A stretch of 64,000 bases of DNA from Verrucomicrobiia bacterium (GTDB lineage Bacteria > Verrucomicrobiota > Verrucomicrobiia > Limisphaerales > UBA11358), in assembly GCA_036490655.1 (NCBI GenBank), contig DASXDM010000016.1, positions 83,135-147,134 of the forward strand, written 5' to 3'. The translations under genes were made by a program, and so were the position numbers. The stretch's first letter is position 1, and every line of letters begins with the position of its first letter. The notes under the pieces are model-generated. The model was not told where the DNA came from. It worked only from the letters and a program-made list of their open reading frames with translations, and made no database searches. This document shows positions 1 to 64,000 of the stretch, piece after piece.

Positions 1-228
1 GAGGCCGAGGCGGATTTTTGGTCGGAGAACCGGCCGGCGCTGCGACTGATGGAAGGGGCCATGTCGGGCAGCACGGAGAGTTCCGAGTCGGTCACGATCA
101 CTTTGCGGATCGATCCGCGGATGCTGGCGCGGATCAAGCGGCTCGCGCGGTCGCGGTACCTGAATTATCAAAGCATGATCAAGCAGTGGTTGAGTGAGCG
201 GATGGAAGACGAATTGAGAGAAAAATGA
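1..228 (+). CDS. C-terminal part of a ribbon-helix-helix (CopG/BrnA-like) antitoxin; 5' end lies outside the window
   Basis: Frame-1 ORF is open from base 1 to TGA 226-228. Translation ...VTITLRIDPRMLARIKRLARSRYLNYQSMIKQWLSERMEDELREK has the strand-helix-helix pattern and the YQSxIKxWL tail typical of CopG-type antitoxins. Confidence 0.5.
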   Translation, partial: EAEADFWSENRPALRLMEGAMSGSTESSESVTITLRIDPRMLARIKRLARSRYLNYQSMIKQWLSERMEDELREK

Positions 229-947
229 ACATGAACATCGAAACGCCAGCGACCGGCTTCGGGCCAGGAAAAAAATCAGCGGGCCTCCGGAATATTTCCG
301 CGTTCACCCTCGTTGAACTGCTCGTGGTGATCTCCATCATCGGCATCCTCGCGGCGTTTATCCTGGCAGTGACCGGCGGGGTCAAAAAAACAGAATACGT
401 CAGCACCGCCACCGCCGAGATGAATAAAATTAAAGCAGCCCTCGAAGCTTACAAACAACAATATGGTTTCTATCCGCCGATGGGTAATAATTGTCTGATC
501 AACCCTCTTTACGCCGAACTGGCGGGCACGACCAATGTCAGCCAGACCGGAACTCCAGCTTTCAGCACTTTGGACGGCAACATGCAGGGGCTTGGTCCCG
601 GGATGTTTGGAATGAGCGGGTTCGTCAATTGCAGCAAATCCGGAGCCGGCGGCGAGAATTCAGCGGTGGCCAGGGATTTTATCGGTGAATTGAAGCCTGC
701 CCAGATCTATGTGATAACCAACAGCGCCGGGACCAATGGAATGCTGGTGTATTCCTTAGGCGGGCCGAACATCAACTATGCGCCCGTCGCGACCAATTTG
801 CCAGGGATCAATCCGTGGCGCTATGCCTATCCCGGGACGAACAATCCCAATTCCTATGATCTGTGGGTGCAACTCGAGATCAACAACCAAACCAACCTGG
901 TCTGCAATTGGAGCAGCAAAGTGCAGGTTGGCGCTCCCTATCCATGA
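225..947 (+). CDS. Prepilin-type N-terminal cleavage/methylation domain protein, GspG-like pseudopilin
   Basis: Leader then AFTLVELLVVISIIGILAAFIL with Glu at +5. Downstream motif EMNKIKAALEAYKQQYGFYPP resembles the GspG helix. First gene of a same-strand pseudopilin cluster. Confidence 0.85.
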   Translation: MNMNIETPATGFGPGKKSAGLRNISAFTLVELLVVISIIGILAAFILAVTGGVKKTEYVSTATAEMNKIKAALEAYKQQYGFYPPMGNNCLINPLYAELAGTTNVSQTGTPAFSTLDGNMQGLGPGMFGMSGFVNCSKSGAGGENSAVARDFIGELKPAQIYVITNSAGTNGMLVYSLGGPNINYAPVATNLPGINPWRYAYPGTNNPNSYDLWVQLEINNQTNLVCNWSSKVQVGAPYP

Positions 948-1141
948 AAGATATCGCCACAACTTTTAGAGACGGCCCGCGCGCGGTGCCGGTGGAGTGG
1001 AGCGATTGCGCCTGGCGCCCGCGCATCACAAAGCTGCCAGTCGAACGTCTCGGATGGAGGGTTTCTCAAATCTCTCAACGGAAGTGCCTGACCTCCCCCC
1101 TCAACCTACAGCCGCGCCGCAATACGATCTATTTCAAAGCC

Positions 1142-1984
1142 ATGAAAACCAACCTGCCTTCCTCGCGCCGGTCCCGTTCCGGTTTCACCCTTGTAGAACT
1201 GCTGACGGTGATCGGCATCATCGCCATTTTGGCGGCGCTGCTATTGCCGGTGCTCAATGCTGCCCAGCAGCACGGGCGGATCACCCAGGCCAAGGCTGAA
1301 GAATCGCAACTCGTCAGTGCCATCCAGAAATATGATTCGGATTACGGACGGTTCCCCCTTTCCACCAACGCGCAAGTGGTGGCGGCGACCGCCGGAGGCC
1401 AAAAAGGCGATTTTACGTATGGGGGAATATTTTTTGATGAAAACTTTGCTCCTACGGCCATCGGCACGACGGTGGCAAGCGCAGCAACGAAAGTCCTTAC
1501 TAATAACGAAGTCATGGCCATATTGATGGACAATACCAATTGGGCGCCGGATGCCTCCACGGGCATCCCCGTCAATGCCAATTACACCAAGAACCCGCAA
1601 CAGAATATCTATCTGGGGAGCGTGAAACTTTCCGGCTATGACCCCGCCAATCCCTCGGCCACGCCGGTCGGGGGCATGGATGTCTATGGCAATTATCGCG
1701 ACCCGTGGGGCAGGCCGTATGTCATCACAATGGGAACAAGTTATCGTGAACCGCCATTGTGCAACGATTGGCTTTATCAGAAACAAGCCGTCTCTCAAAT
1801 TGGCGGCACCGGCGTGCAGGGTTACAATGGATTGTCCAATCCGGATTCGGGCGGTAACACGCCTAATTTTCAATATCACGGGGACGTGATGGTTTGGTCG
1901 GCGGGCCCGAATCCCGGCATGGTGGATGTCGGTGACCCGGCGACTGACGCCCAGAATAAGGGGCATATTTTAAGCTGGCAGTGA
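1142..1984 (+). CDS. Prepilin-type pseudopilin, second GspG-like paralogue
   Basis: MKTNLPSSRRSRSGFTLVELLTVIGIIAILAALLLPVL with canonical G-1/F+1/E+5. Also ITQAKAEESQLVSAIQKYDSDYGRFP and C-terminal DPWGRPYVI...VWSAGPN. Start moved from the track's 863 to the ATG at 1142 to give a normal-length leader. Confidence 0.8.
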   Translation: MKTNLPSSRRSRSGFTLVELLTVIGIIAILAALLLPVLNAAQQHGRITQAKAEESQLVSAIQKYDSDYGRFPLSTNAQVVAATAGGQKGDFTYGGIFFDENFAPTAIGTTVASAATKVLTNNEVMAILMDNTNWAPDASTGIPVNANYTKNPQQNIYLGSVKLSGYDPANPSATPVGGMDVYGNYRDPWGRPYVITMGTSYREPPLCNDWLYQKQAVSQIGGTGVQGYNGLSNPDSGGNTPNFQYHGDVMVWSAGPNPGMVDVGDPATDAQNKGHILSWQ

Positions 1985-2008
1985 GATGTTTTTTGAAAGC
2001 GTGAAGTT

Positions 2009-2914
2009 GTGAAGATGAATTGCCGATTGCCGATCGCAGGTAGCCGATGGTCTGAATCAAAGGACAGACGGCGCGCATGGAGTGACGCGCCCTACCATAA
2101 CGCCCGCCCTGCGTCCGCCTTCACCCTCCTGGAACTGCTGGCGGTCATCGCCATCCTGGGCATCATCGGCGCGCTCACGGTCCCCGCACTGAAAAATTTC
2201 GGCAAGTCGGACGCCTCCCTCACTGCCGCGCAACAGATCTTGCGGGACGTCGCCCGCGCGCGCCAGCTCGCCATCGCCGACCGCACCACCATCTATATGG
2301 TTTTTGTGCCGATGAATTTTTGGACGAACACGGCATGGTCAAACGCCATGACTCCGCAGCAACTGATCGTGGTCTCGAACCTGTGCGATGACCAGTTGAG
2401 CGGTTATAATTTTGTGGCTTATGGCGCGCTGGGCGACCAGCCGGGCAAACATCAATGGCATTACCTGGGCCCCTGGCAAAACCTGCCGCAGGGAAATTTC
2501 ATTGCCACCTGGAAATTCACGAACTCCCAGGCCCTTACTTTCACCGATCCGTTCAACAACCAAAATACGTTCAACATCAATCCGTTCAGCTACACGAACG
2601 TGATTCCGTTCCCTTCGGAGTCTGCGACCAACGCCCCAACGCAGCCCTGGCTGCCTTATCTCGAATTTAATTATCTTGGCCAGTTGGTCTTGCCCCAATA
2701 TGCGGACCAGGATTATGCCGGCAGCGGCATTGATATTCCCCTGGACAAGGGCACGGTGTTGGCGGCAGTGAATCCGGCCACCAAGGCGTTTGTATTCGAT
2801 ACCGCGCAAATCATCGAGACGCCTCCCGGCAACAGCACCAATATCCAATACAGCGTCCTCCATATCGACCCGCTGACGGGCCGCGGCACCCTGCTCTTCC
2901 ACCCGATCCAATGA
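2009..2914 (+). CDS. Prepilin-type pseudopilin (GspH-like by position)
   Basis: ASAFTLLELLAVIAILGIIGALTVPAL N-terminal methylation motif. Its stop overlaps the next start (ATGA at 2911-2914). Confidence 0.8.
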   Translation: MKMNCRLPIAGSRWSESKDRRRAWSDAPYHNARPASAFTLLELLAVIAILGIIGALTVPALKNFGKSDASLTAAQQILRDVARARQLAIADRTTIYMVFVPMNFWTNTAWSNAMTPQQLIVVSNLCDDQLSGYNFVAYGALGDQPGKHQWHYLGPWQNLPQGNFIATWKFTNSQALTFTDPFNNQNTFNINPFSYTNVIPFPSESATNAPTQPWLPYLEFNYLGQLVLPQYADQDYAGSGIDIPLDKGTVLAAVNPATKAFVFDTAQIIETPPGNSTNIQYSVLHIDPLTGRGTLLFHPIQ

Positions 2915-3780
2915 AAATGCGCCTGAACATCAAAGGAAGTGAGCGCCAGGGCTCGACGGAGTGTCGCGCCGCCATCGGATTTGGCGTCGCCAGTGGTTTT
3001 ACGATGATCGAGATCGCCATCAGCCTGGCCGTGATCGGGATTGCGCTGGTGGCCATCATTGGCGTGCTGCCCATCGGCATGCGCACCCAGCAGGACAACC
3101 GGCAGGAGACCATCATCAACCAGGACGCGACCATCCTGCTGGAAGACATCCGCAACGGCGTGAGAAGCGCGGATGACCTGACGAATTACGTTTACGCCAT
3201 CACGAATTATTGGACTTTCTATAATGGCAACACGACCAACTCCGGTGTGAACGGCTATACTTTTTCGAACACATATGCCAGCCCCTCGATTCCACCATTT
3301 CCAACGTTGCAACCCCTCACCAACGGCATCAATATCATCGGCCTGTTGAGCATGCCGGAATATGAGGACAATAATGGTTACCCGATTCTCAATTGGACCA
3401 ATTCCGGTTTCAGCAATCACGTCGTTGCCTACATCTCTTCCATCAGCGGACCCGCAGTGGAAAAGCCGCCGCAACCCACCGACAGCCTGGTGCGCCAATC
3501 TGCTTTCGGTTACCGGCTGATTTGTGAAACGGTGGCGGTGCCGTTAAGCACGCCCGATGCTTCTGTGTCGTCCGCTTTACAGAATAATTTGTATGAATTG
3601 CGGTTGTTTTTCCGCTGGCCGCAGCAGCCCAGCGGCAGCCTGGGGCCGGGCGCCCAAAGTTTTCGCACGATGATCGCCGGCCGGCTGCTTAAGGATCGCC
3701 TTCAGCCAAACCTGTTTTTCTTTCAGTCGCAATCGTTCACCAATGCTGTCGTCGCGGCACAACAAGGGCCGCTACCGTAA
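2911..3780 (+). CDS. Prepilin-type pseudopilin (GspI-like by position)
   Basis: ASGFTMIEIAISLAVIGIALVAIIGVLP motif. Overlaps its neighbours (ATGA upstream, TAATG downstream). Confidence 0.75.
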   Translation: MKMRLNIKGSERQGSTECRAAIGFGVASGFTMIEIAISLAVIGIALVAIIGVLPIGMRTQQDNRQETIINQDATILLEDIRNGVRSADDLTNYVYAITNYWTFYNGNTTNSGVNGYTFSNTYASPSIPPFPTLQPLTNGINIIGLLSMPEYEDNNGYPILNWTNSGFSNHVVAYISSISGPAVEKPPQPTDSLVRQSAFGYRLICETVAVPLSTPDASVSSALQNNLYELRLFFRWPQQPSGSLGPGAQSFRTMIAGRLLKDRLQPNLFFFQSQSFTNAVVAAQQGPLP

Positions 3781-4796
3781 TGAGAACTATCTCGCATATA
3801 AACAGGCGCGGGGAAACGACTCCTGCGGGAAAGATCGAAGGAAGGCAAATCCGGGGTTCGACGGCATTTCGCGCCACCAGGGCCTTCACGCTCGTTGAAG
3901 TCATCGTGGTGATGGGGTTGCTGCTCCTGATCGTGACGGCGTTGATGGCGGTGTTCAGCAATACGCAGCGGGCGTTCCGCTCCAGCATCACCCAATCCGA
4001 CATCCTCGAAAACGGCCGCGCCACCATGGAGATGATCGCCCAGGATTTGCGCGGGATGACTCCGTCCTATGGTTATTCCGAGGGCACCAATAATGCGTTG
4101 TTATTGGCCAACGACAATTGTGCCGTTAATTTTTTCGCGACGAACAATTCCATTTTTTATGCGCCGTTAACCCAGCAGTTGATCGGCGCCGACAATGGCG
4201 CCCAGCATACCAATCTGCTGGAATATTTCTTCATTCTGGGCCGGCAGAACACCAGTTGGATCGGGACTGGCTATATCGTCAACACTTATACTGCCAGCAG
4301 CAGTTCTCTCTACCCGCTGTACCGCTTTACCGCCCAGACAAACATCGAAAACAACCCCCTGGGCTTGTTCTATGATTTTCAAAGAGAGATCGTTTCGGAC
4401 CAATGGACCAACATGAGCCATCTCATGGATGGCGTAGTAGGTCTCACCGTCCGCGCTTTTGACACCAATGGCGTTTGGCTCACCAACGGTTATAATTTTA
4501 GTTTAGGCCAGTCGAACGTCTTGAAAAACACGTGGTTCACCCCGCCGTATCCCGGTCCGGGCGGCGAGGTCGGTTTTACGTTCTACAGTAATGCGGTGCC
4601 TGCCAGCGTGCAGATCGAGATGGCCACCCTGGAAGACCGTACCCTGCAGCGCGCCGAATCTTTGGGCATCTCCACCCTTTCGGATTATACGAATGTGCCG
4701 GCGCTATGGAATTACCTCTCCGGTCATGCCAATGCCGTCCACATTTTCCGCCAGCGCGTATCCATTTCGCTGGTCGACCCAACCGCTTATCAATGA
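3780..4796 (+). CDS. Prepilin-type pseudopilin (GspJ/PulJ-like by position)
   Basis: TRAFTLVEVIVVMGLLLLIVTALMAVFS motif. ATGA overlap with the following gene at 4793-4796. Confidence 0.75.
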   Translation: MRTISHINRRGETTPAGKIEGRQIRGSTAFRATRAFTLVEVIVVMGLLLLIVTALMAVFSNTQRAFRSSITQSDILENGRATMEMIAQDLRGMTPSYGYSEGTNNALLLANDNCAVNFFATNNSIFYAPLTQQLIGADNGAQHTNLLEYFFILGRQNTSWIGTGYIVNTYTASSSSLYPLYRFTAQTNIENNPLGLFYDFQREIVSDQWTNMSHLMDGVVGLTVRAFDTNGVWLTNGYNFSLGQSNVLKNTWFTPPYPGPGGEVGFTFYSNAVPASVQIEMATLEDRTLQRAESLGISTLSDYTNVPALWNYLSGHANAVHIFRQRVSISLVDPTAYQ

Positions 4797-7700
4797 AACT
4801 GACCTTGCCGAACGCCGAACGCCGAACGCCGATTTGTAAAAAACCGGCGGCATCTGCTGCATTCATCCGTCGTTCCGAGCGCGGGATTGCGCTGATCATC
4901 ACCCTGATTTTGCTCTCGGTGACGCTGGTCATGGCGGTAGCCTTCCTGGCCATCAGCAATCGCGAACGCGCTTCGGTGACCACCACGACGGATACGGCCA
5001 ATTCGCGGTTTGCCACCGATGCCGCTCTCTCCAGCGCCGAGGCGCAGATCGTTGCCAATGCGTTGGCCGGCGGCTTCAATGCCGCGGAAACGCCCGTCGC
5101 CAACCCTTACAACTTCGGCCTGCTCGTCTCCACCAATTATTTCAACGTGAATGGTTTTAATCCCAAAGACACGACCAATGACCCGGTCAATGTGAATTAT
5201 TATTATACGAGTGATAATACCGCGTATAATCAACAGGACTTTTTGCAAAACCTGGCCAATCTCTATTACCTCCCGCGCGTGCCGTTATATGTCCCGCAAA
5301 ATGGCACGAACGATTTCCGCTTCTACCTCGACTTGAACCGCAACGGGCAATTTGAAGACAGCGGGTGGGTGCCGGTTGTGACATTGAATGCCCAGGGCAA
5401 ACCCCAAACTAATACGATCAATGGAAATACTGAGTTCACCTTCGCGATGGGTGATCCACAATGGATCGGCCTCCTCGAACATCCCGGCCAGCCTTACGGG
5501 CCGAACAATAAATTCATCGCGCGTTTTGCGTTCATCGCCGTGCCTATCGGCAGCTCACTGGATCTGAATTCGATCCATAATCAAACACAGAACCAGCCAT
5601 TAGATATAACGGAGGATGGATATTTCAGAAATCAGGGCGTGGGCACCTGGGAAATTAATCTCGCCGCCTTCCTGTCGGATTTGAACACCAACCAATGGGC
5701 TCCATTGACAGGTCCTGGTGTTTATAATTATGAGCGGCCTTTCAATGTCACCTTTCCCAATTCCGGCTATGCTTTTGCCGATGCTTTTTCATTGGTAGAT
5801 TACCGGTATTCCACCATTTATAATTCGCTGGCCTCAGCCAGCAATCTGTTCAGCCCCAACAGCCTCAACTTCACCAACTATTTTGCCATCGGAAATGTTG
5901 ACGGTTATAGCGATCTGCCATTGCAAACGAATTTTGATACGAATTATAATTATTCTATTGTTAAACAAAATGTTGCCGCGTCCTGGGCAGGTGCCGACAA
6001 TACCAATCATTTCTTCGATCTGCCTTCCGACCTCTTTGATCCTGCAAAAACACTTGACGGTGTTTCCGCTCTGGCAATCTCAGGTGGAAATGATTTCCCG
6101 GCGCGATTACTGAATGCCGGTACGAACAGTAATGCCACCTACGATCGCTATACTTTCTACCGGATGCTGTCGCAGTTGAGTACTGATTCCTCCCCCGAAA
6201 CCGGCCCGGGGAATACGGCCTTGATGAATCTGAATTACGACAACATCGATTATACCAACAATTCAGCCAGCCAGACGAATTTCATGTCCTGGACGCCCAT
6301 CGCCTTCTTCACCAATGCCGCCGACCGGATGTTGAAGATGTACACGGCGCAATGGATGACGGCTTACACCAACGTGGTCACCCCCACTTCGACCAATATC
6401 TATCCGATCTTGAACACAAATTATGTGGTCGCGTTCAACATGACCAACATCTTTGGCATCACGAACATCCCGGTCCTGGTCAGCAACCGGCTTGTTTACA
6501 CGCCTGCGGTCAATCGCGTGCTGCAACTGGCGGCCAACTTGTATGATGCCACGACGACGAATTATTATCCCTCGGTTTTCCGCCCGCTGTTTTTGGTGAC
6601 CAACCAAAACGGTTTCTACAATGTCTTCATCACCGGATATACCAATATCGCTTATGTCACTGGCACGAATGATCCGCAACTGGATCCGCCGGTGGATTTG
6701 GCGTCCATCCTTCTTCCGACGCCGGACCCGGCCATCCTTCTCGCCGGCCCAAATCTGGCGACGAATATTTACGGCATACCATGGATCATCGGCGCCAAAA
6801 AAGGATTCCCCAGCTTCAACGAATTTGTCGGGGAAAACATGGTGGGCATGACCCGGCGCTTGCAATTCGTGCGGGACGTCACTGGCGCCACCGTTAACAA
6901 AACCATCCCCATCCAGCAAACCAACCAGATGTATATGGTCAGCGTGAACACCTCGGGCGGACTGGATTTCTGGAATTCCTACACCAACCGGCTCAACGAT
7001 ATCGTGACCGTGAATTACCGTGTGGTCACTTTTCTGTCGCTCACCAATAGCGATGCGAGTGTTGCGGGCGACGCCGGCGGGCAAGTTCCCAGCCAGCCAA
7101 CGACGTTGGGATATTTCAGCTCAGGTTCCACTTCATTTTCTGCGTGGCCCAGTTCCGCGCCATGGATCGGAGGCCAGCCGAACACCAATTCATTTTATGT
7201 TCCATTGAATTTTATCGCGTTTATAAATCTGTCGAACTCGGTCTATCGCACGCCGAATGCAGGGATGACGCCGGGCGCCATGCCGCCGGGTTATCCTTAT
7301 GGGCCTCCCGCTTTAGTTTCAACAAATTATTTTGATAATGGAGCACCGATAACGGCGGTTTTTGAAAACAATCGGCCCGTCGGCCAGCCATTTTATTCTG
7401 TGCCACAATGGGGTCTGCTGTCGACGAATGCCATGCAGGTGTACATTCTGGACCGGGATTCCGGAGGAACGAACCATGTGATCGACTATGTCCATATGGA
7501 ACAGTCGGGAAGCCAAAATCTTAATAGTGAAATTTTCAGTGATGATACGAGTGGTGTTTGGAACACCAATATAAATCCAAAATACGCCATACCGTGGGGC
7601 ATCGATAATCAAATTCTAATTTCAGAAGGCTTGGTAAATGTTCAGTCAGAAGACGGTAATTGGCAGGCCGATCCGGAAGCTGCCACGTATAGCAGTTCGA

Positions 7701-9061
7701 TACCGGTACAACAGGCCGATTTTCAGGCATTTTTCCATCCGTATGGATCAGTTGTATATTTCAACGGAGTCCAGGGATCCAATTTTGAGGCAACCGCCCA
7801 GGCTCCATATGCACCGACCCGTTACGCGGTGGGGTATACCGCCCTGGAGGCCAACGATCCCTTGGTCCATTATCTGGCCAGTGATCTGTCACTTTCCTTC
7901 CAGACAAATATCCAAAATGTATACAACAACGACATCACCAATGTTCCACCGCCTGCCGCCCAGCCGTTCACGATCGGCCAATTGAATTATAATTTCCAAC
8001 CCTGGGGGGGGAATCCTTATAACAGGCTGAATTCAAATCCACAGACGTGGGCCCAAACGGAGCCAAACGCCTATGATCTCTCGGAACGGGACCCGATGAC
8101 GGTTGGACCGGATAACTGGGATTTTCCGACGAACAAACTTCCCACGATTGGCTGGATCGGTCGCGTCCATCGCGGGACGCCCTGGCAAACAGTTTATATG
8201 AAATCGCCGGACGTATTGAAGGAAGCTTTTACCGTCGGGAACACACCCTACGTCGGCCAAAATATCTGGGCGCGTTGGACAGGCGACACCACCTTCCTGC
8301 CGATCGGCCAAAGCGGCGAGTTCTTTGATGCGGTGAATTCTTCGCCCGTATGGGACCGGATGTTGTTCGACCTGTTCACGACAGGGATCAATGACAACGC
8401 CACACGCGGCCAGCTCTCTGTGAATCAATCCGCCGATCAATATGATCCGGTGGCCAATCCCACCGCCGGCCTGGCTGGCTGGTCGGCCGTATTGAGTGGC
8501 ATGGTGGTTCCACCCCCGATGGGTTCCACCAACAACTATTCGGTCATCAATCCAGCCGGTGCCTTGGGCACCAATTCTGCGCTCGGCAACCTGGTGATGA
8601 ATATCAATTCCAATCGCAATGTATTCGTTAACTTTGATGGGCTGCTCGGGAGCTTCGAGCACAAGGGCGATATCCTCTCCACGCCGGCGCTCACGTACCA
8701 ATCGCCATGGCTGAACTTGACCCAGTCGAATAACGCCGATTCTTTTAACAACGATGAAATGTACGAATGGCTGCCGCAGCAGATGATGTCGCTCGTGCGC
8801 AACACCGGCGCGCCACGCTATGTCATCTATGCCTACGGCCAGACGCTCAAGCCGGCCCCCAACGGCATTTATACCGGCAGCGCCACGCTGGCCAACGGGC
8901 AATCCGCCTTTGGCATGATCACCAATTACCAGGTCACGGCTGAATCGGCCACGCGCGCGGTCATCCGCATTGATAATCTTACGGATACCTATGGCCATCC
9001 GTTGACGAATGCGCAGCCGCATGCGGTGATTGAAAGCATTAACGTGCTGCCGCCGGATTGA
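4793..9061 (+). CDS. Giant (1,422 aa) GspK-like pseudopilin / pilus-tip protein
   Basis: N-terminus RSERGIALIITLILLSVTLVMAVAFLAISNRERA is a hydrophobic pseudopilin-type helix without Glu+5, as in GspK. It is the last gene of the translationally coupled G-H-I-J-K order. The rest is N/T/Y-rich with no motif I recognise. Start set at the ATG at 4793, not the track's 4706. Confidence 0.65.
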   Translation: MKLTLPNAERRTPICKKPAASAAFIRRSERGIALIITLILLSVTLVMAVAFLAISNRERASVTTTTDTANSRFATDAALSSAEAQIVANALAGGFNAAETPVANPYNFGLLVSTNYFNVNGFNPKDTTNDPVNVNYYYTSDNTAYNQQDFLQNLANLYYLPRVPLYVPQNGTNDFRFYLDLNRNGQFEDSGWVPVVTLNAQGKPQTNTINGNTEFTFAMGDPQWIGLLEHPGQPYGPNNKFIARFAFIAVPIGSSLDLNSIHNQTQNQPLDITEDGYFRNQGVGTWEINLAAFLSDLNTNQWAPLTGPGVYNYERPFNVTFPNSGYAFADAFSLVDYRYSTIYNSLASASNLFSPNSLNFTNYFAIGNVDGYSDLPLQTNFDTNYNYSIVKQNVAASWAGADNTNHFFDLPSDLFDPAKTLDGVSALAISGGNDFPARLLNAGTNSNATYDRYTFYRMLSQLSTDSSPETGPGNTALMNLNYDNIDYTNNSASQTNFMSWTPIAFFTNAADRMLKMYTAQWMTAYTNVVTPTSTNIYPILNTNYVVAFNMTNIFGITNIPVLVSNRLVYTPAVNRVLQLAANLYDATTTNYYPSVFRPLFLVTNQNGFYNVFITGYTNIAYVTGTNDPQLDPPVDLASILLPTPDPAILLAGPNLATNIYGIPWIIGAKKGFPSFNEFVGENMVGMTRRLQFVRDVTGATVNKTIPIQQTNQMYMVSVNTSGGLDFWNSYTNRLNDIVTVNYRVVTFLSLTNSDASVAGDAGGQVPSQPTTLGYFSSGSTSFSAWPSSAPWIGGQPNTNSFYVPLNFIAFINLSNSVYRTPNAGMTPGAMPPGYPYGPPALVSTNYFDNGAPITAVFENNRPVGQPFYSVPQWGLLSTNAMQVYILDRDSGGTNHVIDYVHMEQSGSQNLNSEIFSDDTSGVWNTNINPKYAIPWGIDNQILISEGLVNVQSEDGNWQADPEAATYSSSIPVQQADFQAFFHPYGSVVYFNGVQGSNFEATAQAPYAPTRYAVGYTALEANDPLVHYLASDLSLSFQTNIQNVYNNDITNVPPPAAQPFTIGQLNYNFQPWGGNPYNRLNSNPQTWAQTEPNAYDLSERDPMTVGPDNWDFPTNKLPTIGWIGRVHRGTPWQTVYMKSPDVLKEAFTVGNTPYVGQNIWARWTGDTTFLPIGQSGEFFDAVNSSPVWDRMLFDLFTTGINDNATRGQLSVNQSADQYDPVANPTAGLAGWSAVLSGMVVPPPMGSTNNYSVINPAGALGTNSALGNLVMNINSNRNVFVNFDGLLGSFEHKGDILSTPALTYQSPWLNLTQSNNADSFNNDEMYEWLPQQMMSLVRNTGAPRYVIYAYGQTLKPAPNGIYTGSATLANGQSAFGMITNYQVTAESATRAVIRIDNLTDTYGHPLTNAQPHAVIESINVLPPD

Positions 9062-9066
9062 TTTTA

Positions 9067-9100
9067 CGGCGGGGCAGGCATTTTGCCCGCCGGGTTTGTG
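9067..9100 (+). terminator. Weak hairpin plus T-rich tail after the GspK-like gene
   Basis: CGGCGGG(9067-9073)...CCCGCCG(9087-9093), a 7-bp stem with a 13-nt loop, followed by GGTTTGTG. Confidence 0.3.
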
Positions 9101-9286
9101 TAATAATCTGCCTGCATTGGCATGAATTTTGATAGTGATCGATAACTGACAGAACACAGCAGCGATGAAAGCGGCCTGTAGCCGCTGGCGGCAGCATTGG
9201 GTGGAGGGGGGAGGGCTGCCGGGATTGGACTGCTAAGTGTTCTGACATTTGGATGAAACTGTGATAGATTTTGAGTCATTTGACCT

Positions 9287-12200
9287 ATGCGTTCACGAGT
9301 GAAGATGTGGATCCTGTTGAGCCTGCTGGGCATTGGCGGCGCGTGGATCTTTTGGCATATGGAAAACGGGCACATGCTGAGGGCCGGGCGGCAGAGGCCT
9401 TTGCCGGTGATGTCTTTGGCCTCCAGCGCGCCCCGGTTGACGAAAGCGTCGCTGGCGCAAAAAGCGGCGCAGTTGACGGCCTCGCGGACCAATCTCTTTG
9501 CCTACCGGCTGAACAACACGGGGAAGACCCTGGAACAATTGTTGCATGACCCGCATGCGATCCTGCTGGAGAATGCGTTGATCGATTCCCGCCGTCCGTT
9601 GGGCCTGACATTTCCGAAGTCGTTGCAGCGGCAGGGCGATCCCGGGGCGTACCTCGTGCAGGCGCGGGGGGTGGACAGCGGCGCATTTCGCGCGATGCTG
9701 GCGGCCAACGGGGCGAAGGTCATCTCTTATATCCCCAACAATGCCTACCTGGTGGAAGCTTCGGCGGGGATTGCCGGCACGGTGGCGCAAAATCCGGCCA
9801 CGCAAGCCGTGTTGCCCTACGAGCCCTATTACAAGGTCCAATCTACGCTGCTGGGCGCGGCGACGGCCCAGACCATTTTACCGCGGAACGCGATCCTGAC
9901 GCTGGGACTGTTTCCGGACAACGCGGCGCAGACTATTTCGCAGATCCAGAACCTGGGGGCGCAGATCGTTTCGGAAGACAGTTCGCCTTTTGGGCCGGTG
10001 GTGCGGGTGATGCCGCCGACGGATTGGACCGCCCTCGCCGATTTGCCCGGGGTACAGATTGTTGAGCCGTCGCATACGCGTGTTCATGCCAATGATTTGA
10101 GCCGGGTGACCACAGGAGTATCGGTGGACACCCTGGTAGCGACCAATTACCTGGACCTGAGCGGTCTGAACGTGATGGTGGACGTGAACGACTCGGGCAT
10201 CGACCAGACGCATCCGGATTTTACATTGAACGGCAATGCCGCCTCCGGGCCGAGTGGTCCCACCCGGGTGACGGGTCAATTTGCGGGGGATTTGGTGGAT
10301 ACAGACGGGCATGGGACGTTTGTGGCGGGGGAGATCGCGGGTAACGGGAGCGAAAGTCATCCTCCGGGCGGTGTGAACGTCGGGGCGGCGGCGGAAGGCT
10401 CGGTGACCAACGCGGATTTCCGGGGCAAAGCGCCGGCGGCGATGTTATTTGCGGTGGACTTTCATGGCAGCGACAGCAATTTGCAGGCGGAGGCGGCGCT
10501 GACGAACGCATTGATCTCCAACAACAGTTGGGTCTATAGCGGGGACCAGACGTACGACCTGGCAGCGGCCAGCTATGATGCGGCGACGCGCGATGCGTTG
10601 CCGTATACGCAGGGGTCGCAACCGGTGTTGTTTGTATTTGCGGCGGGCAACGACGGTTTTGGGCAGATCGGGGGCAACAACAACACGGCAGACACCATTG
10701 ATTCGCCGGGGACGGCCAAGAATGTGATCACGGTGGGCGCGTTGGAAGAGGCGCGGAACATCACGAACTATGTGACTGTGGACGGGGTTTCCAACCAGGT
10801 ATGGGCGGGGATCACGGCCAATAATTTCCAGGTGGCGGATTTTTCGAGTTGCGGGAATGTGGGGATCGGGATGGAAGGGCAGTTTGGGCGTTTCAAGCCG
10901 GACGTGGTGGCGCCGGGGACCTTTGTCGTCTCGACGCGTTCCTCGGAATGGGACACCAACGCTTATTACAACCCGACGAACTATGATGACAGCATCCTGA
11001 CGAACCTGGTGGTGGGGGCGGGCCAGCTCGAATATTTCGGCCTGTCGATCCCGCAGAATGCGATCAGTGTGGAGATCGAGGCGCTGCCCTTCAATCCGGC
11101 GAACACCCTGTGGATCTATGCCAGCGACAGTGATTTTCCGGATCCGGCCAATCCGACCTCCGCTGATTTTTCTGAAACGAACGAGGTCCTGATCCCGCCG
11201 GACAATCCGCCCAACAGCACTTCGGCGACTTATTTGAGCGAGATCCAGGCGACGGTGTTGAACTACGCGATCGTCAATTCGAATGCGCAGGATGTGGCTT
11301 ACGACCTGTTCACGCAGATCGCGACGACGAACGACAACGGCGATTATTATGATGTCCTTTCGAACATGAACGACAGCCTGGGGCCGTATTACCGGTATGA
11401 GACGGGCACGAGCATGGCGGCGGCGGATGTCTCGGGGGTACTGGCGTTGATGCAGGATTACTTCACCAACCATCTGCAACTGCAGCCCAGCCCGGCGCTG
11501 ATGAAGGCGCTGCTGCTCAACGGCGCGCGACTGAGCGATGCCGAGCTCTACAACCTGCAGGTCAACAACACGATCAATTATGAGGGCTGGGGGCTGGTCA
11601 ACCTGCCGAACACCCTGCCGCCGGATATCACGACCAACGGGTTCAACGGCGCGGTGGCCTCCTCGATCTATTTCCAGGACCAGAGCCCGACCAATGCCCT
11701 GGCGACGGGGGACCTCCACACGTACACGCTGATTGCCCAGACCAACAATGAGCCGCTGCGCCTCACGCTGGCCTGGACCGATCCGCCGGGCAACCCGGTG
11801 GCCGCCATCAAGCTGGTCAACAGCCTCCAGCTCACGGTCACCAACACGGATAACCCCACCAATATCGTGGTCTATTACGGCAACGACATCGGGGAGGCCA
11901 GCGCCTTTAACACCGCGGAAAGTCCGACGAACCCGGTGGCCCCGGACACGATCAACAACGTGCAGACCATCATCATTCCCGAGCCGCTGGGCACCAACTA
12001 TACGATCACCGTCAAAGGTTACCGGGTGAATGTCAACGCGGTGGTCGAGCAGACCAACAACATCGTGCAGGATTACGCGCTGGTCGTCAGCAGCGGCGAT
12101 GGCGACGCGACGGGTTCCTTCACGGTCGTGGACCAGGGCACCGTCTCCAATCCGGCCGGGGACCAGGACATCCTGGCCATCGGCACCACGAACGCGCCGG

Positions 12201-15200
12201 TGGACAACCAGGTCCTGGGCGCCAGTTCGCCCTTGCTGGGCACGAACACGGTTTCCGTGGGCACCAATTCCACGTGGGCTTCGTCCGGCCTGATCACCGT
12301 CGGCCAGACCAACCAATGGCACTTTTATATCGTGACGAATGAGGCGCAGGACAGCGCCGGTTCGACCGCGGATGTCACGAACGCGGCTTTTGTGACGTAC
12401 AATGCCAACACCCTGGCCCTCCCGCGCACGGGGGTGTACGCCAACAGCGAAGCGAACTCCACGCGCACGGAGGCCGATGTGGACCTTTTCGTGACCACCG
12501 ATCCGACCTTGACGAACCTGAGCGCGACGGCGCTTTCCAATTGTGTCAACGGCGCGCAGATCGGCGCCTCGGCCGGCGGCGCCTTCAACGGGGCCTCGCT
12601 GGGGCGGGGCGGAGAGGAAGTGATCGTCGACACCAATTCCCAGCACGGCGAAGTCTATTATGTCGGGGTCCAATCGGAGGACCAGATGGCCGCCGAATAT
12701 AATTACATCTCCCTCTTCACGAGCGTTCCCTTCAGCCAGATGAATAATTCCAACGGGGTGGAGACCGTCAACGGCAATCCCATCCCGGCGGCCATCCCCT
12801 CCGGCTCGCCGGCTGTCCCCGGCTTCAGCGATGTGCTGGGGATTTCCCTCCAGCCCATCCAGATCCAGGCGGTCATCGTCACCAATGTCTTCGAACAGGT
12901 GGACGCCGGCGACCTGGTCAGTTCCCTGACCCTGGACTCAGGCGTGGGCGGCCGCACCACCGCGGTGCTGATGAACCATAATTCGCCGAATGTCCCGGGA
13001 ACCTTCCCTTATGTCTATGACGACACCGGCACGGTCATTGCCAGCACTTTGCCTCCCAACTATACGCTGCATCACTCGGACGGGCCCGGGAGCCTGCTCA
13101 ATTTCGTCGGGCAAAACGTGGGGATCTTTTCCCTGTGGAACTATCACATCGCCAACAGCGTGACGCCCTTCAGCGGCAGCGTGGACACGCTTTCCCTGAC
13201 CCTTATCCCGCATGAGAACCCGCAGAAAGGCATCACCGTGAGCATTCCGCCCGGTTCATGGTATTACAACTATGTCATCGTGCCGCCGGGTTATACCAAC
13301 CTGACCGTGGCGGCAACCAATTTGATGGTGCCACCAGGATCTATCCCGCTGCAACTGTATTTGAACGACGGCAATCCGCCGACAACCAATAATTTTCTCT
13401 TCGAAGCCGGTTTGACCAATAGCCCAACGGGACTGCTGTATCCCAACGGCGCTGATCCGGGTAATTCCATCTCCTACGGGCCGCCCCTGGCGCCGGGAAC
13501 TTATTGGATCGGGATCATCAATGGAAACACCGTGGCTCAAACGGTCTATCTGATCGCCACGCTCAGTGGTTTCCAGTCCGGCATCCCGCCCACGGTCACC
13601 GCGTCCAATGGGCCGCCGTTGACCCCGGAGGCCGTGACCAGTACGAATATTTTCATCTCCTCCACCGGGGAAGTCGCCTCGGTGAACGTGGGCATCGTGG
13701 CCTCGTACCCGCGGATCTCGGACCTGACCTTCACGCTGGTCAGCCCCGAGGGCCAGGAAGTCCTGCTGATGGAAAATCGCGGCGGGATCACGACGTCCAA
13801 CGCCGGGGCCATGGAGCTCTTCTCCAACCTGGTCAATTCCACCGCCACCGGCGGGGCGGCGGCCAGTACGAACTACCTGGCGGCCAACCCGGCCGGCGGG
13901 ACGCTGCCGATCGCTTACAACTTTTACACTTTGCCCGATGAGATGACCGTTTATGACTCGACCAACCCCCTGGATTTCAACCCGAACGGCCCGTTCTGCA
14001 TCTTAGACACCGGCTTCATCAATAACCCGCCCGCCGGCCCAGGGTCGCAAAATACGCAGACCGAATACACCAATACTACTTCTGCCTATCCGCCGAATTC
14101 GCCGGGCCTGACTATCATCATGAACCAGTTCGGCAATCCCTACGCCACTGGCAACGGCGATGCCTGGACGTATACCGCCGGCTCGGCCCAGACAAATTTC
14201 GAATATCTCATGTTCACCGAGGACACGAACCTGACCGACACGCCCATCAAATTTGCCGTGCCGCCCTTCGGCTTCGACGGCGGGGCCACCAATTATTCCT
14301 TCTCGTTCGAACAGGCCACCAACGGGGATTATTTCGGGTTCACCAACATCTTCGACCCGTTCGGCGGCTGGACGCTCCCGACCAACCTCACGACCGTCAC
14401 CACGGTCTTCAACCTCGCCAGCAACCAGGACGTGACCCTCACCAACACGGTGGTCCTGACCAATAATTTTGTCACGGTCGTCACCGACCCGAATAATTCG
14501 CTGGGCGATAATTTCCAGAGCAATTACCTGGCCCTGGCCGATGGCACCATCACCCGGTCCATCCCCACTATCCCCGGCGAGCAGTACAACATCACTTTCT
14601 GGTATCGCGGACCCGGCATCGCCGGCTGGTGGCGCGGCGAAGGCAACGCCCTGGACAGCGCCAACCCGGAAAATGACGGGCAAAACGGCTCGCTCATCGG
14701 CCGGTTCGATTTCCCGGCGGGCGAGGTCGGCCAGTCCTTCGAGATGGAAGACAACGGCCAGCCTTTTGATTTCGCCGGCACGAACAGTTACGTGCAGATC
14801 CACCCGCAATACGCCTTCTCCACGGTAAGCAATGCGATCGTGGAGTCCTCCACCCTGGATGTCGGCGCCGGCGGGGAGTTCACCATCGAAGGCTGGATCA
14901 ATCCCACCAACGTCACCTTCCAGCAGCCCCTGGTCGAATGGCTCGCCGGGACGCCCACCAATTATCCCAATGTCACCGATACCAATTTCAATATCGTCGC
15001 CGGGCCGTTCCTGGATCCGGCCACCAGCCATTATTATTACCTGCTGGGCGCCACGAACTGGACCGTCTCGGAGGCCTGGGCCCAATCGCTCGGCGGCCAC
15101 CTGGCCACCGTCGACACCGCCGATGAAGAGAACTGGATCTACGACGCTTTTGAAAATTACGACGGCACCAATCGTAACCTGTGGATCGGCCTGACCAACA

Positions 15201-18200
15201 ACGGCGCCACCTTCGCCTATGCCAGCGGCCTGACCAATCTCGCTTACACCGATTGGGCCACCAACCAGCCCGATAATTGCAACGGCAACCAGTTTTATGT
15301 CGCCATCATCACCGCCACCAATGCCCAGTCCGGCTTGTGGGAGATGGCCGATACCAACGGCCGGACTTGCGTCCCGCCCTTCACCAACCTCATCTACGGC
15401 GTCGCGGAAGTGCCCGCCCTCCAGACCAACGGCGTGCAGTTCTGGATCTCGGTCACGAATATCCCCGGCACGACCAACACCATCACCAGCAGCAATGGCT
15501 GCCTCTACGCGAACCTCGTGGACATCACCAACGGCTCCCATATCATTTTTTCCGCGCCCGGCCTGGTCCAATCCAATGTCTTCCAGCACGTCGCCCTCAC
15601 GTACAGCACTAATTCAGGCATCGCCAACCTGTTCTATGACGGCACCAACGTCGCCTCCACCAATCTCGGCGTGTTCATCCCCAAAACCACCGGCGATGTG
15701 TTGCTGGGCAAAGATATGAGCCTGCTCACCAATGATTATTACGGCGGCCTCATGGATGAGATGAGCATTTATCGCCGCGCCTTGTCCGACGCGGAGATCG
15801 CCACCATCTACAGTGTCTCGGCCTCCGCCACCAACGGTCTCACCGGCAAATTTGATCCCGCCGTCACCCCCGCCGCCGGCCTGGCCGAAGCGTTCGTAGA
15901 CCTGGGCGGCTTTACCAATGTCCTCTATGGCCTGAATGATCAGTGGGACCAATTCACTTATACTTTCATCGCCACGTCCAACTCGCTGCCCTTCTCGATC
16001 TCCGGCCTCCAGCCGGGCATGCTGCTCGCCCAATTCTCGGTCGCCCAGGCCCCCATCACCAATTTCTACTATTTCCCCGAACAATCGCTGGCCGAACTCA
16101 CCGGCGATAACGCCTTCGGCAACTGGACCCTCCAGATCTGGGATAATCGCACCGACAGCCTCCTGCCCCCCGATGGCGCCCTGGATAGCTGGACGTTGCA
16201 GATGGTCCTCCAAACCAATACGCCCTCCACCCTGGACCTTGACCCCAATTCACCCCTGACTATCACCATCCCCCCAGGCCAAATCGTCCCGCTGCTCATC
16301 ACGGTCCCGGATTGGGCGTCTCAGGTGGAAAACATCGTCGATTCGGACACCGGCCCGGTGAATGTCTTTTATAATTCCTCGCAGCCCCCCACGGGTGGTG
16401 GAACAGGGGATATAGAATTCACTCCCATAAGCGTGACCGCACCGCCGATTGTTCAGGTCGGTCCTACTTTGACTGCCTTAAGCGCTCCGCCGCTACCCAC
16501 GTCGCCGACAAATTTCTATTATCTCGGCGTCCAAAACACCAATACCCACGCCGTGAACGCCACCGTGGAAGTCGATTTCAATCTCATCAACTTGACGAAC
16601 GATGTCATCTACACCGGCACCGTGGGCACCAACCAAACCGAAAATTATTTCTCGTTCACTGTCACCAACGGGTTCGAAGCCACTTTCCAATTGCTCAAGC
16701 TCAGCGGCAACGCGGACCTCGTCGTCCGCCATACCCCTCCGCTGCCAACGTTGTTCAGCTCCGATTACGCCAGCTTCAACAACAGCAACGCCGATGAAAG
16801 TATCTACGTGCTCACCAATTCGTTGCCCGTCCCCCTCACCAACGGCACCTGGTATCTCGGCGTCATCAAACGTGATGCGGGCGCCCTCAACTATTCCATC
16901 CTGGCCAAGGAATTAGCCACCAATTCCCCGCCCACTGTCCTGGTCATCCCCCTGACCAACAATGTGCCGTACACATTCACCAACGAAGACGCCGGCGCGG
17001 CCCTCACCAATTTCTTCAGTTTCCAGGTCACCAACCCCGTCGTCAACGGCGTCACCAATTATGTCTCCGGCCTGCGCTTCGAGGTCTATGACCTGAATGG
17101 CAACGGCGATCTGACCGTCCAAACCAATGTCCCGCCCTTCGCGCCGCCGTTCTACCAGCTCAGCGCCCAGCCAGGCACCGTCCCCGAATATATCCAGGTC
17201 CAGACTAATAGCACCCTGACCAACCTCGCCGCCACCTGGTTCCTGGGAGTACCGAACAATGAGACGAATCCCATCAATTTTACCATCGTCGCCGAGATCG
17301 AAACCAATGGCGCGTTCCCCGCTTTCCCCGGAGCCCAGGGCGCCGGCGCCGGTACCGCCGGCGGCGGCGGCATCGGACCGGGCTTCACCAACAATACGGT
17401 CTATCATGTCACCAGCCTGGCTGACGATGGCAGTTTCGGTACATTACGGGATGCCGTGACGCGGACCAACCGGACGATTGTTTTCGACATTTCGGGTGTG
17501 ATCTTCCTGCAAACCCCGCTGGTCATTACCAATTCCTTCCTGACTATCGCCGGCCAATCCGCCCCGGGTGGCGGTATCACCGTCGCCGGCCAAATGACCG
17601 AATTGAGCACAAACCATGACGTCATCATCAGGGATGTAAGGTTCCGCGCCGGTGGCGCTCCATTGACTGGTTTTGAGATGGCGATCGCTGGAGATTATAC
17701 CAATGGACAAATAGTCGGAACGTGGACGGTTAAATCCAATCAGGTAAGTGTCGTTACTGATGCAGTCAATGCGATGCAAAGCAGCAACTATTTGGCTTTG
17801 GCCAATGGAACCATTTCAACCAACCTGACAACGATCCCAGGGCAGACTTACGCTGTGACATTTGGTTACCGCGGACCAGACATTGCGGGATGGTGGCGCG
17901 GCGAGAGCAATTTAGTTGATAGTGTCTACGGCAATAATGGTGTAGACACCAACGGAATGGTTGCTTATTCACATGCCCAAGTAGGACTGGGATTCAATTT
18001 TAATGGAAATCCCAACCGCGTGATTGTGTCTAATGCCCCAATTTTGAACTTTGTCTCAAATCAGAATTTCTCGATGGATGTATGGATTAAAGCAATTCCA
18101 TATAGCCCGGTTGGAAATGTTGCATCAATTTTCGACAAACGGACTATAAACGGTGCTGATTGCCATGGCTATGAACTCAATCTCAGTGGTGGTTCTGTAA

Positions 18201-21200
18201 ACCTCCACTTGTCCGATAACAATAATAGTGATGGTACCGTTTGGGGCGGCCCATACTTGGCCGATTCAACTTTACATCAACTTATTGTGACGCTAATGCG
18301 AAATTCCACAACAGGCATCCGCATATATGTGGATGGTACTCTCAGAGATACATATGATGCGACCTCCGTGCCAGGTGACCTTACAACCACTGTCCCATTG
18401 CGCATAGGTAATCATTCTGATCCGACTTATACCTCATCTTGGGACGGATTGATTGATGAAGCCTCTCTTTACGACCGTGCTTTATCCGCTTCCGAAGTCA
18501 AAGCCATTTATATGGACAGTACTAACGGTAAATTTGACCCTGTTGAATTCAAAATTTCGCCATCGTTGAGCTTGGCTAAGGCTCAAATTTTGGTAAATGG
18601 TGCTACTAACCTGATTTTTTATGGAAACAATACTAATTGGCAAGTTGAGACGGCCACTTTCACAGCGACTTCCAATAAGACAGCCGTTGCTATCTCCGGC
18701 ATGGAGCCCGGCATGTTGCTGGATGCATTAAGTATTGCACCCGGTGATTCTTTACAATTTAACACTGTATCAAACGTCATTGCCGATCACATCTCCACCG
18801 AATGGAGTACCAACAATGATCTGTCTGCCTTGAATTCTACCAATGTGACGGTACAATGGTCCATCATTGCCGACAGCGTGCATAACTCTGCCACCAATGG
18901 CTATGGTTCCTTGCTCCGCAACGGGAATGGCACGTTGAGCTTTCATCACAATCTTTATGCTGACAATGCCTATGCCAGCCCGCGGCTTGGCGATAATCTC
19001 AATCTCGATTTTGAGGATAACGTTATCTACAACTGGGGTACCAACGCCGGGTATTCCATGAATGAAACCCTCACCGATGATCCGAATGGCTTCACAAACA
19101 GGATGAATTACATCTGTAATTATCTCATTGCCAGCACCAATTCCCTGACGAATACCATCGCATTCTGGGCGGGTACGACGAATACCTGGATTTACCAGAC
19201 CAACAATTTCATCCAAAGCACCAACACCTCTACCAATACTTTGACTTATTTGGCGTTAACCGGACAAAACACCGGCTGGAATATGTTCACCACCAATGCG
19301 ACAGAATTCGATCGCGAATTCCAATTCCCGCCCATCTCAGTCGATGAAGCCGATCTCGCGTACGAAAAAGTTTTGGACTTTGCCGGGCCGGACATGGCTC
19401 AACGCGATGCTGTGGATACAAATATTGTCGGGCATGTCCGCACCCAGAATGGTTCTTTCCTCACTACAGAACCCATCCTGTCACTATCGGGTTCCGTGTT
19501 TCCCAACCTCGACACCGACCAGGACGGGATTCCGGATTTTTGGGAGGACACATTTGGGAGCAATCCTTTTGTCCCAAGCCAGAACAACGTCCTGGACGGT
19601 TCGGGTTATACCGAGCTTGAAGAATACCTCAACTGGCTGGCCGGACCGCATGCCCTCACGGTCACCAATCAGCCTGTCGGAGTGGATTTGATGCAACTCT
19701 TTGGCCAGACGGGCAACTTGAGTTTCTTTGTGACCAACGCGGTCAACGGCTCGGTTTATCTGACCAACGTCCTGAATTACACCAATGTCACCGGCACCCT
19801 CTTTGCAGTGACCAACACCGGCACCTATAGCAACAGCTTTGCTATCTTCACCCCGGCAAATAATTTCAACGGCACAACCACCAATTACGGCCTGGCCTCG
19901 TTCGACGTGTATGTCACGAATAACACCACGGTGGCTTACTTCGGCCCGGTCACGGTCAGCGTCGTCGCCAGCAAAGTCGCAGTTAAAGTAAATACCAACA
20001 TACCACCGGTGATTACCTCACTTGGCTTTGGAGTTTTTGATCCTACCAACTCCGGCGGCACGGATTTTTATGGACCTTATGTGCCAGACGCCAATGCAAT
20101 TGGCATGTCGTTTGTTGTCACAAACATCAACCCGACCGGCGGGGCGGATTTAATAGTCGCATACAACCGGTTGCCGTCGCTGTCAGACTACGATTACATC
20201 AGCACCAATCCGGTCAATGAGGCAGTGGTCATCTGGACCAATTCCATGCCGGTGCCGCTGACCAATGGCAACTGGTACGTGGGGGTGGTCGATGTCAATC
20301 CCTCCGGCGGATCGGTCAGTTATGATTTCCAGGCCACGGAATATCCGACCTTGTATCGGCCGCTGTTCCTGTACCCGACCACCAATGAAGTGTTCAGCAA
20401 CATTGAAACGACGCTCTTCCAACTGCAATGCCAGGCGACCGACACCAATACGCCGCCGCTGCCGCTAACATTCAGTCTGCTGAACCAGCCGGCCAATGTG
20501 CCCGGCGCGACCAACGTCATGACCATTGATCCCAATACGGGCCTCATCAATTGGACTCCCAACGAGGCGCAAGGTCCTTCCACCAACTCCATTTCCGTCA
20601 ATGTGTCGAACGGGGCTTACAGTGACACGAACACCTTTACGGTGATCGTGTTGGAATCGAATCTGGCGCCGTTCTGGCCGACCAATGTTCCCCTCCAGAC
20701 CAATTATGTCATCAACGCCTATGACCTGCTGACGGTGATGAACACGGCCACGGATACCGATATCCCGACGAATCCCTTGTCCTATGCGATGACGGTGACG
20801 CCGGCGGCGGGCAATGTCTCCATCGACACCAACGGCATCATCACCTGGACGCCGACGCTTGCCCAGGTGGGAAGCAATTACCTGTTCACCACGATAGTGA
20901 CGGATACGAACCCGTGGGCGATCAACTCGAAGTCCTTGAGCAACACGAATTATTTCACGGTCACGGTTCTTCCGCCATTGAACTTCACCAACGGGATGCC
21001 GCAGACGAACACCGTTCCACCCGGAGGAATCAGTTGGGTGGCCGTCCCGGTGCCGACGAATGCCATTTATGCGACGAATCTCCTGATCTATGCCACCAAC
21101 CTGCAGGTGAACGTCTGGTTCAGCACCAACCTGCCGCCGACCATCACCAATCCCCATGACCAGATCATTATCCCGGATGCCACCTCCGGCGTGAGGGTGC

Positions 21201-22102
21201 TGGGCACCAACACTTCACCGGGGATCATCCCGGGCAACACGTATTTCCTGGGGGTGCAGAACACCAATCCCGTCACGATTGGCTATGCTTTGACGGTTCA
21301 TTTCGGGTATCCGGCTTCGTCCGTTCTGACCAATAGCATCCGCATCTCGAGCATCGTCCATACGAATATCAATGGGACCAACGGATTCCTGCTGACGTGG
21401 TTCGCGCCCAGCAACGATCTGTTCCAGGTGCAATGGACCGCTTCCCTGTCGCCGACCAGCTGGGCCTCGTTCACCAGTATCATCGGTTACAATACGAATG
21501 CTTTTACCAGTCCCAATAACACCCAGTTCAACTTCTTCGATGACGGTACGCAAACCGGCGGCTTCGGAACGATCCGGTTCTACCGGCTGGCCCTGTTGCA
21601 GGCGAGCACGGTGATCCTGCCGGCCCAAACCAATTTTGTCGTCCAGTTCTCCACCCCGGTCACGGTCACCAATACGGCGAGCGATTCCAATCCCAACACG
21701 ATCCTCACTTATAACCTGGTCAACCCGCCCGCCGGCGCTGCCATCGGCACCAATGGCGTCATCACCTGGGCCAATGCCCTTCCGGCCGGCCTGGCCGCGC
21801 GTTTCCTCACGGTGGCCACCGACAATGAATTGCCGCCCGCCCAGGCCACGAATCAATTCACCATCTTTGTCGCGCCGTTCCCGGCCATCACCAACGTAAG
21901 CGCCACGGCCACCAACGTCACCCTGGCCTGGCGGGCGCCGACCAATGATCAATTTCAGGTCCAATGGTCGACCAACCTGGCTTCCCCCATCACCTGGTAC
22001 CTCCTGCCCAATATCGTCACCTCCCCCAATGGCGTCTTCGCCTTCACCGATAACAATACCCTGTTGACCGAGAAATTCTACGAGTTGATCCTCCTGCCAT
22101 AG
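9287..22102 (+). CDS. 4,271-aa membrane-anchored multidomain protein: I9-like propeptides, S8 subtilase, P-domain-like, LamG x2, C-type lectin, pectate-lyase-like beta-helix, PPC-like, cadherin-like and FN3-like modules
   Basis: Single uninterrupted ORF. N-terminal anchor MWILLSLLGIGGAWIFW. Subtilase triad motifs VNDSGID / DGHGTFVAG / GTSMAAADVSG. See the domain sub-features below. Confidence 0.9.
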   Translation: MRSRVKMWILLSLLGIGGAWIFWHMENGHMLRAGRQRPLPVMSLASSAPRLTKASLAQKAAQLTASRTNLFAYRLNNTGKTLEQLLHDPHAILLENALIDSRRPLGLTFPKSLQRQGDPGAYLVQARGVDSGAFRAMLAANGAKVISYIPNNAYLVEASAGIAGTVAQNPATQAVLPYEPYYKVQSTLLGAATAQTILPRNAILTLGLFPDNAAQTISQIQNLGAQIVSEDSSPFGPVVRVMPPTDWTALADLPGVQIVEPSHTRVHANDLSRVTTGVSVDTLVATNYLDLSGLNVMVDVNDSGIDQTHPDFTLNGNAASGPSGPTRVTGQFAGDLVDTDGHGTFVAGEIAGNGSESHPPGGVNVGAAAEGSVTNADFRGKAPAAMLFAVDFHGSDSNLQAEAALTNALISNNSWVYSGDQTYDLAAASYDAATRDALPYTQGSQPVLFVFAAGNDGFGQIGGNNNTADTIDSPGTAKNVITVGALEEARNITNYVTVDGVSNQVWAGITANNFQVADFSSCGNVGIGMEGQFGRFKPDVVAPGTFVVSTRSSEWDTNAYYNPTNYDDSILTNLVVGAGQLEYFGLSIPQNAISVEIEALPFNPANTLWIYASDSDFPDPANPTSADFSETNEVLIPPDNPPNSTSATYLSEIQATVLNYAIVNSNAQDVAYDLFTQIATTNDNGDYYDVLSNMNDSLGPYYRYETGTSMAAADVSGVLALMQDYFTNHLQLQPSPALMKALLLNGARLSDAELYNLQVNNTINYEGWGLVNLPNTLPPDITTNGFNGAVASSIYFQDQSPTNALATGDLHTYTLIAQTNNEPLRLTLAWTDPPGNPVAAIKLVNSLQLTVTNTDNPTNIVVYYGNDIGEASAFNTAESPTNPVAPDTINNVQTIIIPEPLGTNYTITVKGYRVNVNAVVEQTNNIVQDYALVVSSGDGDATGSFTVVDQGTVSNPAGDQDILAIGTTNAPVDNQVLGASSPLLGTNTVSVGTNSTWASSGLITVGQTNQWHFYIVTNEAQDSAGSTADVTNAAFVTYNANTLALPRTGVYANSEANSTRTEADVDLFVTTDPTLTNLSATALSNCVNGAQIGASAGGAFNGASLGRGGEEVIVDTNSQHGEVYYVGVQSEDQMAAEYNYISLFTSVPFSQMNNSNGVETVNGNPIPAAIPSGSPAVPGFSDVLGISLQPIQIQAVIVTNVFEQVDAGDLVSSLTLDSGVGGRTTAVLMNHNSPNVPGTFPYVYDDTGTVIASTLPPNYTLHHSDGPGSLLNFVGQNVGIFSLWNYHIANSVTPFSGSVDTLSLTLIPHENPQKGITVSIPPGSWYYNYVIVPPGYTNLTVAATNLMVPPGSIPLQLYLNDGNPPTTNNFLFEAGLTNSPTGLLYPNGADPGNSISYGPPLAPGTYWIGIINGNTVAQTVYLIATLSGFQSGIPPTVTASNGPPLTPEAVTSTNIFISSTGEVASVNVGIVASYPRISDLTFTLVSPEGQEVLLMENRGGITTSNAGAMELFSNLVNSTATGGAAASTNYLAANPAGGTLPIAYNFYTLPDEMTVYDSTNPLDFNPNGPFCILDTGFINNPPAGPGSQNTQTEYTNTTSAYPPNSPGLTIIMNQFGNPYATGNGDAWTYTAGSAQTNFEYLMFTEDTNLTDTPIKFAVPPFGFDGGATNYSFSFEQATNGDYFGFTNIFDPFGGWTLPTNLTTVTTVFNLASNQDVTLTNTVVLTNNFVTVVTDPNNSLGDNFQSNYLALADGTITRSIPTIPGEQYNITFWYRGPGIAGWWRGEGNALDSANPENDGQNGSLIGRFDFPAGEVGQSFEMEDNGQPFDFAGTNSYVQIHPQYAFSTVSNAIVESSTLDVGAGGEFTIEGWINPTNVTFQQPLVEWLAGTPTNYPNVTDTNFNIVAGPFLDPATSHYYYLLGATNWTVSEAWAQSLGGHLATVDTADEENWIYDAFENYDGTNRNLWIGLTNNGATFAYASGLTNLAYTDWATNQPDNCNGNQFYVAIITATNAQSGLWEMADTNGRTCVPPFTNLIYGVAEVPALQTNGVQFWISVTNIPGTTNTITSSNGCLYANLVDITNGSHIIFSAPGLVQSNVFQHVALTYSTNSGIANLFYDGTNVASTNLGVFIPKTTGDVLLGKDMSLLTNDYYGGLMDEMSIYRRALSDAEIATIYSVSASATNGLTGKFDPAVTPAAGLAEAFVDLGGFTNVLYGLNDQWDQFTYTFIATSNSLPFSISGLQPGMLLAQFSVAQAPITNFYYFPEQSLAELTGDNAFGNWTLQIWDNRTDSLLPPDGALDSWTLQMVLQTNTPSTLDLDPNSPLTITIPPGQIVPLLITVPDWASQVENIVDSDTGPVNVFYNSSQPPTGGGTGDIEFTPISVTAPPIVQVGPTLTALSAPPLPTSPTNFYYLGVQNTNTHAVNATVEVDFNLINLTNDVIYTGTVGTNQTENYFSFTVTNGFEATFQLLKLSGNADLVVRHTPPLPTLFSSDYASFNNSNADESIYVLTNSLPVPLTNGTWYLGVIKRDAGALNYSILAKELATNSPPTVLVIPLTNNVPYTFTNEDAGAALTNFFSFQVTNPVVNGVTNYVSGLRFEVYDLNGNGDLTVQTNVPPFAPPFYQLSAQPGTVPEYIQVQTNSTLTNLAATWFLGVPNNETNPINFTIVAEIETNGAFPAFPGAQGAGAGTAGGGGIGPGFTNNTVYHVTSLADDGSFGTLRDAVTRTNRTIVFDISGVIFLQTPLVITNSFLTIAGQSAPGGGITVAGQMTELSTNHDVIIRDVRFRAGGAPLTGFEMAIAGDYTNGQIVGTWTVKSNQVSVVTDAVNAMQSSNYLALANGTISTNLTTIPGQTYAVTFGYRGPDIAGWWRGESNLVDSVYGNNGVDTNGMVAYSHAQVGLGFNFNGNPNRVIVSNAPILNFVSNQNFSMDVWIKAIPYSPVGNVASIFDKRTINGADCHGYELNLSGGSVNLHLSDNNNSDGTVWGGPYLADSTLHQLIVTLMRNSTTGIRIYVDGTLRDTYDATSVPGDLTTTVPLRIGNHSDPTYTSSWDGLIDEASLYDRALSASEVKAIYMDSTNGKFDPVEFKISPSLSLAKAQILVNGATNLIFYGNNTNWQVETATFTATSNKTAVAISGMEPGMLLDALSIAPGDSLQFNTVSNVIADHISTEWSTNNDLSALNSTNVTVQWSIIADSVHNSATNGYGSLLRNGNGTLSFHHNLYADNAYASPRLGDNLNLDFEDNVIYNWGTNAGYSMNETLTDDPNGFTNRMNYICNYLIASTNSLTNTIAFWAGTTNTWIYQTNNFIQSTNTSTNTLTYLALTGQNTGWNMFTTNATEFDREFQFPPISVDEADLAYEKVLDFAGPDMAQRDAVDTNIVGHVRTQNGSFLTTEPILSLSGSVFPNLDTDQDGIPDFWEDTFGSNPFVPSQNNVLDGSGYTELEEYLNWLAGPHALTVTNQPVGVDLMQLFGQTGNLSFFVTNAVNGSVYLTNVLNYTNVTGTLFAVTNTGTYSNSFAIFTPANNFNGTTTNYGLASFDVYVTNNTTVAYFGPVTVSVVASKVAVKVNTNIPPVITSLGFGVFDPTNSGGTDFYGPYVPDANAIGMSFVVTNINPTGGADLIVAYNRLPSLSDYDYISTNPVNEAVVIWTNSMPVPLTNGNWYVGVVDVNPSGGSVSYDFQATEYPTLYRPLFLYPTTNEVFSNIETTLFQLQCQATDTNTPPLPLTFSLLNQPANVPGATNVMTIDPNTGLINWTPNEAQGPSTNSISVNVSNGAYSDTNTFTVIVLESNLAPFWPTNVPLQTNYVINAYDLLTVMNTATDTDIPTNPLSYAMTVTPAAGNVSIDTNGIITWTPTLAQVGSNYLFTTIVTDTNPWAINSKSLSNTNYFTVTVLPPLNFTNGMPQTNTVPPGGISWVAVPVPTNAIYATNLLIYATNLQVNVWFSTNLPPTITNPHDQIIIPDATSGVRVLGTNTSPGIIPGNTYFLGVQNTNPVTIGYALTVHFGYPASSVLTNSIRISSIVHTNINGTNGFLLTWFAPSNDLFQVQWTASLSPTSWASFTSIIGYNTNAFTSPNNTQFNFFDDGTQTGGFGTIRFYRLALLQASTVILPAQTNFVVQFSTPVTVTNTASDSNPNTILTYNLVNPPAGAAIGTNGVITWANALPAGLAARFLTVATDNELPPAQATNQFTIFVAPFPAITNVSATATNVTLAWRAPTNDQFQVQWSTNLASPITWYLLPNIVTSPNGVFAFTDNNTLLTEKFYELILLP
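10130..11620 (+). other. Peptidase S8 (subtilisin-like) catalytic domain of the giant protein
   Basis: Asp codon 10190-10192 (DSG), His 10310-10312 (HGT), oxyanion NNSW near 10520, Ser 11411-11413 (GTSMA). Followed by LRLTLAWTDPPG...NNVQTIIIP, a beta-sandwich typical of large bacterial subtilases. Confidence 0.85.
14625..15815 (+). other. LamG/concanavalin-like domain 1, interrupted by a C-type lectin
   Basis: GWWRGEGNALD...GQSFEMEDNG...FTIEGWINP ... HVALTYSTNSGIANLFYDGT...GGLMDEMSIYRRALSDAEIATIY. Confidence 0.6.
15029..15412 (+). other. C-type lectin-like domain nested inside LamG 1
   Basis: HYYYLLGATNWTVSEAWAQSLGGHLATVDTADEENWIYDAF...NLWIGLTNN...YTDWATNQPDN...GLWEMADTNGRTCVP matches the CTLD pattern (W-x-x-A-x-x-C/L-x-x-x-G-G-H-L-A-x-I, WIGL, W...P.N). 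Confidence 0.6.
17383..19470 (+). other. Pectate-lyase-like right-handed beta-helix, split by an inserted ~1-kb sandwich+LamG module (17735-18740)
   Basis: N part: NNTVYHVTSLADDGSFGTLRDAVTRTNRTIVFDISGVIFLQTPLVITNSFLTIAGQSAPGGGITVAG. C part: ADHISTEWSTNNDLS...VTVQWSIIADS...LSFHHNLYADNAYASPRLG...DFEDNVIYNWG...AYEKVLDFAGP..QRDAVDTNIVGHV. Confidence 0.55.
17888..18515 (+). other. LamG/concanavalin-like domain 2
   Basis: GWWRGESNLVD...VGLGFNFNGNPNRVIV...FSMDVWIKA...LHQLIVTLMRNSTTGIRIYVDGT...WDGLIDEASLYDRALSASEVKAIY. Confidence 0.6.
20440..20985 (+). other. Two cadherin-like/putative-Ig repeats
   Basis: LTFSLLNQPANVPGATNVMTIDPNTGLINWTPNEAQGPSTNSISVNVSNG and LSYAMTVTPAAGNVSIDTNGIITWTPTLAQVGSNYLFTTIVTD. 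A third copy lies near 21690-21870. Confidence 0.5.
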
Positions 22103-22175
22103 CGGGACTGGTTCGTGTTTACCAAGCTGCCCCTTTGAACTTGCACAGTTCATAGTTCCTCTTTAGTTTTGCACA

Positions 22176-23204
22176 ATGCGCGCTGCTTTTGTCCGGGAGA
22201 TAACCCGTCAACACTGCTTTCAGAGAAAATCGATTCCATGGATTCTTAAAATCTACGGTTATCCGTTTCATCGTTGGGCTTCTCCACGCCGCCAGGCCTT
22301 GTTTGGAGCGCCATATTTTTTAATGTATTTTCTGTACCAGCGGTTTTGGCCGTTTCAGGCCCATGGGACTTTTACTTACAATGCAGGAACAGAAAAATTA
22401 ATCCAATTCAATCCAAAAAACAGTCAATTTCATTCTGTCTATTGGGATTTATTTAAAAATGGGTATGAGCCACAAACAACGTCATTGATCAATTTAATCA
22501 CTCCAACTAATGGCGTTTTTTATGATATCGGAAGCAATTGGGGATGGTTCTCCCTGTCATTGGCAGCCCGAAGTGATTTTAAAGGGAAGATTCATGCCTT
22601 TGAGCCGTTCCCGGGGAGCTATGCTGATCTGTGCAGCACAGTAAAACAGGCCGGCCTTGAAGACAGGATTCAATGCCATGCAATGGCTATTTCAGACCAA
22701 TGTGGAGACGGCACCATGCACATGGCTGATGGCTTTTCGAGCGGACTGGCCGGATTGGATGAAAAAAAGGTGGAAGGGCGGCAATCAATCAAAATTGCAT
22801 CGTTGGACTCATTATCATTTGATCCACCGGATGTCATGAAAGTGGATGTGGAGGGAAATGAGGAAAAAGTTTTTGCCGGGGGCAAAAAACTGATTGAAAA
22901 ACATAAGCCCATGATCATTTTTGAAAACGTCCGGGCTTTCACGGATGTAGCAGGCGCCTTGAGCCCCATTTTCTTTTTAAACGAACTGGGCTATGTGTTT
23001 TACCGGTTGGCCTGGACACGAAAAATGGGACAAAGGAGCTGCTATATCGGTGATGATATTGAGGAATCTGTCCCCGATACTGAACTTTTAACATTGGTAG
23101 AATTTGACCCGACCGAACGCTTCGTACTCGCGGACGGTGGCAATATATTCGCCTGCCATAAGGAAAAACTGCCTGAATTACAAAAGTGCTTTCAGAAACT
23201 ATGA
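22176..23204 (+). CDS. FkbM-family SAM-dependent methyltransferase
   Basis: GVFYDIGSNWGWFSLSLA...IHAFEPFPGSY...MKVDVEGNEEKVFAGG matches Methyltransf_21/FkbM signatures. G+C is visibly lower than in the flanking genes. Confidence 0.8.
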   Translation: MRAAFVREITRQHCFQRKSIPWILKIYGYPFHRWASPRRQALFGAPYFLMYFLYQRFWPFQAHGTFTYNAGTEKLIQFNPKNSQFHSVYWDLFKNGYEPQTTSLINLITPTNGVFYDIGSNWGWFSLSLAARSDFKGKIHAFEPFPGSYADLCSTVKQAGLEDRIQCHAMAISDQCGDGTMHMADGFSSGLAGLDEKKVEGRQSIKIASLDSLSFDPPDVMKVDVEGNEEKVFAGGKKLIEKHKPMIIFENVRAFTDVAGALSPIFFLNELGYVFYRLAWTRKMGQRSCYIGDDIEESVPDTELLTLVEFDPTERFVLADGGNIFACHKEKLPELQKCFQKL

Positions 23205-23353
23205 TCCGCTCTCAGCACGTCTTATTCAACAGTCATTCATGCTGCAAAATCTGCTACTGACTGTTAACCATATTCCCATCTTTCACTAAAATTTTACTTT
23301 TGACCGTTTTTTTGATATGCTTACAGATTGTTTGATTTCAAAAATTGCCGGAC

Positions 23354-26281
23354 ATGAGCAAAGAATTTATTCGCATCGGCGGAGCGCGTGAGCACAATCT
23401 CAAAGACCTTACGCTGCAGATCCCCCGCGATAAACTGGTGGTGATCACCGGTTTGAGCGGCAGCGGCAAATCGTCGCTCGCTTTCGACACCATCTATGCG
23501 GAAGGCCAGCGCAAATACGTCGAGTCGCTCTCCGCTTACGCGCGCCAGTTCCTCGACCAGATGCAAAAGCCGGATGTGGATTTTATCGAAGGTCTTTCGC
23601 CGGCCATCGCCATCGAGCAACGAAGTTCCGGAAGCAGTCCGCGCTCCATCATCGCCACCACCACGGAAATATACGATTACTTGCGCCTGCTCTATGCCCA
23701 CATCGGCCAGGCGCATTGTCCCGAGACCGGCGTGATCATCGTGCCGCAAAGCACCAGCGACATCGTTGACAAAATCCTCGCGCTGCCGCCAAAAACAAAG
23801 GTCATGCTCATGGCGCCAGTGGTACGCCGCCAAAAGGGCGAATTCCGCGATGTCTTTGAACGCCTCGCCCGCGAGGGGTTTGTGCGCGCGCGCGTGGACG
23901 GTGAACTGATCGAACTCGGGGACACCAACCGGCCGGCCAAACTGGACAAAAAGAAATTTCACAACATCGAGGCGATCGTAGACCGGCTGGTGATCGATGA
24001 TAAGATCCGGGTCCGCCTTGGCGATTCCGTGGAAACGGCTTTACGGTGGGGCAACGGCGTTTTACTGGCTCTCCATCAATTGCCCGGCGCTGCCTCGGAT
24101 TCGTGGATTGAAACCTTGCATTCAAACAAAATGTGCTCACCGGCCACGGGGAAAAGTTTTGACCCGCCCACGCCGAAGCATTTTTCGTTCAATGCCCCCG
24201 CTGGCGCCTGCCCGGTTTGCCATGGCCTCGGGCAAAAAATGGTTTTTGATGAGAATCTCGTGGTACCCGACCCGGAATTGGCCCTCGAAAGCGCCATCCA
24301 GCCCTGGCGGCGGGCGGGAAAACGGATGAACATCTATTATAAGGCGTTGCTGCGCTCCATCGCAGGTCATTTTAAAATCGCGCTGGAAACGCCATATAAA
24401 GACCTGCCGGATGATTTTAAGAAAATTTTGCTGCATGGATCGGGCGAAGATGAGATGGACTTTTCATTTTGGCGCGCCGGCAAAGTCAGCAAAATCACCA
24501 GGCCGTTTGAAGGGATTTTGCCCAATCTGGAACGCCACGCCACCGAAAGCGAAAGCGAATTCATCCGCAACCGGCTCAAGCAATATATGAGCCCCCAATT
24601 TTGCGATGCCTGCAAGGGCAAGCGCCTTAAACCGGAAATTTTGGCCGTGACCCTGGGAGAGGAGGCGTTTGCTTCCCGCTTCAAATCCCCCCCACGCGGA
24701 AAACTAAAGATTCCGGGTTTATCCATCATGGACGCCTGCAATCTTTCGGTGGAAAAAGCTGATGATTTTTTTGCCAATCTCAACCTGACTGATTTCCAAC
24801 GCCAGATCGCCGGAGAAGTCATCAAAGAGATCCGCGCACGACTGGGCTTTCTTAAAAACGTCGGCTTGGGTTATCTGACACTCGATCGTGAAAGCGGCAC
24901 CTTGAGCGGCGGCGAAGCCCAACGCATCCGGCTTGCCACCCAGATCGGCGCCGCCCTTGTCGGAGTCCTATATGTCCTGGACGAACCCAGCATCGGCCTG
25001 CACCAGCGGGATAACGACCGGCTGCTGGCCACATTGAAAGGCTTGCGGGATTTAGGCAATACCGTCCTGGTCGTCGAACATGACGCCGATACTATCCGCC
25101 ATGCGGATTATATCCTGGACCTGGGACCGGGCGCGGGCATTCACGGTGGTGAACTGGTGGCCGCCGGCCCGCTATCCGATATTTTGGCCAACAAAAATTC
25201 CCTGACGGGCAAATATCTGACCGGCGAACTGCAGATTCCCATTCCCAGAAAACGCAATTCTCCTTCGGAAGAGAAAGGCTGGCTCGAACTGCTGGGTGCG
25301 CGTGAGAATAATCTGCAAAATATCGATGTCCGTATTCCCCTGGGAACGCTGACCTGTGTCACCGGGGTAAGCGGTTCAGGCAAAAGCACTTTGGTAAACG
25401 ATATTCTCCAGCGCGCTTTGTTCCGGAAATTTTATGAGTCCAAGGAAGTCCCGGGAGCGCACCGGGCATTGAAAGGTTTTGAAAATCTGGACAAAGTCAT
25501 CGTGATCGACCAGACCCCGATCGGCAGGACTCCGCGCAGCAATCCGGCCACCTATACAGGAATGTTCAATCATATCCGGGACCTGTTCGCGCGATTGCCC
25601 GCGGCGAAAGTGCGTGGTTATGAACCAGGGCGGTTCAGCTTCAACGTCAAGGGCGGCCGCTGCGAGAAGTGCGAAGGGGACGGCGTCTTAAAGATCGAAA
25701 TGAATTTTTTGCCGGCAGTGTATGTCATTTGCGAGGCCTGCGGCGGCAAGCGTTATAATCGGGAAACGCTGGAGATTTCGTATAAAGGAAAAAATATTGC
25801 GGACGTTCTGGATATGACGGTCGACGAGGCGGTGGATTTCTTTCGGGCGGTGCCAAAAATCTATGATCCTTTATTGACCCTGGCGGAAGTCGGCCTCGGC
25901 TACATTCATTTGGGCCAGCAGGCAACGACCTTGAGCGGCGGCGAAGCCCAGCGGGTGAAATTGGCCAGTGAATTGTGCCGTAAAGCCACCGGCAAAACGC
26001 TCTACATTTTAGATGAGCCGACCACCGGACTGCATTTCCATGATGTGGCGAAGCTGCTCGAAGTCTTGTTCAAATTGCGCGAGACCGGCAACACTCTATT
26101 GATCATCGAACATAATCTCGATGTGATAAAAACGGCGGATTGGATCATCGACCTTGGCCCTGAAGGCGGTGCCGGCGGCGGAAAGATCGTCGCCGAAGGC
26201 CCACCCGAAAAAATCGTCAACTGCGCCGAAAGCAGCACGGGACAATATTTGAAATCGGTGCTGGCGCCGGCAAAAAACTGA
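23354..26281 (+). CDS. uvrA: Excinuclease ABC subunit A
   Basis: [19 protein letters not shown]...[34 protein letters not shown], zinc-finger cysteines, and a second ABC module [11 protein letters not shown]...[12 protein letters not shown]. The track's position 23345 is a TTG, so the ATG at 23354 is preferred. Confidence 0.95.
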
Positions 26282-26348
26282 TCAATCAATGCCCGCCGGC
26301 AAAATATTCATCTTTTCGCGGCTTAATCAAATCGTCTAACATCAATGC

Positions 26349-29015
26349 ATGGCATTGTTGCGGCAAAGACTGTTGATTTTGTTCACGCTCATTTTGAGCG
26401 CCGGACAACTTCTCGCCGCTGAGGGAAACAAGGCAACGCGCGCTTACAACGCCGCCATCGTCACTTTCCAGGACGGTGATTACCCCCGCGCCGGGCTGGA
26501 ATTTGCCCAATTTATCCAGAGATTTCCAAATTCCACCAATGTGCCGAATGCCGTGCTTCTGGAAGCGCAAGCGGTCTACGAACAGGAGCAGTATACGAAC
26601 GCCATCACCTTGCTCACCGAAAATATGGCTGGCGCCGGAATCCTGGCTGACAAATATGCTGATTGGATCGGTGAATCACAATTTGCCGAAAATGATTTTT
26701 TGGCAGCCGCGGATACTTTCGGTTCGCTGGTGCAGAGTTTTCCAGATTCTTCATTGCGGCTGCGCGGCACGGTCGAACAAGCCTCGGCTTTTGCCTCAGC
26801 CGGACAATGGACCAATGTCATTCCATTGCTGGCACAAACCAACGGTGTTTTTCAACGCGCAGCACAATTGGACCCAAACAACGATTTGATTTCCCGCGGG
26901 CGCGAGTTGGAAGCACAGGCGATGTCCATCGAACTTCAATATCCGGATGAATCAGCCGTCTTGAATTCCATCAATCCGCAAATCCTCACCCCCGATTTAT
27001 ATATTGGCCTGCAGCGATTGAAATACCAATTGACCATGGAGACGAGCAATTTCCCTGAGGCAAGCACGGCCGCAACCAATCTGTATCAGATCGCAAAAAT
27101 CGCGGGTAATATCGATTTGATGGCCGAAAGCATAGCGATGCGCGCGGATGCTTTGGAAAAAATGGGCGATGTCGGCGATGCCATCACGATTTATTCGCAA
27201 AATCTCACCACTAATTCTCCTCCCGGACGGCAGCGGCAGGCGATCTTGAATATCGCCGACCTGGCCATCGGGCAGCGGCAATATTCGCTGCCGGAAACCA
27301 ACCTGGCCATTTTCCTGATGCAATTCACGAACACTGCAATCCTGACTAATTTCCTGGGGCGATTCGCCAATCCCCCGGCCATAGACATGGGATTGCTCTC
27401 GCTGGCAGAATTGCAATTGAAAGATCATGCAGCCCAACCGGGAGAAACGAATCTATTAAGCGCAGCGCATACGGAATTGGATGGGTTTATTTCCACCTTC
27501 CCCAACAATCCACTCCTGGGTGAAGCTTATTTGAACCGCGGCTGGTGCTTTTGGCTGGAACAGAAACTTCTGGAAAGCCTCCCGGATTTCCAGGCAGCCG
27601 CAAATTTGCTGCCGCCTTCCGAAGATTTGGCGGTGGCCATCTTCAAGACCGGCGATGCGGAATTTGCCAGTACAAATTATCCCGCCGCCATCACAAATTA
27701 CTATACCGTCTTAAACGAATTCACCAATTATCCCGCCGTCCGGCAGGAGCTTGAAGAACCGGCCCTGTATCAAATTTTACGCGCCAGCCTCGAAGTCACC
27801 AATTTGACCGATGCCAGCTACGCTCTGGCGCAAATCGAGGCACATCATCCTTTGGGCGAATTGGCGCCCGGCAGTGAATTGCTTTACGGGGAAAATCTGG
27901 CGGACTCAGGCCATCCAGCAGTCGCGCGCGCGAAATTTCAAAAGTTTGCGCAGGAATTTCCCAACTCCCCCTTGCGGCCCGAAGCAGACTTTGCCATCGC
28001 CCGCTGTTATGAACTGGAAAATAATTGGACCAACGCGATTGCCGCTTATCAGAACTGGCTGGGAAACTATCCGACCAACCGTTCCCGCCCTCAGGCCTTA
28101 TACGCGCTCGCCCTGGTGAATTTTCAAGCCGGAAACGAATCGAACGCGTTCGTGCTGTTCACCAATTTTGTCGGGCAATATACCAACAACAGCCTTGCGC
28201 CGGATGCGCAATGGTGGATCGCCGACCATTTTTTCAGGCTGGGTGACACCAATTATTTGGAGGCCGAGGAAAATTATGAGTTTGTTTACCAAAATTTTCC
28301 AACCAGCCGCCTGGCCTATCCCGCACAGTATATGGCCGGATGCGCCGCCGCAGCGCGGGAAGATTTTTCCGAAGCGATCGGGCATTACAGCCAGGTCGAG
28401 ACCATTCTCGAGACGAACACCGATTCCCCGGAATTATTGGCGCGGACCTTGTTGGCCAATGGCAAAGCATTGATGGACATGCCCTCCTCCGATACCAACA
28501 ACCCGTTGGCGAATTTTAAACCCGCCAGGGATGTCTTCACCCAACTTAACCAAAGAAATCCTACGAATGAATTTGGCGCCCTCGGTTGGTTTTACATGGG
28601 CAACTGTGATCTGCAATTAACGAATTTTGACGCCGCCACCAATGATTACGCACAAGTGCTCAGCGCCGATGTCATCGCCTCTGTTTCAACGCGGAGTATG
28701 GCGCAGGTCGGGCTTGGGCAGGCCCTGGAAAAAATGGCGGCTTTGGCGACCTGCACAAACCAAACCGCGCTGCTCCAACTGGCCGAGGATAATTATCTCG
28801 ATGTCTTTTATGAATATAATTTGCGCGACGGCGAAACGGCGGATCCTTACTGGACAAAACAGGCGGGATTAAAGGCTTTGCCGCTCATGGAGACACTTGG
28901 AGCGGGGAACCCGATAAAAACAGGCAAATTCATCGACCGCATGGAATATTGGCTTCCGGCCCTAAAAGATTCATTCGAAAAAATGCGCGCCTCCACTCTC
29001 TCTCCAAAAAGTTAG
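26349..29015 (+). CDS. Secreted tetratricopeptide-repeat protein (YbgF-like repeats)
   Basis: Signal-like N-terminus LLILFTLILSAGQLLAAEG. Repeated A..F..F...FP.S......A.. TPR-like units throughout. Confidence 0.7.
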   Translation: MALLRQRLLILFTLILSAGQLLAAEGNKATRAYNAAIVTFQDGDYPRAGLEFAQFIQRFPNSTNVPNAVLLEAQAVYEQEQYTNAITLLTENMAGAGILADKYADWIGESQFAENDFLAAADTFGSLVQSFPDSSLRLRGTVEQASAFASAGQWTNVIPLLAQTNGVFQRAAQLDPNNDLISRGRELEAQAMSIELQYPDESAVLNSINPQILTPDLYIGLQRLKYQLTMETSNFPEASTAATNLYQIAKIAGNIDLMAESIAMRADALEKMGDVGDAITIYSQNLTTNSPPGRQRQAILNIADLAIGQRQYSLPETNLAIFLMQFTNTAILTNFLGRFANPPAIDMGLLSLAELQLKDHAAQPGETNLLSAAHTELDGFISTFPNNPLLGEAYLNRGWCFWLEQKLLESLPDFQAAANLLPPSEDLAVAIFKTGDAEFASTNYPAAITNYYTVLNEFTNYPAVRQELEEPALYQILRASLEVTNLTDASYALAQIEAHHPLGELAPGSELLYGENLADSGHPAVARAKFQKFAQEFPNSPLRPEADFAIARCYELENNWTNAIAAYQNWLGNYPTNRSRPQALYALALVNFQAGNESNAFVLFTNFVGQYTNNSLAPDAQWWIADHFFRLGDTNYLEAEENYEFVYQNFPTSRLAYPAQYMAGCAAAAREDFSEAIGHYSQVETILETNTDSPELLARTLLANGKALMDMPSSDTNNPLANFKPARDVFTQLNQRNPTNEFGALGWFYMGNCDLQLTNFDAATNDYAQVLSADVIASVSTRSMAQVGLGQALEKMAALATCTNQTALLQLAEDNYLDVFYEYNLRDGETADPYWTKQAGLKALPLMETLGAGNPIKTGKFIDRMEYWLPALKDSFEKMRASTLSPKS

Positions 29016-29061
29016 TTACAAATTTGACACTTGAGCCGGGCAGGTTTAGCTTGCGTTGTAA

Positions 29062-29409
29062 ATGAGCGCAGCCACGACAAACCAACCGATGGTGAAATTG
29101 ACCGAGGGCGCGGTGGAGGAGATAAAGTCACTTGAAAAGAAGGTGGAGAACGGCGGAAAACACCTCCGTTTGTACATCGAAGAGGGTGGTTGTTCAGGCA
29201 TGCAATATGGCATGGTCTTTGATGAAAAACGCGATGGCGACCTGGTTTCTGAAGAGAATGGGGTGAATGTGCTGGTGGATCCCATCAGTGCCCAATATTT
29301 ACAGGGTTGCAGCGTGGATTTCAGTGATTCTTTGACCGCCGGCGGATTCAAGATCTCCAATCCGAATGCCAAACAAAGCTGTGGTTGCGGAAAATCCTTT
29401 GAGGCCTGA
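29062..29409 (+). CDS. HesB/IscA/ErpA-family iron-sulfur cluster insertion protein
   Basis: GGCSGMQYGMVFDE and C-terminal NPNAKQSCGCGKSF cysteine motif. 115 aa. Confidence 0.9.
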   Translation: MSAATTNQPMVKLTEGAVEEIKSLEKKVENGGKHLRLYIEEGGCSGMQYGMVFDEKRDGDLVSEENGVNVLVDPISAQYLQGCSVDFSDSLTAGGFKISNPNAKQSCGCGKSFEA

Positions 29410-29442
29410 GCGAATTTGATCAACTTGCGCAGGCCTATTAAC

Positions 29443-29477
29443 GCCGTTCCGTGAGATGCGGAACGGCTTTTTGTTTT
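29443..29477 (+). terminator. Rho-independent terminator after the Fe-S carrier gene
   Basis: Perfect 9-bp stem GCCGTTCCG (29443-29451) / CGGAACGGC (29459-29467), 7-nt loop, then TTTTTGTTTT. Confidence 0.8.
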
Positions 29478-29510
29478 ACGCGGGATGGATATTTTAGTTT
29501 CATCTTTGAA

Positions 29511-30902
29511 ATGATCGGCAATTTGCTCATGCCTGAGTTGGTCGAAATGATCCGCAAACGCGATTTCACGGGGCTTCGCGAGATTTTATGCGCTTTTCCA
29601 CCGGCAGATATCGCTGAAATCTTTGTGGATCTTAATCCCGACGACGAGGCAGTATTGTTGAGGTTGCTGCCCCGGAACCTTGCTGCGGAGGTTTTCGAGT
29701 TTCTTCCCGTTGACGATCAGGAAAAGACTTTGCACTCACTGGGAAACGAGCAGGTCGCGCAAATATTGAATGATATTTCACCGGATGACCGGACACGCCT
29801 CTTGGAGGAGCTTCCCGCCGCGGCAACCCAGAAGCTTCTCAGCCTGTTGAATCCATCGGAACGAAAGATCGCGACGGAACTGCTGGGCTATCCTGAAAAA
29901 TCTGTCGGACGGCGCATGACCCCCGAATATGTCGCCATCAAACAAAGCTGGACGGTGCTCGAGGTGCTTGAACACCTGCGGCACGAGCATGAAAAACGAG
30001 ATGCCATGGGGCAATTGTACGTCGTGGACGACAAGAACCATCTCGTTGACTTCGTTGGATTGCGGAAGCTGATCGTTTCACTTCCCGAAACCCGCGTGAC
30101 AGAATTATTGGAGCACCAGAATCTTTCATTGCGGGCCGTGGACGACCAGGAGGCGGCCGTCCTGGCATTCAAAAAATACGGCGTGACGGTATTGCCAGTC
30201 GTTGATTCACAGGACGTGCTGCTCGGGGTCATCACGGTAGATGATGTTTTGGACGTGGCGGAACGCGAGGCGACGGAAGATATCCAGAAATTGGGCGGCG
30301 TGCAGGCATTGGAGGCGCCTTACCTTAAAACAAGTATTTTTGAGATGGTCCGGAAACGTGCCCCCTGGCTGGCGGTGTTATTCATCGGGGAAATGTTTAC
30401 GTCAGTGGCGATGCAGAATTACGGGGGCGAGATACAAAAATTCGTGGTCCTGGCGTTTTTTGTGCCGTTGATTTTGTCGAGCGGAGGCAATTCCGGCTCA
30501 CAGGCGACATCGCTCATCATCCGGGCGATGGCGGTGCGTGATGTCACGCTGCATGATTGGTGGCGAGTCTTTCGCCGGGAAGTCGCAAGCGGATTTTTGC
30601 TCGGCTGCATCCTTGCCTGCGTAGGCGTAGCCCGGGTTTTTATATGGCAATTCTTTCACTTTGCCGGACCGAATGGGTATGGCGCGGAATATCCGTGGCT
30701 GGCATTGACGATCGGCGCCAGTCTGGTTTGCGTCGTTTTATGGGGCAGCCTGGCGGGTTCCATGTTGCCGATTTTGTTGAGGCTGGCACGTCTGGACCCG
30801 GCGGTCTGTTCGGCGCCAATGGTGGCGACCCTGGTGGATGTCACGGGAATCGTCATATTTTTTAATGTCGCCGCCGTCATTCTGCATGGACGCGGACTTT
30901 AA
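29511..30902 (+). CDS. mgtE: Magnesium transporter MgtE
   Basis: MgtE N-domain, two CBS-like segments, and TM region with SSGGNSGSQATSLIIRAMA. Start moved to the ATG at 29511 because the track start 29451 lies inside the upstream terminator. Confidence 0.9.
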   Translation: MIGNLLMPELVEMIRKRDFTGLREILCAFPPADIAEIFVDLNPDDEAVLLRLLPRNLAAEVFEFLPVDDQEKTLHSLGNEQVAQILNDISPDDRTRLLEELPAAATQKLLSLLNPSERKIATELLGYPEKSVGRRMTPEYVAIKQSWTVLEVLEHLRHEHEKRDAMGQLYVVDDKNHLVDFVGLRKLIVSLPETRVTELLEHQNLSLRAVDDQEAAVLAFKKYGVTVLPVVDSQDVLLGVITVDDVLDVAEREATEDIQKLGGVQALEAPYLKTSIFEMVRKRAPWLAVLFIGEMFTSVAMQNYGGEIQKFVVLAFFVPLILSSGGNSGSQATSLIIRAMAVRDVTLHDWWRVFRREVASGFLLGCILACVGVARVFIWQFFHFAGPNGYGAEYPWLALTIGASLVCVVLWGSLAGSMLPILLRLARLDPAVCSAPMVATLVDVTGIVIFFNVAAVILHGRGL

Positions 30903-31077
30903 AACCGGTGGCAAAAGGAACACTTCCAGGCCGGCAACACAAAGGCTTAACCGAATTTCCAGAGCTCAGTTGCTGCGCAGTCTTAAATTATGACTTAGGG
31001 TCCCAGGATAGGCGATAACGACGAGAAAGGGCTTCTGTTTGGTAAGGTTTGTGGAACGATTCCACGGGGCAACAACT

Positions 31078-32127
31078 CTAGGATTTGAATTTAACAGTCA
31101 CCACCGTGAGCTTTTGGGGAGTGGAAGAAAAATGGATCTCGCCGCCATGCGCCGAAACGATCCATTGGGCAATGCTCAAGCCCAGGCCGCAACCCTCTAT
31201 CGTATTATTGTGGCTGGTGTCGCCGCGAAAAAAACGCTCGAAGACGCGCGATTGCAATTCCGGGGCGATGCCCGCGCCGGTATTTTCGATTTTCAATTCC
31301 GCCCAGCCATCGGCCTGCCGCAATAAAATGTCCACCGTACCTTGGGGCTGATTATATTTGATGGCATTATCCATGAGGTTCAGAAGCAGTTGCCGGAGCC
31401 GATGTCGGTCGCCGGAAATGGAAGCTGCATCGCATGTCACGAGGTTAACCTTGATATCATGAGGTTGCGCGAGGATTTCCGCGTCAGCCACGCTTTCCCT
31501 CACCAATTCATCCAGCCGGAGGGTTTCGAAATTGAGCTGGACCTGCCCGGCGTCCGCCTTGGTCAATAGAGCCAGGCCGTCAACGATCTTGGCGAGGCGT
31601 TCCACCTCGGCAATATGGCTTAACAAACGTTCCTTTTGCACAACGGTCACATTTTCCTCGCGCAAAGCCATCTCCAGCTCACCGCGCATCACGGTCAGGG
31701 GCGTTTTGAGTTCATGCGAAGCATGCAGGGAAAATTCGCGGACGCGCTGGAAGGAATCATCCAGGCGCGCGGTCATGGCGTTAAAGACTTCCGTGAGGCG
31801 GTCCAGCTCATCGCCATTTCCGGTGCGGGGCAATTGACCGCGCAAATTGCCCTCGTGTACCTTTTCGACAGCGTTGGTCAATTTGGTCACCGGGGCCAAG
31901 GCCCGGCGGGTGATCCACCAGCCGCCAAGGAGTCCGAGCACGACCGCCGGCAGTCCCACGTCGAAGACCATCTCGCCGGTTTCATTCAAGGCGTGCTCCC
32001 ACAAATTGGGCCGGTGGCTGTAGCGCATCGACTCCGCGATCTCCCGGTAAGTCCCCGCGCCAATGATGATGAGCGACACGATGAGGATCGCGGCGTACCA
32101 AACGGTCAGTCGGGTGCGGATTTTCAT
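31078..32127 (-). CDS. Sensor histidine kinase (HAMP-HisKA-HATPase; CusS/heavy-metal-sensor-like)
   Basis: H-box HASHELKTPLTVMRGELE; N-box LLLNLMDNAIKY; G-box GLGLSIAQWIVSAHGG. 4-nt overlap with the upstream regulator gene. Confidence 0.85.
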   Translation of the reverse strand: MKIRTRLTVWYAAILIVSLIIIGAGTYREIAESMRYSHRPNLWEHALNETGEMVFDVGLPAVVLGLLGGWWITRRALAPVTKLTNAVEKVHEGNLRGQLPRTGNGDELDRLTEVFNAMTARLDDSFQRVREFSLHASHELKTPLTVMRGELEMALREENVTVVQKERLLSHIAEVERLAKIVDGLALLTKADAGQVQLNFETLRLDELVRESVADAEILAQPHDIKVNLVTCDAASISGDRHRLRQLLLNLMDNAIKYNQPQGTVDILLRQADGWAELKIENTGAGIAPELQSRVFERFFRGDTSHNNTIEGCGLGLSIAQWIVSAHGGEIHFSSTPQKLTVVTVKFKS

Positions 32128-32789
32128 TCTTTCAAGACATAGCCGACGCCGCGGACGGTATGGAGGAGCTTGGGCTCAAAACCGTCGTCGATCTTTTCGC
32201 GCAACCGCTTCACATAGACGTCCACCAGGTTGGTGCCCGGGTCAAAATCATAGTCCCAAACTTTTTCAATGATCGTCATCCGGCCGCAAATGCGCCCCGC
32301 TGAACGCATGAGGAATTCGAGGAGGCGAAATTCGCGGGCGGTCAGGTCAAAATGTTTTTCGCCCCGTTGCGCGCGGTGGGAAATGGTGTCCAGGGCGAGG
32401 TCCGCGACTCGCAAGGTGGTGGATGGATTTTCCTGGCCGCGCCGGTTCAAAGCGCGCAATCGCGCCACCAGTTCAGCGATGACAAACGGTTTGGGCAGAT
32501 AGTCGTCCGCGCCGGCATTCAAGCCTTCCACACGCTCATTGACCGCGCCGCGCGCCGAGAGCAGCAGGACCGGCGTGCGATTTTGCCGCTCGCGCAATTG
32601 CCGGAGCACACTCAAGCCGTCCCGCCCCGGCAGCATGATATCGAGCACAATGCCGTCATAGGGAGCGCCGGCGGCGGCCAGCGCTTCGTCACCGCGAAGG
32701 CAAACATCGACCGAAAAGCCTTCCGCTTGAAGACCCTTGCGGATCAACGAGGCGGTCTTCTTTTCATCTTCGATGACGAGCACGCGCAT
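32124..32789 (-). CDS. OmpR-family response regulator (CusR-like)
   Basis: MRVLVIEDEKK...VLDIMLPGRDGLSVLRQLR receiver, plus winged helix LTAREFRLLEFLMR...VDVYVKRLREKID. ATG at 32789 chosen. Confidence 0.85.
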   Translation of the reverse strand: MRVLVIEDEKKTASLIRKGLQAEGFSVDVCLRGDEALAAAGAPYDGIVLDIMLPGRDGLSVLRQLRERQNRTPVLLLSARGAVNERVEGLNAGADDYLPKPFVIAELVARLRALNRRGQENPSTTLRVADLALDTISHRAQRGEKHFDLTAREFRLLEFLMRSAGRICGRMTIIEKVWDYDFDPGTNLVDVYVKRLREKIDDGFEPKLLHTVRGVGYVLKE

Positions 32790-33058
32790 GGAAAAATTAG
32801 AACCGCTGGCGCCCGGTTCGTCGAGCGATTTCAAGGGTTGCTACATCCAATCATGAAACAGGGCCATGCCCGGGACAAAATGAATTCTTTGTCATAATTC
32901 AGAATTTCCTTTCAGCAGAAGGGTTTGATAAGTAATAACCTCTTTTAAAACCATCATGAAAAACAGTGGGCTCCCATTGGTCCCCGGAAATTTCCGCGCG
33001 ATGACCGCGCCGGCACAAAGCCGTCGAATCGCTTAAAGGATCGGCTTTCATCTCATCC

Positions 33059-34459
33059 ATGCGCCGTCAATCGATCATCGTTTTAAGTCTCATGGCCGGC
33101 GCCTTGGTTTCGTTATGTGGCTGCGCGCATTTTCAACCGCAGCCGATTTCGCCGGAAAAGACCGCCGCTGATTTCGATTCACGTTCGCTGACGAATGAAA
33201 ATCTCCAGGCGTTTTTAAGCACCAACCATTTCAGCGGCGCCTGGGACCTGCGCTCACTGACCCTGGTCGCCTTTTATTATCAACCGGCATTGGCGGAGGC
33301 ACAGTCGCAATGGACATTAGCGCGCGCGGCAGAAATCACCGCCGGGGAGCGTCCAAACCCGACAGTTTCCGTGACGCCCGGCTATGATACGCAAATCCCG
33401 AACAATCCCAGCCCATGGATGATCCCGGTGAGTTTTGATATCCCGATTGAGACAGCGGGCAAACGCGGCAAACGCATCGAGGAAGCGAAACATTCATCCG
33501 AAGCCGCTTATTGGGATTATATCGGCCAAATCTGGCAGGCGCGCAGTCACGTCCGCGCGGCGCTCCTGAGTTTTTATGCGGCGCAGGAGGATGAAAAATT
33601 GATCTCCGGGCAGGAGACGGCGCAAAACAATGTCGTGCGTCTGCTGGAAGGCCAGCTTCAGGCAGGCAGCATTTCCAGCTATGAAGTCACGCAGGCGCGC
33701 GTGACCCTGGAGACAACACAATTAGCGCGACAGGATGCTATCGGACAACTCAACCAGGCGCGCGCGCAACTGGCCGGCGTCCTCGGCGTGCCCTTGGGCG
33801 CGCTGGCAGGCGTGGAATTTTCCTTTAATGATTTTAAGAATTTTCCGCGGGACCTGACCGCCCCGGAAATCCGCCGACAGGCCTTGCTCAATCGTGCGGA
33901 TGTCCGCGGCGCGCTGGCGGAATACGCGGCCAGCCAATCGGCGCTTCAGATCGAGATCGCCAATCAATATCCCGATGTGCACCTGGGTCCCGGCTATGCC
34001 TGGAACAACGGCAACGCCGGTGACAATGAATGGCAACTCGGTTTGACCGTGACCTTGCCGTTACTGAACCAAAACCAGGGCGGCATCGCCGGGGCAAAGG
34101 CGAAACGCGCTGAAGCCGCAGCTCATTTTCTGACCATCCAGGCGGGAGCGATCTCAGAAATCGATTCCGCCGTGGCCGGTTATGACGCGGCGTTGCAGAA
34201 ATCCGCGACGGCAGAAAAATTATCGACCGACCTGCAGAGGCAGATGGATTCCACACGCGCGCAGGCCCGGGCGGGTGAGATCGATGCCCTGGCATTGGCC
34301 AATGCCGAAACGGAATTTGCGGCCGGCGGGCAGAGCCGCATGGATGCATTGGTGCAGGCGCAACAGGCGCTCGGCCAATTGGAAGATGCCGCACAAAGTC
34401 CGCTGACGTTGCCGCCGGAAACATTGGGCGCCGCGATAAACCAGAAAACTCAAAGATGA
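33059..34459 (+). CDS. RND efflux outer-membrane lipoprotein (TolC/NodT family)
   Basis: Lipobox LVSLCGC. Two repeated OEP-type helical halves. First gene of a 4-nt-overlapping three-gene operon. Confidence 0.85.
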   Translation: MRRQSIIVLSLMAGALVSLCGCAHFQPQPISPEKTAADFDSRSLTNENLQAFLSTNHFSGAWDLRSLTLVAFYYQPALAEAQSQWTLARAAEITAGERPNPTVSVTPGYDTQIPNNPSPWMIPVSFDIPIETAGKRGKRIEEAKHSSEAAYWDYIGQIWQARSHVRAALLSFYAAQEDEKLISGQETAQNNVVRLLEGQLQAGSISSYEVTQARVTLETTQLARQDAIGQLNQARAQLAGVLGVPLGALAGVEFSFNDFKNFPRDLTAPEIRRQALLNRADVRGALAEYAASQSALQIEIANQYPDVHLGPGYAWNNGNAGDNEWQLGLTVTLPLLNQNQGGIAGAKAKRAEAAAHFLTIQAGAISEIDSAVAGYDAALQKSATAEKLSTDLQRQMDSTRAQARAGEIDALALANAETEFAAGGQSRMDALVQAQQALGQLEDAAQSPLTLPPETLGAAINQKTQR

Positions 34460-35517
34460 AACCGAAATCCATATTCATTGGCGGCGTGATCATCGCCTGC
34501 CTGGCTCTGGGCATTTTTGCCTTCGTCAAATTGCTCGGCGGAAGTGCGCCGGCTGCGGATGATCAATCGGGCGATGATAATGTCCAGACCATCATCCCGG
34601 TCCAGGTCGGCCAGCTCAAACGCGTGACGCTCCATCGGTATGTCACGGGCTATGGCACCGTTGAACCCGCACCGGCCACGGAAAATTCGTCGTCGGGGGG
34701 CGGGCCACTGGCCACGCCGGGCGCTGGCATCATTGCGAAGATCAATGTTGTCGCCGGCCAACCGGTCAAGAGAGGGGATGTGCTCGTGGAATTGAATTCC
34801 GCAGGGGCGACGTTTGATTATGCCCAGGCTGAAGTGGAGCGGCAGAAGCAATTAATGGCGCAGCAGAACACGTCGTTGAAAAATGTCGAAGATGCCGCGG
34901 CGCAACTCGCTTCGTTGGAAGTGATCGCGCCGGTGGACGGCACGGTCACGCGGCTCGACGTCACGCCGGGCCAGGCGGTGGACGTAAATACTGTCGTGGC
35001 GGAAGTGGTTGATTTGACCCGGCTGGCGGTGAAGCTGAAAATCCCGGCTTCCCAGGCCGTCGATCTGAAAACGGGCGAAGATGTCCAGGTCGGCGAGGAT
35101 CCTCAATCCACGCTCGCCAGCCTTTCATTTGTCAGCCCGGCGGTCGACGCGGGCGATGGAACCGTTTCCGCGTGGGCGGCCCTGCCCGCGGACAGCGGAT
35201 GGCGACCCGGACAATTTGCACCGGTGAAGATCATCACTCTCGTTGAGACCAATGCCCTGGCCGCGCCCGCCGAGAGCGTCGTAACGGATAATGACGGCCA
35301 TAGTGTCATCTCAAGCGTGTCTAAGGACATAGCGACTCAATGGCCAGTAACGACCGGTTTGCGCGAGGGTGACTGGGTCGAAGTTGCTGGAACCAACTTG
35401 GAAGAGGATGCTTCTGTCGTGACCGTGGGCGCATATGGTTTGCCGGCCCAGACAAAAATCTCGATCGTCAGACCGGCGGACGATACCTCCGCCACCAATT
35501 CGCCCGCCGCGCAATGA
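34456..35517 (+). CDS. Efflux RND periplasmic adaptor (membrane fusion protein)
   Basis: N-terminal TM, lipoyl/barrel motifs (VKRGDVLVELN...VIAPVDGTVTRLDV). ATGA overlaps on both sides. Confidence 0.85.
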   Translation: MKPKSIFIGGVIIACLALGIFAFVKLLGGSAPAADDQSGDDNVQTIIPVQVGQLKRVTLHRYVTGYGTVEPAPATENSSSGGGPLATPGAGIIAKINVVAGQPVKRGDVLVELNSAGATFDYAQAEVERQKQLMAQQNTSLKNVEDAAAQLASLEVIAPVDGTVTRLDVTPGQAVDVNTVVAEVVDLTRLAVKLKIPASQAVDLKTGEDVQVGEDPQSTLASLSFVSPAVDAGDGTVSAWAALPADSGWRPGQFAPVKIITLVETNALAAPAESVVTDNDGHSVISSVSKDIATQWPVTTGLREGDWVEVAGTNLEEDASVVTVGAYGLPAQTKISIVRPADDTSATNSPAAQ

Positions 35518-38500
35518 GCCCCGACACTTCCTCAAAGCTCGGGCCTTTTGCGACGCGACACGCGCTGTCCATCACCTTCATCGCGCTCGCGCTTTGTTTG
35601 GCGGGCATCTTTTGCGCGCGGCAAACGCCGTCATCAGTCTTCCCTAAAACGGATTTCCCGCGTGTCGTCGTCATGGTCAACAACGGCATCATGCCTGCCA
35701 ACGAAATGATGGCCACCATCACCCGGCCCATCGAAGAATCGATGAAGAGCATCCCCGGCGTGGTCTCGGTGACTTCCTCCACTACGCGCGGCTCCGCCGT
35801 CATCAACGTGATGTTCAACTGGGGCGCGGACATGAAGCAGTCGGAGCTTTTTGTCTTGAGCCAACTTTCAGAGATCCGTAATGACCTTCCGGCCACAGCG
35901 TCCACCGACGTCTCGCAGGTGGCGTTTTCGTTGAGCTATCCCATCATCGGCATCAGCCTCACCAGTTCCACCCGCAGCCAGATGGACCTGTGGGAAACGG
36001 CGAATTACACGATCAAACCGCTCTTCCTGCAAATCCCCGGCATCGCCAACGTGGATATCCTCGGCGGCAGCGAACCGGAATATCACGTCACTGTGGACCC
36101 GCTGAAATTGCAGGCGGCGCACCTGGGCTTGCAGGACGTAAGCGACGCGCTCACTCAAAACAACCTCGTAGCCGCCGCGGGCATGATGGTGGAAAACTAT
36201 CATCTCTACCTGACGATGGTCGATGGACGCGTCCATTCGGCAGAAGACATCGGGAACGTGGTGATCGCCGTCCACGACGGTAATCCCGTCCGCATCCAGG
36301 ACGTGGCGACGGTGCAGCGCGGACCGGCGCCGGCTTACACGAGCATCACGGCGCAAGGCCGGCAGGCAGTCCTGTTCAATATCGAAACACAGCCCGATGC
36401 CAGCATACTCCAGATCGCCGCGACCTTAAAAGCCGACCTCGCCCGGTTGCACCAGCAACTGCCGCCGGATATGCGCATGGGATTTTTCTACGATCAATCC
36501 CAGTTCGTGCGCGATTCCGTCAGCAGCGTGTGGAGCGCCATCATCTTCGGCCTCATCCTGTCGGTGTTCATCCTGTATTTCTTCCTGAAGAATTGGGGCA
36601 GCGTCTGGACGGCCATCGTCACCATCCCCATCTCTGTGTTGATCACCATCGTGGTGATGAAATTGACGAACATGAGCTTTAACATGATGACGCTGGGCGG
36701 CATCGCGGCCTCCATCGGGTTGATCATCGACAATGCCATCGTCGTGGTGGAGGCGATGTGCCACCGGCTCGCCGCGGGTGGACCGCGGTTGAAGAGCATC
36801 CATGAAGCGATGAGCGAAATCCTGACCGCCCTGATCGGCTCGACGCTAACGCCCGTCGTGGTGTTCCTGCCATTGGCCTATTTGAGTGGAATGCCCGGAG
36901 TGTTTTTCCGCGCACTAGGGCTGACCATGGTCGTGGCGCTTTTGGTCTCGCTGGCTTTGGCGATGACGTTGACGCCGTCGCTTGCGGCGTGGCTGATCCG
37001 TGGCCGGCATAAATCAGTTTCGGCCGGCGAAGAAGCCGGTTTTGTGCTGAGGCCCATGTTGCGGATTTACGAGGCCGCCATCCGTTGGGCTTTGCGCCAT
37101 GCGTGGCTGACTTTGCTGGCCTGCGGTGTGGTGCTCGTCGCCAGCATATTCATTTTCCGGCAATTGGAGACAGGCTTTCTGCCGGATTTTGACGAAGGCG
37201 GATTTGTGATGGATTACCAGGCGCCGTCGGGCACGAGTCTGGCTGAAACTTCGCGGATTTTGGATGCGACCGAACAGAGCATCCGCACCAATGCTGATGT
37301 GGAAGGATATTCGCGCCGGCTGGGCACGCAACTTGGCCCGTTCATCACCGAACCGTACGTCGGCGATTACCTCATCAAACTTAAGGCGAACCGAAAACAT
37401 TCCACCGAAGAAGTCCTCGATGGGATGCGCCAGGATTACAACCGGCGTTTCCCGATGATGAATTGGGATTTTCACGGCTATCTCGACGACCTGATCGGCG
37501 ACCTGCAGATGGCTCCCGACCCGATCCAGATCAAATTATTCTCGCCGGATATGGATTGGCTGCAAAGCGTCGCGCCACGTGTTGAGGATCAGATCCAAAA
37601 AATTCCCGGCGTGGTGGACACCTTTAACGGCCTGACCGAAACCGGTCCCTCTATCAACCTGCGAGTGCGTCCAGCCGACGCTGAACGCTTCGGCCTCACC
37701 GCGCAAAATATCGCCGACGCCGTCAACGCGGCGCTGCTCGGCCAGGTTTCATCGTATGTGCTCCAGGGCGACCGCCTCGTAAACATTCGCGTGATGGCGG
37801 AACCGAAGAGCGTGGACACCATCTCCAAGTTGAGCAATCTACCCATCCGCACTGCCAATGGCGTCGTGGTGCGAGTGGAACAAGTGGCTGACGTGAATGT
37901 GACGCCCAACGAGGTGGAATTGAACCGGGAAGATCTGCGCCAGAATGACGTCGTGACCGCGCGGCTGGAAGGCGTGGACCTCGGCACCGCCATGCGGGAG
38001 GTGCAGGCAGCGTTGAGCAAAGACACCTGGCTGCCGCCCGGCACCGTGGAATACGGCGGGCTGTATCAACTGCAACAGGAATCTTTTCGCAATCTGCTGG
38101 CGGTGTTGCTCGCCGCCATTCTGCTGGTCTTCACGGTGTTGCTGGTCGAATTCAGGTCCTTTTATGAGCCGATCGCGATCATCTTCGGTTCCGTGCTGGC
38201 GTTGTTCGGCGCCTTGGCCGCGCTGTGGCTCACCCATGTTTCGCTCAACATCGTCTCTTTGCTCGGCATGATCATCGGTGTTGGCATCGTCGCCAAGAAC
38301 GGCATTCTCGTGCTGGATTATTTCCAACAACTCCAGGCGCAGGGCGTGGACCTCGTCGAGGCGCTGGTTCGCGCCGGCCATCGCCGGTTGCGTCCGGTGC
38401 TGATGACTTCGCTGGCCGCCGCGCTGGGCATGTTACCCCTGGCCTGGGGCGTCGGCGCGGGCGCCCAAATGCTTCAACCACTGGGCATCGCCGTCATCGG

Positions 38501-38624
38501 CGCGCTGTTCATCTCCGTCCTCCTCTCGCTCATCGCCACGCCGGTGCTTTATTACGTGATGCGGTCTTTTAAGGCAGAAAGATCAGGGGCTGATATAGAA
38601 AAAGTTCTCACCCCTCACCCTTGA
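35514..38624 (+). CDS. Efflux RND transporter permease (1,036 aa; subfamily CusA/CzcA versus HAE not resolved)
   Basis: 12-TM AcrB/CzcA-type layout. Motifs GGIAASIGLIIDNAIVVVE and LGMIIGVGIVAKNGILVLD. Confidence 0.9.
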   Translation: MSPDTSSKLGPFATRHALSITFIALALCLAGIFCARQTPSSVFPKTDFPRVVVMVNNGIMPANEMMATITRPIEESMKSIPGVVSVTSSTTRGSAVINVMFNWGADMKQSELFVLSQLSEIRNDLPATASTDVSQVAFSLSYPIIGISLTSSTRSQMDLWETANYTIKPLFLQIPGIANVDILGGSEPEYHVTVDPLKLQAAHLGLQDVSDALTQNNLVAAAGMMVENYHLYLTMVDGRVHSAEDIGNVVIAVHDGNPVRIQDVATVQRGPAPAYTSITAQGRQAVLFNIETQPDASILQIAATLKADLARLHQQLPPDMRMGFFYDQSQFVRDSVSSVWSAIIFGLILSVFILYFFLKNWGSVWTAIVTIPISVLITIVVMKLTNMSFNMMTLGGIAASIGLIIDNAIVVVEAMCHRLAAGGPRLKSIHEAMSEILTALIGSTLTPVVVFLPLAYLSGMPGVFFRALGLTMVVALLVSLALAMTLTPSLAAWLIRGRHKSVSAGEEAGFVLRPMLRIYEAAIRWALRHAWLTLLACGVVLVASIFIFRQLETGFLPDFDEGGFVMDYQAPSGTSLAETSRILDATEQSIRTNADVEGYSRRLGTQLGPFITEPYVGDYLIKLKANRKHSTEEVLDGMRQDYNRRFPMMNWDFHGYLDDLIGDLQMAPDPIQIKLFSPDMDWLQSVAPRVEDQIQKIPGVVDTFNGLTETGPSINLRVRPADAERFGLTAQNIADAVNAALLGQVSSYVLQGDRLVNIRVMAEPKSVDTISKLSNLPIRTANGVVVRVEQVADVNVTPNEVELNREDLRQNDVVTARLEGVDLGTAMREVQAALSKDTWLPPGTVEYGGLYQLQQESFRNLLAVLLAAILLVFTVLLVEFRSFYEPIAIIFGSVLALFGALAALWLTHVSLNIVSLLGMIIGVGIVAKNGILVLDYFQQLQAQGVDLVEALVRAGHRRLRPVLMTSLAAALGMLPLAWGVGAGAQMLQPLGIAVIGALFISVLLSLIATPVLYYVMRSFKAERSGADIEKVLTPHP

Positions 38625-38669
38625 TCCCTCTCTCCTCGGAGGGGAGAGGGAAATTTAAATTGGAAACGT

Positions 38670-38735
38670 TTACCCAGGGTGGCGGACGCTATCGCGTCCT
38701 TACCCTGGGCTACTATCGTTCGCCCTTTCAGGGCT
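38670..38735. repeat. REP-like nested hairpin element
   Basis: CCCAGGGT(38673-80)/ACCCTGGG(38702-09) enclosing GGACGC/GCGTCC, then GCCC-TTTCA-GGGC. Translates as ...TQGGGRYRVLTLGYYRSPFQG, a pattern I recall from interspersed repeats in PVC/Acidobacteria genomes. Confidence 0.5.
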
Positions 38736-38811
38736 TTAATCAGTTGTCACTCAGATGAAGATGCCCAAGTGCCGCCTTGACGCTGCGCGCAATCCGGCCT
38801 AGTGTTTCCAG

Positions 38812-40906
<2,095 letters not shown>

Positions 40907-40956
40907 ACGGTAATTAATCCTTCGACTTGTAACCCGAAGACCCGCATTGGTGAAGC

Positions 40957-41150
40957 GGCAGCACCGCTGCGCCTCACAGAGGCGCGGTCCGCTGTATTCC
41001 CGGAGCGCGGCTCTGTGAGCCGCAGCAACGTCCTGGCTTTTCAAGACCTCACAGGTTTGCTCCAAATGCCTTCGCTTGCCAAAGCTGCTGCGGGTTGCAG
41101 ACCGCCTCCGTTCATTTCAACTGTTGCGGGTCATAGACCCGCGCTCCGTT
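40957..41150 (+). repeat. ~195-nt hairpin-rich REP-like repeat, copy A
   Basis: Near-identical to 41320-41514. Contains CACAGAGGCGCG...CGCGGCTCTGTG and GCGGGTC-ATA-GACCCGC hairpins. Confidence 0.85.
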
Positions 41151-41319
41151 CCTCTCGACAGGCTTCAAATAAAAGTCCATTGACGCCGTCGAACTTTTTC
41201 TGGCTTGATGATGGAGTATGAAACCGATCAGCGGATATTGTTTGATCAAACCAGAAGACCTGCATTGGCGGCCATCCAACCTGATGCGCATCCCCAACGC
41301 GGATTACCTGGAACGCACC

Positions 41320-41514
41320 GGCAGCACCGCTGCGCTTCACAGAGGCGCGGTCCGCCGTATTCCCGGAGCGCGGCTCTGTGAGCCGCAGCAACGTCCTGGC
41401 TTTTCAAGACCTCACAGGTTTGCTCCAAATGCCTTCGCTTGCCAAAGCTGCTGCGGGTTGCAGACCGCCCTCCGTTCATTTCAACTGCTGCGGGTCATAG
41501 ACCCGCGCTCCGTT
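41320..41514 (+). repeat. ~195-nt REP-like repeat, copy B (immediately upstream of the RAYT gene)
   Basis: Direct repeat of copy A, seen by eye alignment with a handful of substitutions. Confidence 0.85.
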
Positions 41515-41556
41515 GGCTTCGTTTCCCCGGCCTTGGGTCGAACACCAGCGTTCCAA

Positions 41557-42327
41557 ATGCTTGCGCATGAAAGCACGCTACGGCTCAATGTAAGTGTGAG
41601 CCAGCGACCCAAACCGCGTCGTCCCAGCCCGCCGCATAATCCCGGCGTGCGCGATTTGGTCGAGAGCAAGCGACAGGGATCCTCATCACCAAAACCAGAA
41701 GACGCCAGGCGCGGTTTTCGTGGCTGGAATGAGCGCGGTTATCTACCCCATCGGGATGAGCCTGGTTTGACACAGTTCGTCACTTTTCGTCTTGCAGACA
41801 GCTTTCCTGAATCACTTCGTTCCGAGTGGGAACATCTTGCCAGGATTGAAGACACCCATGAGCAGCGGACTGAGCTGGAGGCTTACCTGGACAGAGGACG
41901 TGGCGAATGTCATTTGCGCCGACCTGACATTGCCAAGCTGGTTGAGGATAATTTTCGGCAATTCGGAGAGTACTGCGGGTCACAGACCTGCGCTTCAGAA
42001 CACACATCCCGCTACGATTTGCAGGCGTGGGTAGTGATGCCGAACCATGTTCATGTCTTATTCAAGGTGGAAAGCGTTCCTATGTCAGAGATTGTTGGCG
42101 CTTGGAAAAAGCATACGGGCAGGATTGCCAATAAGTTGCTCGGAAAGCATGGCCCGTTTTGGGCGGAAGATTATTTTGACGTGTTCATGCGGGAAGTTGA
42201 ACACAGACAACAAACAATTTGCTACATCGAGAATAATCCGACCAAAGCAAAACTGGTTCTCGATCCGAAAGAGTGGCCTTGGAGCAGTGCGCGGTTTCGG
42301 AATGAATTTGGAGTGTTGCGGTTGTAG
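41557..42327 (+). CDS. REP-associated tyrosine transposase (RAYT; IS200/Y1-transposase-like)
   Basis: HUH motif VVMPNHVHVLF. Catalytic Tyr region QQTICYIENNPTKAKLV...WPWSSARF. N-terminal GYLPHRDEPGLTQFVTFRLADS. Start moved from 41218, which reads through repeat copy B, to the ATG at 41557. Confidence 0.8.
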   Translation: MLAHESTLRLNVSVSQRPKPRRPSPPHNPGVRDLVESKRQGSSSPKPEDARRGFRGWNERGYLPHRDEPGLTQFVTFRLADSFPESLRSEWEHLARIEDTHEQRTELEAYLDRGRGECHLRRPDIAKLVEDNFRQFGEYCGSQTCASEHTSRYDLQAWVVMPNHVHVLFKVESVPMSEIVGAWKKHTGRIANKLLGKHGPFWAEDYFDVFMREVEHRQQTICYIENNPTKAKLVLDPKEWPWSSARFRNEFGVLRL

Positions 42328-42328
42328 T

Positions 42329-42476
42329 GGAGCTCGGCTCTGTGAGCCGCAGCAATGTCCTGGTTTTTCAAGACTTCACAGGTTGCTCCAAATGCCTTCG
42401 CTTGCCAAAGCTGCCGCGGGTTGCTAACCGCCCTCCGTTAACTTCAACTTCTGCGGGTCATAGGACCCGCGCTCCG
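42329..42476 (+). repeat. REP-like repeat, copy C (lacks the first ~45 nt), immediately after the RAYT stop
   Basis: GGAGCTCGGCTCTGTGAGCCGCAGCAATGTCC...CTGCGGGTCATAGGACCCGCGCTCCG aligns with the 3' three-quarters of copies A and B. Confidence 0.8.
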
Positions 42477-42544
42477 GGAGAAGTTGGAATTCAGGCCGGT
42501 GGTGTAAGCCCATCGGCCCATTTACACCGCCCGACCACTTCAAA

Positions 42545-42733
42545 TTATGGCCAATTGGCAAGGATTTCGTTGGCTTTGGTGACCTGTTCCGGCGAGCCGG
42601 TGAAACTGCACTTCACTTTTCCGGCCTGGCGCGTGACCTGGACTACGATGGTTTCCAGGCCGCTATTCTTCATGCGGAGGCGGAGTTGTTTGGTGACTTC
42701 CCTGACGCTGTGATCTTGGAGGCTATTGCTCAT
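42545..42733 (-). CDS. Hypothetical small protein (62 aa)
   Basis: ORF only; no family recognised. Sits alone between the repeat and a divergent region. Confidence 0.3.
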   Translation of the reverse strand: MSNSLQDHSVREVTKQLRLRMKNSGLETIVVQVTRQAGKVKCSFTGSPEQVTKANEILANWP

Positions 42734-42920
42734 GGTTGAGCTTCAGTGCGCGACGACCTTATAGCAATGCAATTCACCGTTTATTTCGGGAGAAGGGACG
42801 GACGGGACGAAAGAACTTCCGCTATCGCTCCGGCCGGAGTTTAATTTATTGGCGGGGAAAACTCGCGGCTTCACCGCGGGCTCCGGCCGGTCGTTGCGCC
42901 GCGGCAAAATAGATACGTCC

Positions 42921-42942
42921 CTCCTGATCATTGGATCAGGAG
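42921..42942 (-). terminator. Perfect 9-bp hairpin downstream of the Lys-rich micro-ORF
   Basis: CTCCTGATC-ATTG-GATCAGGAG. On the minus strand it is followed by a T-containing tail (GGGACGTATCTATTTT). Confidence 0.4.
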
Positions 42943-42953
42943 AGACAAGGACG

Positions 42954-43022
42954 CTACTTTTTCTTCTTTTTAGCGGCTGGTTTCTTTTTGGCTGCGCTTT
43001 TGGCTTTGGCTTTTTTTGCCAT
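42954..43022 (-). CDS. Candidate 22-aa Lys/Ala-rich micro-ORF (MAKKAKAKSAAKKKPAAKKKKK)
   Basis: ATG at 43022, TAG at 42956-42954, hairpin 12 nt downstream. Below the ORF-track length cut-off; found by reading the minus strand. Confidence 0.25.
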   Translation of the reverse strand: MAKKAKAKSAAKKKPAAKKKKK

Positions 43023-43187
43023 AGTTTTATTTTTTTACCGCGGTTGACTGGCTTGCGGGATAGAAGTTTCCCCGCAGGCAAATCCATCATGGTCCTCGAA
43101 GCGATGATTGTAAATGGCTTTGTGCCAAATTTGTGACGCCCGTCCGACTGTCCTTGCCGGGAATTTTCCGGGTGGTAATGTGATTTC

Positions 43188-43679
43188 GTGAAGCCGGAAC
43201 AAAAACCCATCGGCGCCGATGTCCGCATCGGGCACGTGCATCTCAAAGTCGCCGACCTTGACCGCGCATTAAAATTTTATTGCGGCGTGCTCGGGTTCGG
43301 ATTGCAACAGCGCTTCGGTTCGCAGGCGGCCTTCATTTCCGCCGGCGATTATCATCATCACATCGGTTTGAACACGTGGGAAAGCGCGGGCGGTTCGCCG
43401 CCGCCGCCGGGCGCGACCGGCCTGTACCACCTGGCCATCCTCTATCCCACCCGGGCGCAACTGGCGGATGCATTGCGCCGCGTCCTCGCGGCGGGAATCG
43501 AGATCGACGGCGCCTCCGACCATGGAGTCAGCGAGGCGATCTATCTGCGCGACCCGGACAACAACGGCGTGGAGCTTTATTGGGACCGGCCCAAAGAACA
43601 ATGGCCGCGTTCACCGGACGGCGGTGTGGCGATGTTCACGCGCGCGTTGGATTTGGATTCCCTGCTGGCGGAGAAATGA
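43188..43679 (+). CDS. VOC-family (glyoxalase/extradiol dioxygenase-like) protein
   Basis: IGHVHLKVADLDRALKFYCGVLGF...HHHIGLNTW...YHLAILY...SEAIYLRDPDNNGVELY. GTG start. Confidence 0.8.
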   Translation: MKPEQKPIGADVRIGHVHLKVADLDRALKFYCGVLGFGLQQRFGSQAAFISAGDYHHHIGLNTWESAGGSPPPPGATGLYHLAILYPTRAQLADALRRVLAAGIEIDGASDHGVSEAIYLRDPDNNGVELYWDRPKEQWPRSPDGGVAMFTRALDLDSLLAEK

Positions 43680-43680
43680 T

Positions 43681-44253
43681 TCAGGCGGGTTTGTCTTTGG
43701 CTTTTCGGGCGGCGATCGCCTCGGTGAACCAAAGCAAATCGTCCAGAAATTCCGCGGCGCGCTTCTCATAAGCGGGATCAACCGGTGTGCCATCGTCCTT
43801 GAAACTGTCGTGCACGCGCGAGACAGAAAGATTTTCAGGGATGGGGACCGCGCCCATGCCGATGATCACCAGCCGCAATTGCGCCAGGCAATTGATGCCG
43901 CCGAATCCGCCGGCGGAAACCGTCACGATGCCGACGGGCTTGCGCTCATATTCCGGCAGGAGATAATCCAGCGCATTTTTCAGGACGCCCGGATAACCGT
44001 TGTTATATTCGGGCGTGACGATGGCGATGGAATCCGCGCGGCCGATCTTCTCCCCAAATTCGCGCACGCCCGCGGGCGGATCGTCGCGGCGGTGCAGGCG
44101 TTCTTCCATGATGGGAAAATTATATTCGAGCAGGTCGAGCAACTCGGTTTCAACGCCTTGCCGCTGCTGCAATTTTTTCAGGACGAATCGCGCCACCTTG
44201 ATGCTCTGGCGGTCGCGCCGCGTGCTGCCGCAAATGATGGGAATGTAATACAT
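43681..44253 (-). CDS. NADPH-dependent FMN reductase family protein
   Basis: IPIICGSTRRDRQS...ADSIAIVTPEYNNGYPGVLKNALDYL. Confidence 0.85.
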   Translation of the reverse strand: MYYIPIICGSTRRDRQSIKVARFVLKKLQQRQGVETELLDLLEYNFPIMEERLHRRDDPPAGVREFGEKIGRADSIAIVTPEYNNGYPGVLKNALDYLLPEYERKPVGIVTVSAGGFGGINCLAQLRLVIIGMGAVPIPENLSVSRVHDSFKDDGTPVDPAYEKRAAEFLDDLLWFTEAIAARKAKDKPA

Positions 44254-44305
44254 AATAGCCTCCGTCTTTCAACTCTGCACACTCTCGCGCAAAGCAACGG
44301 CGAAA

Positions 44306-44887
44306 TCAATCGCGCGATTCCAGGGCGCGCTCGATGCGCCGGTCGGGAACCAGCCACATCAGCGCCACGCTGAAGTAAACCGCACAGGAAAGCCATGGAC
44401 GAACAAACGCCAGTCCGATTCCGGTTGCATATATAGCCGGCGAGGGTTTTCCCTTCCAATCCCTGACGAGGGCGCGGGCCAGTTTTGAATCGCGGGGGTA
44501 TTGCGCCCGGATGATGTTTTGGAGGAGGTAATAGGCGATGGACGCGCAAAACGTCAGCGCTCCGTAAAAGGCCGTCGGCGCGGTGGTGAAATGGTTCTCC
44601 CCCATCCAGCCGGTCACGAATGGAAAAAGCGAGAGCCAAAACAGCAGGTGAAGGTTCGCCCACATCATCGAGGCATTGACCGAGCGCGCCGCCTTGAGCA
44701 GATGGTGATGGTTGTTCCAATAAATCCCCAGGTAAATGAAGCTCAACACGTACGTCAGGAAGACCGGCAATAAAGGTTTCAGCGCCGCAACATCCGGGCT
44801 TTCCGGCACTCTCAGGTCCAGCACCATGATAGTGATGATGATGGCCAGCACGCCGTCGCTGAACGCTTCGATCCGGTTCTTTTCCAT
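44306..44887 (-). CDS. TMEM175/DUF1211-family potassium channel-like membrane protein
   Basis: N-terminal RIEAFSDGVLAIIITIMVLDL signature. Six predicted TM segments. Confidence 0.8.
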   Translation of the reverse strand: MEKNRIEAFSDGVLAIIITIMVLDLRVPESPDVAALKPLLPVFLTYVLSFIYLGIYWNNHHHLLKAARSVNASMMWANLHLLFWLSLFPFVTGWMGENHFTTAPTAFYGALTFCASIAYYLLQNIIRAQYPRDSKLARALVRDWKGKPSPAIYATGIGLAFVRPWLSCAVYFSVALMWLVPDRRIERALESRD

Positions 44888-44957
44888 GGCGAAAAGATAG
44901 TAGAATATTACCGGAAACAGAATTCGAATATTTTTTTGCCTACACTATAATATCGGC

Positions 44958-45431
44958 ATGGATCTGAACATCACTCCCATCGGCTATGTCGATTGCGCGC
45001 GCAAGGCGTTGGCGGATGATTTTTGGGGTGGCGCCGAATCGCGCATCGTATTGACGGACACTATCGAACCAGATGCGCTGGACGGCATTGAGGATTTCTC
45101 CCATGCGGAAATCATTTTTTTCTTTCACGAAGTCGAACCTGAAAAAATTGTCCGCGGCGCGCGGCATCCGCGCAATAATCCTGTTTGGCCAAAGATCGGG
45201 ATTTTCGCCCAACGCGGCAAGAACCGCCCGAATCGTCTCGGCAGCACCATCGTTCGCATTGTGCGGCGTGAGGGCAAATCACTCCTCGTGGCCGAGTTGG
45301 ACGCCGTGGACGGTACGCCGGTGCTCGACATCAAACCGGTCATGACGGAATTCCTGCCGCGCACAAAAGTATTTCAGCCCGAATGGTCGCAGGAATTGAT
45401 GAAGAATTACTGGAAACAACCCTTCGAATAA
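44958..45431 (+). CDS. TsaA/TrmO-like SAM-dependent methyltransferase (UPF0066)
   Basis: ITPIGYV...GIFAQRGKNRPNRLGSTIVRIV...VDGTPVLDIKPVM. Confidence 0.85.
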   Translation: MDLNITPIGYVDCARKALADDFWGGAESRIVLTDTIEPDALDGIEDFSHAEIIFFFHEVEPEKIVRGARHPRNNPVWPKIGIFAQRGKNRPNRLGSTIVRIVRREGKSLLVAELDAVDGTPVLDIKPVMTEFLPRTKVFQPEWSQELMKNYWKQPFE

Positions 45432-45442
45432 TGATTAACGAT

Positions 45443-46387
45443 ATGAAAACCAAGGAACTGGGAAATTCTGACCTGTCGATCACCCCCATCGGTTTAGGCG
45501 CCTGGGCCATTGGCGGCGATTGGGAATTCGGATGGGGTACGCAGGACGATACGCAGTCCATCGCCGCCATCCATCGCGCGCTGGAGTTAGGCATCAATTG
45601 GATCGATACCGCGCCCGTTTACGGCTTGGGACATTCGGAAGAAGTCGTTGCCCGCGCGTTGCGCGATTGGAAGGGCTCGCGGCCCTATGTCTTCACCAAA
45701 TGCGGGATGTTGTGGAACGACAAGAAGGAGATCAGCTATTCCCTGCGCGCCGATTCCATCCGGCGCGAATGCGAGGCCAGCCTGCGCCGCCTCAAGGTGG
45801 AGGTCATCGACTTGTACCAGGTCCATTGGACGGCGGATGATTTGGCCGAGACCGTCGAGGGCTGGGAAACGCTCGCGGCACTGAAACGCGAAGGCAAATT
45901 GCGCTGGATCGGTGTCTCGAACGCGACCGTGGAGGAGATGGAGAAGCTGAAAAGCATCGCGCCCATCACTTCGCTGCAACCCCCCTACTCGCTCATCCGG
46001 CAGGACGTCAAACCGTCGCAATTGCCGTGGTGCTTGAAGAACAATGTGGGCGTCATCGTGTATTCGCCGATGGCGAGCGGCCTGCTCACGGGCACAATGA
46101 CCCGCGAACGCATCGCGGCGCTGCCCAAGAACGATTGGCGAACGCGCAACGACAATTTCAAGGAGCCGAAACTTTCCCAAAATCTCACCTACGCCGACCG
46201 GCTGCGCGCCATCGGCAAGCGCCACGGCCAGAATCCGGGCGAGGTGGCCATCGCCTGGACACTGAACAACCCTGCGGTGACCGGCGCGATCGTGGGCGCA
46301 CGGAATCCGCAGCAGTTGGAAGGCATCATCGGAGCGATGGATTTCCGGCTGACCCCGGAGGAAGTGGCAGAATTGGAAGGGAAATAA
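45443..46387 (+). CDS. Aldo/keto reductase
   Basis: MKTKELGNSDLSITPIGLGAWAIGG...INWIDTAPVYGLGHSEEVV...IDLYQVHW...IGVSN. The alternative ATG at 45431 overlaps the upstream stop. Confidence 0.9.
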   Translation: MKTKELGNSDLSITPIGLGAWAIGGDWEFGWGTQDDTQSIAAIHRALELGINWIDTAPVYGLGHSEEVVARALRDWKGSRPYVFTKCGMLWNDKKEISYSLRADSIRRECEASLRRLKVEVIDLYQVHWTADDLAETVEGWETLAALKREGKLRWIGVSNATVEEMEKLKSIAPITSLQPPYSLIRQDVKPSQLPWCLKNNVGVIVYSPMASGLLTGTMTRERIAALPKNDWRTRNDNFKEPKLSQNLTYADRLRAIGKRHGQNPGEVAIAWTLNNPAVTGAIVGARNPQQLEGIIGAMDFRLTPEEVAELEGK

Positions 46388-46462
46388 GCGGCCGAAGACT
46401 GCCGCAGTCCAAGACGCTACGCGTTCGCCGGGGGCCCTAAAATTTGCGCCAGCTTTTGGAGT

Positions 46463-46484
46463 GCGCCAGTCCCCTGGCGCTTTT
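46463..46484 (+). terminator. Hairpin plus T-tract inside a REP-like element after the AKR gene
   Basis: GCGCCAG-TCCC-CTGGCGC followed by TTTTC. The surrounding sequence (46395-46484) translates as ...QSKTLRVRRGP..FAPAFGVRQSPGAF, resembling an interspersed repeat family. Confidence 0.55.
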
Positions 46485-46581
46485 CTAGAAGACCTGTTCA
46501 GAAATGGATAACAAAGATTTTAAAAGCTTCCAGCCCCATAAATAAAATTTCCCTTGACCGTCTAAAATTTTCCGCCTATAT

Positions 46582-46597
46582 TTAACCATATGGTTAA
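46582..46597. promoter_or_regulatory. Perfect 16-bp palindrome TTAACCATATGGTTAA centred on the ArsR start codon (candidate operator)
   Basis: Read directly from the sequence. The ATG at 46590-46592 is in the palindrome centre. Confidence 0.45.
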
Positions 46598-46946
46598 CAA
46601 TTCATCCCGGTTGTTGGACCGCACTTTTTCGGCGCTGGCTGATCCCACGCGCCGCCATATCCTCGAACACCTCTCGCATGGCGACCGGTGCGTGACTGAC
46701 CTGGCGCAACCATATTCCATGTCGCTGCCCGCTGTTTCCAAGCATTTGCGCGTCCTCGAAAAGGCCGGCCTGGTCCGTCGCCGCCGCAACGGACGGGTGC
46801 ATCGCTTGAAACTGGAGGCGGCGCCGATGAAGCAGGCGCAGCAATGGATCGAGGAATATCGCAAGTTTTGGGAGGAACGCTTTGACCGTTTGGACGAATA
46901 TCTGAAAAAATTACAAGAGGAGAAAAAACATGAGCACAAAAAATGA
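46590..46946 (+). CDS. ArsR/SmtB-family transcriptional regulator
   Basis: FSALADPTRRHILEHLSHGDRCVTDLAQPYSMSLPAVSKHLRVLEKAGLV winged-HTH. Confidence 0.9.
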   Translation: MVNNSSRLLDRTFSALADPTRRHILEHLSHGDRCVTDLAQPYSMSLPAVSKHLRVLEKAGLVRRRRNGRVHRLKLEAAPMKQAQQWIEEYRKFWEERFDRLDEYLKKLQEEKKHEHKK

Positions 46947-47400
46947 AACTGCGGGAAAATCGTCGGAATTAAAATTGACCCTCTCGCGCGTCGTCAACGC
47001 GCCTTGCGAAATGGTCTATCGCGCCTGGTCCGAACCCGAACAATTGGCCCAATGGTTCTGCCCACAGGAAGCCGAATGCAAGAGCGTGACTGCGGACGTC
47101 TGCATCGGCGGAGCCTTCCGCATCCATATGCTTTCACCAAAAGGCGACCACATCGCCGTCGGCAAATACCTGGAAGTAATCCCCAGTAAGCGACTGCGAT
47201 TCACATGGCAATGGGAACACTACGCCATGCCGGAGAGCGTCGTGACAGTGGAATTTGAAGACTTGGACAAGACAACGCGCGTCACGCTGACGCATACCGG
47301 CCTGCCCGACCAGGAAGACGTGGCCGAGCACACGCATGGGTGGACGTCGCTGATGGATAAATTCGTTGGGCTGGTGAAAGAAAAAAAGATCATCGCATGA
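46930..47400 (+). CDS. SRPBCC (AHSA1/START-like) domain protein
   Basis: RVVNAPCEMVYRAWSEPEQLAQWF...LRFTWQWE...VTLTHTGL. Overlaps the ArsR gene end. Confidence 0.85.
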   Translation: MSTKNETAGKSSELKLTLSRVVNAPCEMVYRAWSEPEQLAQWFCPQEAECKSVTADVCIGGAFRIHMLSPKGDHIAVGKYLEVIPSKRLRFTWQWEHYAMPESVVTVEFEDLDKTTRVTLTHTGLPDQEDVAEHTHGWTSLMDKFVGLVKEKKIIA

Positions 47401-47403
47401 TTT

Positions 47404-48750
47404 ATGGCTACAAAAACTAAAGATTATTTGGGACATGAATTTGTCATCACCCGCGAGTTCGACGCGCCGCGCGAGCTGGTCTTCAAGGCCTGGACAGACC
47501 CGAAACAACTGGCCGAATGGTGGGGGCCTAAAGGTTTCACGAACCCCGTCTGCAAATGGGACGTTCGGCCCGGCGGAAAGATTTATGATGTGATGCGCGC
47601 GCCGAACGGCGTCGATTATCCGATGGGCGGCGAATTCCGCGAGATCACCCCGCCGGAACGGTTGGTGTTCGCCTGCGGCGCGCTGGATGCGAAGGGCAAA
47701 ATGCTTTTTGAATTTTTGCATGACGCCACGTTCACGGAAAAGAAGGGCAAAACAAAACTCATCCTTCGTTCCAAGGTCACCATGACGACGCCGGAGGCGA
47801 ACCGTTACATCGGCGGATTTACGACGGGCATGACATCGAGCCTGGAACGCCTGGCGGAACAGGTGAAAACAGAACCGTTCATCATCGAGCGCATCCTGGA
47901 CGCGCCCGCCGCGCTGGTCTGGCGGGCCCTCACGACCCCCGAGGACATGAGCCGTTGGTATTTCGACATGCAAAATTTCCGCCCGGAGGTGGGCTGCGAC
48001 TTCCGGTTCGTCGTCGAGCATAAAGGGAAAGTGCATGACCATCGCGCCCGGATCACGGAATTGGCGCCGCAGAAAAAAATCGCTTATACCTGGCGCTATG
48101 AGGGGCGCGAAGGGCTTTCCCTGGTGACGTTCGAGCTGTTCAGCCGGGGCCGGAAGATGCGGTTACGATTGACCCATGCAGGCCTGGAATCATTCGGAAA
48201 AGCGCCGGAAATGGCGCGCAAGAACTTTGTGGGCGGCTGGACGTGGCTCATTGGCACTGAAATCAAAGATTTTGTCGAGAATTTCGACCGGGAGATTTTT
48301 ATCACAAGGACCGTCAACGCGCCGCGCGAGCTGGTATGGGAGGCGATGACCAATCCCAGGCATGTCGTGAACTGGTGGGGACCGCGCGGATTCACGACGA
48401 CCATTGAGAAAATGAATGTCCGGGTGGGTGGCGTGTGGAAACACGTCATGCAAGGGCCGGACGGCACGAAGTATCCGAACCACAGCGTCTTCACGGAAGT
48501 GGTGAAACCTGAGCGCCTCGTGTTCGCGCACGGTGGCCGTCGTGAAAAAGGATCGGGCGCAAATTTCATTGCGACCTGGTCGTTCGACAATCTGGCCAAA
48601 GACAAAACGCGTGTCTCCATCCGCATGATCTTCAAGTCCGCCGCTGCCAGGGACATGGTGGTGAGGGAATTCGGCGCGATCGAAGGCGGCAAACAAACGC
48701 TGGCGCGGCTGGAGGAATTTTTAAAGAAGAGGGCTGTCACGAAAAGATAA
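47404..48750 (+). CDS. Protein with three tandem SRPBCC/AHSA1 domains
   Basis: Three repeats of the pattern R.(F/L)DAPRELV(F/W).A.T.P....WWGP(K/R)GFT (approx aa 15, 160, 300). Confidence 0.85.
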   Translation: MATKTKDYLGHEFVITREFDAPRELVFKAWTDPKQLAEWWGPKGFTNPVCKWDVRPGGKIYDVMRAPNGVDYPMGGEFREITPPERLVFACGALDAKGKMLFEFLHDATFTEKKGKTKLILRSKVTMTTPEANRYIGGFTTGMTSSLERLAEQVKTEPFIIERILDAPAALVWRALTTPEDMSRWYFDMQNFRPEVGCDFRFVVEHKGKVHDHRARITELAPQKKIAYTWRYEGREGLSLVTFELFSRGRKMRLRLTHAGLESFGKAPEMARKNFVGGWTWLIGTEIKDFVENFDREIFITRTVNAPRELVWEAMTNPRHVVNWWGPRGFTTTIEKMNVRVGGVWKHVMQGPDGTKYPNHSVFTEVVKPERLVFAHGGRREKGSGANFIATWSFDNLAKDKTRVSIRMIFKSAAARDMVVREFGAIEGGKQTLARLEEFLKKRAVTKR

Positions 48751-48837
48751 CAACCCATCGCTTGACCCGGCGGAAAGGGCGATGGATATTCAGTGGCTTC
48801 CTGGAGGCAGAAACAAAGTAAATAAGGAGAACGAATT

Positions 48838-49224
48838 ATGAGCAAAGCGAAGAAAACCGCAGCCAGCCTGGTCTGGTTCGAGATCCCGGCAGACAATACC
48901 GCCCGGGCAAAGAAATTTTACAACAAGCTGTTCGGCTGGAAGATCAATCCGTTGCCGCACATGCCCGAATATTTCCACATGGACACCGGTGGCAAAGACG
49001 GATCGCCCGACGGCGCAGTATTGAAGCGCATGTGCCCGGAGCATCCGGTCACGATTTACATCAGCGTGCCCTCTGTGGCCAAAGCATCGGCGAAGGTCAA
49101 GAAACTGGGGGGAAAGATCGTCAAACCCAAAACCGCCGTGCCGGGCATGGGCTTTTTCGCCATCTGCCAGGATTCGGAAAATAACCCGTTCGCCGTTTGG
49201 GAAATGAGTCCGAAAGCAAAATAA
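48838..49224 (+). CDS. VOC-family protein
   Basis: LVWFEIPADNTARAKKFYNKLFGW...GMGFFAICQDSENNPFAVWE. Confidence 0.8.
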   Translation: MSKAKKTAASLVWFEIPADNTARAKKFYNKLFGWKINPLPHMPEYFHMDTGGKDGSPDGAVLKRMCPEHPVTIYISVPSVAKASAKVKKLGGKIVKPKTAVPGMGFFAICQDSENNPFAVWEMSPKAK

Positions 49225-49247
49225 CCGCAACCACACCCGGAGAAATT

Positions 49248-49673
49248 ATGTACGACAGTGCCATTATCCAGCCCTACCTGTTCTTCGATGGAAAATGCGA
49301 AGAGGCCATCGAGTTTTACAAACAAGCGCTCGGCGCAAAAGTGAACCTGCTGATGCGATACAAAGAGGCTCCCCCGGAAGCACAGCCGAACATCGCCCCG
49401 GGCAACAAAGACAAGGTGATGCATGCTTCCTTGCAGATCGGCCAGGCCACGATGCTGGCCTCCGACGGGCATTGCCAGGGCAAACCGAAGTTTGAGGGCA
49501 ACGCCATCTCACTCATTTTGAAAACCCCGGCGGAAGTCGATAAAGCCTTCCAGGCCTTGTCCGAGGGTGGCCAGGTGTCGATGCCGGCCGGAGAAACGTT
49601 TTTCTCCAAACGTTTCGGCATGCTCACCGATAAATTCGGCGTGATGTGGATGGTGCTGGTGCATTCGAACTGA
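49248..49673 (+). CDS. VOC/PhnB-YjdN-like protein
   Basis: IQPYLFFDGKCEEAIEFYKQALGA...VMHASLQIGQATMLASDG...FGVMWMV. ATG at 49248 chosen within the track ORF 49197. Confidence 0.8.
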   Translation: MYDSAIIQPYLFFDGKCEEAIEFYKQALGAKVNLLMRYKEAPPEAQPNIAPGNKDKVMHASLQIGQATMLASDGHCQGKPKFEGNAISLILKTPAEVDKAFQALSEGGQVSMPAGETFFSKRFGMLTDKFGVMWMVLVHSN

Positions 49674-49683
49674 AAGGAATTTT

Positions 49684-49801
49684 ATGGCCGCAAAATCTGC
49701 CAATGATTATCTGACACTCATCGCGCGACTCCTCCTGGGGCTGGTCTTTTTCGTGTTTGGCCTCAACGGCTTCCTGCAATTCATCCCGCAACCCAAAGAA
49801 A
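49684..49801 (+). pseudogene. 5' fragment of a DoxX-family membrane protein gene, interrupted by a transposon
   Basis: MAAKSANDYLTLIARLLLGLVFFVFGLNGFLQFIPQPKE then reads into the IS end and stops at 49858-60. The N-terminus parallels the intact paralogue at 53617-53988. Confidence 0.8.
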
Positions 49802-49960
49802 GGGGACTATATACTTATTCACCCTTGGTTATTTTGGGTGAAATTTTCTTTTGTTCTTGACATGCCGCCACAGGCTGTCACGATGCCATTCTCCGCGACG
49901 GCGGGGTTAGAGAGGAAGGTGGTGCCAGATGAGGGTACTGTAGTTTTTTGTACGAACCAC

Positions 49961-49987
49961 GGGCCGCAAGACGTTGCGGCCCCTTTT
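49961..49987 (+). terminator. Perfect 9-bp hairpin plus T-tract inside the transposon's left arm
   Basis: GGGCCGCAA-GACG-TTGCGGCCC then CTTTT. The orientation fits a plus-strand transcript; its function is unclear. Confidence 0.35.
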
Positions 49988-50005
49988 GCTCTCTGGCACC
50001 AAAAT

Positions 50006-50131
50006 TCATGATGATTTCTTCTTGGGTTTTCGGGGTTTAAGTTTCCGTGCGCCGCTGCCGCAGGCGATACAGGTTAAAATACTGCTGAAGGTTCCCTTGA
50101 TTGGCTGGATGATTTTCTTCTTCTTTTTCAT
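50006..50131 (-). CDS. Candidate 41-aa basic micro-ORF translationally coupled to the transposase
   Basis: Minus-strand ATGA: the transposase stop (50130-50128) overlaps ATG 50131-50129. Translation MKKKKKIIQPIKGTFSSILTCIACGSGARKLKPRKPKKKSS. Confidence 0.25.
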   Translation of the reverse strand: MKKKKKIIQPIKGTFSSILTCIACGSGARKLKPRKPKKKSS

Positions 50132-51048
50132 GCTGTCAAACTTTCGTAAGTTAATTGACCAGTGTCGGCTGCGCTTTGAACTGCGCCGTGGAAAATTCTC
50201 TGCGGTGGATTCAATCGGTTGTTAAACCGGACAACAAACTCGTCAACGTAGCGTTGAAGGTGTTTCTTGCTCATGCTGTGATATGTTCCGTGATAACCTC
50301 GTTTGAATAAAGCCCAGAATGATTCGATTCCGTTGATGTGGGCTTTGCCGCGAACGTATTCTCCAACGCCATGTTGGACAACACCGCGTTTGTAAATTCT
50401 GCCAAGCCGGTTATAACCCATCCACTCGTCAGTATAAAGGGTGGCGCCGCGAGCCATGTTCGATTTGAGTTGATAGTGGAGAGTGTCCATACCTGTTGAT
50501 TCGATAACTTGGGCGCGGACTTTGCCAGTTCGCGTGCGGAGACCAAAGATGGGAACCTTTCCATACGTTCCCCTGCCTTTCATTATCTCTCGCCGACGGC
50601 GACTATGCATGTTTTTGGCTTTGCCGCCGATGTAAGTTTCATCAGCTTCGACTTTACCGCGCAGCTTGCGGGTTTCCTGCTTGTGAGCCTTGCGAATCCG
50701 GTGCGCCATAAACCAAGCGGTTTTCTGCGTAACTCCCAGATGTTTGGAAAGTTGGATTGACGACATTCCTTTGGCGCTTGATGAAAGCAGGTAAATTGCC
50801 ATAAACCATTTTCGGAGTGGTAATTTACTGTCTCCAAATATCGTACCGGTCTTGATAGAAAAGTCTGACTTGCACCCGGCGCAGCGGTACCGTTTACCGC
50901 CGGAGAATTTATAAATCTCGGCATGTTCACAGTACGGGCAATATTCCCCAGCGGCGAATCGGATTTTGGCAAATTCCTTACGACAGATTTCCTCAGTATG
51001 GAAATAATCCATAAATTCCACGAGACTTTTGAATTTGAATTTTATCAT
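50128..51048 (-). CDS. IS1595-family (ISXO2-like) transposase
   Basis: N-terminal zinc ribbon CPYCEH...YRCAGCKSDFS, then LPLRKWFMAIYLLSSSAKGMSSIQLSKHLGVTQKTAWFMAHRIR, and DDE region ...VEADETYIGG...LYTDEWMGY. Confidence 0.9.
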   Translation of the reverse strand: MIKFKFKSLVEFMDYFHTEEICRKEFAKIRFAAGEYCPYCEHAEIYKFSGGKRYRCAGCKSDFSIKTGTIFGDSKLPLRKWFMAIYLLSSSAKGMSSIQLSKHLGVTQKTAWFMAHRIRKAHKQETRKLRGKVEADETYIGGKAKNMHSRRRREIMKGRGTYGKVPIFGLRTRTGKVRAQVIESTGMDTLHYQLKSNMARGATLYTDEWMGYNRLGRIYKRGVVQHGVGEYVRGKAHINGIESFWALFKRGYHGTYHSMSKKHLQRYVDEFVVRFNNRLNPPQRIFHGAVQSAADTGQLTYESLTA

Positions 51049-51090
51049 TTTTGACTTTAGGTTGTTATTTAAGTTTTACCAAGTAACGAA

Positions 51091-51354
51091 ATGCAAATTT
51101 TATTCGTCTGCGAAAAATCCGAAAATGCGTCAGAAGACGCTTGGAATAGATTCGTATCGAAAGTTTCAGATATTCCAGAAAATAAATCCTCGCCATCGCT
51201 ACGTAGTATGGAGGTTCTGTCACTAATTCAGAAAGATTACGACGGACTGCTTCTGAGCAAAATGATTTCCGCCGCCGAAGTTGCGCGGTTCCCATATAAA
51301 TTGATTTTTATTAAGGAATATTCGGAGAAGGATTTTAACCCGTCTCACCTGTAA
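51091..51354 (+). CDS. Hypothetical protein (87 aa), transposon passenger
   Basis: ORF only, in low-GC passenger DNA. Confidence 0.3.
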   Translation: MQILFVCEKSENASEDAWNRFVSKVSDIPENKSSPSLRSMEVLSLIQKDYDGLLLSKMISAAEVARFPYKLIFIKEYSEKDFNPSHL

Positions 51355-51357
51355 AAG

Positions 51358-51858
51358 TCATTTTAGTAAGATTAATTCTGTTGTGATTGGAATTTTATTG
51401 GTCACAGTCACGCCATATACCCAGGGCGTACCATAGTCGTAAAGTTCAAGCTGTCTGCCGTCCACATTCACAACGCCAATACGCAATGCGTATGCTTCAA
51501 TTTTCTGACCTTCCGCCACATCAATTATAGCGTCTGGATAATTAGTTATTGCGACTGTTTTCGTGTCGAACGGTTTCGCGTTTGGGTCAAATTCAAACGC
51601 CTCTGCCTCTGCAATAACCAACCCGTCTTCAACATTGTTAACATTCCCTAATATGGTATAAAACCCAGGAAAGCCGTTGCGGGTTTTAATTAAATCATCG
51701 AAATTAAACACCTTATTTCCAAATCTTCGGAAATTATCCGGCGCTTTATACCAATTTGTTGTGAGTGCAGTTTTGAAGATGGTATTCGTCGTAAATTGGT
51801 TGGTTTGGGATTTTGTTGAGATTGCAGACAACAAAAGTATTGCCAGAATAGTTTTCAT
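51358..51858 (-). CDS. Hypothetical secreted protein (166 aa), transposon passenger
   Basis: MKTILAILLLSAISTKSQ signal-like N-terminus. The start at 51858 lies 11 nt after the upstream gene's stop. Confidence 0.5.
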   Translation of the reverse strand: MKTILAILLLSAISTKSQTNQFTTNTIFKTALTTNWYKAPDNFRRFGNKVFNFDDLIKTRNGFPGFYTILGNVNNVEDGLVIAEAEAFEFDPNAKPFDTKTVAITNYPDAIIDVAEGQKIEAYALRIGVVNVDGRQLELYDYGTPWVYGVTVTNKIPITTELILLK

Positions 51859-51868
51859 TTTGAGCCTG

Positions 51869-52234
51869 TTAAGGTTTTCCAGATTCATCCATAGTAGATG
51901 GTTGATTGACGGCCAAACGAAGGTCGGCAACATCCAAATCGACCATATTGATTCCATTTGTGAGAATGCTGTAATCGGAATCCTCTACCGAAGCCAAACT
52001 GGCCTGACAACTTGACATAAGCTCAAAGTTGCTTTCCTGGGATTCTGACTTAGTTTCCAAAAACTGGACGCGCTGGATTAGCTGTGAAAGTTCGTTTGTT
52101 AAATTGTTTACAGTTTCGACTCCTTGGGTTGATTGTTTTTTATCGGCGTTTAAATCTGGCGTCCTGAACTCTGATACAATCAATGCTGTCAATGCCGCTA
52201 TGATTCCACTGATTATGTAATTGGTGACTTTCAT
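51869..52234 (-). CDS. Hypothetical N-terminally anchored coiled-coil protein (121 aa), transposon passenger
   Basis: MKVTNYIISGIIAALTALIVSEF anchor. ATG at 52234 lies 20 nt downstream of RNA-motif copy 1. Confidence 0.5.
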   Translation of the reverse strand: MKVTNYIISGIIAALTALIVSEFRTPDLNADKKQSTQGVETVNNLTNELSQLIQRVQFLETKSESQESNFELMSSCQASLASVEDSDYSILTNGINMVDLDVADLRLAVNQPSTMDESGKP

Positions 52235-52253
52235 ATTTGTTTCGTTTTGAAGC

Positions 52254-52404
52254 GGGAAAAGAAAAGGCGTGCAGCCAGCACACCCGATTAGAGGGCTGCA
52301 ACGCCCTGAAGAAAGATGCACCAAGCCACACGCCAACTGGCGTGGAGCCGGTCAAGGGGTTCTTCGAGAAATGTTGCAGTTTCTAATCGCCCTTACCGCT
52401 TCAC
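52254..52404 (-). ncRNA. Conserved structured-RNA-like motif, copy 1 (unassigned family)
   Basis: Minus-strand sequence is nearly collinear with 57536-57685. Long-range pair CGAUUAGA/UCUAAUCG. Terminal hairpin GGUGUGC-UGGCU-GCACGCC followed by UUUUCUUUU. Confidence 0.5.
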
Positions 52405-52671
52405 TAAAATGTCAATTTAAGGATATTGGAAGGGTTGACTCAGGCAAGCTCATTTTGTTATTGACAAGGCGTTTTGAAACACCAAACTGCGGCTGTCCGC
52501 GCAAGGGTGAACGCGGAGTGAATTTGGGCGGGGTTGGAAAAACGTTTTGCTCATTCGCATAACGCTTATTTTCTTATGACGAGAAAGTAATTACCAACCC
52601 CGCCCGCCTAAAATCATACTTTGACCCGTTTTGTGGTCAAGGGTGAATAGGTATATAGTTCCCCAAAGAAA

Positions 52672-52961
52672 TGCCGCCCGGCGCAGCCGATTTCTTCGGC
52701 GCGCTCATGAAAACCGGCTACATGATCCCGCTGATTTTCGCGACCCAAACCCTCGGCGGCGCCTTGCTCCTGCTGAATTGTTTTGTGCCGCTGGCCCTTG
52801 CGTTGCTCGCGCCGGTCATCGTCAACATCATCCTCTTCCACCTGTTCATCGCGCCTTCGGGGATCCCGATCGCATCCGTCGTGGTGGCGCTGGAACTCTA
52901 CCTGGCCTGGTCGTATCGGCGGTTTTATCTGCCGATGCTGGCGTGCCGGGCCAGGCCCTGA
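52672..52961 (+). pseudogene. 3' fragment of the interrupted DoxX-family gene
   Basis: Joining 49684-49801 to 52672-52961 restores one 135-codon frame ...FIPQPKEMPPGAADFFGALMKTGYMIPLIF...LLAPVIVNIILFHLF..., collinear with the paralogue (FLPMPPMQGPGAAFMGAMFETHY...GPVVVNILCFHTF). Confidence 0.8.
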
Positions 52962-53534
52962 TTATTTTTTCAACTTCAAGGCGAATTGGGCGACGCGTTT
53001 GCCGAGTACTTCGCCGGTCAATTTATCGGCGTCGGTCGGCGCAACGTCGGTGGGTTCTTGTCCCGCCTGACCCATCGCCCCGCTGAAACTGCCGAGACGG
53101 TTCACGCCGTTGGGTTGCATCGGCATCTCGCCAAGACCCACCCAGACCATGCCGTGTTGCATGGCGAGCGTGAAAAAATATTGTAACGTGCTGAATTTGT
53201 CGCCGCTTGGGCTGCTGGAAACACTGAACCCGGAGGCGATCTTGTCACGCCAGGCAGAGCCGAACCATTTGCCGGCGGTCGCGTCGGCAAAGGTCTTGAA
53301 CTGACCCGCCGGGCCGCCCATGTAAGTGGCACTGCCAAAAATGATCGCGTCGCTGGCATCGAGTTTGGCGAAAACTTCGTCGTTCTTATATCGTCCCTTG
53401 TTGATGTCATCACCGTTGATGGCGATGAGATGGGTTTTAACGGACGCGACGGACGCGGCGCCCTTTTGGACGGCTTCAGCCAGTTTGGCGGTGTGGCCGG
53501 AGCCGGAAAAGTAGATGATAGAGATAGTAGGCAT
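52962..53534 (-). CDS. Flavodoxin-like NAD(P)H:quinone oxidoreductase (WrbA-type)
   Basis: ISIIYFSGSGHTAKLAEAV...AIIFGSATYMGGPAGQFKTFAD... Confidence 0.85.
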   Translation of the reverse strand: MPTISIIYFSGSGHTAKLAEAVQKGAASVASVKTHLIAINGDDINKGRYKNDEVFAKLDASDAIIFGSATYMGGPAGQFKTFADATAGKWFGSAWRDKIASGFSVSSSPSGDKFSTLQYFFTLAMQHGMVWVGLGEMPMQPNGVNRLGSFSGAMGQAGQEPTDVAPTDADKLTGEVLGKRVAQFALKLKK

Positions 53535-53616
53535 AGGTTTATTAGCGGTCTTTGTTTTAATTGGTTTCAAAAAAATCCACAGGTCGTTTACACAGCTGAT
53601 ACACTACGCAAAACTC

Positions 53617-53988
53617 TTATGGTTTAACAAGACCGGCGAAATTCTGCCGGTAACTCCAGAGCAGGAAAAGCGCGAGTGCGGAAACAACCAGTGCGATGGG
53701 TAACCCCGAATGATCCATAAAAGTGTGGAAACACAGGATGTTCACAACCACCGGTCCAACCAGCGTGAGGCCGAGCGGCACGTAACGGCCGATCAGCAGC
53801 AGCAGTCCGCCGGCAACCTCGCATGTGGCGACGACATAAAGGTAATGCGTCTCAAACATCGCCCCCATAAAGGCAGCGCCGGGACCCTGCATCGGCGGCA
53901 TGGGAAGGAAATGCAGGAACTTGTTTGAGCCGAAGACGACAAACACGAGGCCGAGCAACACACGAGCGATGATAGTCAGGATTTTCAT
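53617..53988 (-). CDS. DoxX-family membrane protein (intact paralogue)
   Basis: MKILTIIARVLLGLVFVVFGSNKF...four TM segments. Confidence 0.85.
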   Translation of the reverse strand: MKILTIIARVLLGLVFVVFGSNKFLHFLPMPPMQGPGAAFMGAMFETHYLYVVATCEVAGGLLLLIGRYVPLGLTLVGPVVVNILCFHTFMDHSGLPIALVVSALALFLLWSYRQNFAGLVKP

Positions 53989-54024
53989 ATTTTTAATTGT
54001 AGTTTAAGTGGAGGGGCCGGAGTT

Positions 54025-54678
54025 TCAGATATTGAGAAAAACCCGTTCTTTGGGAAAACGGACTTTCGGCGCTGTCGCATATTTATCCGTCGGCAACCGG
54101 TAGCCGAGCGTCGCGATCACGCCGCTGGCGAACCCTTGCGCTTTCAAACCAAGGATTTCATCGTATTGCGCGCGGTCAAATCCCTCCATCGGACAGGCAT
54201 CGATGCCGAGCAAAGCGGCGCTGGTCAAAAGATTGCCCAGGCCGATATAAACCTGGTTGCGCGCCCAGGCATTGCGACCGGCCTCGTCCTGGCTTTGCAC
54301 GATGCCGCCGACCAGCATGCCGCGTAACGGCGCCAGCGCTTCAACCGGAATCCCCTGCACTCCGGCGATATGTTTGACATGGGCATCCACGTCTGCCTCG
54401 TTGAAATTGGTTTTTGAGGCGAATACGACCAGATGCGAAGCATCGGTGATCTGCGCCTGCCCGTAAGATGCCGGCTTAAGTTTTGCGCGAACGACGGGAT
54501 CGGTGACGACGATAAATTTCCACGGCTGTAAACCGCCGCTGGAGGGTGTCAGCAACAATGCTTCCTCCAGCGTGGCCCAGTCCTGGGAATTGATTTTTTT
54601 GTTAGGATCAAACTGTTTGGTGGCGTAGCGCCAATTGAGCTGATGGATCAATGTTTCCGGAGTGATACTTGTGTTCAT
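54025..54678 (-). CDS. Nitroreductase-family NAD(P)H oxidoreductase
   Basis: LNWRYATKQFDP...LLLTPSSGGLQPWKFIVV...GIDACPMEGF. Confidence 0.9.
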   Translation of the reverse strand: MNTSITPETLIHQLNWRYATKQFDPNKKINSQDWATLEEALLLTPSSGGLQPWKFIVVTDPVVRAKLKPASYGQAQITDASHLVVFASKTNFNEADVDAHVKHIAGVQGIPVEALAPLRGMLVGGIVQSQDEAGRNAWARNQVYIGLGNLLTSAALLGIDACPMEGFDRAQYDEILGLKAQGFASGVIATLGYRLPTDKYATAPKVRFPKERVFLNI

Positions 54679-54763
54679 GATCTAATTTTGTTTCTTTGTT
54701 TTTTTATTTAAATTTCGGCTGGAAAAATTGAAGGCAACCGGTTTCCCGATTGCCTTCATCTGT

Positions 54764-55459
54764 TCAGTTCAAGTCGAACAACAAAACCTGTGACGGTTTG
54801 TTGGCCGAGAGTTCCAATTTCGTTTCCTGGCTCACCGCCGCCGCGTCCCCGGCGGAAAGCGTCTTGCCGTTCAACACGACTTCGCCTTCAGCGACATGGA
54901 CCCAGGCATTGCGGTTGGCCGCAAGCGCATGCGCGGTCTTCTGTCCCGCATCCAATTTCGCCAGCCACAGGTCTGCGTCCTGATGGATGGCGATCGAGCC
55001 ATCGCGGCCCGTCTTGCTCGTCATCAGGTGCAATTGGCCCGTGGGCGTGTCGCGCAGGGTCTTCTCCGCATACCGCGGCTTGAGACCCTTGGCATCGGGC
55101 ATGATCCAGATCTGCAACAGGCGCACCGCCTCGTCTTTCGACGGATTGAACTCGCTATGTTGCACCCCGCTGCCGGCGGACATGTATTGCAGGTCGCCCG
55201 CGCGGATGATACTGCCGTTGCCCATGGAATCCTTGTGCTGGAGCGCGCCACTAAGCACATACGTGACGATCTCCATATCGCGATGCGGATGGGCGCCAAA
55301 GCCCTGCCCCGGCATCACCAGGTCGTCATTGATCACCCGCAGGCTGCGGAACCCCATCCAATTCGGATCATAATAGTCCGCAAAACTGAAGGAATGATAA
55401 GTGTCCAGCCAGCCATGTTCGGCGTGGCCCCGTTCATTTGCTTTTCGTATAGTCATCAT
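54764..55459 (-). CDS. Pirin-family protein
   Basis: RKANERGHAEHGWLDTYHSFSFADYYDP...GFGAHPHRDMEIVTYVLSGALQHKDSMGN. Confidence 0.9.
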   Translation of the reverse strand: MMTIRKANERGHAEHGWLDTYHSFSFADYYDPNWMGFRSLRVINDDLVMPGQGFGAHPHRDMEIVTYVLSGALQHKDSMGNGSIIRAGDLQYMSAGSGVQHSEFNPSKDEAVRLLQIWIMPDAKGLKPRYAEKTLRDTPTGQLHLMTSKTGRDGSIAIHQDADLWLAKLDAGQKTAHALAANRNAWVHVAEGEVVLNGKTLSAGDAAAVSQETKLELSANKPSQVLLFDLN

Positions 55460-55468
55460 GGAAAGACT

Positions 55469-55912
55469 CTACCGCGCGCCTGTGATCCTGTGAAATATCA
55501 TGTTTCTTGCCTTAGTATAACTTAAAGGTATACTGCCCGTCCACATTGGTGCGTGGTAGGGTGAGCATGTGGAATTTAAAACCAAAGAATTGTCCGGATC
55601 GACTCGAAGAATTGGAAGCGAGTTTGCGTTTGTATCGATTGGAGAGATTGGGTTTATAACTGACAACAAGGGGCTGGCAGATTTAATCATGGCTTTGAAT
55701 CGGGTTCTGGAGGAGGACGCCGCTTTCCCATTCGTGGAAGAAACCTGTTTGTCCCAAACCAATCTTCCGCAGGATACTTCATCAAAAAAAACCCGCTGAT
55801 GTAAAAGAATTTGCTCCTCCGCCTCTGAATCATTCGTTCCCGGTGGCAGATCAAAATAAGTTCCAGTCTCATCGTCCACATAACGTTGTTCATTTATTTT
55901 CCGTAACTTCAT
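55469..55912 (-). CDS. Hypothetical protein (147 aa); the 3' end runs across the transposon's left terminus
   Basis: ORF only. Its last ~20 codons lie outside the IR boundary, so the native C-terminus is uncertain. Confidence 0.3.
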   Translation of the reverse strand: MKLRKINEQRYVDDETGTYFDLPPGTNDSEAEEQILLHQRVFFDEVSCGRLVWDKQVSSTNGKAASSSRTRFKAMIKSASPLLSVINPISPIDTNANSLPILRVDPDNSLVLNSTCSPYHAPMWTGSIPLSYTKARNMIFHRITGAR

Positions 55913-55924
55913 TCCTCAAATAGT

Positions 55925-56959
55925 CTAGCGAGCAGAAAGAAGTTCTTCAACCGTCCAAACGTGGTCAGTCAGTCCTGCCGCCATTGCTGGCGTCATCCCG
56001 ATAGCACTGTGAACACGGCAGAAGTTAAAATGAGCAACGAACAAGGCAACAGCATGGCGATGGTTTTCGGTCTTCTTTGAGAAATTGATAGTCCGACGAA
56101 CAAACCTGCGGTTAAACGTCCTCAGGCTGAGGTTTGTCCGCTCACAATGGCCGATGGTGGCGTGTTTCATGTCAGGATAGCCAATGCGAGGACTGCGATA
56201 CACTTTGACCAGTTTTGGGGCGAAGAAGACGCGGTTTCCTGTATAACGTGGATCGGTCCTGAAACGCTTGGTCTCCGTCGCGTAATGGCAGTTGTCACCC
56301 AGAATGTCCTTAACCGCCCCAGCGCTTCCATGAAGTGCCACATATCCTCTGAATGAGTCGGTGGTGAGTTGGAACCGATTGGTGATGCGTGAGCCTAAAT
56401 CCTTCAAAAACCCTTCCGTTTCCTCGCCTGTGCGTTTTCCGACCCTATAACTGACAATCAGCTTCTCGTCCTTGGCGACCGCCAGGAACGTCCACATTGA
56501 ACCGCGCTCTGGGTCATCCTCATTCTCACCGTTGGGCTTCTGTTTGATATAAGAGAACACCTCGTCGCATTGGACATATGGAATGGTCAGGTTTCGGACT
56601 TTGGAATCCAGCAGACGGGCGCAATGCTCTCCAGCAGATTCAAGGATGCGTAAAACCGTATCTTCGTCCACACATGCCAGCCGGCCAGCCGCACGAATAC
56701 CGACCGTCTCAGCCAGCATTGAGACTATCTGAGCCGCCTTGGCGCGATCTGTGCGTATGCCATCCAAAGGCTGCGTTTCACTGAAAGACTTGGCACAGCG
56801 GATGCACTTGAACCTCTGGACAGTCCCATTTCGATTCTTGAAACGACCACACTTTTTCACCTTTCCGCTACAACAATGACAGTTCAATTTCTCCTTTCTT
56901 AATATCGTTGACTTATGTTTAACATAAGTTAGTCTCAATGCAAGACTTTTGTTAAACAA
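55925..56959 (-). CDS. IS1-family-like transposase (fused zinc-finger + DDE form)
   Basis: CHCCSGKVKKCGRF...FKCIRCAKSF zinc-finger. HTH-like region. C-terminal HCERTNLSLRTFNRRFVRRTINFSKKTENH...FNFCRVH, typical of IS1 InsB. No in-frame ATG near the 5' end: the track start is a TTG, and an alternative TTG at 56887 is preceded by AAGGAG. Confidence 0.65.
   Translation of the reverse strand: MFNKSLALRLTYVKHKSTILRKEKLNCHCCSGKVKKCGRFKNRNGTVQRFKCIRCAKSFSETQPLDGIRTDRAKAAQIVSMLAETVGIRAAGRLACVDEDTVLRILESAGEHCARLLDSKVRNLTIPYVQCDEVFSYIKQKPNGENEDDPERGSMWTFLAVAKDEKLIVSYRVGKRTGEETEGFLKDLGSRITNRFQLTTDSFRGYVALHGSAGAVKDILGDNCHYATETKRFRTDPRYTGNRVFFAPKLVKVYRSPRIGYPDMKHATIGHCERTNLSLRTFNRRFVRRTINFSKKTENHRHAVALFVAHFNFCRVHSAIGMTPAMAAGLTDHVWTVEELLSAR
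56911..56929. promoter_or_regulatory. 9-bp perfect inverted repeat ACTTATGTT-T-AACATAAGT between the divergent transposase and RHH genes
   Basis: Read directly from the sequence. Lies in the 5' region of the IS1-like transposase gene. Confidence 0.35.
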
Positions 56960-56963
56960 AACT

Positions 56964-57146
56964 ATGAAAAATAAAATGGGCAGACCTCAAATTGTGCCAG
57001 GTGAGTCAAAAAGCATCCTGATTGGGGCAAGGTTCTCCCCTGACGAATCAAAGAGAGTTCACACCGCTATTGGCAAGTCTGGGAAAACGAAGTCAGAATG
57101 GGTCAGAAAGACCTTGCTTTCGGCGGCTGGCAAAGATACTGTCTAA
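56964..57146 (+). CDS. Small RHH/MobC-like DNA-binding protein (60 aa)
   Basis: MKNKMGRPQIVPGESKSILIGARFSPDESKRVHTAIGKSGKTKSEWVRKTLLSAA: GRP...beta-strand...two helices, like CopG/MobC-type proteins. Confidence 0.45.
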   Translation: MKNKMGRPQIVPGESKSILIGARFSPDESKRVHTAIGKSGKTKSEWVRKTLLSAAGKDTV

Positions 57147-57535
57147 GCATCTCGGCGACCCCAAGTTGCCTGTCGGCGGACGAAATGAACTGTGCAAAAG
57201 GAAATTTCGTCCGCCGTTTTATTTTCTTGGCGACTGATTCTGGCGTCATCAGCCCCCGCGTTATATCCAGGCCATAAAAGTCCCGCTCCTCTCGCCGGTT
57301 GAAACCCGTTGTAAGACTGGCGGGCGGCAATCAGAGCGGTAAATTACTTCATTGATGTTTTACGCTTTCAACAGCGCATTACCGATCAAATCGGCAACAA
57401 TCAGCATCCTCTCATTGTTCTGATTTATGGTCAATAATTTATTAACGTAAAGTGCTTATACAAAGCGGATTGTATAGAGCATTGGATGGGCTTGACTATC
57501 ACACTCAAACCGGATTGTATGGTTATTGAAATTTA

Positions 57536-57685
57536 GTGAAGCGGTAAGGGCGACTAGAAATTACAACATTTCCGAGAGAAACTCCCCTGCCACGCTCCAC
57601 GCCCATCGGGCGTGTGGTTTGGCGCATCTTTCTCAAGGGCGTTGTAACCCTCTAGTCGGGTGTGCTGGCTGCACGCCTTTTCCCT
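57536..57685 (+). ncRNA. Conserved structured-RNA-like motif, copy 2
   Basis: GTGAAGCGGTAAGGGCGACTAGAAA...TCTAGTCGGGTGTGCTGGCTGCACGCCTTTTCCC. Pair CGACUAGA (57551-58) / UCUAGUCG (57651-58). Terminal hairpin 57659-57677 plus a U-tract. Confidence 0.55.
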
Positions 57686-57730
57686 GTCTTGCTTCAATAA
57701 TAAATGACAGAAAACACATAAAATCTTAGA

Positions 57731-57869
57731 GCACACAGGAACTATCACATTCTTAAAAGAAGACTCTGCTCCAACGCGGGAAACCGGGCTTGGCGTGTAA
57801 TTGCAATGCATTCTTCTTGGGCTGTGATAGGCCTCTGTGGGGTGTGTTCGGTTGCACGCCATTTTTATT
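57731..57869 (+). ncRNA. Conserved structured-RNA-like motif, copy 3 (tandem with copy 2, more diverged)
   Basis: CACAGG (57734-39) / UCUGUG (57834-39). Hairpin GGTGTGTTCGGTTGCACGCC (57841-60) plus ATTTTTATT. Ends 20 nt before ATG 57889. Confidence 0.45.
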
Positions 57870-57888
57870 GCTCTGATGGAAGGAAGTT

Positions 57889-58086
57889 ATGAAAAAGATA
57901 TTGGTCGCTATTACCTGCATGCCGTTGATCCAAGGTTGTGTCGTTCAAAGAATAATGGATTCTCAGGATCGACAACATTATTCGGAATACCTGGAACAAG
58001 TGGATCAAACCAATTTGGAGCGCGAGAAATCCCACCTGCCCGACGAGAAGCCGATGGCGTTCGATGAATGGGATGGTAAAAAATAA
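57889..58086 (+). CDS. Small lipoprotein (65 aa)
   Basis: MKKILVAITCMPLIQGC lipobox. GGAAGGAAG Shine-Dalgarno-like sequence 3-11 nt upstream. Confidence 0.55.
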   Translation: MKKILVAITCMPLIQGCVVQRIMDSQDRQHYSEYLEQVDQTNLEREKSHLPDEKPMAFDEWDGKK

Positions 58087-58093
58087 GGGACAT

Positions 58094-58453
58094 ATGCCAT
58101 CCGATTTCCATTTTGCCACAGCCATGATAGAACTGGTCGAGAAAAGACCCTCTCAGGGACTTCTGGCTCGATGCTATTCCGAAGCCGAAGGAGATGAAGC
58201 TAAGGCAAGGGCAAAATACGTTGCCATGCGAGCCAAGGAAATTGAGGAGCAGGAAGAAGCCGCCATCAAACAGTATGAGCAACAGGTAAAGAGAAAGGAA
58301 TCGGAACGCCAAAAGGTGATTAATTCTTTCAATTTTGAAATGTTCCAAAAAGAATACAAGCGTGAAATACCACTCCGCTATTATGGCCGAAAAGAGCAAC
58401 AGGATATGTTCAAAGAATGGAGAAATCGGAAGCTGAGAGAAATGGAGGCGTAA
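58094..58453 (+). CDS. Hypothetical protein (119 aa), charged coiled-coil C-terminal half
   Basis: ATG at 58094 preceded by AAGGGA. Tight packing with its neighbours. Motif GLLARCYSEAEGDEAKARAKYVAMRAKEI. Confidence 0.45.
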   Translation: MPSDFHFATAMIELVEKRPSQGLLARCYSEAEGDEAKARAKYVAMRAKEIEEQEEAAIKQYEQQVKRKESERQKVINSFNFEMFQKEYKREIPLRYYGRKEQQDMFKEWRNRKLREMEA

Positions 58454-58455
58454 AA

Positions 58456-58791
58456 ATGGAAGAGTCAAAACAGACAGATACCGATCGGATAAAACATCTT
58501 GAGTCTGTGAATAGAGCACTCAATCGAGATATTGAGTGGTTAAAAGGCAAGATTGAAATGGATGATAAGGCAAAAAAAGATGCTAAAAAGAGTGTGGTTA
58601 ACGGGGCATTGGTAATCATCATGATGATTGTTGGCCTTATCGGATGGTCGGCAATCCTTTACTTCTGCATTGCAAATTTTAGCCCATTCCCAGCGGTAAT
58701 GGTTTTGTTCGTATTATCCTGGTTGTGGTCATGGATTTGCTACGTGCCACTTCGGAAAATTGATAATAAACAAAAGGAAAACACAAAATGA
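58456..58791 (+). CDS. Hypothetical membrane protein (111 aa)
   Basis: Coiled-coil N-terminus, then two hydrophobic helices (GALVIIMMIVGLIGWSAILYFCIA; AVMVLFVLSWLWSWICYV). ATGA overlap with the next ORF. Confidence 0.45.
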   Translation: MEESKQTDTDRIKHLESVNRALNRDIEWLKGKIEMDDKAKKDAKKSVVNGALVIIMMIVGLIGWSAILYFCIANFSPFPAVMVLFVLSWLWSWICYVPLRKIDNKQKENTK

Positions 58792-59006
58792 ACAACCTGC
58801 AATGTTACGACGAAATTACCGACCACACAATCCATTCAGTTTACCAAATATGGTCGCATAAACAGTTATCAAATAGTGAGCAGGTTCAGGTGATTGGGAA
58901 GAAATCACTTCACACCATCCTGAGAACTGACATCTTTTATCGAGGTCAACCTGGCTACCAGATTGTGGAAATCATCGCGGGCGACGGCTGGGAGGGCGCG
59001 GAATAA
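58788..59006 (+). CDS. Hypothetical protein (72 aa)
   Basis: ORF coupled by ATGA to the upstream gene. Its 3' end overlaps a convergent 80-aa ORF (58905-59147, minus strand); which of the two is real is unresolved. Confidence 0.3.
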   Translation: MNNLQCYDEITDHTIHSVYQIWSHKQLSNSEQVQVIGKKSLHTILRTDIFYRGQPGYQIVEIIAGDGWEGAE

Positions 59007-59181
59007 ATCGGCGGCAATCATTGCAGCGACATGCTCGGGCATCTTAAATGCCCGAAGCTCATTTATGGATGAGCCGAGGAGCAGTGTATATTCTCCGCCG
59101 TTATTTCTGACGGCGTGCACGTTTGCTTGGGTTTCAGGAACATTCATGGCATTGATTGGTGGTTTTAATTATGTTGTTTCA

Positions 59182-59469
59182 ATGAATCTCAAGAACGGCC
59201 TCTTTTGGTATCGTGATGAGGCGACGTATCTCCGCTTCCGAGAAATTATTGATGACAAGGATCAACTTGTGTCTCCTTACTCTGTTTGGGTTGCAAAGGC
59301 TGAGAAATTTATTGAGGAAAAGGCCGAGCAGGGGACTTTTCTTGTCAAAATCAAAGCTGACCCCGATGAGTTTGTCTCGTGGTGTAATATCAATTCCAGA
59401 AAACCTGACGGGAGAGCCAGGATGCTTTTTGCAATAGAGAAGGCACGCCATATAGGAGGCAATGGATAA
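59182..59469 (+). CDS. Hypothetical protein (95 aa)
   Basis: MNLKNGLFWYRDEATYLRFREIIDDKDQL...DPDEFVSWCNINSRKPDGRARMLFA. Internal ATG of the track ORF 58963-59469. Confidence 0.4.
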   Translation: MNLKNGLFWYRDEATYLRFREIIDDKDQLVSPYSVWVAKAEKFIEEKAEQGTFLVKIKADPDEFVSWCNINSRKPDGRARMLFAIEKARHIGGNG

Positions 59470-59820
59470 TTTGCCTGAAAATGTTACCCCATCCCGTTCA
59501 TCGGAGATTTCAAATATTTTTGCCGCCACAGCACCAATGTGGACGGGCAGTATACTTAAAGGTATGGTGTCCATCTAGATTGGTGCTGGAATTTATCGCT
59601 TGCGTTTCCCACGCCGTGGCTCAGCTTTGGAACGTTAGTCTGATTCCAATACCAATGAAAAATATCGTCCTCGCAATCGGTTGCTGGCTATTGAGCTTGT
59701 TCTTTTTCTATTTCGGAATTATTCACTTCATAAAACTTACACGGACATCCCCTGATGCCACGGTGTAAAATAGGTTTATACAGTACCCCTGCATCCCGGT
59801 ATTATATAGGGTGTTAGACC

Positions 59821-60901
59821 GGCCAAATAAAACTCGCAAGTTGCTTATTTTAAGTTGCTTAGACAGCGAATGTCTAAGGCTAATTGTTAAAATTCAGGCA
59901 TGATTAAGAGTAAAAAACAGTTTGAGTCTCAAAAGGGGCAAAGCTTGCCTAACATGACTGAATACGAAGCCAGAATGCATCTTGAAGGTATTCGGTGGCC
60001 AAATGGGCCAGTTTGTCCTCAATGCAAAAGTTCAAACGTCTATGAAATGCAAGGAATGAGCATCCGTCCTGGTTTACGCCGTTGCCGAGAATGCAAAAAG
60101 CAATTCACTGTAACGGTTGGGACCATTTTTGAAGATTCACACCTGCCTCTGTCTATTTGGATTCAAGCTTTTCACCTGATTTGTGCCAGCAAGAAAGGAA
60201 TTTCATCGTTGCAGCTTCAAAGAAATCTTGGATTAGGATCATACCGGACTGCTTGGTATTTGTCCCATCGCATCCGTTTAGCCATGAAAACAAACCCTAA
60301 AAATTTTACTGGAACTGTTGAGGTGGATGAAACTTACGTGGGAGGAAAGCCTCCGGCTGGCATTAAATCAAAACGCGGTCGTGGAACTTACAAAACTCCG
60401 GTCGTCGTAGTCGTTGAGCGCGATGGTAGAGCTTATTCCAGACCAGTTGACCGCGTTACTTCAGCTAATCTCAGGAATGTCATCAGAGAATGCGCTGCCG
60501 ATGCTTCAGCAATTCACACTGACGAATTTGCAAGTTATCGGAGTTTGAGCAAGCACTTTGCTGCTAAACATGAATTTGTTAATCACGGTGAAGGAGAATA
60601 TTCCAGAAACGGAGTGAACACCAATACAGCTGAAAGTTACTTTGCCCTGCTGAAACGTGGAATCCGTGGAACTTTTCATCATATCAGCAAAAAGCATTTG
60701 CACCGTTACTGCAACGAGTTTGAATTTCGATGGAACAGCCGAAAGCACCTAGATTTAGACAGACGGGATTGGGCATTAAAGCACACCGAAGATAAATTGT
60801 TGAGATTCCGTGAACTGGTTGGAAATTGAGTTCTTAAATAAGTAACGAGGCGTCCTGGCCTTTTATCCTAAGTATGGAACTGTTGAGATTACGATTTGGC
60901 C
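59821..60901 (+). mobile_element. IS1595-family insertion sequence, second and unrelated copy (~1.08 kb)
   Basis: Imperfect terminal repeats GGCCAAATAAAACTCGCAAGTTGC (59821-) versus reverse complement of the right end GGCCAAATCGTAATCTCAACAGTTCC (-60901). No convincing target duplication seen. Confidence 0.5.
59900..60829 (+). CDS. IS1595-family transposase
   Basis: CPQCKSSNVYEM...RRCRECKKQFTVTVGTIFEDSHLPLSIWIQAFHLICASKKGISSLQLQRNLGLGSYRTAWYLSHRIR; VEVDETYVGG; IHTDEFASY. Confidence 0.9.
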   Translation: MIKSKKQFESQKGQSLPNMTEYEARMHLEGIRWPNGPVCPQCKSSNVYEMQGMSIRPGLRRCRECKKQFTVTVGTIFEDSHLPLSIWIQAFHLICASKKGISSLQLQRNLGLGSYRTAWYLSHRIRLAMKTNPKNFTGTVEVDETYVGGKPPAGIKSKRGRGTYKTPVVVVVERDGRAYSRPVDRVTSANLRNVIRECAADASAIHTDEFASYRSLSKHFAAKHEFVNHGEGEYSRNGVNTNTAESYFALLKRGIRGTFHHISKKHLHRYCNEFEFRWNSRKHLDLDRRDWALKHTEDKLLRFRELVGN

Positions 60902-60997
60902 TTTTACAGTCGTCGTTTTCAACAGTTCCGGAATAAATCCTTACGGAGTGGGGGCCGAGCCTCGTTACACAAATTTAGCCCAAGTCCTGCTTTATGT

Positions 60998-61372
60998 CTA
61001 TTTTCCATCTTTTTCTTTGTCCCATCCAATTTTAAATCCAGCCTTATAGCCATTCATCCAATCTTGGCGGTCTCCTGCATTATCAAATTTCATGTCAGCC
61101 GTATCACGACGGCCTTTTGAATCAAATTCTTCATCGGTTGGATAAGAATCTCCTCGATTATAGGCAGCTATTCCATCAACTGCTCCAATCCATGCGCCGG
61201 ACTCAAATACGCTGTTTGTACCAGATTGTGACGTTTGGTCAGATGAATTAGTATTTTGGTTGGATTGAGACGTAGTGCTCTGGTCAGGCAATAACGAACC
61301 AATCAAAATAAGAAGTGTAAAACTGACAATGACTCCAACCACAATTTTAGCCCAAAGAGGCAATTTTTTCAT
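60998..61372 (-). CDS. Hypothetical N-terminally anchored S/T/N-rich protein (124 aa)
   Basis: MKKLPLWAKIVVGVIVSFTLLILIGSLL anchor. ATG at 61372 lies 41 nt downstream of RNA-motif copy 4. The longer track ORF reads through the motif. Confidence 0.5.
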   Translation of the reverse strand: MKKLPLWAKIVVGVIVSFTLLILIGSLLPDQSTTSQSNQNTNSSDQTSQSGTNSVFESGAWIGAVDGIAAYNRGDSYPTDEEFDSKGRRDTADMKFDNAGDRQDWMNGYKAGFKIGWDKEKDGK

Positions 61373-61412
61373 ACATTGAACCCTTTCTGGATGATTAGCG
61401 ATTGGAAGATGA

Positions 61413-61552
61413 CAGGAAAAAGGCGCGAACCTGACGCACCCAGCTAGAGGCACTTGGAAGAGCCCGCCACAAGACACGCCAAGCCGCGCCCAGTGAGGGC
61501 GTGACTCGGACGGGTTTGTGGTATGAAAGTTTCCAAGTTTTCTAGCCACCCG
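61413..61552 (-). ncRNA. Conserved structured-RNA-like motif, copy 4 (most diverged)
   Basis: Minus strand: GGCUAGA/UCUAGCU long-range pair. Terminal hairpin GGUGCG-UCAGGUU-CGCGCC plus UUUUUCC. Shares CUAGAAA, CACGCCC, UUGGCG, CUCUAG and CGCCUUUU blocks with the other copies. Confidence 0.45.
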
Positions 61553-62233
61553 TGACCGACCTACGCTAAATTGTTATGTCGGCCATAACCATCCCAAGAG
61601 GGTGGAAATTGTCAACAAATTTTTGACCCTGAGCGAGAAAGTGAATTTATGAGAACAGTTATCGTATTCGCAGAATTGCCAAAAATGACCGATACAGTCT
61701 CAACCATAACGAGATGGCAAGATTTTTTGAAAAATGCAGAAGGTTCCTACAGGCCAACCGCAGAAAGTGCCCACCCGACCATAAATCTGTGGCAGCTACC
61801 CTTAAATAGTGGATTGCCATTCTTGGCCAAGTTATTTCAGTTCTCGGAACTTTATCAAATTCCCATTCATGCCCTAATCTTGGACGAGCCTCCAGAGTGG
61901 ATAAAATATCCCCCAACCAGTTAAGAATTTTGCTTTCTTTCATGAAGACCAGAACACTTTCCGTCATTCACCCTGACAGACTCTCAGGATGCCAGTATAA
62001 CAAAAGTTTTATGAAGTGAATAATTCCGTTCTATTTTATCCGAAACACCATCCAAATGGGATATGTGCGGTCACGCGGTGGGCTGGTTTTAACGAGAAGC
62101 AAAAACCCATTCCAGTTTTGGGCGGGAGTTGTAGCCTTATTTTTAGGTGCTGCTTTTCTCATTGTGTTCGGATTAATCGTCATTTTCGGAAAGGTTAAAC
62201 TATGAGATTACATCAGCCGCGCTGGAGCCAACA

Positions 62234-62317
62234 TCAGATTGGACTCGCAAGTAACTCCTCAACCGTCCAAACATGGTCTGTGAGTCCTGATGCCATTGCC
62301 GGTAAAGCGCTTGTGGA
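62234..62317 (-). pseudogene. 3'-terminal remnant of an IS1-like transposase gene
   Basis: Minus-strand translation ...PAMASGLTDHVWTVEELLASPI* parallels the C-terminus of the intact copy (...TPAMAAGLTDHVWTVEELLSAR*). DNA CTCAACCGTCCAAACATGGTC..GAGTCCTG..GCCATTGC aligns with 55947-55992. Confidence 0.55.
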
Positions 62318-62349
62318 AATCTTGTAATCAGAACGATGCCAAATTGATT

Positions 62350-62530
62350 TTCTGCCGTCCCTGCGGGACTCAATTTGATTTAAATTCTAACCCCACCGAT
62401 AAATCGGTGGGCTATCGCCTATCGGCCTCCGGCCTTTTGTTAGCGCCTTCGGCGCGACCGACAATAGCCCGCCGTTTCAACGGCGGGTGGCGGTGGCAAT
62501 AGTGACGGAGTCCCGTTAGGGACGGCAGAA
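62350..62530. repeat. 181-bp MITE-like element with 22-nt terminal inverted repeats and three internal hairpins
   Basis: TTCTGCCGTCCCTGCGGGACTC (62350-71) versus reverse complement of 62508-62530 = TTCTGCCGTCCCTAACGGGACTC. Internal hairpins CCACCGAT-AA-ATCGGTGG, GCGCC-TTC-GGCGC and CCGCCG-TTTCAA-CGGCGG. Confidence 0.55.
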
Positions 62531-62611
62531 CGAATTATCGATAGCGTTATCAAACTTTGAGGCTTGCAAGGACTCGCCACATAATTCAGCTTTAAACGCT
62601 AGCATTGGAAA

Positions 62612-62989
62612 ATGGGGATTTTTGTATTCATTTTTATCGCTAATCTTGCCGTCTGTATCGGAGTTTGGTTCTTGACCAAGAAACTGCCGATATGGATGCG
62701 ATTGCTTGTTGTCACATTTCTTCTTGCAGTCGTGATTACGCCTGTCGGCGGAGCCGGCGAGGGAGGTGCTTGGATCATGCCCCTGGGGATCATGCTAACA
62801 TTTTTATTATATAATGTAATCATGGGCGTTGGCGACTACGGCGATCTCCATGCTTTATTTAGGGAAAATTTTGCTCTCGGCCTCTTCTTGGAAATTTGGG
62901 GCATTACCTATCTTCTCTGTATAGTTGTTGTGTTAATTCGCTACTTGATCAAAATAGGCAAAAGACCTAGGACGACAGTGGTGAAATGA
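62612..62989 (+). CDS. Hypothetical membrane protein (125 aa)
   Basis: Four hydrophobic segments. ORF only. Confidence 0.4.
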   Translation: MGIFVFIFIANLAVCIGVWFLTKKLPIWMRLLVVTFLLAVVITPVGGAGEGGAWIMPLGIMLTFLLYNVIMGVGDYGDLHALFRENFALGLFLEIWGITYLLCIVVVLIRYLIKIGKRPRTTVVK

Positions 62990-62996
62990 TACTAAA

Positions 62997-63890
62997 ATGG
63001 AACTACGCCATCTCCGTTACTTCATCGCGGCGGCGGAACAGGAAAATGTTTCGCGCGCGGCGGTGAAACTGCGCGTCTCGCAGCCGGGCGTCAGCCGGCA
63101 GATCCGGGATCTGGAAGAGGAGATCGGGTTCAAACTGTTTGAGCGCAGCGCCAGATCGTTGAAGTTGACCAAAGCGGGTAAAATCTTCCTCACGGAAGCG
63201 CGCGCCGTCCTGCAACGGGCCGATGACGCAGTGAAAACTGCGCGCGCAGCGGCCAACAAACCCGGTGGCGAATTGCATGTGGGCTATGCGCCGTCATTGA
63301 CCGTCCGCATCCTCCCGCAGGCGTTGCGGGTCTTCCAGGAAAAATATCCTGAAGTGCGCGTCTCGCTCCATGATCTGTCCACGGAAGAGATGTTCGCCGG
63401 CGTGCGCGGGGGAAAATTGCAGGTGGCGCTCACCGTGCAGCCCAAGGCCAAATCGCTGCGCGACCTGGATTTCAAACTGCTCGCGCGGTACACCATGAGC
63501 ATCGCGGTCGCGCCGAAGCACCGGCTGGCGAAATTGAAGTCTGTCACCCTGGCGCAATTGCTGGAAGAGCCGCTCATCGGTTACAGCCGCGAAGAATATC
63601 CCGAATACCATGCGCATCTCGCGCGGATCTTCGCCCCGGGACCCATCCCCGAGGTGGTCGAGGAGCATGATGGCATCGCCAGCATCGTGGCCGCGGTGGA
63701 ATCAGGCCGCGGCTTTGCGCTGGTGCCGGATTCTTTCGCCTGCATGGCCGGGCCCCGATTAAGGATCATTCCATTGAACCCCAGGGGTGAGTTGATCCCC
63801 GTCGGGGCGATCTGGAAGAAAAAGGCGGCCACGCCCTTGATCGAGAAATTTGTCGAGGCGGCAGGAGGAGGAGAGTTAAACCGCGAATAG
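62997..63890 (+). CDS. LysR-family transcriptional regulator
   Basis: MELRHLRYFIAAAEQENVSRAAVKLRVSQPGVSRQIRDLEEEIGFKLFER HTH, plus a LysR substrate-binding domain. Confidence 0.9.
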   Translation: MELRHLRYFIAAAEQENVSRAAVKLRVSQPGVSRQIRDLEEEIGFKLFERSARSLKLTKAGKIFLTEARAVLQRADDAVKTARAAANKPGGELHVGYAPSLTVRILPQALRVFQEKYPEVRVSLHDLSTEEMFAGVRGGKLQVALTVQPKAKSLRDLDFKLLARYTMSIAVAPKHRLAKLKSVTLAQLLEEPLIGYSREEYPEYHAHLARIFAPGPIPEVVEEHDGIASIVAAVESGRGFALVPDSFACMAGPRLRIIPLNPRGELIPVGAIWKKKAATPLIEKFVEAAGGGELNRE

Positions 63891-64000
63891 ACGCAAATAA
63901 ACGCGAATTTGGAGAAGAAATGGAAAAAGAAGAGACCTCCAGCCAGATGTCCACTTTTAAGATTGTGTTTCCCCGCAACATGACGCTTTTTGCTTTCCTG

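Follow-up and report, generated by a model that had tools for sequence, protein, structure and literature searches.

Anatomy of the locus

The DNA analysed here (the window) is a stretch of 64,000 nucleotides from a Verrucomicrobiia bacterium. At 55529-59554 it contains a 4026-bp element that is present in single copy and low in GC (46.3% vs. 54.6% for the genome); its features and those of the adjoining DNA are listed in Table 1. The initial annotation had described a 4-kb IS1-like transposon with an 8-bp target duplication and with terminal inverted repeats that match perfectly over about 25 nt. Repeats and duplication were found to be exact, and together with the IS1-family transposase and the passengers they support this description. 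The sequence GTATACTGCCCGTCCACATTGGTGC at 55528-55552 has a perfect reverse complement at 59531-59555 (25/25).

With up to three mismatches allowed, the terminal repeat was matched twice in the window, compared to 0.00 matches expected from 100 shuffles. A search of the whole 3.97-Mb genome found the repeat restricted to this locus, the other matches being an adjoining diverged third copy and a few chance matches with 5-7 mismatches; the objection that it might be a generic repeat thus failed. A 21/26 look-alike of the terminal repeat sits within a TPR gene. No second copy of the exact element was found anywhere, and the best relative is only 75% identical, so that recent mobility is deduced rather than observed. 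Two metagenome contigs (JGI) carry the element in the same arrangement, with no empty-site allele among them.

Table 1. Coordinates of the element, its contents and the adjoining DNA
Feature	Position	Strand	Remarks
Target duplication CTTAAAGG, left copy	55521-55528		identical to 59555-59562
Left terminal inverted repeat (IRL) TATACTGCCCGTCCACATTGGTGC	55529-55552	+	perfect complement of 59531-59554
76-aa ORF, uncertain gene	55569-55799	+	in the 372-bp slot between IRL and transposase stop
Single-ORF IS1-family DDE transposase, 320 aa	55925-56887	-	likely TTG start at 56887 behind AGGAGA
17-nt inverted repeat, divergent transposase/RHH promoter region	56913-56961		88% complementary
Ribbon-helix-helix (RHH, NikA-like) gene, divergent from transposase	56964-57146	+	Pfam PF21983, 26.4 bits, E 8e-6 (cut-off 27)
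Structured leader RNA, copy 1	57551-57686	+	model R1, 134.6 bits; 3' end is hairpin + U tract
Structured leader RNA, copy 2	57732-57869	+	R1, 107.1 bits; 19 nt upstream of first cargo gene
65-aa probable lipoprotein (MKKILVAITCMPLIQGC...)	57889-58086	+	lipobox read by eye; no family match
119-aa charged, coiled-coil-like protein	58094-58453	+	no credible family match
111-aa protein, N-terminal coiled coil + C-terminal membrane segments	58456-58791	+	weak sub-threshold Pfam matches only
72-aa protein	58788-59006	+	start overlaps previous stop (ATGA); no family match
107-aa protein, phage-associated family phrog_4753	59146-59469	+	E 3.5e-18
Right terminal inverted repeat (IRR)	59531-59554	-	perfect complement of IRL
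Target duplication CTTAAAGG, right copy	59555-59562		doubles as 8-bp spacer before next element's end
IRL' TATGGTGTCCATCTAGATTGGTGC, terminal repeat of older decayed IS1-family copy	59563-59586	+	directly after right duplication
IS1595-family cargo element, 2315 bp	59714-62028	+	perfect 25-nt inverted repeats
Last ~20 codons of older copy's transposase	62243-62302	-	81% identity repeat; collinear with IRL'

The CTTAAAGG repeat opens a longer 33-nt direct repeat of 82% identity (55520-55552 vs. 59554-59586), since the right duplication is followed by a further IS1-type end. While the duplication on both sides stands as annotated, the DNA to the right is thus the end of an older copy and not plain host DNA. 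This end, IRL', is identical to IRL in 18/24 positions and to the repeat of a related element (L008) in 22/24. IRL' and the collinear remnant of a transposase 3' end support the older copy, which has been split by an IS1595-family insertion of ~2.3 kb and then truncated. The IS1595-family element has its own 8-bp duplication (TTCTATTT at 59706-59713 and 62029-62036) and its own transposase at 59900-60829.

The contents expected from the initial annotation (a fused transposase, a divergent RHH gene, tandem RNA motifs and small genes) are all present. Homologues of the RHH gene occupy the same position at 12 related loci, and the inverted repeat between it and the transposase is a candidate operator. 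The 76-aa ORF is annotated as a gene in the JGI contigs, and family searches with it gave no match. On the opposite strand, a 147-aa ORF (55469-55912) extends out through IRL.

The leader RNA has two long-range helices with covariation, and copy 2 has a terminator-like site at 57841-57860. A cmscan search of 54500-61500 (E<=1) gave no Rfam match to the leader RNA, only a chance snoRNA match elsewhere. Its strong covariation shows that the RNA is real, and it is widespread in the genus. A further copy at 61413-61548 (minus strand) precedes the gene at 61372-60998 inside the neighbouring IS1595-family element.

The cargo consists of five small genes (57889-59469). The annotated operon of small genes is thus present, but its members are orphans except for the last, and the nine homologues of this phrog_4753 protein are all hypothetical. 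Among related elements the cargo is wholly different, while transposase and RHH gene are kept. Passenger-carrying IS1-family elements are common in soil Verrucomicrobia, and a size of 2.6-4.1 kb is the norm among the IS1 elements of this Verrucomicrobial clade, so that the length of 4 kb is less noteworthy than first thought.

Transposase and family assignment

The transposase is matched by Pfam model PF03400 (DDE_Tnp_IS1) with 25.9 bits (gathering cut-off 24.1) and by NCBIfam model NF033558 (IS1 family transposase) with 75.2 bits (E 6e-21), which does not reach the curated cut-off of 100. Judged by its sequence, it is a distant member of the IS1 family and not an equivalog of classical IS1. 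More than 1400 homologues were found, many of them named IS1 family; identity to plasmid transposases annotated as IS1 family is only ~23-39%. Residues C4, C6, C7, C29, C32, D109-E110, D178 and E250-R251-N253 are invariant in 22 homologues and all kept here, and the conserved D/D/E residues would have catalytic roles.

The region 55925-56887 gave no match to the IS1595 models PF12762, PF12760 or NF033547; the neighbouring IS1595 transposase matches IS1595 models with 138/217 bits. Lacking a match to an ISXO2-like DDE domain or an IS1595 zinc ribbon, the element was ruled out as a member of the IS1595 family. The classical IS1 layout (insA/insB' frameshift, 0.7-1.2 kb, no passengers) was rejected on account of the one ORF, the 4026 bp and at least seven other genes. 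A compound transposon was rejected too, as the element has a single transposase gene and is bounded by bare 24-nt repeats, not by two complete IS copies.

The tip of the element is TATACTG; GG precedes it on the left only, where it is supplied by the duplication. The tips of relatives are GGTAATG, GGTCATG or GGTGTTG, and the consensus for the tips of IS1-family inverted repeats is GGnnnTG (ISfinder). Target duplications in relatives are 8 bp (L008, L010, L014, L034, L039, L186, L187, L193) or 9 bp (L182) long, which disposes of the objection that the duplication might be missing in other copies.

The element thus shares with the IS1 family a DDE transposase matched by the Pfam and NCBIfam models and equipped with an N-terminal Cys4 zinc finger, terminal inverted repeats of ~25 nt, an 8-9-bp target duplication and, in its clade relatives, the tip GGTNATG. 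Unlike classical IS1 of E. coli, it is five times longer, with ~2.7 kb of passenger DNA flanking the transposase on both sides, and it has one ORF instead of insA/insB' with a programmed -1 frameshift, a divergent RHH companion and the tip TATACTG. The IS1 family as listed in ISfinder includes single-ORF and long "ISMhu11-type" subgroups.

Transporter IS (tIS) have been defined for the IS1595 (and IS66) families (Siguier et al. 2009; 10.1101/2021.05.26.445724; PMC7986276). Like these, the element combines one transposase, inverted repeats and a target duplication with passengers unrelated to transposition: its ends and duplication enclose the cargo, and the cargo is swapped between relatives. 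It differs from IS1595-family tIS in its IS1-type transposase. Genuine IS1595-family tIS adjoin it, and RHH-type and leader-RNA modules are common to both.

The pirin/lysR insertion site and end-to-end stacks

The insertion interrupts the divergent lysR promoter that lies upstream of pirin, entering between its apparent -35 box (TTGCCT) and its apparent -10 box (TATGCT), and the -10 box resembles the element tip (TATGGT / TATACT). At the identical nucleotide, IS1-like ends were found in two metagenome contigs and, among 30 genomes of the same genus, in 7; their repeats differ, and both orientations occur. The pirin-side flank CATGTTTCTTGCC, followed by 9 nt, 8 nt and then an IS1-type end, is seen in the window and at L083, L086, L103, L106, L109, L111, L008 and L026; the site is empty at L085, L098, L105 and L110. 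Within the intact elements, repeats and duplication agree in 25/25 and 8/8 positions (window), 25/25 and 8/8 (L008) and 30/31 and 8/8 (L026). The terminal repeats of window and L026 are only 13/24 identical, and the L008 element has the opposite orientation to that of the window. Due to this internal perfection, the strong divergence of repeats between genomes and the inversion of L008, these are read as independent insertion events.

In the window, the intact element abuts the terminal repeat of its older relative in the order end, 8-bp spacer, end. Such 8-bp-spaced end pairs occur five times (window, L024, L026, L039 and L014), and in them integration exactly beside a resident terminal repeat is seen, by comparison only. 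The spacer and target word of the L039 stack is GAGAATTT, and L014 has a 24-bp two-tip remnant with three copies of CTGAATCT; both target sequences are unrelated to the pirin/lysR site. Orientation is readable in two stacks, which are both head-to-tail. The L026 remnant agrees in layout and orientation with the window's older copy.

In IS30, integration beside a resident IR is specific for the IRL-IRR orientation (PMC9333248). As in IS30 and IS911 (PMC9333248), the new copy lies beside a resident repeat and forms an IRR-spacer-IRL junction with orientation specificity, in which the spacer is as long as the element's own target duplication. However, IS30 and IS911 belong to other families, with copy-out-paste-in transposition, 2-3-bp spacers and highly reactive junctions (PMC9333248), whereas the spacer in the window is 8 bp long, the partners are diverged relatives and the junctions have persisted. 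The likeness is thus one of working and not of membership.

Target choice and cargo control

The best reading of these data is that target choice is end-directed, in analogy to the IR-targeting of IS30 and IS911. The transposase would bind the 24-nt terminal repeats, and the ends would be joined to a target cut with an 8-bp stagger, giving rise to the CTTAAAGG duplication. The older copy would have landed first, between the -35 and -10 boxes of lysR, and the new element would then have integrated at the outer edge of this relative's terminal repeat, re-using its 8-bp flank. Transposase on a resident or mimicked end may steer strand transfer to the bond at the tip of that end; such a choice would lead to head-to-tail stacks and make one promoter a recurrent landing pad. 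The RHH protein probably represses the shared transposase/RHH promoter region, and the two tandem pseudoknotted, terminator-ended leader RNAs most likely gate the five presumably envelope-type passengers by attenuation.

We are confident that 55529-59554 is one intact IS1-family insertion sequence with passengers, a transporter IS, in what we read as an end-directed landing beside an older relative. More tentatively, and at somewhat less than even probability, we propose that the lineage recognises transposon ends or tip mimics as targets, re-uses the 8-bp duplication and stacks head-to-tail across species, its cargo being gated by an undescribed, widespread attenuator RNA as in the co-resident IS1595 elements.

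A rather unlikely alternative is that the recurrence is driven by the target. The transposase would prefer the promoter/operator of lysR itself, where a LysR-type box (ATAAC-N5-GTTAT) forms a near-palindrome that the bound regulator may bend, and TAT tips would rebuild most of the site at the junction and allow repeat insertion. Dyad and -35/-10 pattern are both present at the empty sites, and the left junction does not begin to depart from the native sequence until the fifth base past the duplication. In addition, the simple insertion at L008 hit the native site in the absence of a resident end, so a preference for sequence or promoter structure may play a part here or even be enough. In classical IS1, hot spots have reportedly been linked to resemblance to the ends of IS1 as well as to DNA bent by IHF. 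However, stacks also formed at the unrelated target words of L039 and L014, and the simple insertions of more distant relatives in the wider clade share no common target motif. A target preference overlaps with the end-directed reading and does not exclude it.

It is very improbable that the abutting elements are a vertically inherited tandem dimer or product of unequal crossing-over, and the occupied sites of other species orthologous relics. Inheritance is clear for the remnants at L114-L117, which have in common a ~265-bp derivative with decayed duplications. The agreement between the older copy and the L026 remnant would fit as well, as would the junction spacers of IS1 circles and dimers, which measure 6-9 bp. 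However, the intact copy is perfect while its neighbour's repeat differs at 6/24 positions and is split and truncated, and the two elements thus differ in age. The intact pirin-proximal elements of window and L026, each internally perfect, have unrelated cargo besides their diverged repeats, L008 is inverted, and empty sites exist within the same clades. That the repeats are chance or generic ones in a low-GC island with no discrete mobile unit in it has next to no probability in spite of the single copy and the look-alike in the TPR gene, as chance would produce no matches, the repeats enclose an intact IS1-type transposase, relatives are built alike and have 8-9-bp duplications, and comparison with empty sites, where flank homology ends exactly at the repeats, refutes the idea.

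Small elements that move accessory genes with a single transposase have been poorly catalogued, and the curated literature consulted restricts the term "transporter IS" to IS1595 and IS66, while IS1-type versions are the rule in this genus. What is unusual is that the element landed flush with the terminus of an older, decayed relative, in a promoter that was repeatedly hit by related elements in other species. Steering of elements to each other's ends, if true, would explain mobile-DNA islands at fixed spots, such as the one which here separates a LysR regulator from its pirin operon, and would make end-directed targeting simple to test in a family other than IS3 and IS30. The leader RNA that these elements share is a candidate for a new class of regulatory RNA that travels with mobile cargo.

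Intact element and its relatives

A repeat search of the window sequence identified GTATACTGCCCGTCCACATTGGTGC at 55528-55552 and 59531-59555 as a perfect 25-nt inverted repeat, with CTTAAAGG immediately outside both arms. The element covers 55529-59554 (4026 bp), and its GC content is 46.3%, versus 54.6% for the genome. Reading the tip as GG... would give a terminal mismatch at the right end and reduce the duplication to 4-5 bp; it is also ruled out by the related contig L008 (flanks GC and CT), in which the repeat begins at TAT. With up to three mismatches, the terminal repeat occurs at the two window sites only (0.00 expected from shuffles). When the whole draft genome (3.97 Mb, 40 contigs, 92% complete) was searched, the 4.3-kb stretch holding the element was found as a single copy, and a scan at seven mismatches returned only the two arms, a diverged third copy just right of them and a handful of weak look-alikes. 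The best of these look-alikes (21/26 at 28159-28184, with about 0.03 such matches expected by chance) was rejected as an IS end: it lies within an 888-aa TPR-repeat gene, with no transposase or mobile-element context nearby. Neither further copies of the element nor an empty allele were found in this genome, and two JGI contigs have the identical arrangement. The window sequence, the repeat search and the whole-genome repeat scan confirmed the initial annotation, which had placed and described an IS1-like transposon with cargo here. We regard the element as a real, intact IS1-family cargo transposon that is probably functional.

Features of the IS1-family element and its surroundings (window positions)
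Feature	Position	Strand	Remarks
IS1595-family element	49802-52672		splits DoxX gene
Leader RNA copy	52257-52389	minus	
Target duplication, left	55521-55528		CTTAAAGG
IRL	55529-55552		left end of element
Slot between IRL and transposase gene			372 bp, with one uncertain small ORF
Transposase gene	most likely start TTG 56887	minus	right of the 372-bp slot
Divergent control region			76 bp, with 17-nt inverted repeat
Ribbon-helix-helix (RHH) gene	56964-57146		followed by strong hairpin and T tract (by eye)
Structured (leader) RNA, two copies	57551-57686, 57732-57869		
Probable lipoprotein gene	57889-58086		
Charged coiled-coil-like protein gene	58094-58453		
Coiled-coil and membrane protein gene	58456-58791		
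72-aa protein gene	58788-59006		
107-aa protein gene	59146-59469		
IRR	59531-59554		right end of element
Target duplication, right	59555-59562		CTTAAAGG
IRL' of older copy	59563-59586		TATGGTGTCCATCTAGATTGGTGC
IS1595-family insert	59714-62028		2315 bp
Transposase matching IS1595 models	59900-60829		
Leader RNA copy	61413-61548	minus	
Transposase remnant of older copy	62243-62302	minus	last ~20 codons

The transposase most likely starts at a TTG behind AGGAGA, like its closest homologues, and would comprise 320 aa in a single frame. It scores 25.9 bits against the Pfam model DDE_Tnp_IS1, just over the gathering score of 24.1, and 75 bits against the NCBIfam model for IS1 family transposases, under the curated cut-off of 100. 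The IS1595 models do not match it; they strongly match the neighbouring transposase. More than 1400 homologues were found, many of which JGI names IS1 family, and plasmid-borne relatives with 23-39% identity carry the same annotation. All residues that are invariant in an alignment of 22 homologues are kept in the window protein (the cysteines of the N-terminal zinc finger, the D-E pair, the TTD aspartate and the E-R-x-N motif), and the gene therefore looks functional. We place the element in the IS1 family as a distant member with a single ORF, distinct from classical IS1.

Transposases of this type are present in 82 of the 151 sampled genomes of the genus, and the organisms that carry related elements are Verrucomicrobiia MAGs. 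The size of the element, which had been considered noteworthy, turned out to be ordinary in the clade, since every related element for which both ends could be located is long. The ISfinder IS1 table has an ISMhu11-type subgroup of up to 4.6 kb. A further relative (L025, 405-3764, 3360 bp, transposase 70% identical) has perfect 25-nt repeats and no detectable target duplication.

Related elements with target duplications
Locus	Length	Target duplication
L008	3626 bp	CTTTTAGC
L010	3823 bp	GAACAGTT
L014 / L048	2924 bp	CTGAATCT
L026	3239 bp	CCTTTTAG
L034	2610 bp	GTTTCCCG
L039	3783 bp	GAGAATTT
L182	3001 bp	TTGCCGGCG
L186	2659 bp	TTCCGTTT
L187	4112 bp	CTTTCGAC
L193	3172 bp	CAGAACTG

The RHH gene is found in the same divergent position in 12 related loci, which makes it a companion gene rather than cargo. 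The cargo genes of different elements are unrelated. Examples from relatives include a membrane-tailed dCTP-deaminase-like protein, a ClpP-like protein, a PRTase-GNAT fusion and the PADLOC candidate defence protein PDC-M04A. The proteins encoded by the five tightly packed small cargo genes of the window had no tblastn match in any related locus or element. The last cargo gene (107 aa) matches phrog_4753, a family of unknown function, and its homologues are all hypothetical; the other cargo genes gave only sub-threshold noise in Pfam, NCBIfam, PHROGs and PADLOC.

Leader RNA and IS1595-type elements

A covariance model was built from the four window copies of the structured RNA that precedes the cargo. 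Searching the genome with this model revealed a fifth copy on another contig, C2, inside a 4.2-kb IS1595-type cargo element with an RHH gene, so that all five copies in this genome lie inside IS1 or IS1595 cargo elements. Within the genus, 71 of 141 genomes have a match to the model. Exclusive association with such elements holds for 5/5 copies here but had to be rejected for the relatives, where an IS1 or IS1595 transposase lies within about 3 kb at only 7 of 20 sampled loci; what is observed is strong enrichment near these transposases, not exclusivity.

Comparison across copies shows that the leader RNA is genuinely structured. In 38 aligned copies, two long-range helices persist through 28 sequence variants of the outer and 16 of the inner helix; the mean contiguous Watson-Crick runs are 7.0 bp (outer) and 7.7 bp (inner), compared with 3.5 and 4.6 bp for partners exchanged between copies. 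A pseudoknot results, as the inner helix has its 3' strand in the loop of a GGG/CCC stem. As an alternative, a conserved hairpin (CCACGCC/GGCGTG) can pair with the 3' half of the terminal hairpin, which is followed by a U tract. This layout resembles that of an attenuator or riboswitch-like leader, and the RNA may well be a control element of the window cargo. Rfam had no match for it. The genes downstream are diverse but often encode lipoproteins or membrane proteins, and 13 of the 27 that were called begin with a hydrophobic or lipoprotein-type signal.

The element on C2 (C2:27240-31450, or L128 3241-7451) is a fourth cargo element. Its 25-nt repeats are 96% complementary, and the flanking direct repeat is apparently just 6 bp (GAAGGG). 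It carries a divergent RHH gene like that of the IS1-type element and a 328-aa gene, and its leader RNA precedes a gene for a zinc-ribbon/membrane protein. The element in the DoxX gene, already seen in the initial annotation, has similar ends (GGGGACTATATAC...) flanked by CAAAGAAA, with a right boundary that is ambiguous by one base. RHH and leader-RNA modules are common to the IS1-type element and the co-resident IS1595-family elements.

Landing site between pirin and lysR

What had been missed is that the right flank of the intact element is the end of another element. IRL', which directly follows the right CTTAAAGG, is identical to IRL at 18 of 24 positions, and the CTTAAAGG "duplication" is thus the head of a 33-nt direct repeat. 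Its close match to the perfect repeats of the L008 element, with a difference at only 2 of 24 positions, marks IRL' as a relative's true terminal repeat. About 2.7 kb further right lies the end of a second IS1-type transposase gene, which is collinear with IRL' once the intervening insert is discounted. This insert is a complete IS1595-family cargo element inside the older IS1-type copy, with perfect 25-nt inverted repeats (CGGAATTATTCACTTCATAAAACTT), an 8-bp duplication (TTCTATTT), a leader-RNA copy and a gene for a small S/T/N-rich anchored protein. The order along the locus is therefore pirin, the intact IS1-type element, 8 bp, the old IS1-type element, ..., lysR, the old element being both truncated and split by the IS1595-type element.

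The closest non-self transposase (75% identity) lies in the L008 element, which is inserted at the same nucleotide, upstream of a pirin gene with 80% identity and with lysR on the other side. We compared the sequence upstream of pirin in 29 further genomes of the genus and found the flank CATGTTTCTTGCC + 9 nt + 8 nt to be conserved. In four genomes the site is empty (L085, L098, L105, L110): the flank continues straight into TATGCTC..., and the lysR start codon follows 10-19 nt past this heptamer. The window and six genomes (L083, L086, L103, L106, L109, L111) have an IS1-type end at the exact position, with the consensus [T/C]AT[A/G]GTG...AGATTG[G/T]TGC. The metagenome contig L026 has an end at the same position, and L108 a partial one at this site. 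No shared target motif was visible in 10 simple insertions from the wider clade.

A consensus scan across the left junction of the window gave TTGCCT-16 nt-TATACT, and the empty sites have TATGCT in this place. The insertion point is therefore the last base before the apparent -10 box of the putative divergent lysR promoter. It also falls within a LysR-type dyad, ATAAC-N5-GTTAT (L094, L097; by eye). The stack sets lysR 7.5 kb from the pirin operon and, judged from the consensus, would split the lysR promoter. Promoter consensus matches straddle the left junction (55507-55543). One hints at a -35/-10 pair recreated by the junction and directed into the element, with host TTGCCT as -35 and the tip TATACT as -10; a second could read out of IRL toward pirin, and both are suggestive only.

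Some occupants of the site are inherited relics. Four genomes (L114-L117, from G033, G073, G013 and G027) have a common MITE-like derivative of about 265 bp in the pirin-lysR intergenic region, built from a pair of IS1-type ends plus the final 57 codons of a transposase; its duplications have decayed, with 6-8 of 8 positions still matching. Three of these genomes share a conserved lysR-side end, but the pirin-side end is different in every genome, a pattern suggesting that the latter was replaced repeatedly. L113 is a chimera of 430 bp whose two ends differ. Intact elements, however, cannot be relics. Their repeats and duplications are internally perfect or nearly so (25/25 and 8/8 in the window and in L008, 30/31 and 8/8 in L026) but diverge strongly between genomes (13/24 for the window and L026, with unrelated cargo); in addition, the L008 element has the opposite orientation to the window copies, and empty and occupied sites are both found within one flank-sequence group. 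We infer that this single nucleotide position was hit in at least three or four separate events.

End-to-end stacking and target choice

The arrangement of end, 8 bp and end is not confined to the window. In L026, an intact element on the pirin side is followed by CTAAAAGG and a remnant laid out and oriented like the old copy in the window. L024 has the same arrangement, as has L039, there at the unrelated target word GAGAATTT. In L014/L048 (about 7694-7733), the right duplication of the element, CTGAATCT, is followed by a 24-bp remnant that consists of two IS1-type tips only (GGTAATGT...ACATCACC) and by a third CTGAATCT. These are five cases among about two dozen visible ends, with a chance expectation of essentially nil, and end-to-end stacking appears to be general. 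The two stacks with readable orientation (window and L026) are both head-to-tail. In L039, the 3783-bp element and the extra end that abuts it are also nested within a perfect pair of 27-nt inverted repeats spanning 6.6 kb (2887-9463).

The reading best supported by these data combines ordinary DDE transposition, in which the target is cut with an 8-bp stagger, and end-directed target choice. The duplication of the new element is exactly the 8 bp that had flanked the resident end, so that one of the strand-transfer sites falls on the bond at the resident tip. This would be the bond normally addressed by a transposase bound to that end. The native lysR site agrees with this reading and may act as a tip mimic, its TATGCT box resembling the tips TATGGT and TATACT, and after a first hit the junction would present a true end. 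IS911 inserts beside sequences that resemble its own ends. IS30 targets inverted repeats, forming IRL-IRR junctions with orientation specificity, and integrates new copies at a resident end as proposed here (PMC9333248). The main rival is a preference for the target sequence or promoter structure alone, which explains L008 and may contribute, but leaves the stacking at unrelated words unexplained. That the abutting elements were formed together as tandem dimers is unlikely, given that the partners are of different age and have different repeats and cargo.

To the description of the element as an IS1-like cargo transposon, our analysis thus adds a recurrent landing site at the same nucleotide, end-to-end stacking suggestive of end-directed targeting, and RHH and leader-RNA modules that it shares with co-resident IS1595-family elements.

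Follow-up and report, generated by a model that had tools for sequence, protein, structure and literature searches.

Four similar segments, each ending in a hairpin with a U tract, occur in the 64,000-nucleotide stretch of Verrucomicrobiia DNA analysed here (hereafter the window), and the locus raises the question of whether they work as RNA or as DNA, what carries them and how they bear on the genes beside them. Verrucomicrobiota abound in soils and in peat; to our knowledge, almost nothing is known about RNA-based regulation in this phylum.

A new family of structured RNA

Eleven relatives were used to build a covariance model (R1), which matched the whole window at exactly four sites and nowhere else. 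The four copies of the original prediction were thereby confirmed: its sites were right, but its coordinates miss about 7 nt at the 5' end of the conserved unit. The copies and their parts are listed below.

57529-57686, plus strand: copy c1 (R1 157 bits, E 1e-38; fold -68 kcal/mol, z -5.0)
Parts of c1, plus strand: 5' motif AAAUUUAGUG, tail GCGGUAAGGGC, rod 57551-57658, terminator hairpin ~57659-57677, U tract 57678-57681
57710-57869, plus strand: copy c2 (R1 48 bits, E 4e-10; fold z -4.3; terminator scan)
57841-57860, plus strand: terminator hairpin of c2, with AUUUUU directly after
52257-52411, minus strand: copy c3 (R1 161 bits, E 1e-39; fold z -5.6; terminator scan)
52285-52265, minus strand: terminator hairpin of c3 (terminator scan)
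61413-61573, minus strand: copy c4 (R1 62 bits, E 1e-13; fold z -5.8; terminator scan)
61441-61421, minus strand: terminator hairpin of c4 (terminator scan)

All window copies combined a common rod with a terminator-like hairpin, with folding energies between -57 and -72 kcal/mol and z-scores from -4.3 to -5.8. Copy c4 represents a second subfamily with a terminator of type GGGUGCG...CGCGCC, while c2, the tandem partner of c1, is the most divergent of the four. As regards the sequence blocks that had been described as shared, the 3' block was indeed present in all copies, but c2 lacked the AATTTAGCG block, having AAATCTTAGAGC in its place, and it also lacked the AAUUUAGCG motif. The 3' block (CCTCT-N3-4-GGGTGYG-N5-8-CRCGCC-NTTT) occurred four times in the window versus zero times in 100 dinucleotide shuffles.

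A wider covariance-model search, a kind of check that had been suggested, recovered 85 family copies with strong covariation, 75 of them distinct and nearly all from Verrucomicrobiota MAGs and from peat or soil metagenomes; since the terminator and CCUCU were set by pattern when homologues were sought, part of the conservation at these sites among the recovered copies is due to ascertainment. Copy number was low: most of the fetched loci had a single copy, L047 and L079 had two each and the 64-kb window had four. Tandem copies were seen in the window (c1-c2) and in L047. A pattern search of IMG/VR and a blastn search of PLSDB gave no matches, and phage and plasmid origins were rejected on these grounds. 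The assumption that the element belongs to no known RNA family was borne out by Rfam 15, of which no model overlapped any of the four copies at the gathering threshold over the whole window, nor at E values up to 5 over positions 50000-64000. An identity with 6S RNA was discarded likewise, as no Rfam model, 6S families included, matched at E up to 5, and as a single chromosomal locus would be expected for 6S RNA whereas the element is multi-copy and transposon-borne. The element is a well-supported new family of structured RNA of about 160 bases outside Rfam.

Secondary structure and strand specificity

The family alignment supports a first structure, fold R, composed of a free 5' tail, a rod of about 110 nt and a local terminator hairpin of 7 bp. 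Its rod was 95.6% paired, and both sides changed in 32 of the 42 pairs; the compensatory helix changes on which the original prediction had relied are genuine. This statistic was reached by none of 500 shuffles, a count that is not a probability because the alignments were model-fitted and the sequences are phylogenetically related, and controls in which the pairing was slid were 31-50% paired. RNAalifold, given plain MAFFT alignments either of all four copies or of 5' halves, yielded wrong or empty structures owing to misalignment, and structures were taken instead from a close subfamily and from model-based alignment.

Matches on the reverse strand scored 12-31 bits versus 48-186 bits for full-length forward matches, and the fold contains many G-U pairs. 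These two features place the structure on the strand of the downstream ORF, and a fold that is strand-specific implies that the element is an RNA. It is thus a strand-specific structured RNA with strong covariation, whose invariant 5' stretch is single-stranded in fold R. A leader peptide was rejected on inspection: an ATG is missing, and whatever reading frame there might be would be scrambled by the compensatory changes.

Transposon units carrying the element

Three transposon units contain the four window copies, which stand there at the head of cargo genes.

49802-52663: unit A, bounded by 26-nt inverted repeats (49802-49827 / 52638-52663, 92%) and an 8-bp target duplication, CAAAGAAA
Contents of unit A: IS1595-family transposase (50128-51048, minus strand), two cargo ORFs and c3
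55528-59555: unit B, bounded by perfect 25-nt inverted repeats (55528-55552 / 59531-59555) with a flanking TTAAAG duplication
Contents of unit B: IS1-family-like transposase (55925-56959, minus strand), NikA-like ORF (56949-57146), c1, c2 and cargo ORFs
59714-62028: unit C, bounded by perfect 25-nt inverted repeats (59714-59738 / 62004-62028) and an 8-bp target duplication, TTCTATTT
Contents of unit C: IS1595-family transposase (59900-60829, plus strand), a cargo ORF and c4

The transposases of units A and C matched NF033547 with 210 and 217 bits (cut-off 75), as well as PF12762 and PF12760. Both units display the two marks of an IS1595 transporter IS (tIS), namely a DDE transposase of this family and inverted repeats with an 8-bp duplication enclosing passenger genes. 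The 'low-GC mobile DNA' of the original prediction is mobile, but it is described more exactly as three discrete transposon units. Inverted repeats around a transposase, the leader and cargo were also found in loci L005, L036, L072 and L047. Outside the window, 12 loci had flanks of 2.5 kb or more on either side, and only five of these had a transposase within 4.5 kb, and some loci with the module showed none nearby. Besides the two transposase families, no conserved neighbouring gene was observed.

Position between a putative promoter and cargo

Copies followed a constant order: a -35-like TTGAC, the near-invariant AAUUUAGCG, a variable purine-rich tail, the rod, the terminator hairpin with a short U tract, and an ORF. 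In the anchored upstream alignment of seven loci, TTGAC preceded TTTAG by 45-47 nt (39-40 nt in c1 and c3), and no -10 element could be resolved. In the window, the same alignment gave the following putative promoter elements.

57492-57497, plus strand: -35-like hexamer TTGACT of the putative c1 promoter, 40 nt before TTTAG
61615-61610, minus strand: -35-like TTGACA of c4
52447-52442, minus strand: -35-like TTGCCT of c3

Sigma-54, ECF and Bacteroidetes-type promoter motifs were compared by eye and none fitted consistently. Copy c2 has no obvious promoter of its own because it begins 24 nt after the terminator of c1.

At the other end, the terminator scan of c2, c3 and c4 revealed stems of 7-8 bp with 4-5 GC pairs followed by T-rich tails, and the hairpin of c1 is identical in sequence to that of c3. 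A GC-rich hairpin with an adjoining U tract is what characterises an intrinsic (Rho-independent) terminator, and termination is predicted at this site. Across about 70 independent instances, the element lay 18-50 nt before ORFs on the same strand, and this spacing to a start codon held in ~80-90% of instances; the median gap between element and ORF was about 28 nt. The terminator-like 3' hairpin and the portability that had been proposed for the element were both upheld. An ATG-initiated ORF of at least 100 aa began 5-60 nt downstream of 53 of the 67 elements (79%) versus 11.5% of random positions, and the orientation relative to the downstream ORF was always the same. The start codons pointed out in the window (52234, 57889 and 61372) were found 22, ~20 and ~40 nt past the U tracts, respectively. 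A gap of 18-50 nt before a same-strand start codon leaves no room for a separate cargo promoter, so that the element occupies the location of an attenuator, between a putative promoter and a same-strand ORF.

The ORFs concerned in the window are the following.

57889-58086, plus strand: first cargo ORF after c1-c2, 65 aa, with a lipobox-like MKKILVAITCMPLIQGC
58064-58453, 58417-58791 and 58788-59006: further ORFs after the preceding one, most without a Pfam family
51869-52234, minus strand: first cargo ORF after c3, 121 aa, with an N-terminal hydrophobic anchor, followed by 51358-51957 (minus strand)
60998-61372, minus strand: cargo ORF after c4, 124 aa, with an N-terminal hydrophobic anchor; gene-called in the JGI and Logan assemblies

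Across the family, the downstream proteins ranged from 47 to 809 aa and were unrelated in function (zinc ribbons, Sel1, LamG, DUF5122, BamE-like, SNF2). The Pfam scan of 66 of them returned 56 different families, the commonest being generic zinc ribbons with at most six members.

An alternative fold involving the terminator

The same sequences are predicted to adopt an alternative fold, D, which is mutually exclusive with fold R and also covaries. In its 5' domain, the rod's inner 5' strand has the tail and the 5' motif as its pairing partners. In its 3' domain, the 3' half forms a long hairpin of its own: the apical 3' strand pairs with the loop and 3' strand of the terminator, and the terminator 5' strand pairs with a conserved GCAU-pyrimidine segment. 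The two domains were located in c1 as follows.

57536-57600, plus strand: 5' domain of fold D, with the nested hairpin GAAAU-N6-AUUUC (prefix and constrained folding; cognate/non-cognate duplex test)
57608-57678, plus strand: 3' domain of fold D, a long hairpin joining GGGCGUGUGGUU to the loop and 3' strand of the terminator and GCAUCUUUC to its 5' strand

In prefix folding, the first 70-85 nt of the nascent 5' part adopted the tail:inner helix and the nested hairpin in all representatives. The tail:inner duplex averaged -17.0 kcal/mol for cognate versus -13.9 kcal/mol for non-cognate partners (permutation sd 0.31); the 5' domain as a whole was weakly more stable than shuffles (mean z -1.6), least so in one subfamily. 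For the 3' half alone, -39 kcal/mol was obtained versus -27 kcal/mol for shuffles (z -4.2). Fold D was 85.5% paired on the alignment fitted to fold R, against 35-59% for slid controls. In every sequence in which the segment could be read cleanly, GGGCGUG accompanied a CACGCC terminator and GGGCGCG a CGCGCC terminator, while the rod partner often kept A opposite the C of GGGCGCG. The segment after GGGCGYG pairs with the terminator loop through U-A, C-G and A-U variants, 31-33 of 34 sequences being paired at each position.

Fold R is more stable than fold D by 5-18 kcal/mol. The terminator 3' strand is paired up to the U tract in both, within the local hairpin in fold R and within the long hairpin in fold D, which re-pairs this strand next to the U tract instead of freeing it; among the folds examined, no conserved conformation clearly devoid of a terminator was identified. 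A zipper-type antiterminator made of the tail and the terminator 5' strand and loop, suggested by prefix folding in c1 and c4, was rejected because the complementarity is at chance level: the tail-terminator duplex scored -9.6 kcal/mol for cognate, -9.8 for non-cognate and -8.5 +/- 2.9 for shuffled tails, in a comparison of low power as both partners are nearly invariant. Pairing of the tail with the pyrimidine tract that follows the terminator, as a closing helix, was weak (-8.05 cognate versus -7.45 non-cognate; shuffled -6.3 +/- 2.7), and sequestration of the Shine-Dalgarno sequence by this tract did not differ from shuffles.

The two exclusive folds, as well as the transposon components (IS1595 and IS1-like, with passengers), had escaped the original prediction, whose interpretation was overall partly supported.

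Possible functions

The reading we prefer, and to which we give even chances, is that of a portable promoter-leader-terminator module with bistable folds, acting in cis as an attenuator of transposon cargo. Its own promoter would transcribe an RNA of ~165 nt just upstream of the passenger genes of small Verrucomicrobiota transposons, namely tISs of family IS1595 and an IS1-like relative. As only 18-50 nt separate the U tract from the start of the cargo ORF, this ORF would be transcribed only by polymerases that pass the leader terminator, and this dependence would make the leader a cis attenuator setting or regulating cargo expression. The sequence would be bistable by design: the 5' domain of fold D could form first during transcription, fold R would represent the thermodynamic ground state, and the choice between the R and D pathways would alter the efficiency of stopping at the U tract. 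This choice may be kinetic, or it may be set by a candidate host factor on the invariant AAUUUAGCG region. Our data show the structure of the RNA, the two sets of pairings, the location relative to ORFs and the residence in transposons; we infer transcription start, termination and read-through, as well as which fold would be 'on'.

A rather unlikely alternative is a stand-alone gene for a trans-acting sRNA residing on the transposons, of which the terminated RNA of ~165 nt would be the product, for example a protein sponge or a regulator whose free 5' tail serves as seed, with cargo expressed only by incidental leakage of the terminator. The promoter-like element, the pairing of the terminator in both folds and the single-stranded invariant 5' stretch of fold R, which fold D would mask as in switchable sRNAs, are all consistent with such a gene. 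However, a start codon placed so closely downstream on the same strand in most instances would be unexpected if the sRNA gene were independent, c2 lacks its own promoter motif, and the tail showed no significant complementarity to transposase translation-start regions (z -1.75 to +1.3), nor was any target found.

It is also unlikely, in our estimation, that the element is a constitutive, non-switching 5' UTR module whose rod and hairpin would insulate the cargo mRNA or make it more stable, for instance by blocking read-in transcription, by protecting the 5' end or perhaps as an RNase III processing site, the alternative pairings being mere folding intermediates that guide the correct fold. Unrelated cargo genes would fit a general expression cassette, the energy advantage of fold R also speaks for this reading, and metastable co-transcriptional helices with covariation are known elsewhere, as in hok mRNAs. 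But the 3' domain of fold D draws on the loop and 3' strand of the terminator, which are transcribed last, and is more than an early intermediate, a GC-rich hairpin with a U tract before an ORF would lower expression unless it were regulatory, and tandem copies are hard to explain by a simple stabiliser.

A bolder extension, which we regard as quite improbable, would make the element a new kind of mobile-element RNA device, a bistable 'self-sensing' transposon switch tuned to copy number and orthogonal between subtypes. Between leaders of one subtype, the 5' half of a terminated RNA would be complementary to the 3' half of a nascent one, and through this complementarity accumulated leader RNA could push new transcripts from fold R to the long-hairpin fold D. 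Expression of the cargo, and possibly of the transposase, would then follow the copy number of the transposon subtype, and the compensatory divergence between c1, c3, c4 and c2 would reflect selection for orthogonality, as in plasmid incompatibility RNAs.

The layout of a transcription-attenuating leader, which had been recognised from the outset, was upheld by our data, but a riboswitch, in which a small molecule or second messenger would stabilise one fold and so control the terminator, is very doubtful. The terminator-type expression platform, the two exclusive folds and the tandem arrangement would suit it, and some second-messenger riboswitches likewise precede very diverse genes. A metabolite riboswitch is nevertheless unlikely because the cargo is functionally unrelated, with no coherent pathway among the 66 downstream proteins, and because the conserved nucleotides outside the helices of fold R are mostly accounted for by the helices of fold D, leaving no obvious conserved pocket; its residence on transposons and the lack of any Rfam match even at E up to 5 point in the same direction.

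Finally, an element acting as DNA, either a MITE- or REP-like palindromic repeat or a recombination site, is hardly credible: it is an imperfect palindrome in mobile DNA beside which the cargo varies, but its pairing is strand-specific and rich in G-U with weak reverse matches, its orientation to the ORF is invariable, its own borders have neither inverted repeats nor a target duplication (those found bound the larger transposon), its copy number is low, and Pfam or NCBIfam matches of the scanned window ORFs included no integrase.

Returning to the attenuator module, the leader appears as a standard part of passenger-carrying transposons that offers a ready-made promoter and leader to unrelated genes, which is uncommon. 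Equally uncommon is a sequence encoding two exclusive folds, each of which has the support of covariation and engages the terminator, a design that suggests a portable genetic switch. If switching were confirmed, it would constitute a compact expression switch, ligand-independent or factor-dependent, travelling with mobile DNA, and a tractable model for the choices made in co-transcriptional RNA folding.

Comparison with known systems

Correia- and REP-type repeats are high-copy DNA repeats with sequence-conserved inverted ends that occur in either orientation. They share with the present element the character of short intergenic palindromes in mobile or variable DNA able to affect neighbour expression, whereas the element is low-copy, strand-specific and covaries as RNA. 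Terminator-type riboswitches and T-box leaders show the same succession of promoter, structured leader, terminator, short gap and ORF, with possible tandems; the element differs from them in having no conserved downstream function, recognisable aptamer or Rfam match.

Metastable and alternative folds supported by covariation are said to have been described for hok-family mRNAs by Gultyaev, Franch and Gerdes in 1997. In both systems, which reside on mobile DNA, early pairing of a 5' segment with an internal one would later give way to a long-range structure, and coupled covariations support both states. Unlike hok, the leader has neither an antisense RNA gene nor a small toxin ORF of a conserved family, its cargo is diverse, and its alternative fold involves the terminator.

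In the zipper-type attenuator cATTpLS20 of conjugative plasmids, an upstream segment pairs with the 5' stem of the terminator and with its loop, giving an antiterminator that extends the long stem (PMC13401043). That leader and the one described here both belong to mobile elements and have a long imperfect stem-loop, flanked by a conserved segment on its upstream side and by an intrinsic terminator downstream; each has conformations that exclude one another, and a ligand is known for neither. The Verrucomicrobia leader thus has the long imperfect stem followed by an intrinsic terminator, but complementarity between its upstream segment and the terminator 5' stem and loop is at chance level; its tail pairs instead with the inner rod strand, and the apical 3' strand is the partner of the loop and 3' strand of the terminator. 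The two systems also differ in host phylum, sequence and gene context.

As to the carriers, tISs are said to be restricted to two families (TnCentral preprint 10.1101/2021.05.26.445724). Units A and C resemble IS1595 tISs in their transposase, inverted repeats, 8-bp duplications and internal passenger genes. We know of no conserved structured leader RNA described at the head of tIS passenger genes. The transposase of unit B, in contrast, is IS1-like and falls outside the two stated families, so that this unit extends the 'transporter IS' organisation to an IS1-like transposase.

Four copies of one leader RNA

Four structured-RNA-like copies, each with a hairpin and a U tract, had been described in the original prediction, and this was borne out: the leader copies c1 to c4 could be aligned and, when each was folded separately, took one common shape, from 5' to 3' a single-stranded tail, a rod-like hairpin of about 110 nt, a short GC-rich hairpin and a U tract. 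Fold energies ranged from -57 to -72 kcal/mol (z-scores of -4.3 to -5.8) and were equalled by 0 of 200 shuffles. The 3' block CCTCT-N3-4-GGGTGYG-N5-8-CRCGCC-NTTT occurred four times in the window, versus 0 times in 100 dinucleotide shuffles. Both the covariance-model and the Rfam search proposed with the prediction were run. R1, a covariance model made from 11 relatives found outside the window, matched at the following sites, its sole further match being a weak echo of c1 on the reverse strand (13.6 bits, E 0.12).

Matches of covariance model R1 in the window
57529-57686, plus strand, leader copy c1
57710-57869, plus strand, leader copy c2
52257-52411, minus strand, leader copy c3
61413-61573, minus strand, leader copy c4

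None of the four copies matched an Rfam 15 family, whether the whole window was searched at gathering thresholds or 50000-64000 with E up to 5; the sole matches within 50000-64000 were Acido-Lenti-1 motifs near 62.4 kb, which bear no relation to the leader.

A -35-like TTGAC lay 45-47 nt upstream of TTTAG in 5 of the 7 loci having TTGAC; in c1 and c3 the distance was 39-40 nt. Neither a -10 element nor a start site could be placed. Downstream of TTGAC came a near-invariant motif, AAUUUAGCG(U/G/A)AG, followed by a purine-rich tail with subfamily variants (GCGGUAAGGGC, GUCGGAAGGUC, GGCAGG, GGUUAGG and GGUUCGG), by the rod, which comprises helices P1-P6 with conserved internal loops, and, directly 3' of P1, by the terminator hairpin. 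The latter reads GGGUGUG...CACGCC in one subfamily (c1, c2 and c3) and GGGUGCG...CGCGCC in the other (c4). Its U tract is short (3-6 U) and continues into a pyrimidine tract. In the tandem pair of the window, c2 begins 24 nt after the c1 terminator and is devoid of the AAUUUAGCG(U/G/A)AG motif; a second tandem pair was found at locus L047, outside the window.

The start codon follows 18-50 nt past the U tract, in most cases with a ribosome site of the GAAAGGAAA type. In 53 of 67 elements, an ATG opened an ORF of 100 aa or more on the same strand, 5-60 nt downstream; random positions within these loci gave 11.5%. With the ORF limit lowered to 45 aa, the figures rose to 90% and 25%, respectively. 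The gap between terminator and ORF appears too short for a separate sigma-70-type promoter, and for c2, c3 and c4 a promoter scan put no site in the stretch from terminator to ATG. Transcription of the cargo, the passenger ORFs downstream, should therefore come via the leader.

Distribution and covariation of the family

When one genome per species was searched for the 3' block, 21 loci were found, among which 13 were clear homologues, 10 of them from MAGs named Verrucomicrobiota or a subgroup thereof. The remaining three clear copies (L001, L004 and L006) were on contigs binned as delta-proteobacterium, Candidatus Sulfotelmatobacter (Acidobacteriota) and actinobacterium; the actinobacterium-labelled copy showed no difference from L018, a contig of Verrucomicrobia subdivision 3. 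These labels suggest either that mobile DNA was mis-binned or that the transposons were transferred horizontally. The same block matched 116 stretches of JGI metagenomes, mostly from peat, bog and soil samples, of which 80 were taken as loci. In total, R1 recovered 85 copies, 75 of them distinct.

In the R1 alignment, which is model-fitted and whose members are related by descent, rod and terminator were 95.6% paired, versus just 31-50% when the structure was slid by 1-3 columns. Changes on both sides were seen at 32 of 42 pairs, and double-change cells numbered 550, versus 165 +/- 16 with shuffled partners; invariance of CCUCU and of the terminator stem, both fixed by the search pattern, is partly ascertainment. 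G-U pairs were numerous, and R1 scored the reverse strand at 12-31 bits versus 48-186 bits for full-length forward matches. The structure is therefore that of an RNA, on the strand co-oriented with the downstream ORF, which speaks against an element acting at the DNA level.

A second, mutually exclusive fold

Fold R, with free tail, rod and local terminator hairpin, has a mutually exclusive alternative, fold D. The tail and the rod's inner 5' strand have complementary sequences (GGUAAGGG pairs with CCCUUGCC in the common type) and, as read from the alignment, change together across loci.

Tail and inner strand at homologous loci outside the window
L029, tail GGUAAGAG, inner strand CUCUUACC
L026, tail GGUGUGGGC, inner strand GCCCACGCC
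L011, tail GGUAGGG, inner strand CCCCUGCC
L044, tail GGCAAGGUC, inner strand GACCUGUGCC
L091, tail GGCAGG, inner strand CCUGCC
L057, tail GCGGUUC, inner strand GAACCGC
L079, tail GGUUCG, inner strand CGAACC
L095, tail GGUUAGGUCU, inner strand AGACCAGACC

Because the tail directly continues into P1, this pairing is incompatible with P1-P4. In an alignment-free duplex test, tails reached -17.0 kcal/mol with their own inner segment versus -13.9 with those of other copies (permutation sd 0.31), and in a crude alignment of 30 close relatives the pairing was 81%, versus 28-49% when slid. Prefix folding showed that the first 68-85 nt form the tail:inner helix and a nested hairpin (GAAAU-N6-AUUUC in one subfamily, GAAAA-N7-UUUUC in the other) in every representative, and that this 5' domain has the lowest energy up to a transcript length of about 100 nt. 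It is the weaker part of fold D (mean z -1.6; near zero in the GUCGGAAGGUC subfamily).

When constrained folding fixes the 5' domain, the 3' half makes its own long hairpin. There the terminator loop and 3' strand are paired with GGGCGYG and the next bases, which in the rod are the 3' strand of P6 and P5b, and a conserved GCAU-pyrimidine segment pairs with the terminator 5' strand. Folded alone, this half reached -39.3 kcal/mol versus -27.1 for shuffles (mean z -4.2, 96% below -2), a stability for which the local terminator hairpin, estimated from its sequence at about -13 kcal/mol, cannot account. GGGCGUG always accompanied a CACGCC terminator and GGGCGCG a CGCGCC terminator, while the P6 partner of the variable position was frequently still A, leaving an A-C mismatch in P6. 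The terminator loop also covaried with the segment 3' of GGGCGYG (GGCUUG with CAAGUU or CAGGUU, GGCCUG with CGGGUU, GGCUCG with CGAGUC, GGCAUG with UGUGU). At each of five positions, pairing was seen in 31-33 of 34 sequences from the second subfamily, with U-A/C-G alternation at two of these positions; L059, the locus with GGCAUG and UGUGU, contributes an A-U pair in the duplex fold. On an alignment fitted to the rod, fold D was 85.5% paired versus 35-59% when slid, and 20 of its pairs had double changes versus 5-14. Fold R is the more stable by 5-18 kcal/mol.

No conserved conformation with an unpaired terminator 3' strand was found: its partner is the local hairpin in R and the apical 3' strand in D, and both helices stop at the U tract. 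The most natural antiterminator candidate, a zipper type as in pLS20 with the tail on the terminator 5' strand and the rod extended, was at chance level (-9.6 cognate, -9.8 non-cognate, -8.5 +/- 2.9 shuffled tails) in a test of low power, both partners being near-invariant; the pairing does show in prefix folds of c1 and c4. A closing helix of tail and post-terminator pyrimidine tract had a slight cognate preference, no more. Pairing of that tract with the ribosome-binding region was no higher than in shuffles, and complementarity between the tail and transposase start regions was not significant.

Transposon setting

When proteins encoded up to 3 kb from any element were clustered, just two neighbours recurred, a family of about 310 aa and one of about 344 aa. 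Pfam and NCBIfam models showed these neighbours to be transposases of family IS1595, recognised by NF033547 (210-217 bits, cut-off 75), PF12762 and PF12760, and an IS1-family-like transposase, recognised by PF03400 (25.9 bits, cut-off 24.1) and, under its cut-off, by NF033558 (75 bits). All window copies lie inside units with bounding inverted repeats and a target duplication.

Transposon units in the window
49802-52663, unit A, 26-nt inverted repeats, duplication CAAAGAAA; minus strand throughout, in the order promoter, c3, two ORFs, transposase
55528-59555, unit B, perfect 25-nt inverted repeats, duplication TTAAAG; IS1-like transposase (55925-56959, minus), NikA-like ORF, c1, c2, several cargo ORFs
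59714-62028, unit C, perfect 25-nt inverted repeats, duplication TTCTATTT; transposase on plus, convergent with c4 and its cargo on minus

At L005, L036, L072 and L047, transposase, leader and cargo were likewise enclosed by inverted repeats, of two types. Every combination of transposase and leader orientation occurs; the leader-cargo cassette is therefore an independent module inside the transposon. The transporter IS design is known for families IS1595 and IS66 (TnCentral preprint); unit B is a transporter IS outside these families, to which the design was called restricted. The association of leader and transposase is not universal: a transposase of either family lay within 4.5 kb in 17 of 78 distinct non-window elements, and in 5 of the 12 elements having at least 2.5 kb on both sides. 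Leader copies were absent from IMG/VR and PLSDB searches.

An extra imperfect (78%) inverted copy of the unit B terminal repeat was located at 59562-59588, 6 nt past the right end; it is probably either what is left of another insertion or a nested end. The NikA-like ORF (56949-57146, plus strand) encodes a 65-aa ribbon-helix-helix protein (26.4 bits, just below the Pfam cut-off of 27) about 380 nt upstream of c1 on the same strand, with no equivalent in units A and C; the protein may bind DNA and regulate the cassette promoter.

Downstream genes

A Pfam scan of 66 downstream proteins yielded 56 different families, among them zinc ribbons (generic), Sel1 repeats, DUF5122 propellers, LamG, BamE-like lipoproteins, SNF2 helicase, GYF, SHOCT and TM2; many proteins had no match. 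Many were small, with an N-terminal hydrophobic segment or lipobox on sequence inspection, which agrees with the N-terminal signals, lipoboxes or anchors earlier noted for three window proteins. Such heterogeneity argues against a pathway-specific riboswitch. In one leader subfamily, a conserved protein of about 300 aa starting MRSLEKGG...KKILKVQPSEEPRWKLLEKIVVEGRETFYAVA recurs on four metagenome contigs (L031, L063, L081 and L058), without a Pfam family among the 25 listed; at least some leader-cargo pairs are therefore stable.

Other features in the window

Acido-Lenti-1 motifs (Rfam gathering threshold 37 bits)
62442-62487, minus strand, 41.9 bits
62392-62435, plus strand, 31.8 bits
62347-62369, plus strand, 19.0 bits
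38673-38735, plus strand, 39.9 bits

This motif was first reported from Acidobacteria and Lentisphaerae. Two copies form an inverted pair just beyond the right end of unit C. In the window the motif has the behaviour of an intergenic palindromic repeat of REP/BIME type, not that of a single sRNA gene. A TPP riboswitch (38806-38926, plus strand; 46.8 bits, under the Rfam gathering threshold of 54.3; E 4.7e-8) precedes thiC (38870-40906) and overlaps its mechanically called start, so that thiC probably begins at a more downstream start codon than the one called. The giant 4271-aa ORF at 9287-22102 (plus strand) is preceded by one of 1451 aa (4706-9061), for which no NCBIfam match was found.

Possible function and relation to known systems

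The leader is a strand-specific structured RNA family with two exclusive sets of conserved pairings and a terminator-like hairpin, tightly coupled to a downstream ORF, with a promoter-like element at a fixed distance and carried by transposons. We give an even chance to the module being a cis-acting leader or attenuator that gates transcription into passenger genes. The RNA would choose between the rod with its short terminator and two hairpins, the last of which would set a much longer stem against the same U tract. With so short a tract, termination may be more efficient at one hairpin than at the other; in one report, terminators with long stems are described as behaving unlike short ones (PMC10325885). 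The AAUUUAGCG stretch, being invariant, unpaired in R and partly paired in D, is the best candidate for a factor-binding site. The rest of the probability is divided among four other readings: an sRNA acting in trans, a constitutive stabiliser or insulator, a genuine riboswitch, and an element that works at the DNA level.

No description of the leader turned up in Rfam or in full-text literature searches on Verrucomicrobia RNA motifs and IS1595 passenger genes, and we therefore rate it as a new RNA family, unusual both in its bistable architecture and in its mobile genomic niche. Alternative folds with covariation support are known from hok-type mRNAs, which the leader recalls in this respect. 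It would work most like the leader attenuators of mobile elements, notably the zipper-type attenuator of pLS20 (PMC13401043), although the defining complementarity of the latter fails here and the two have no sequence in common. Tested for the defining features of tIS-type transposons, units A and C displayed them, with the leader as a component.
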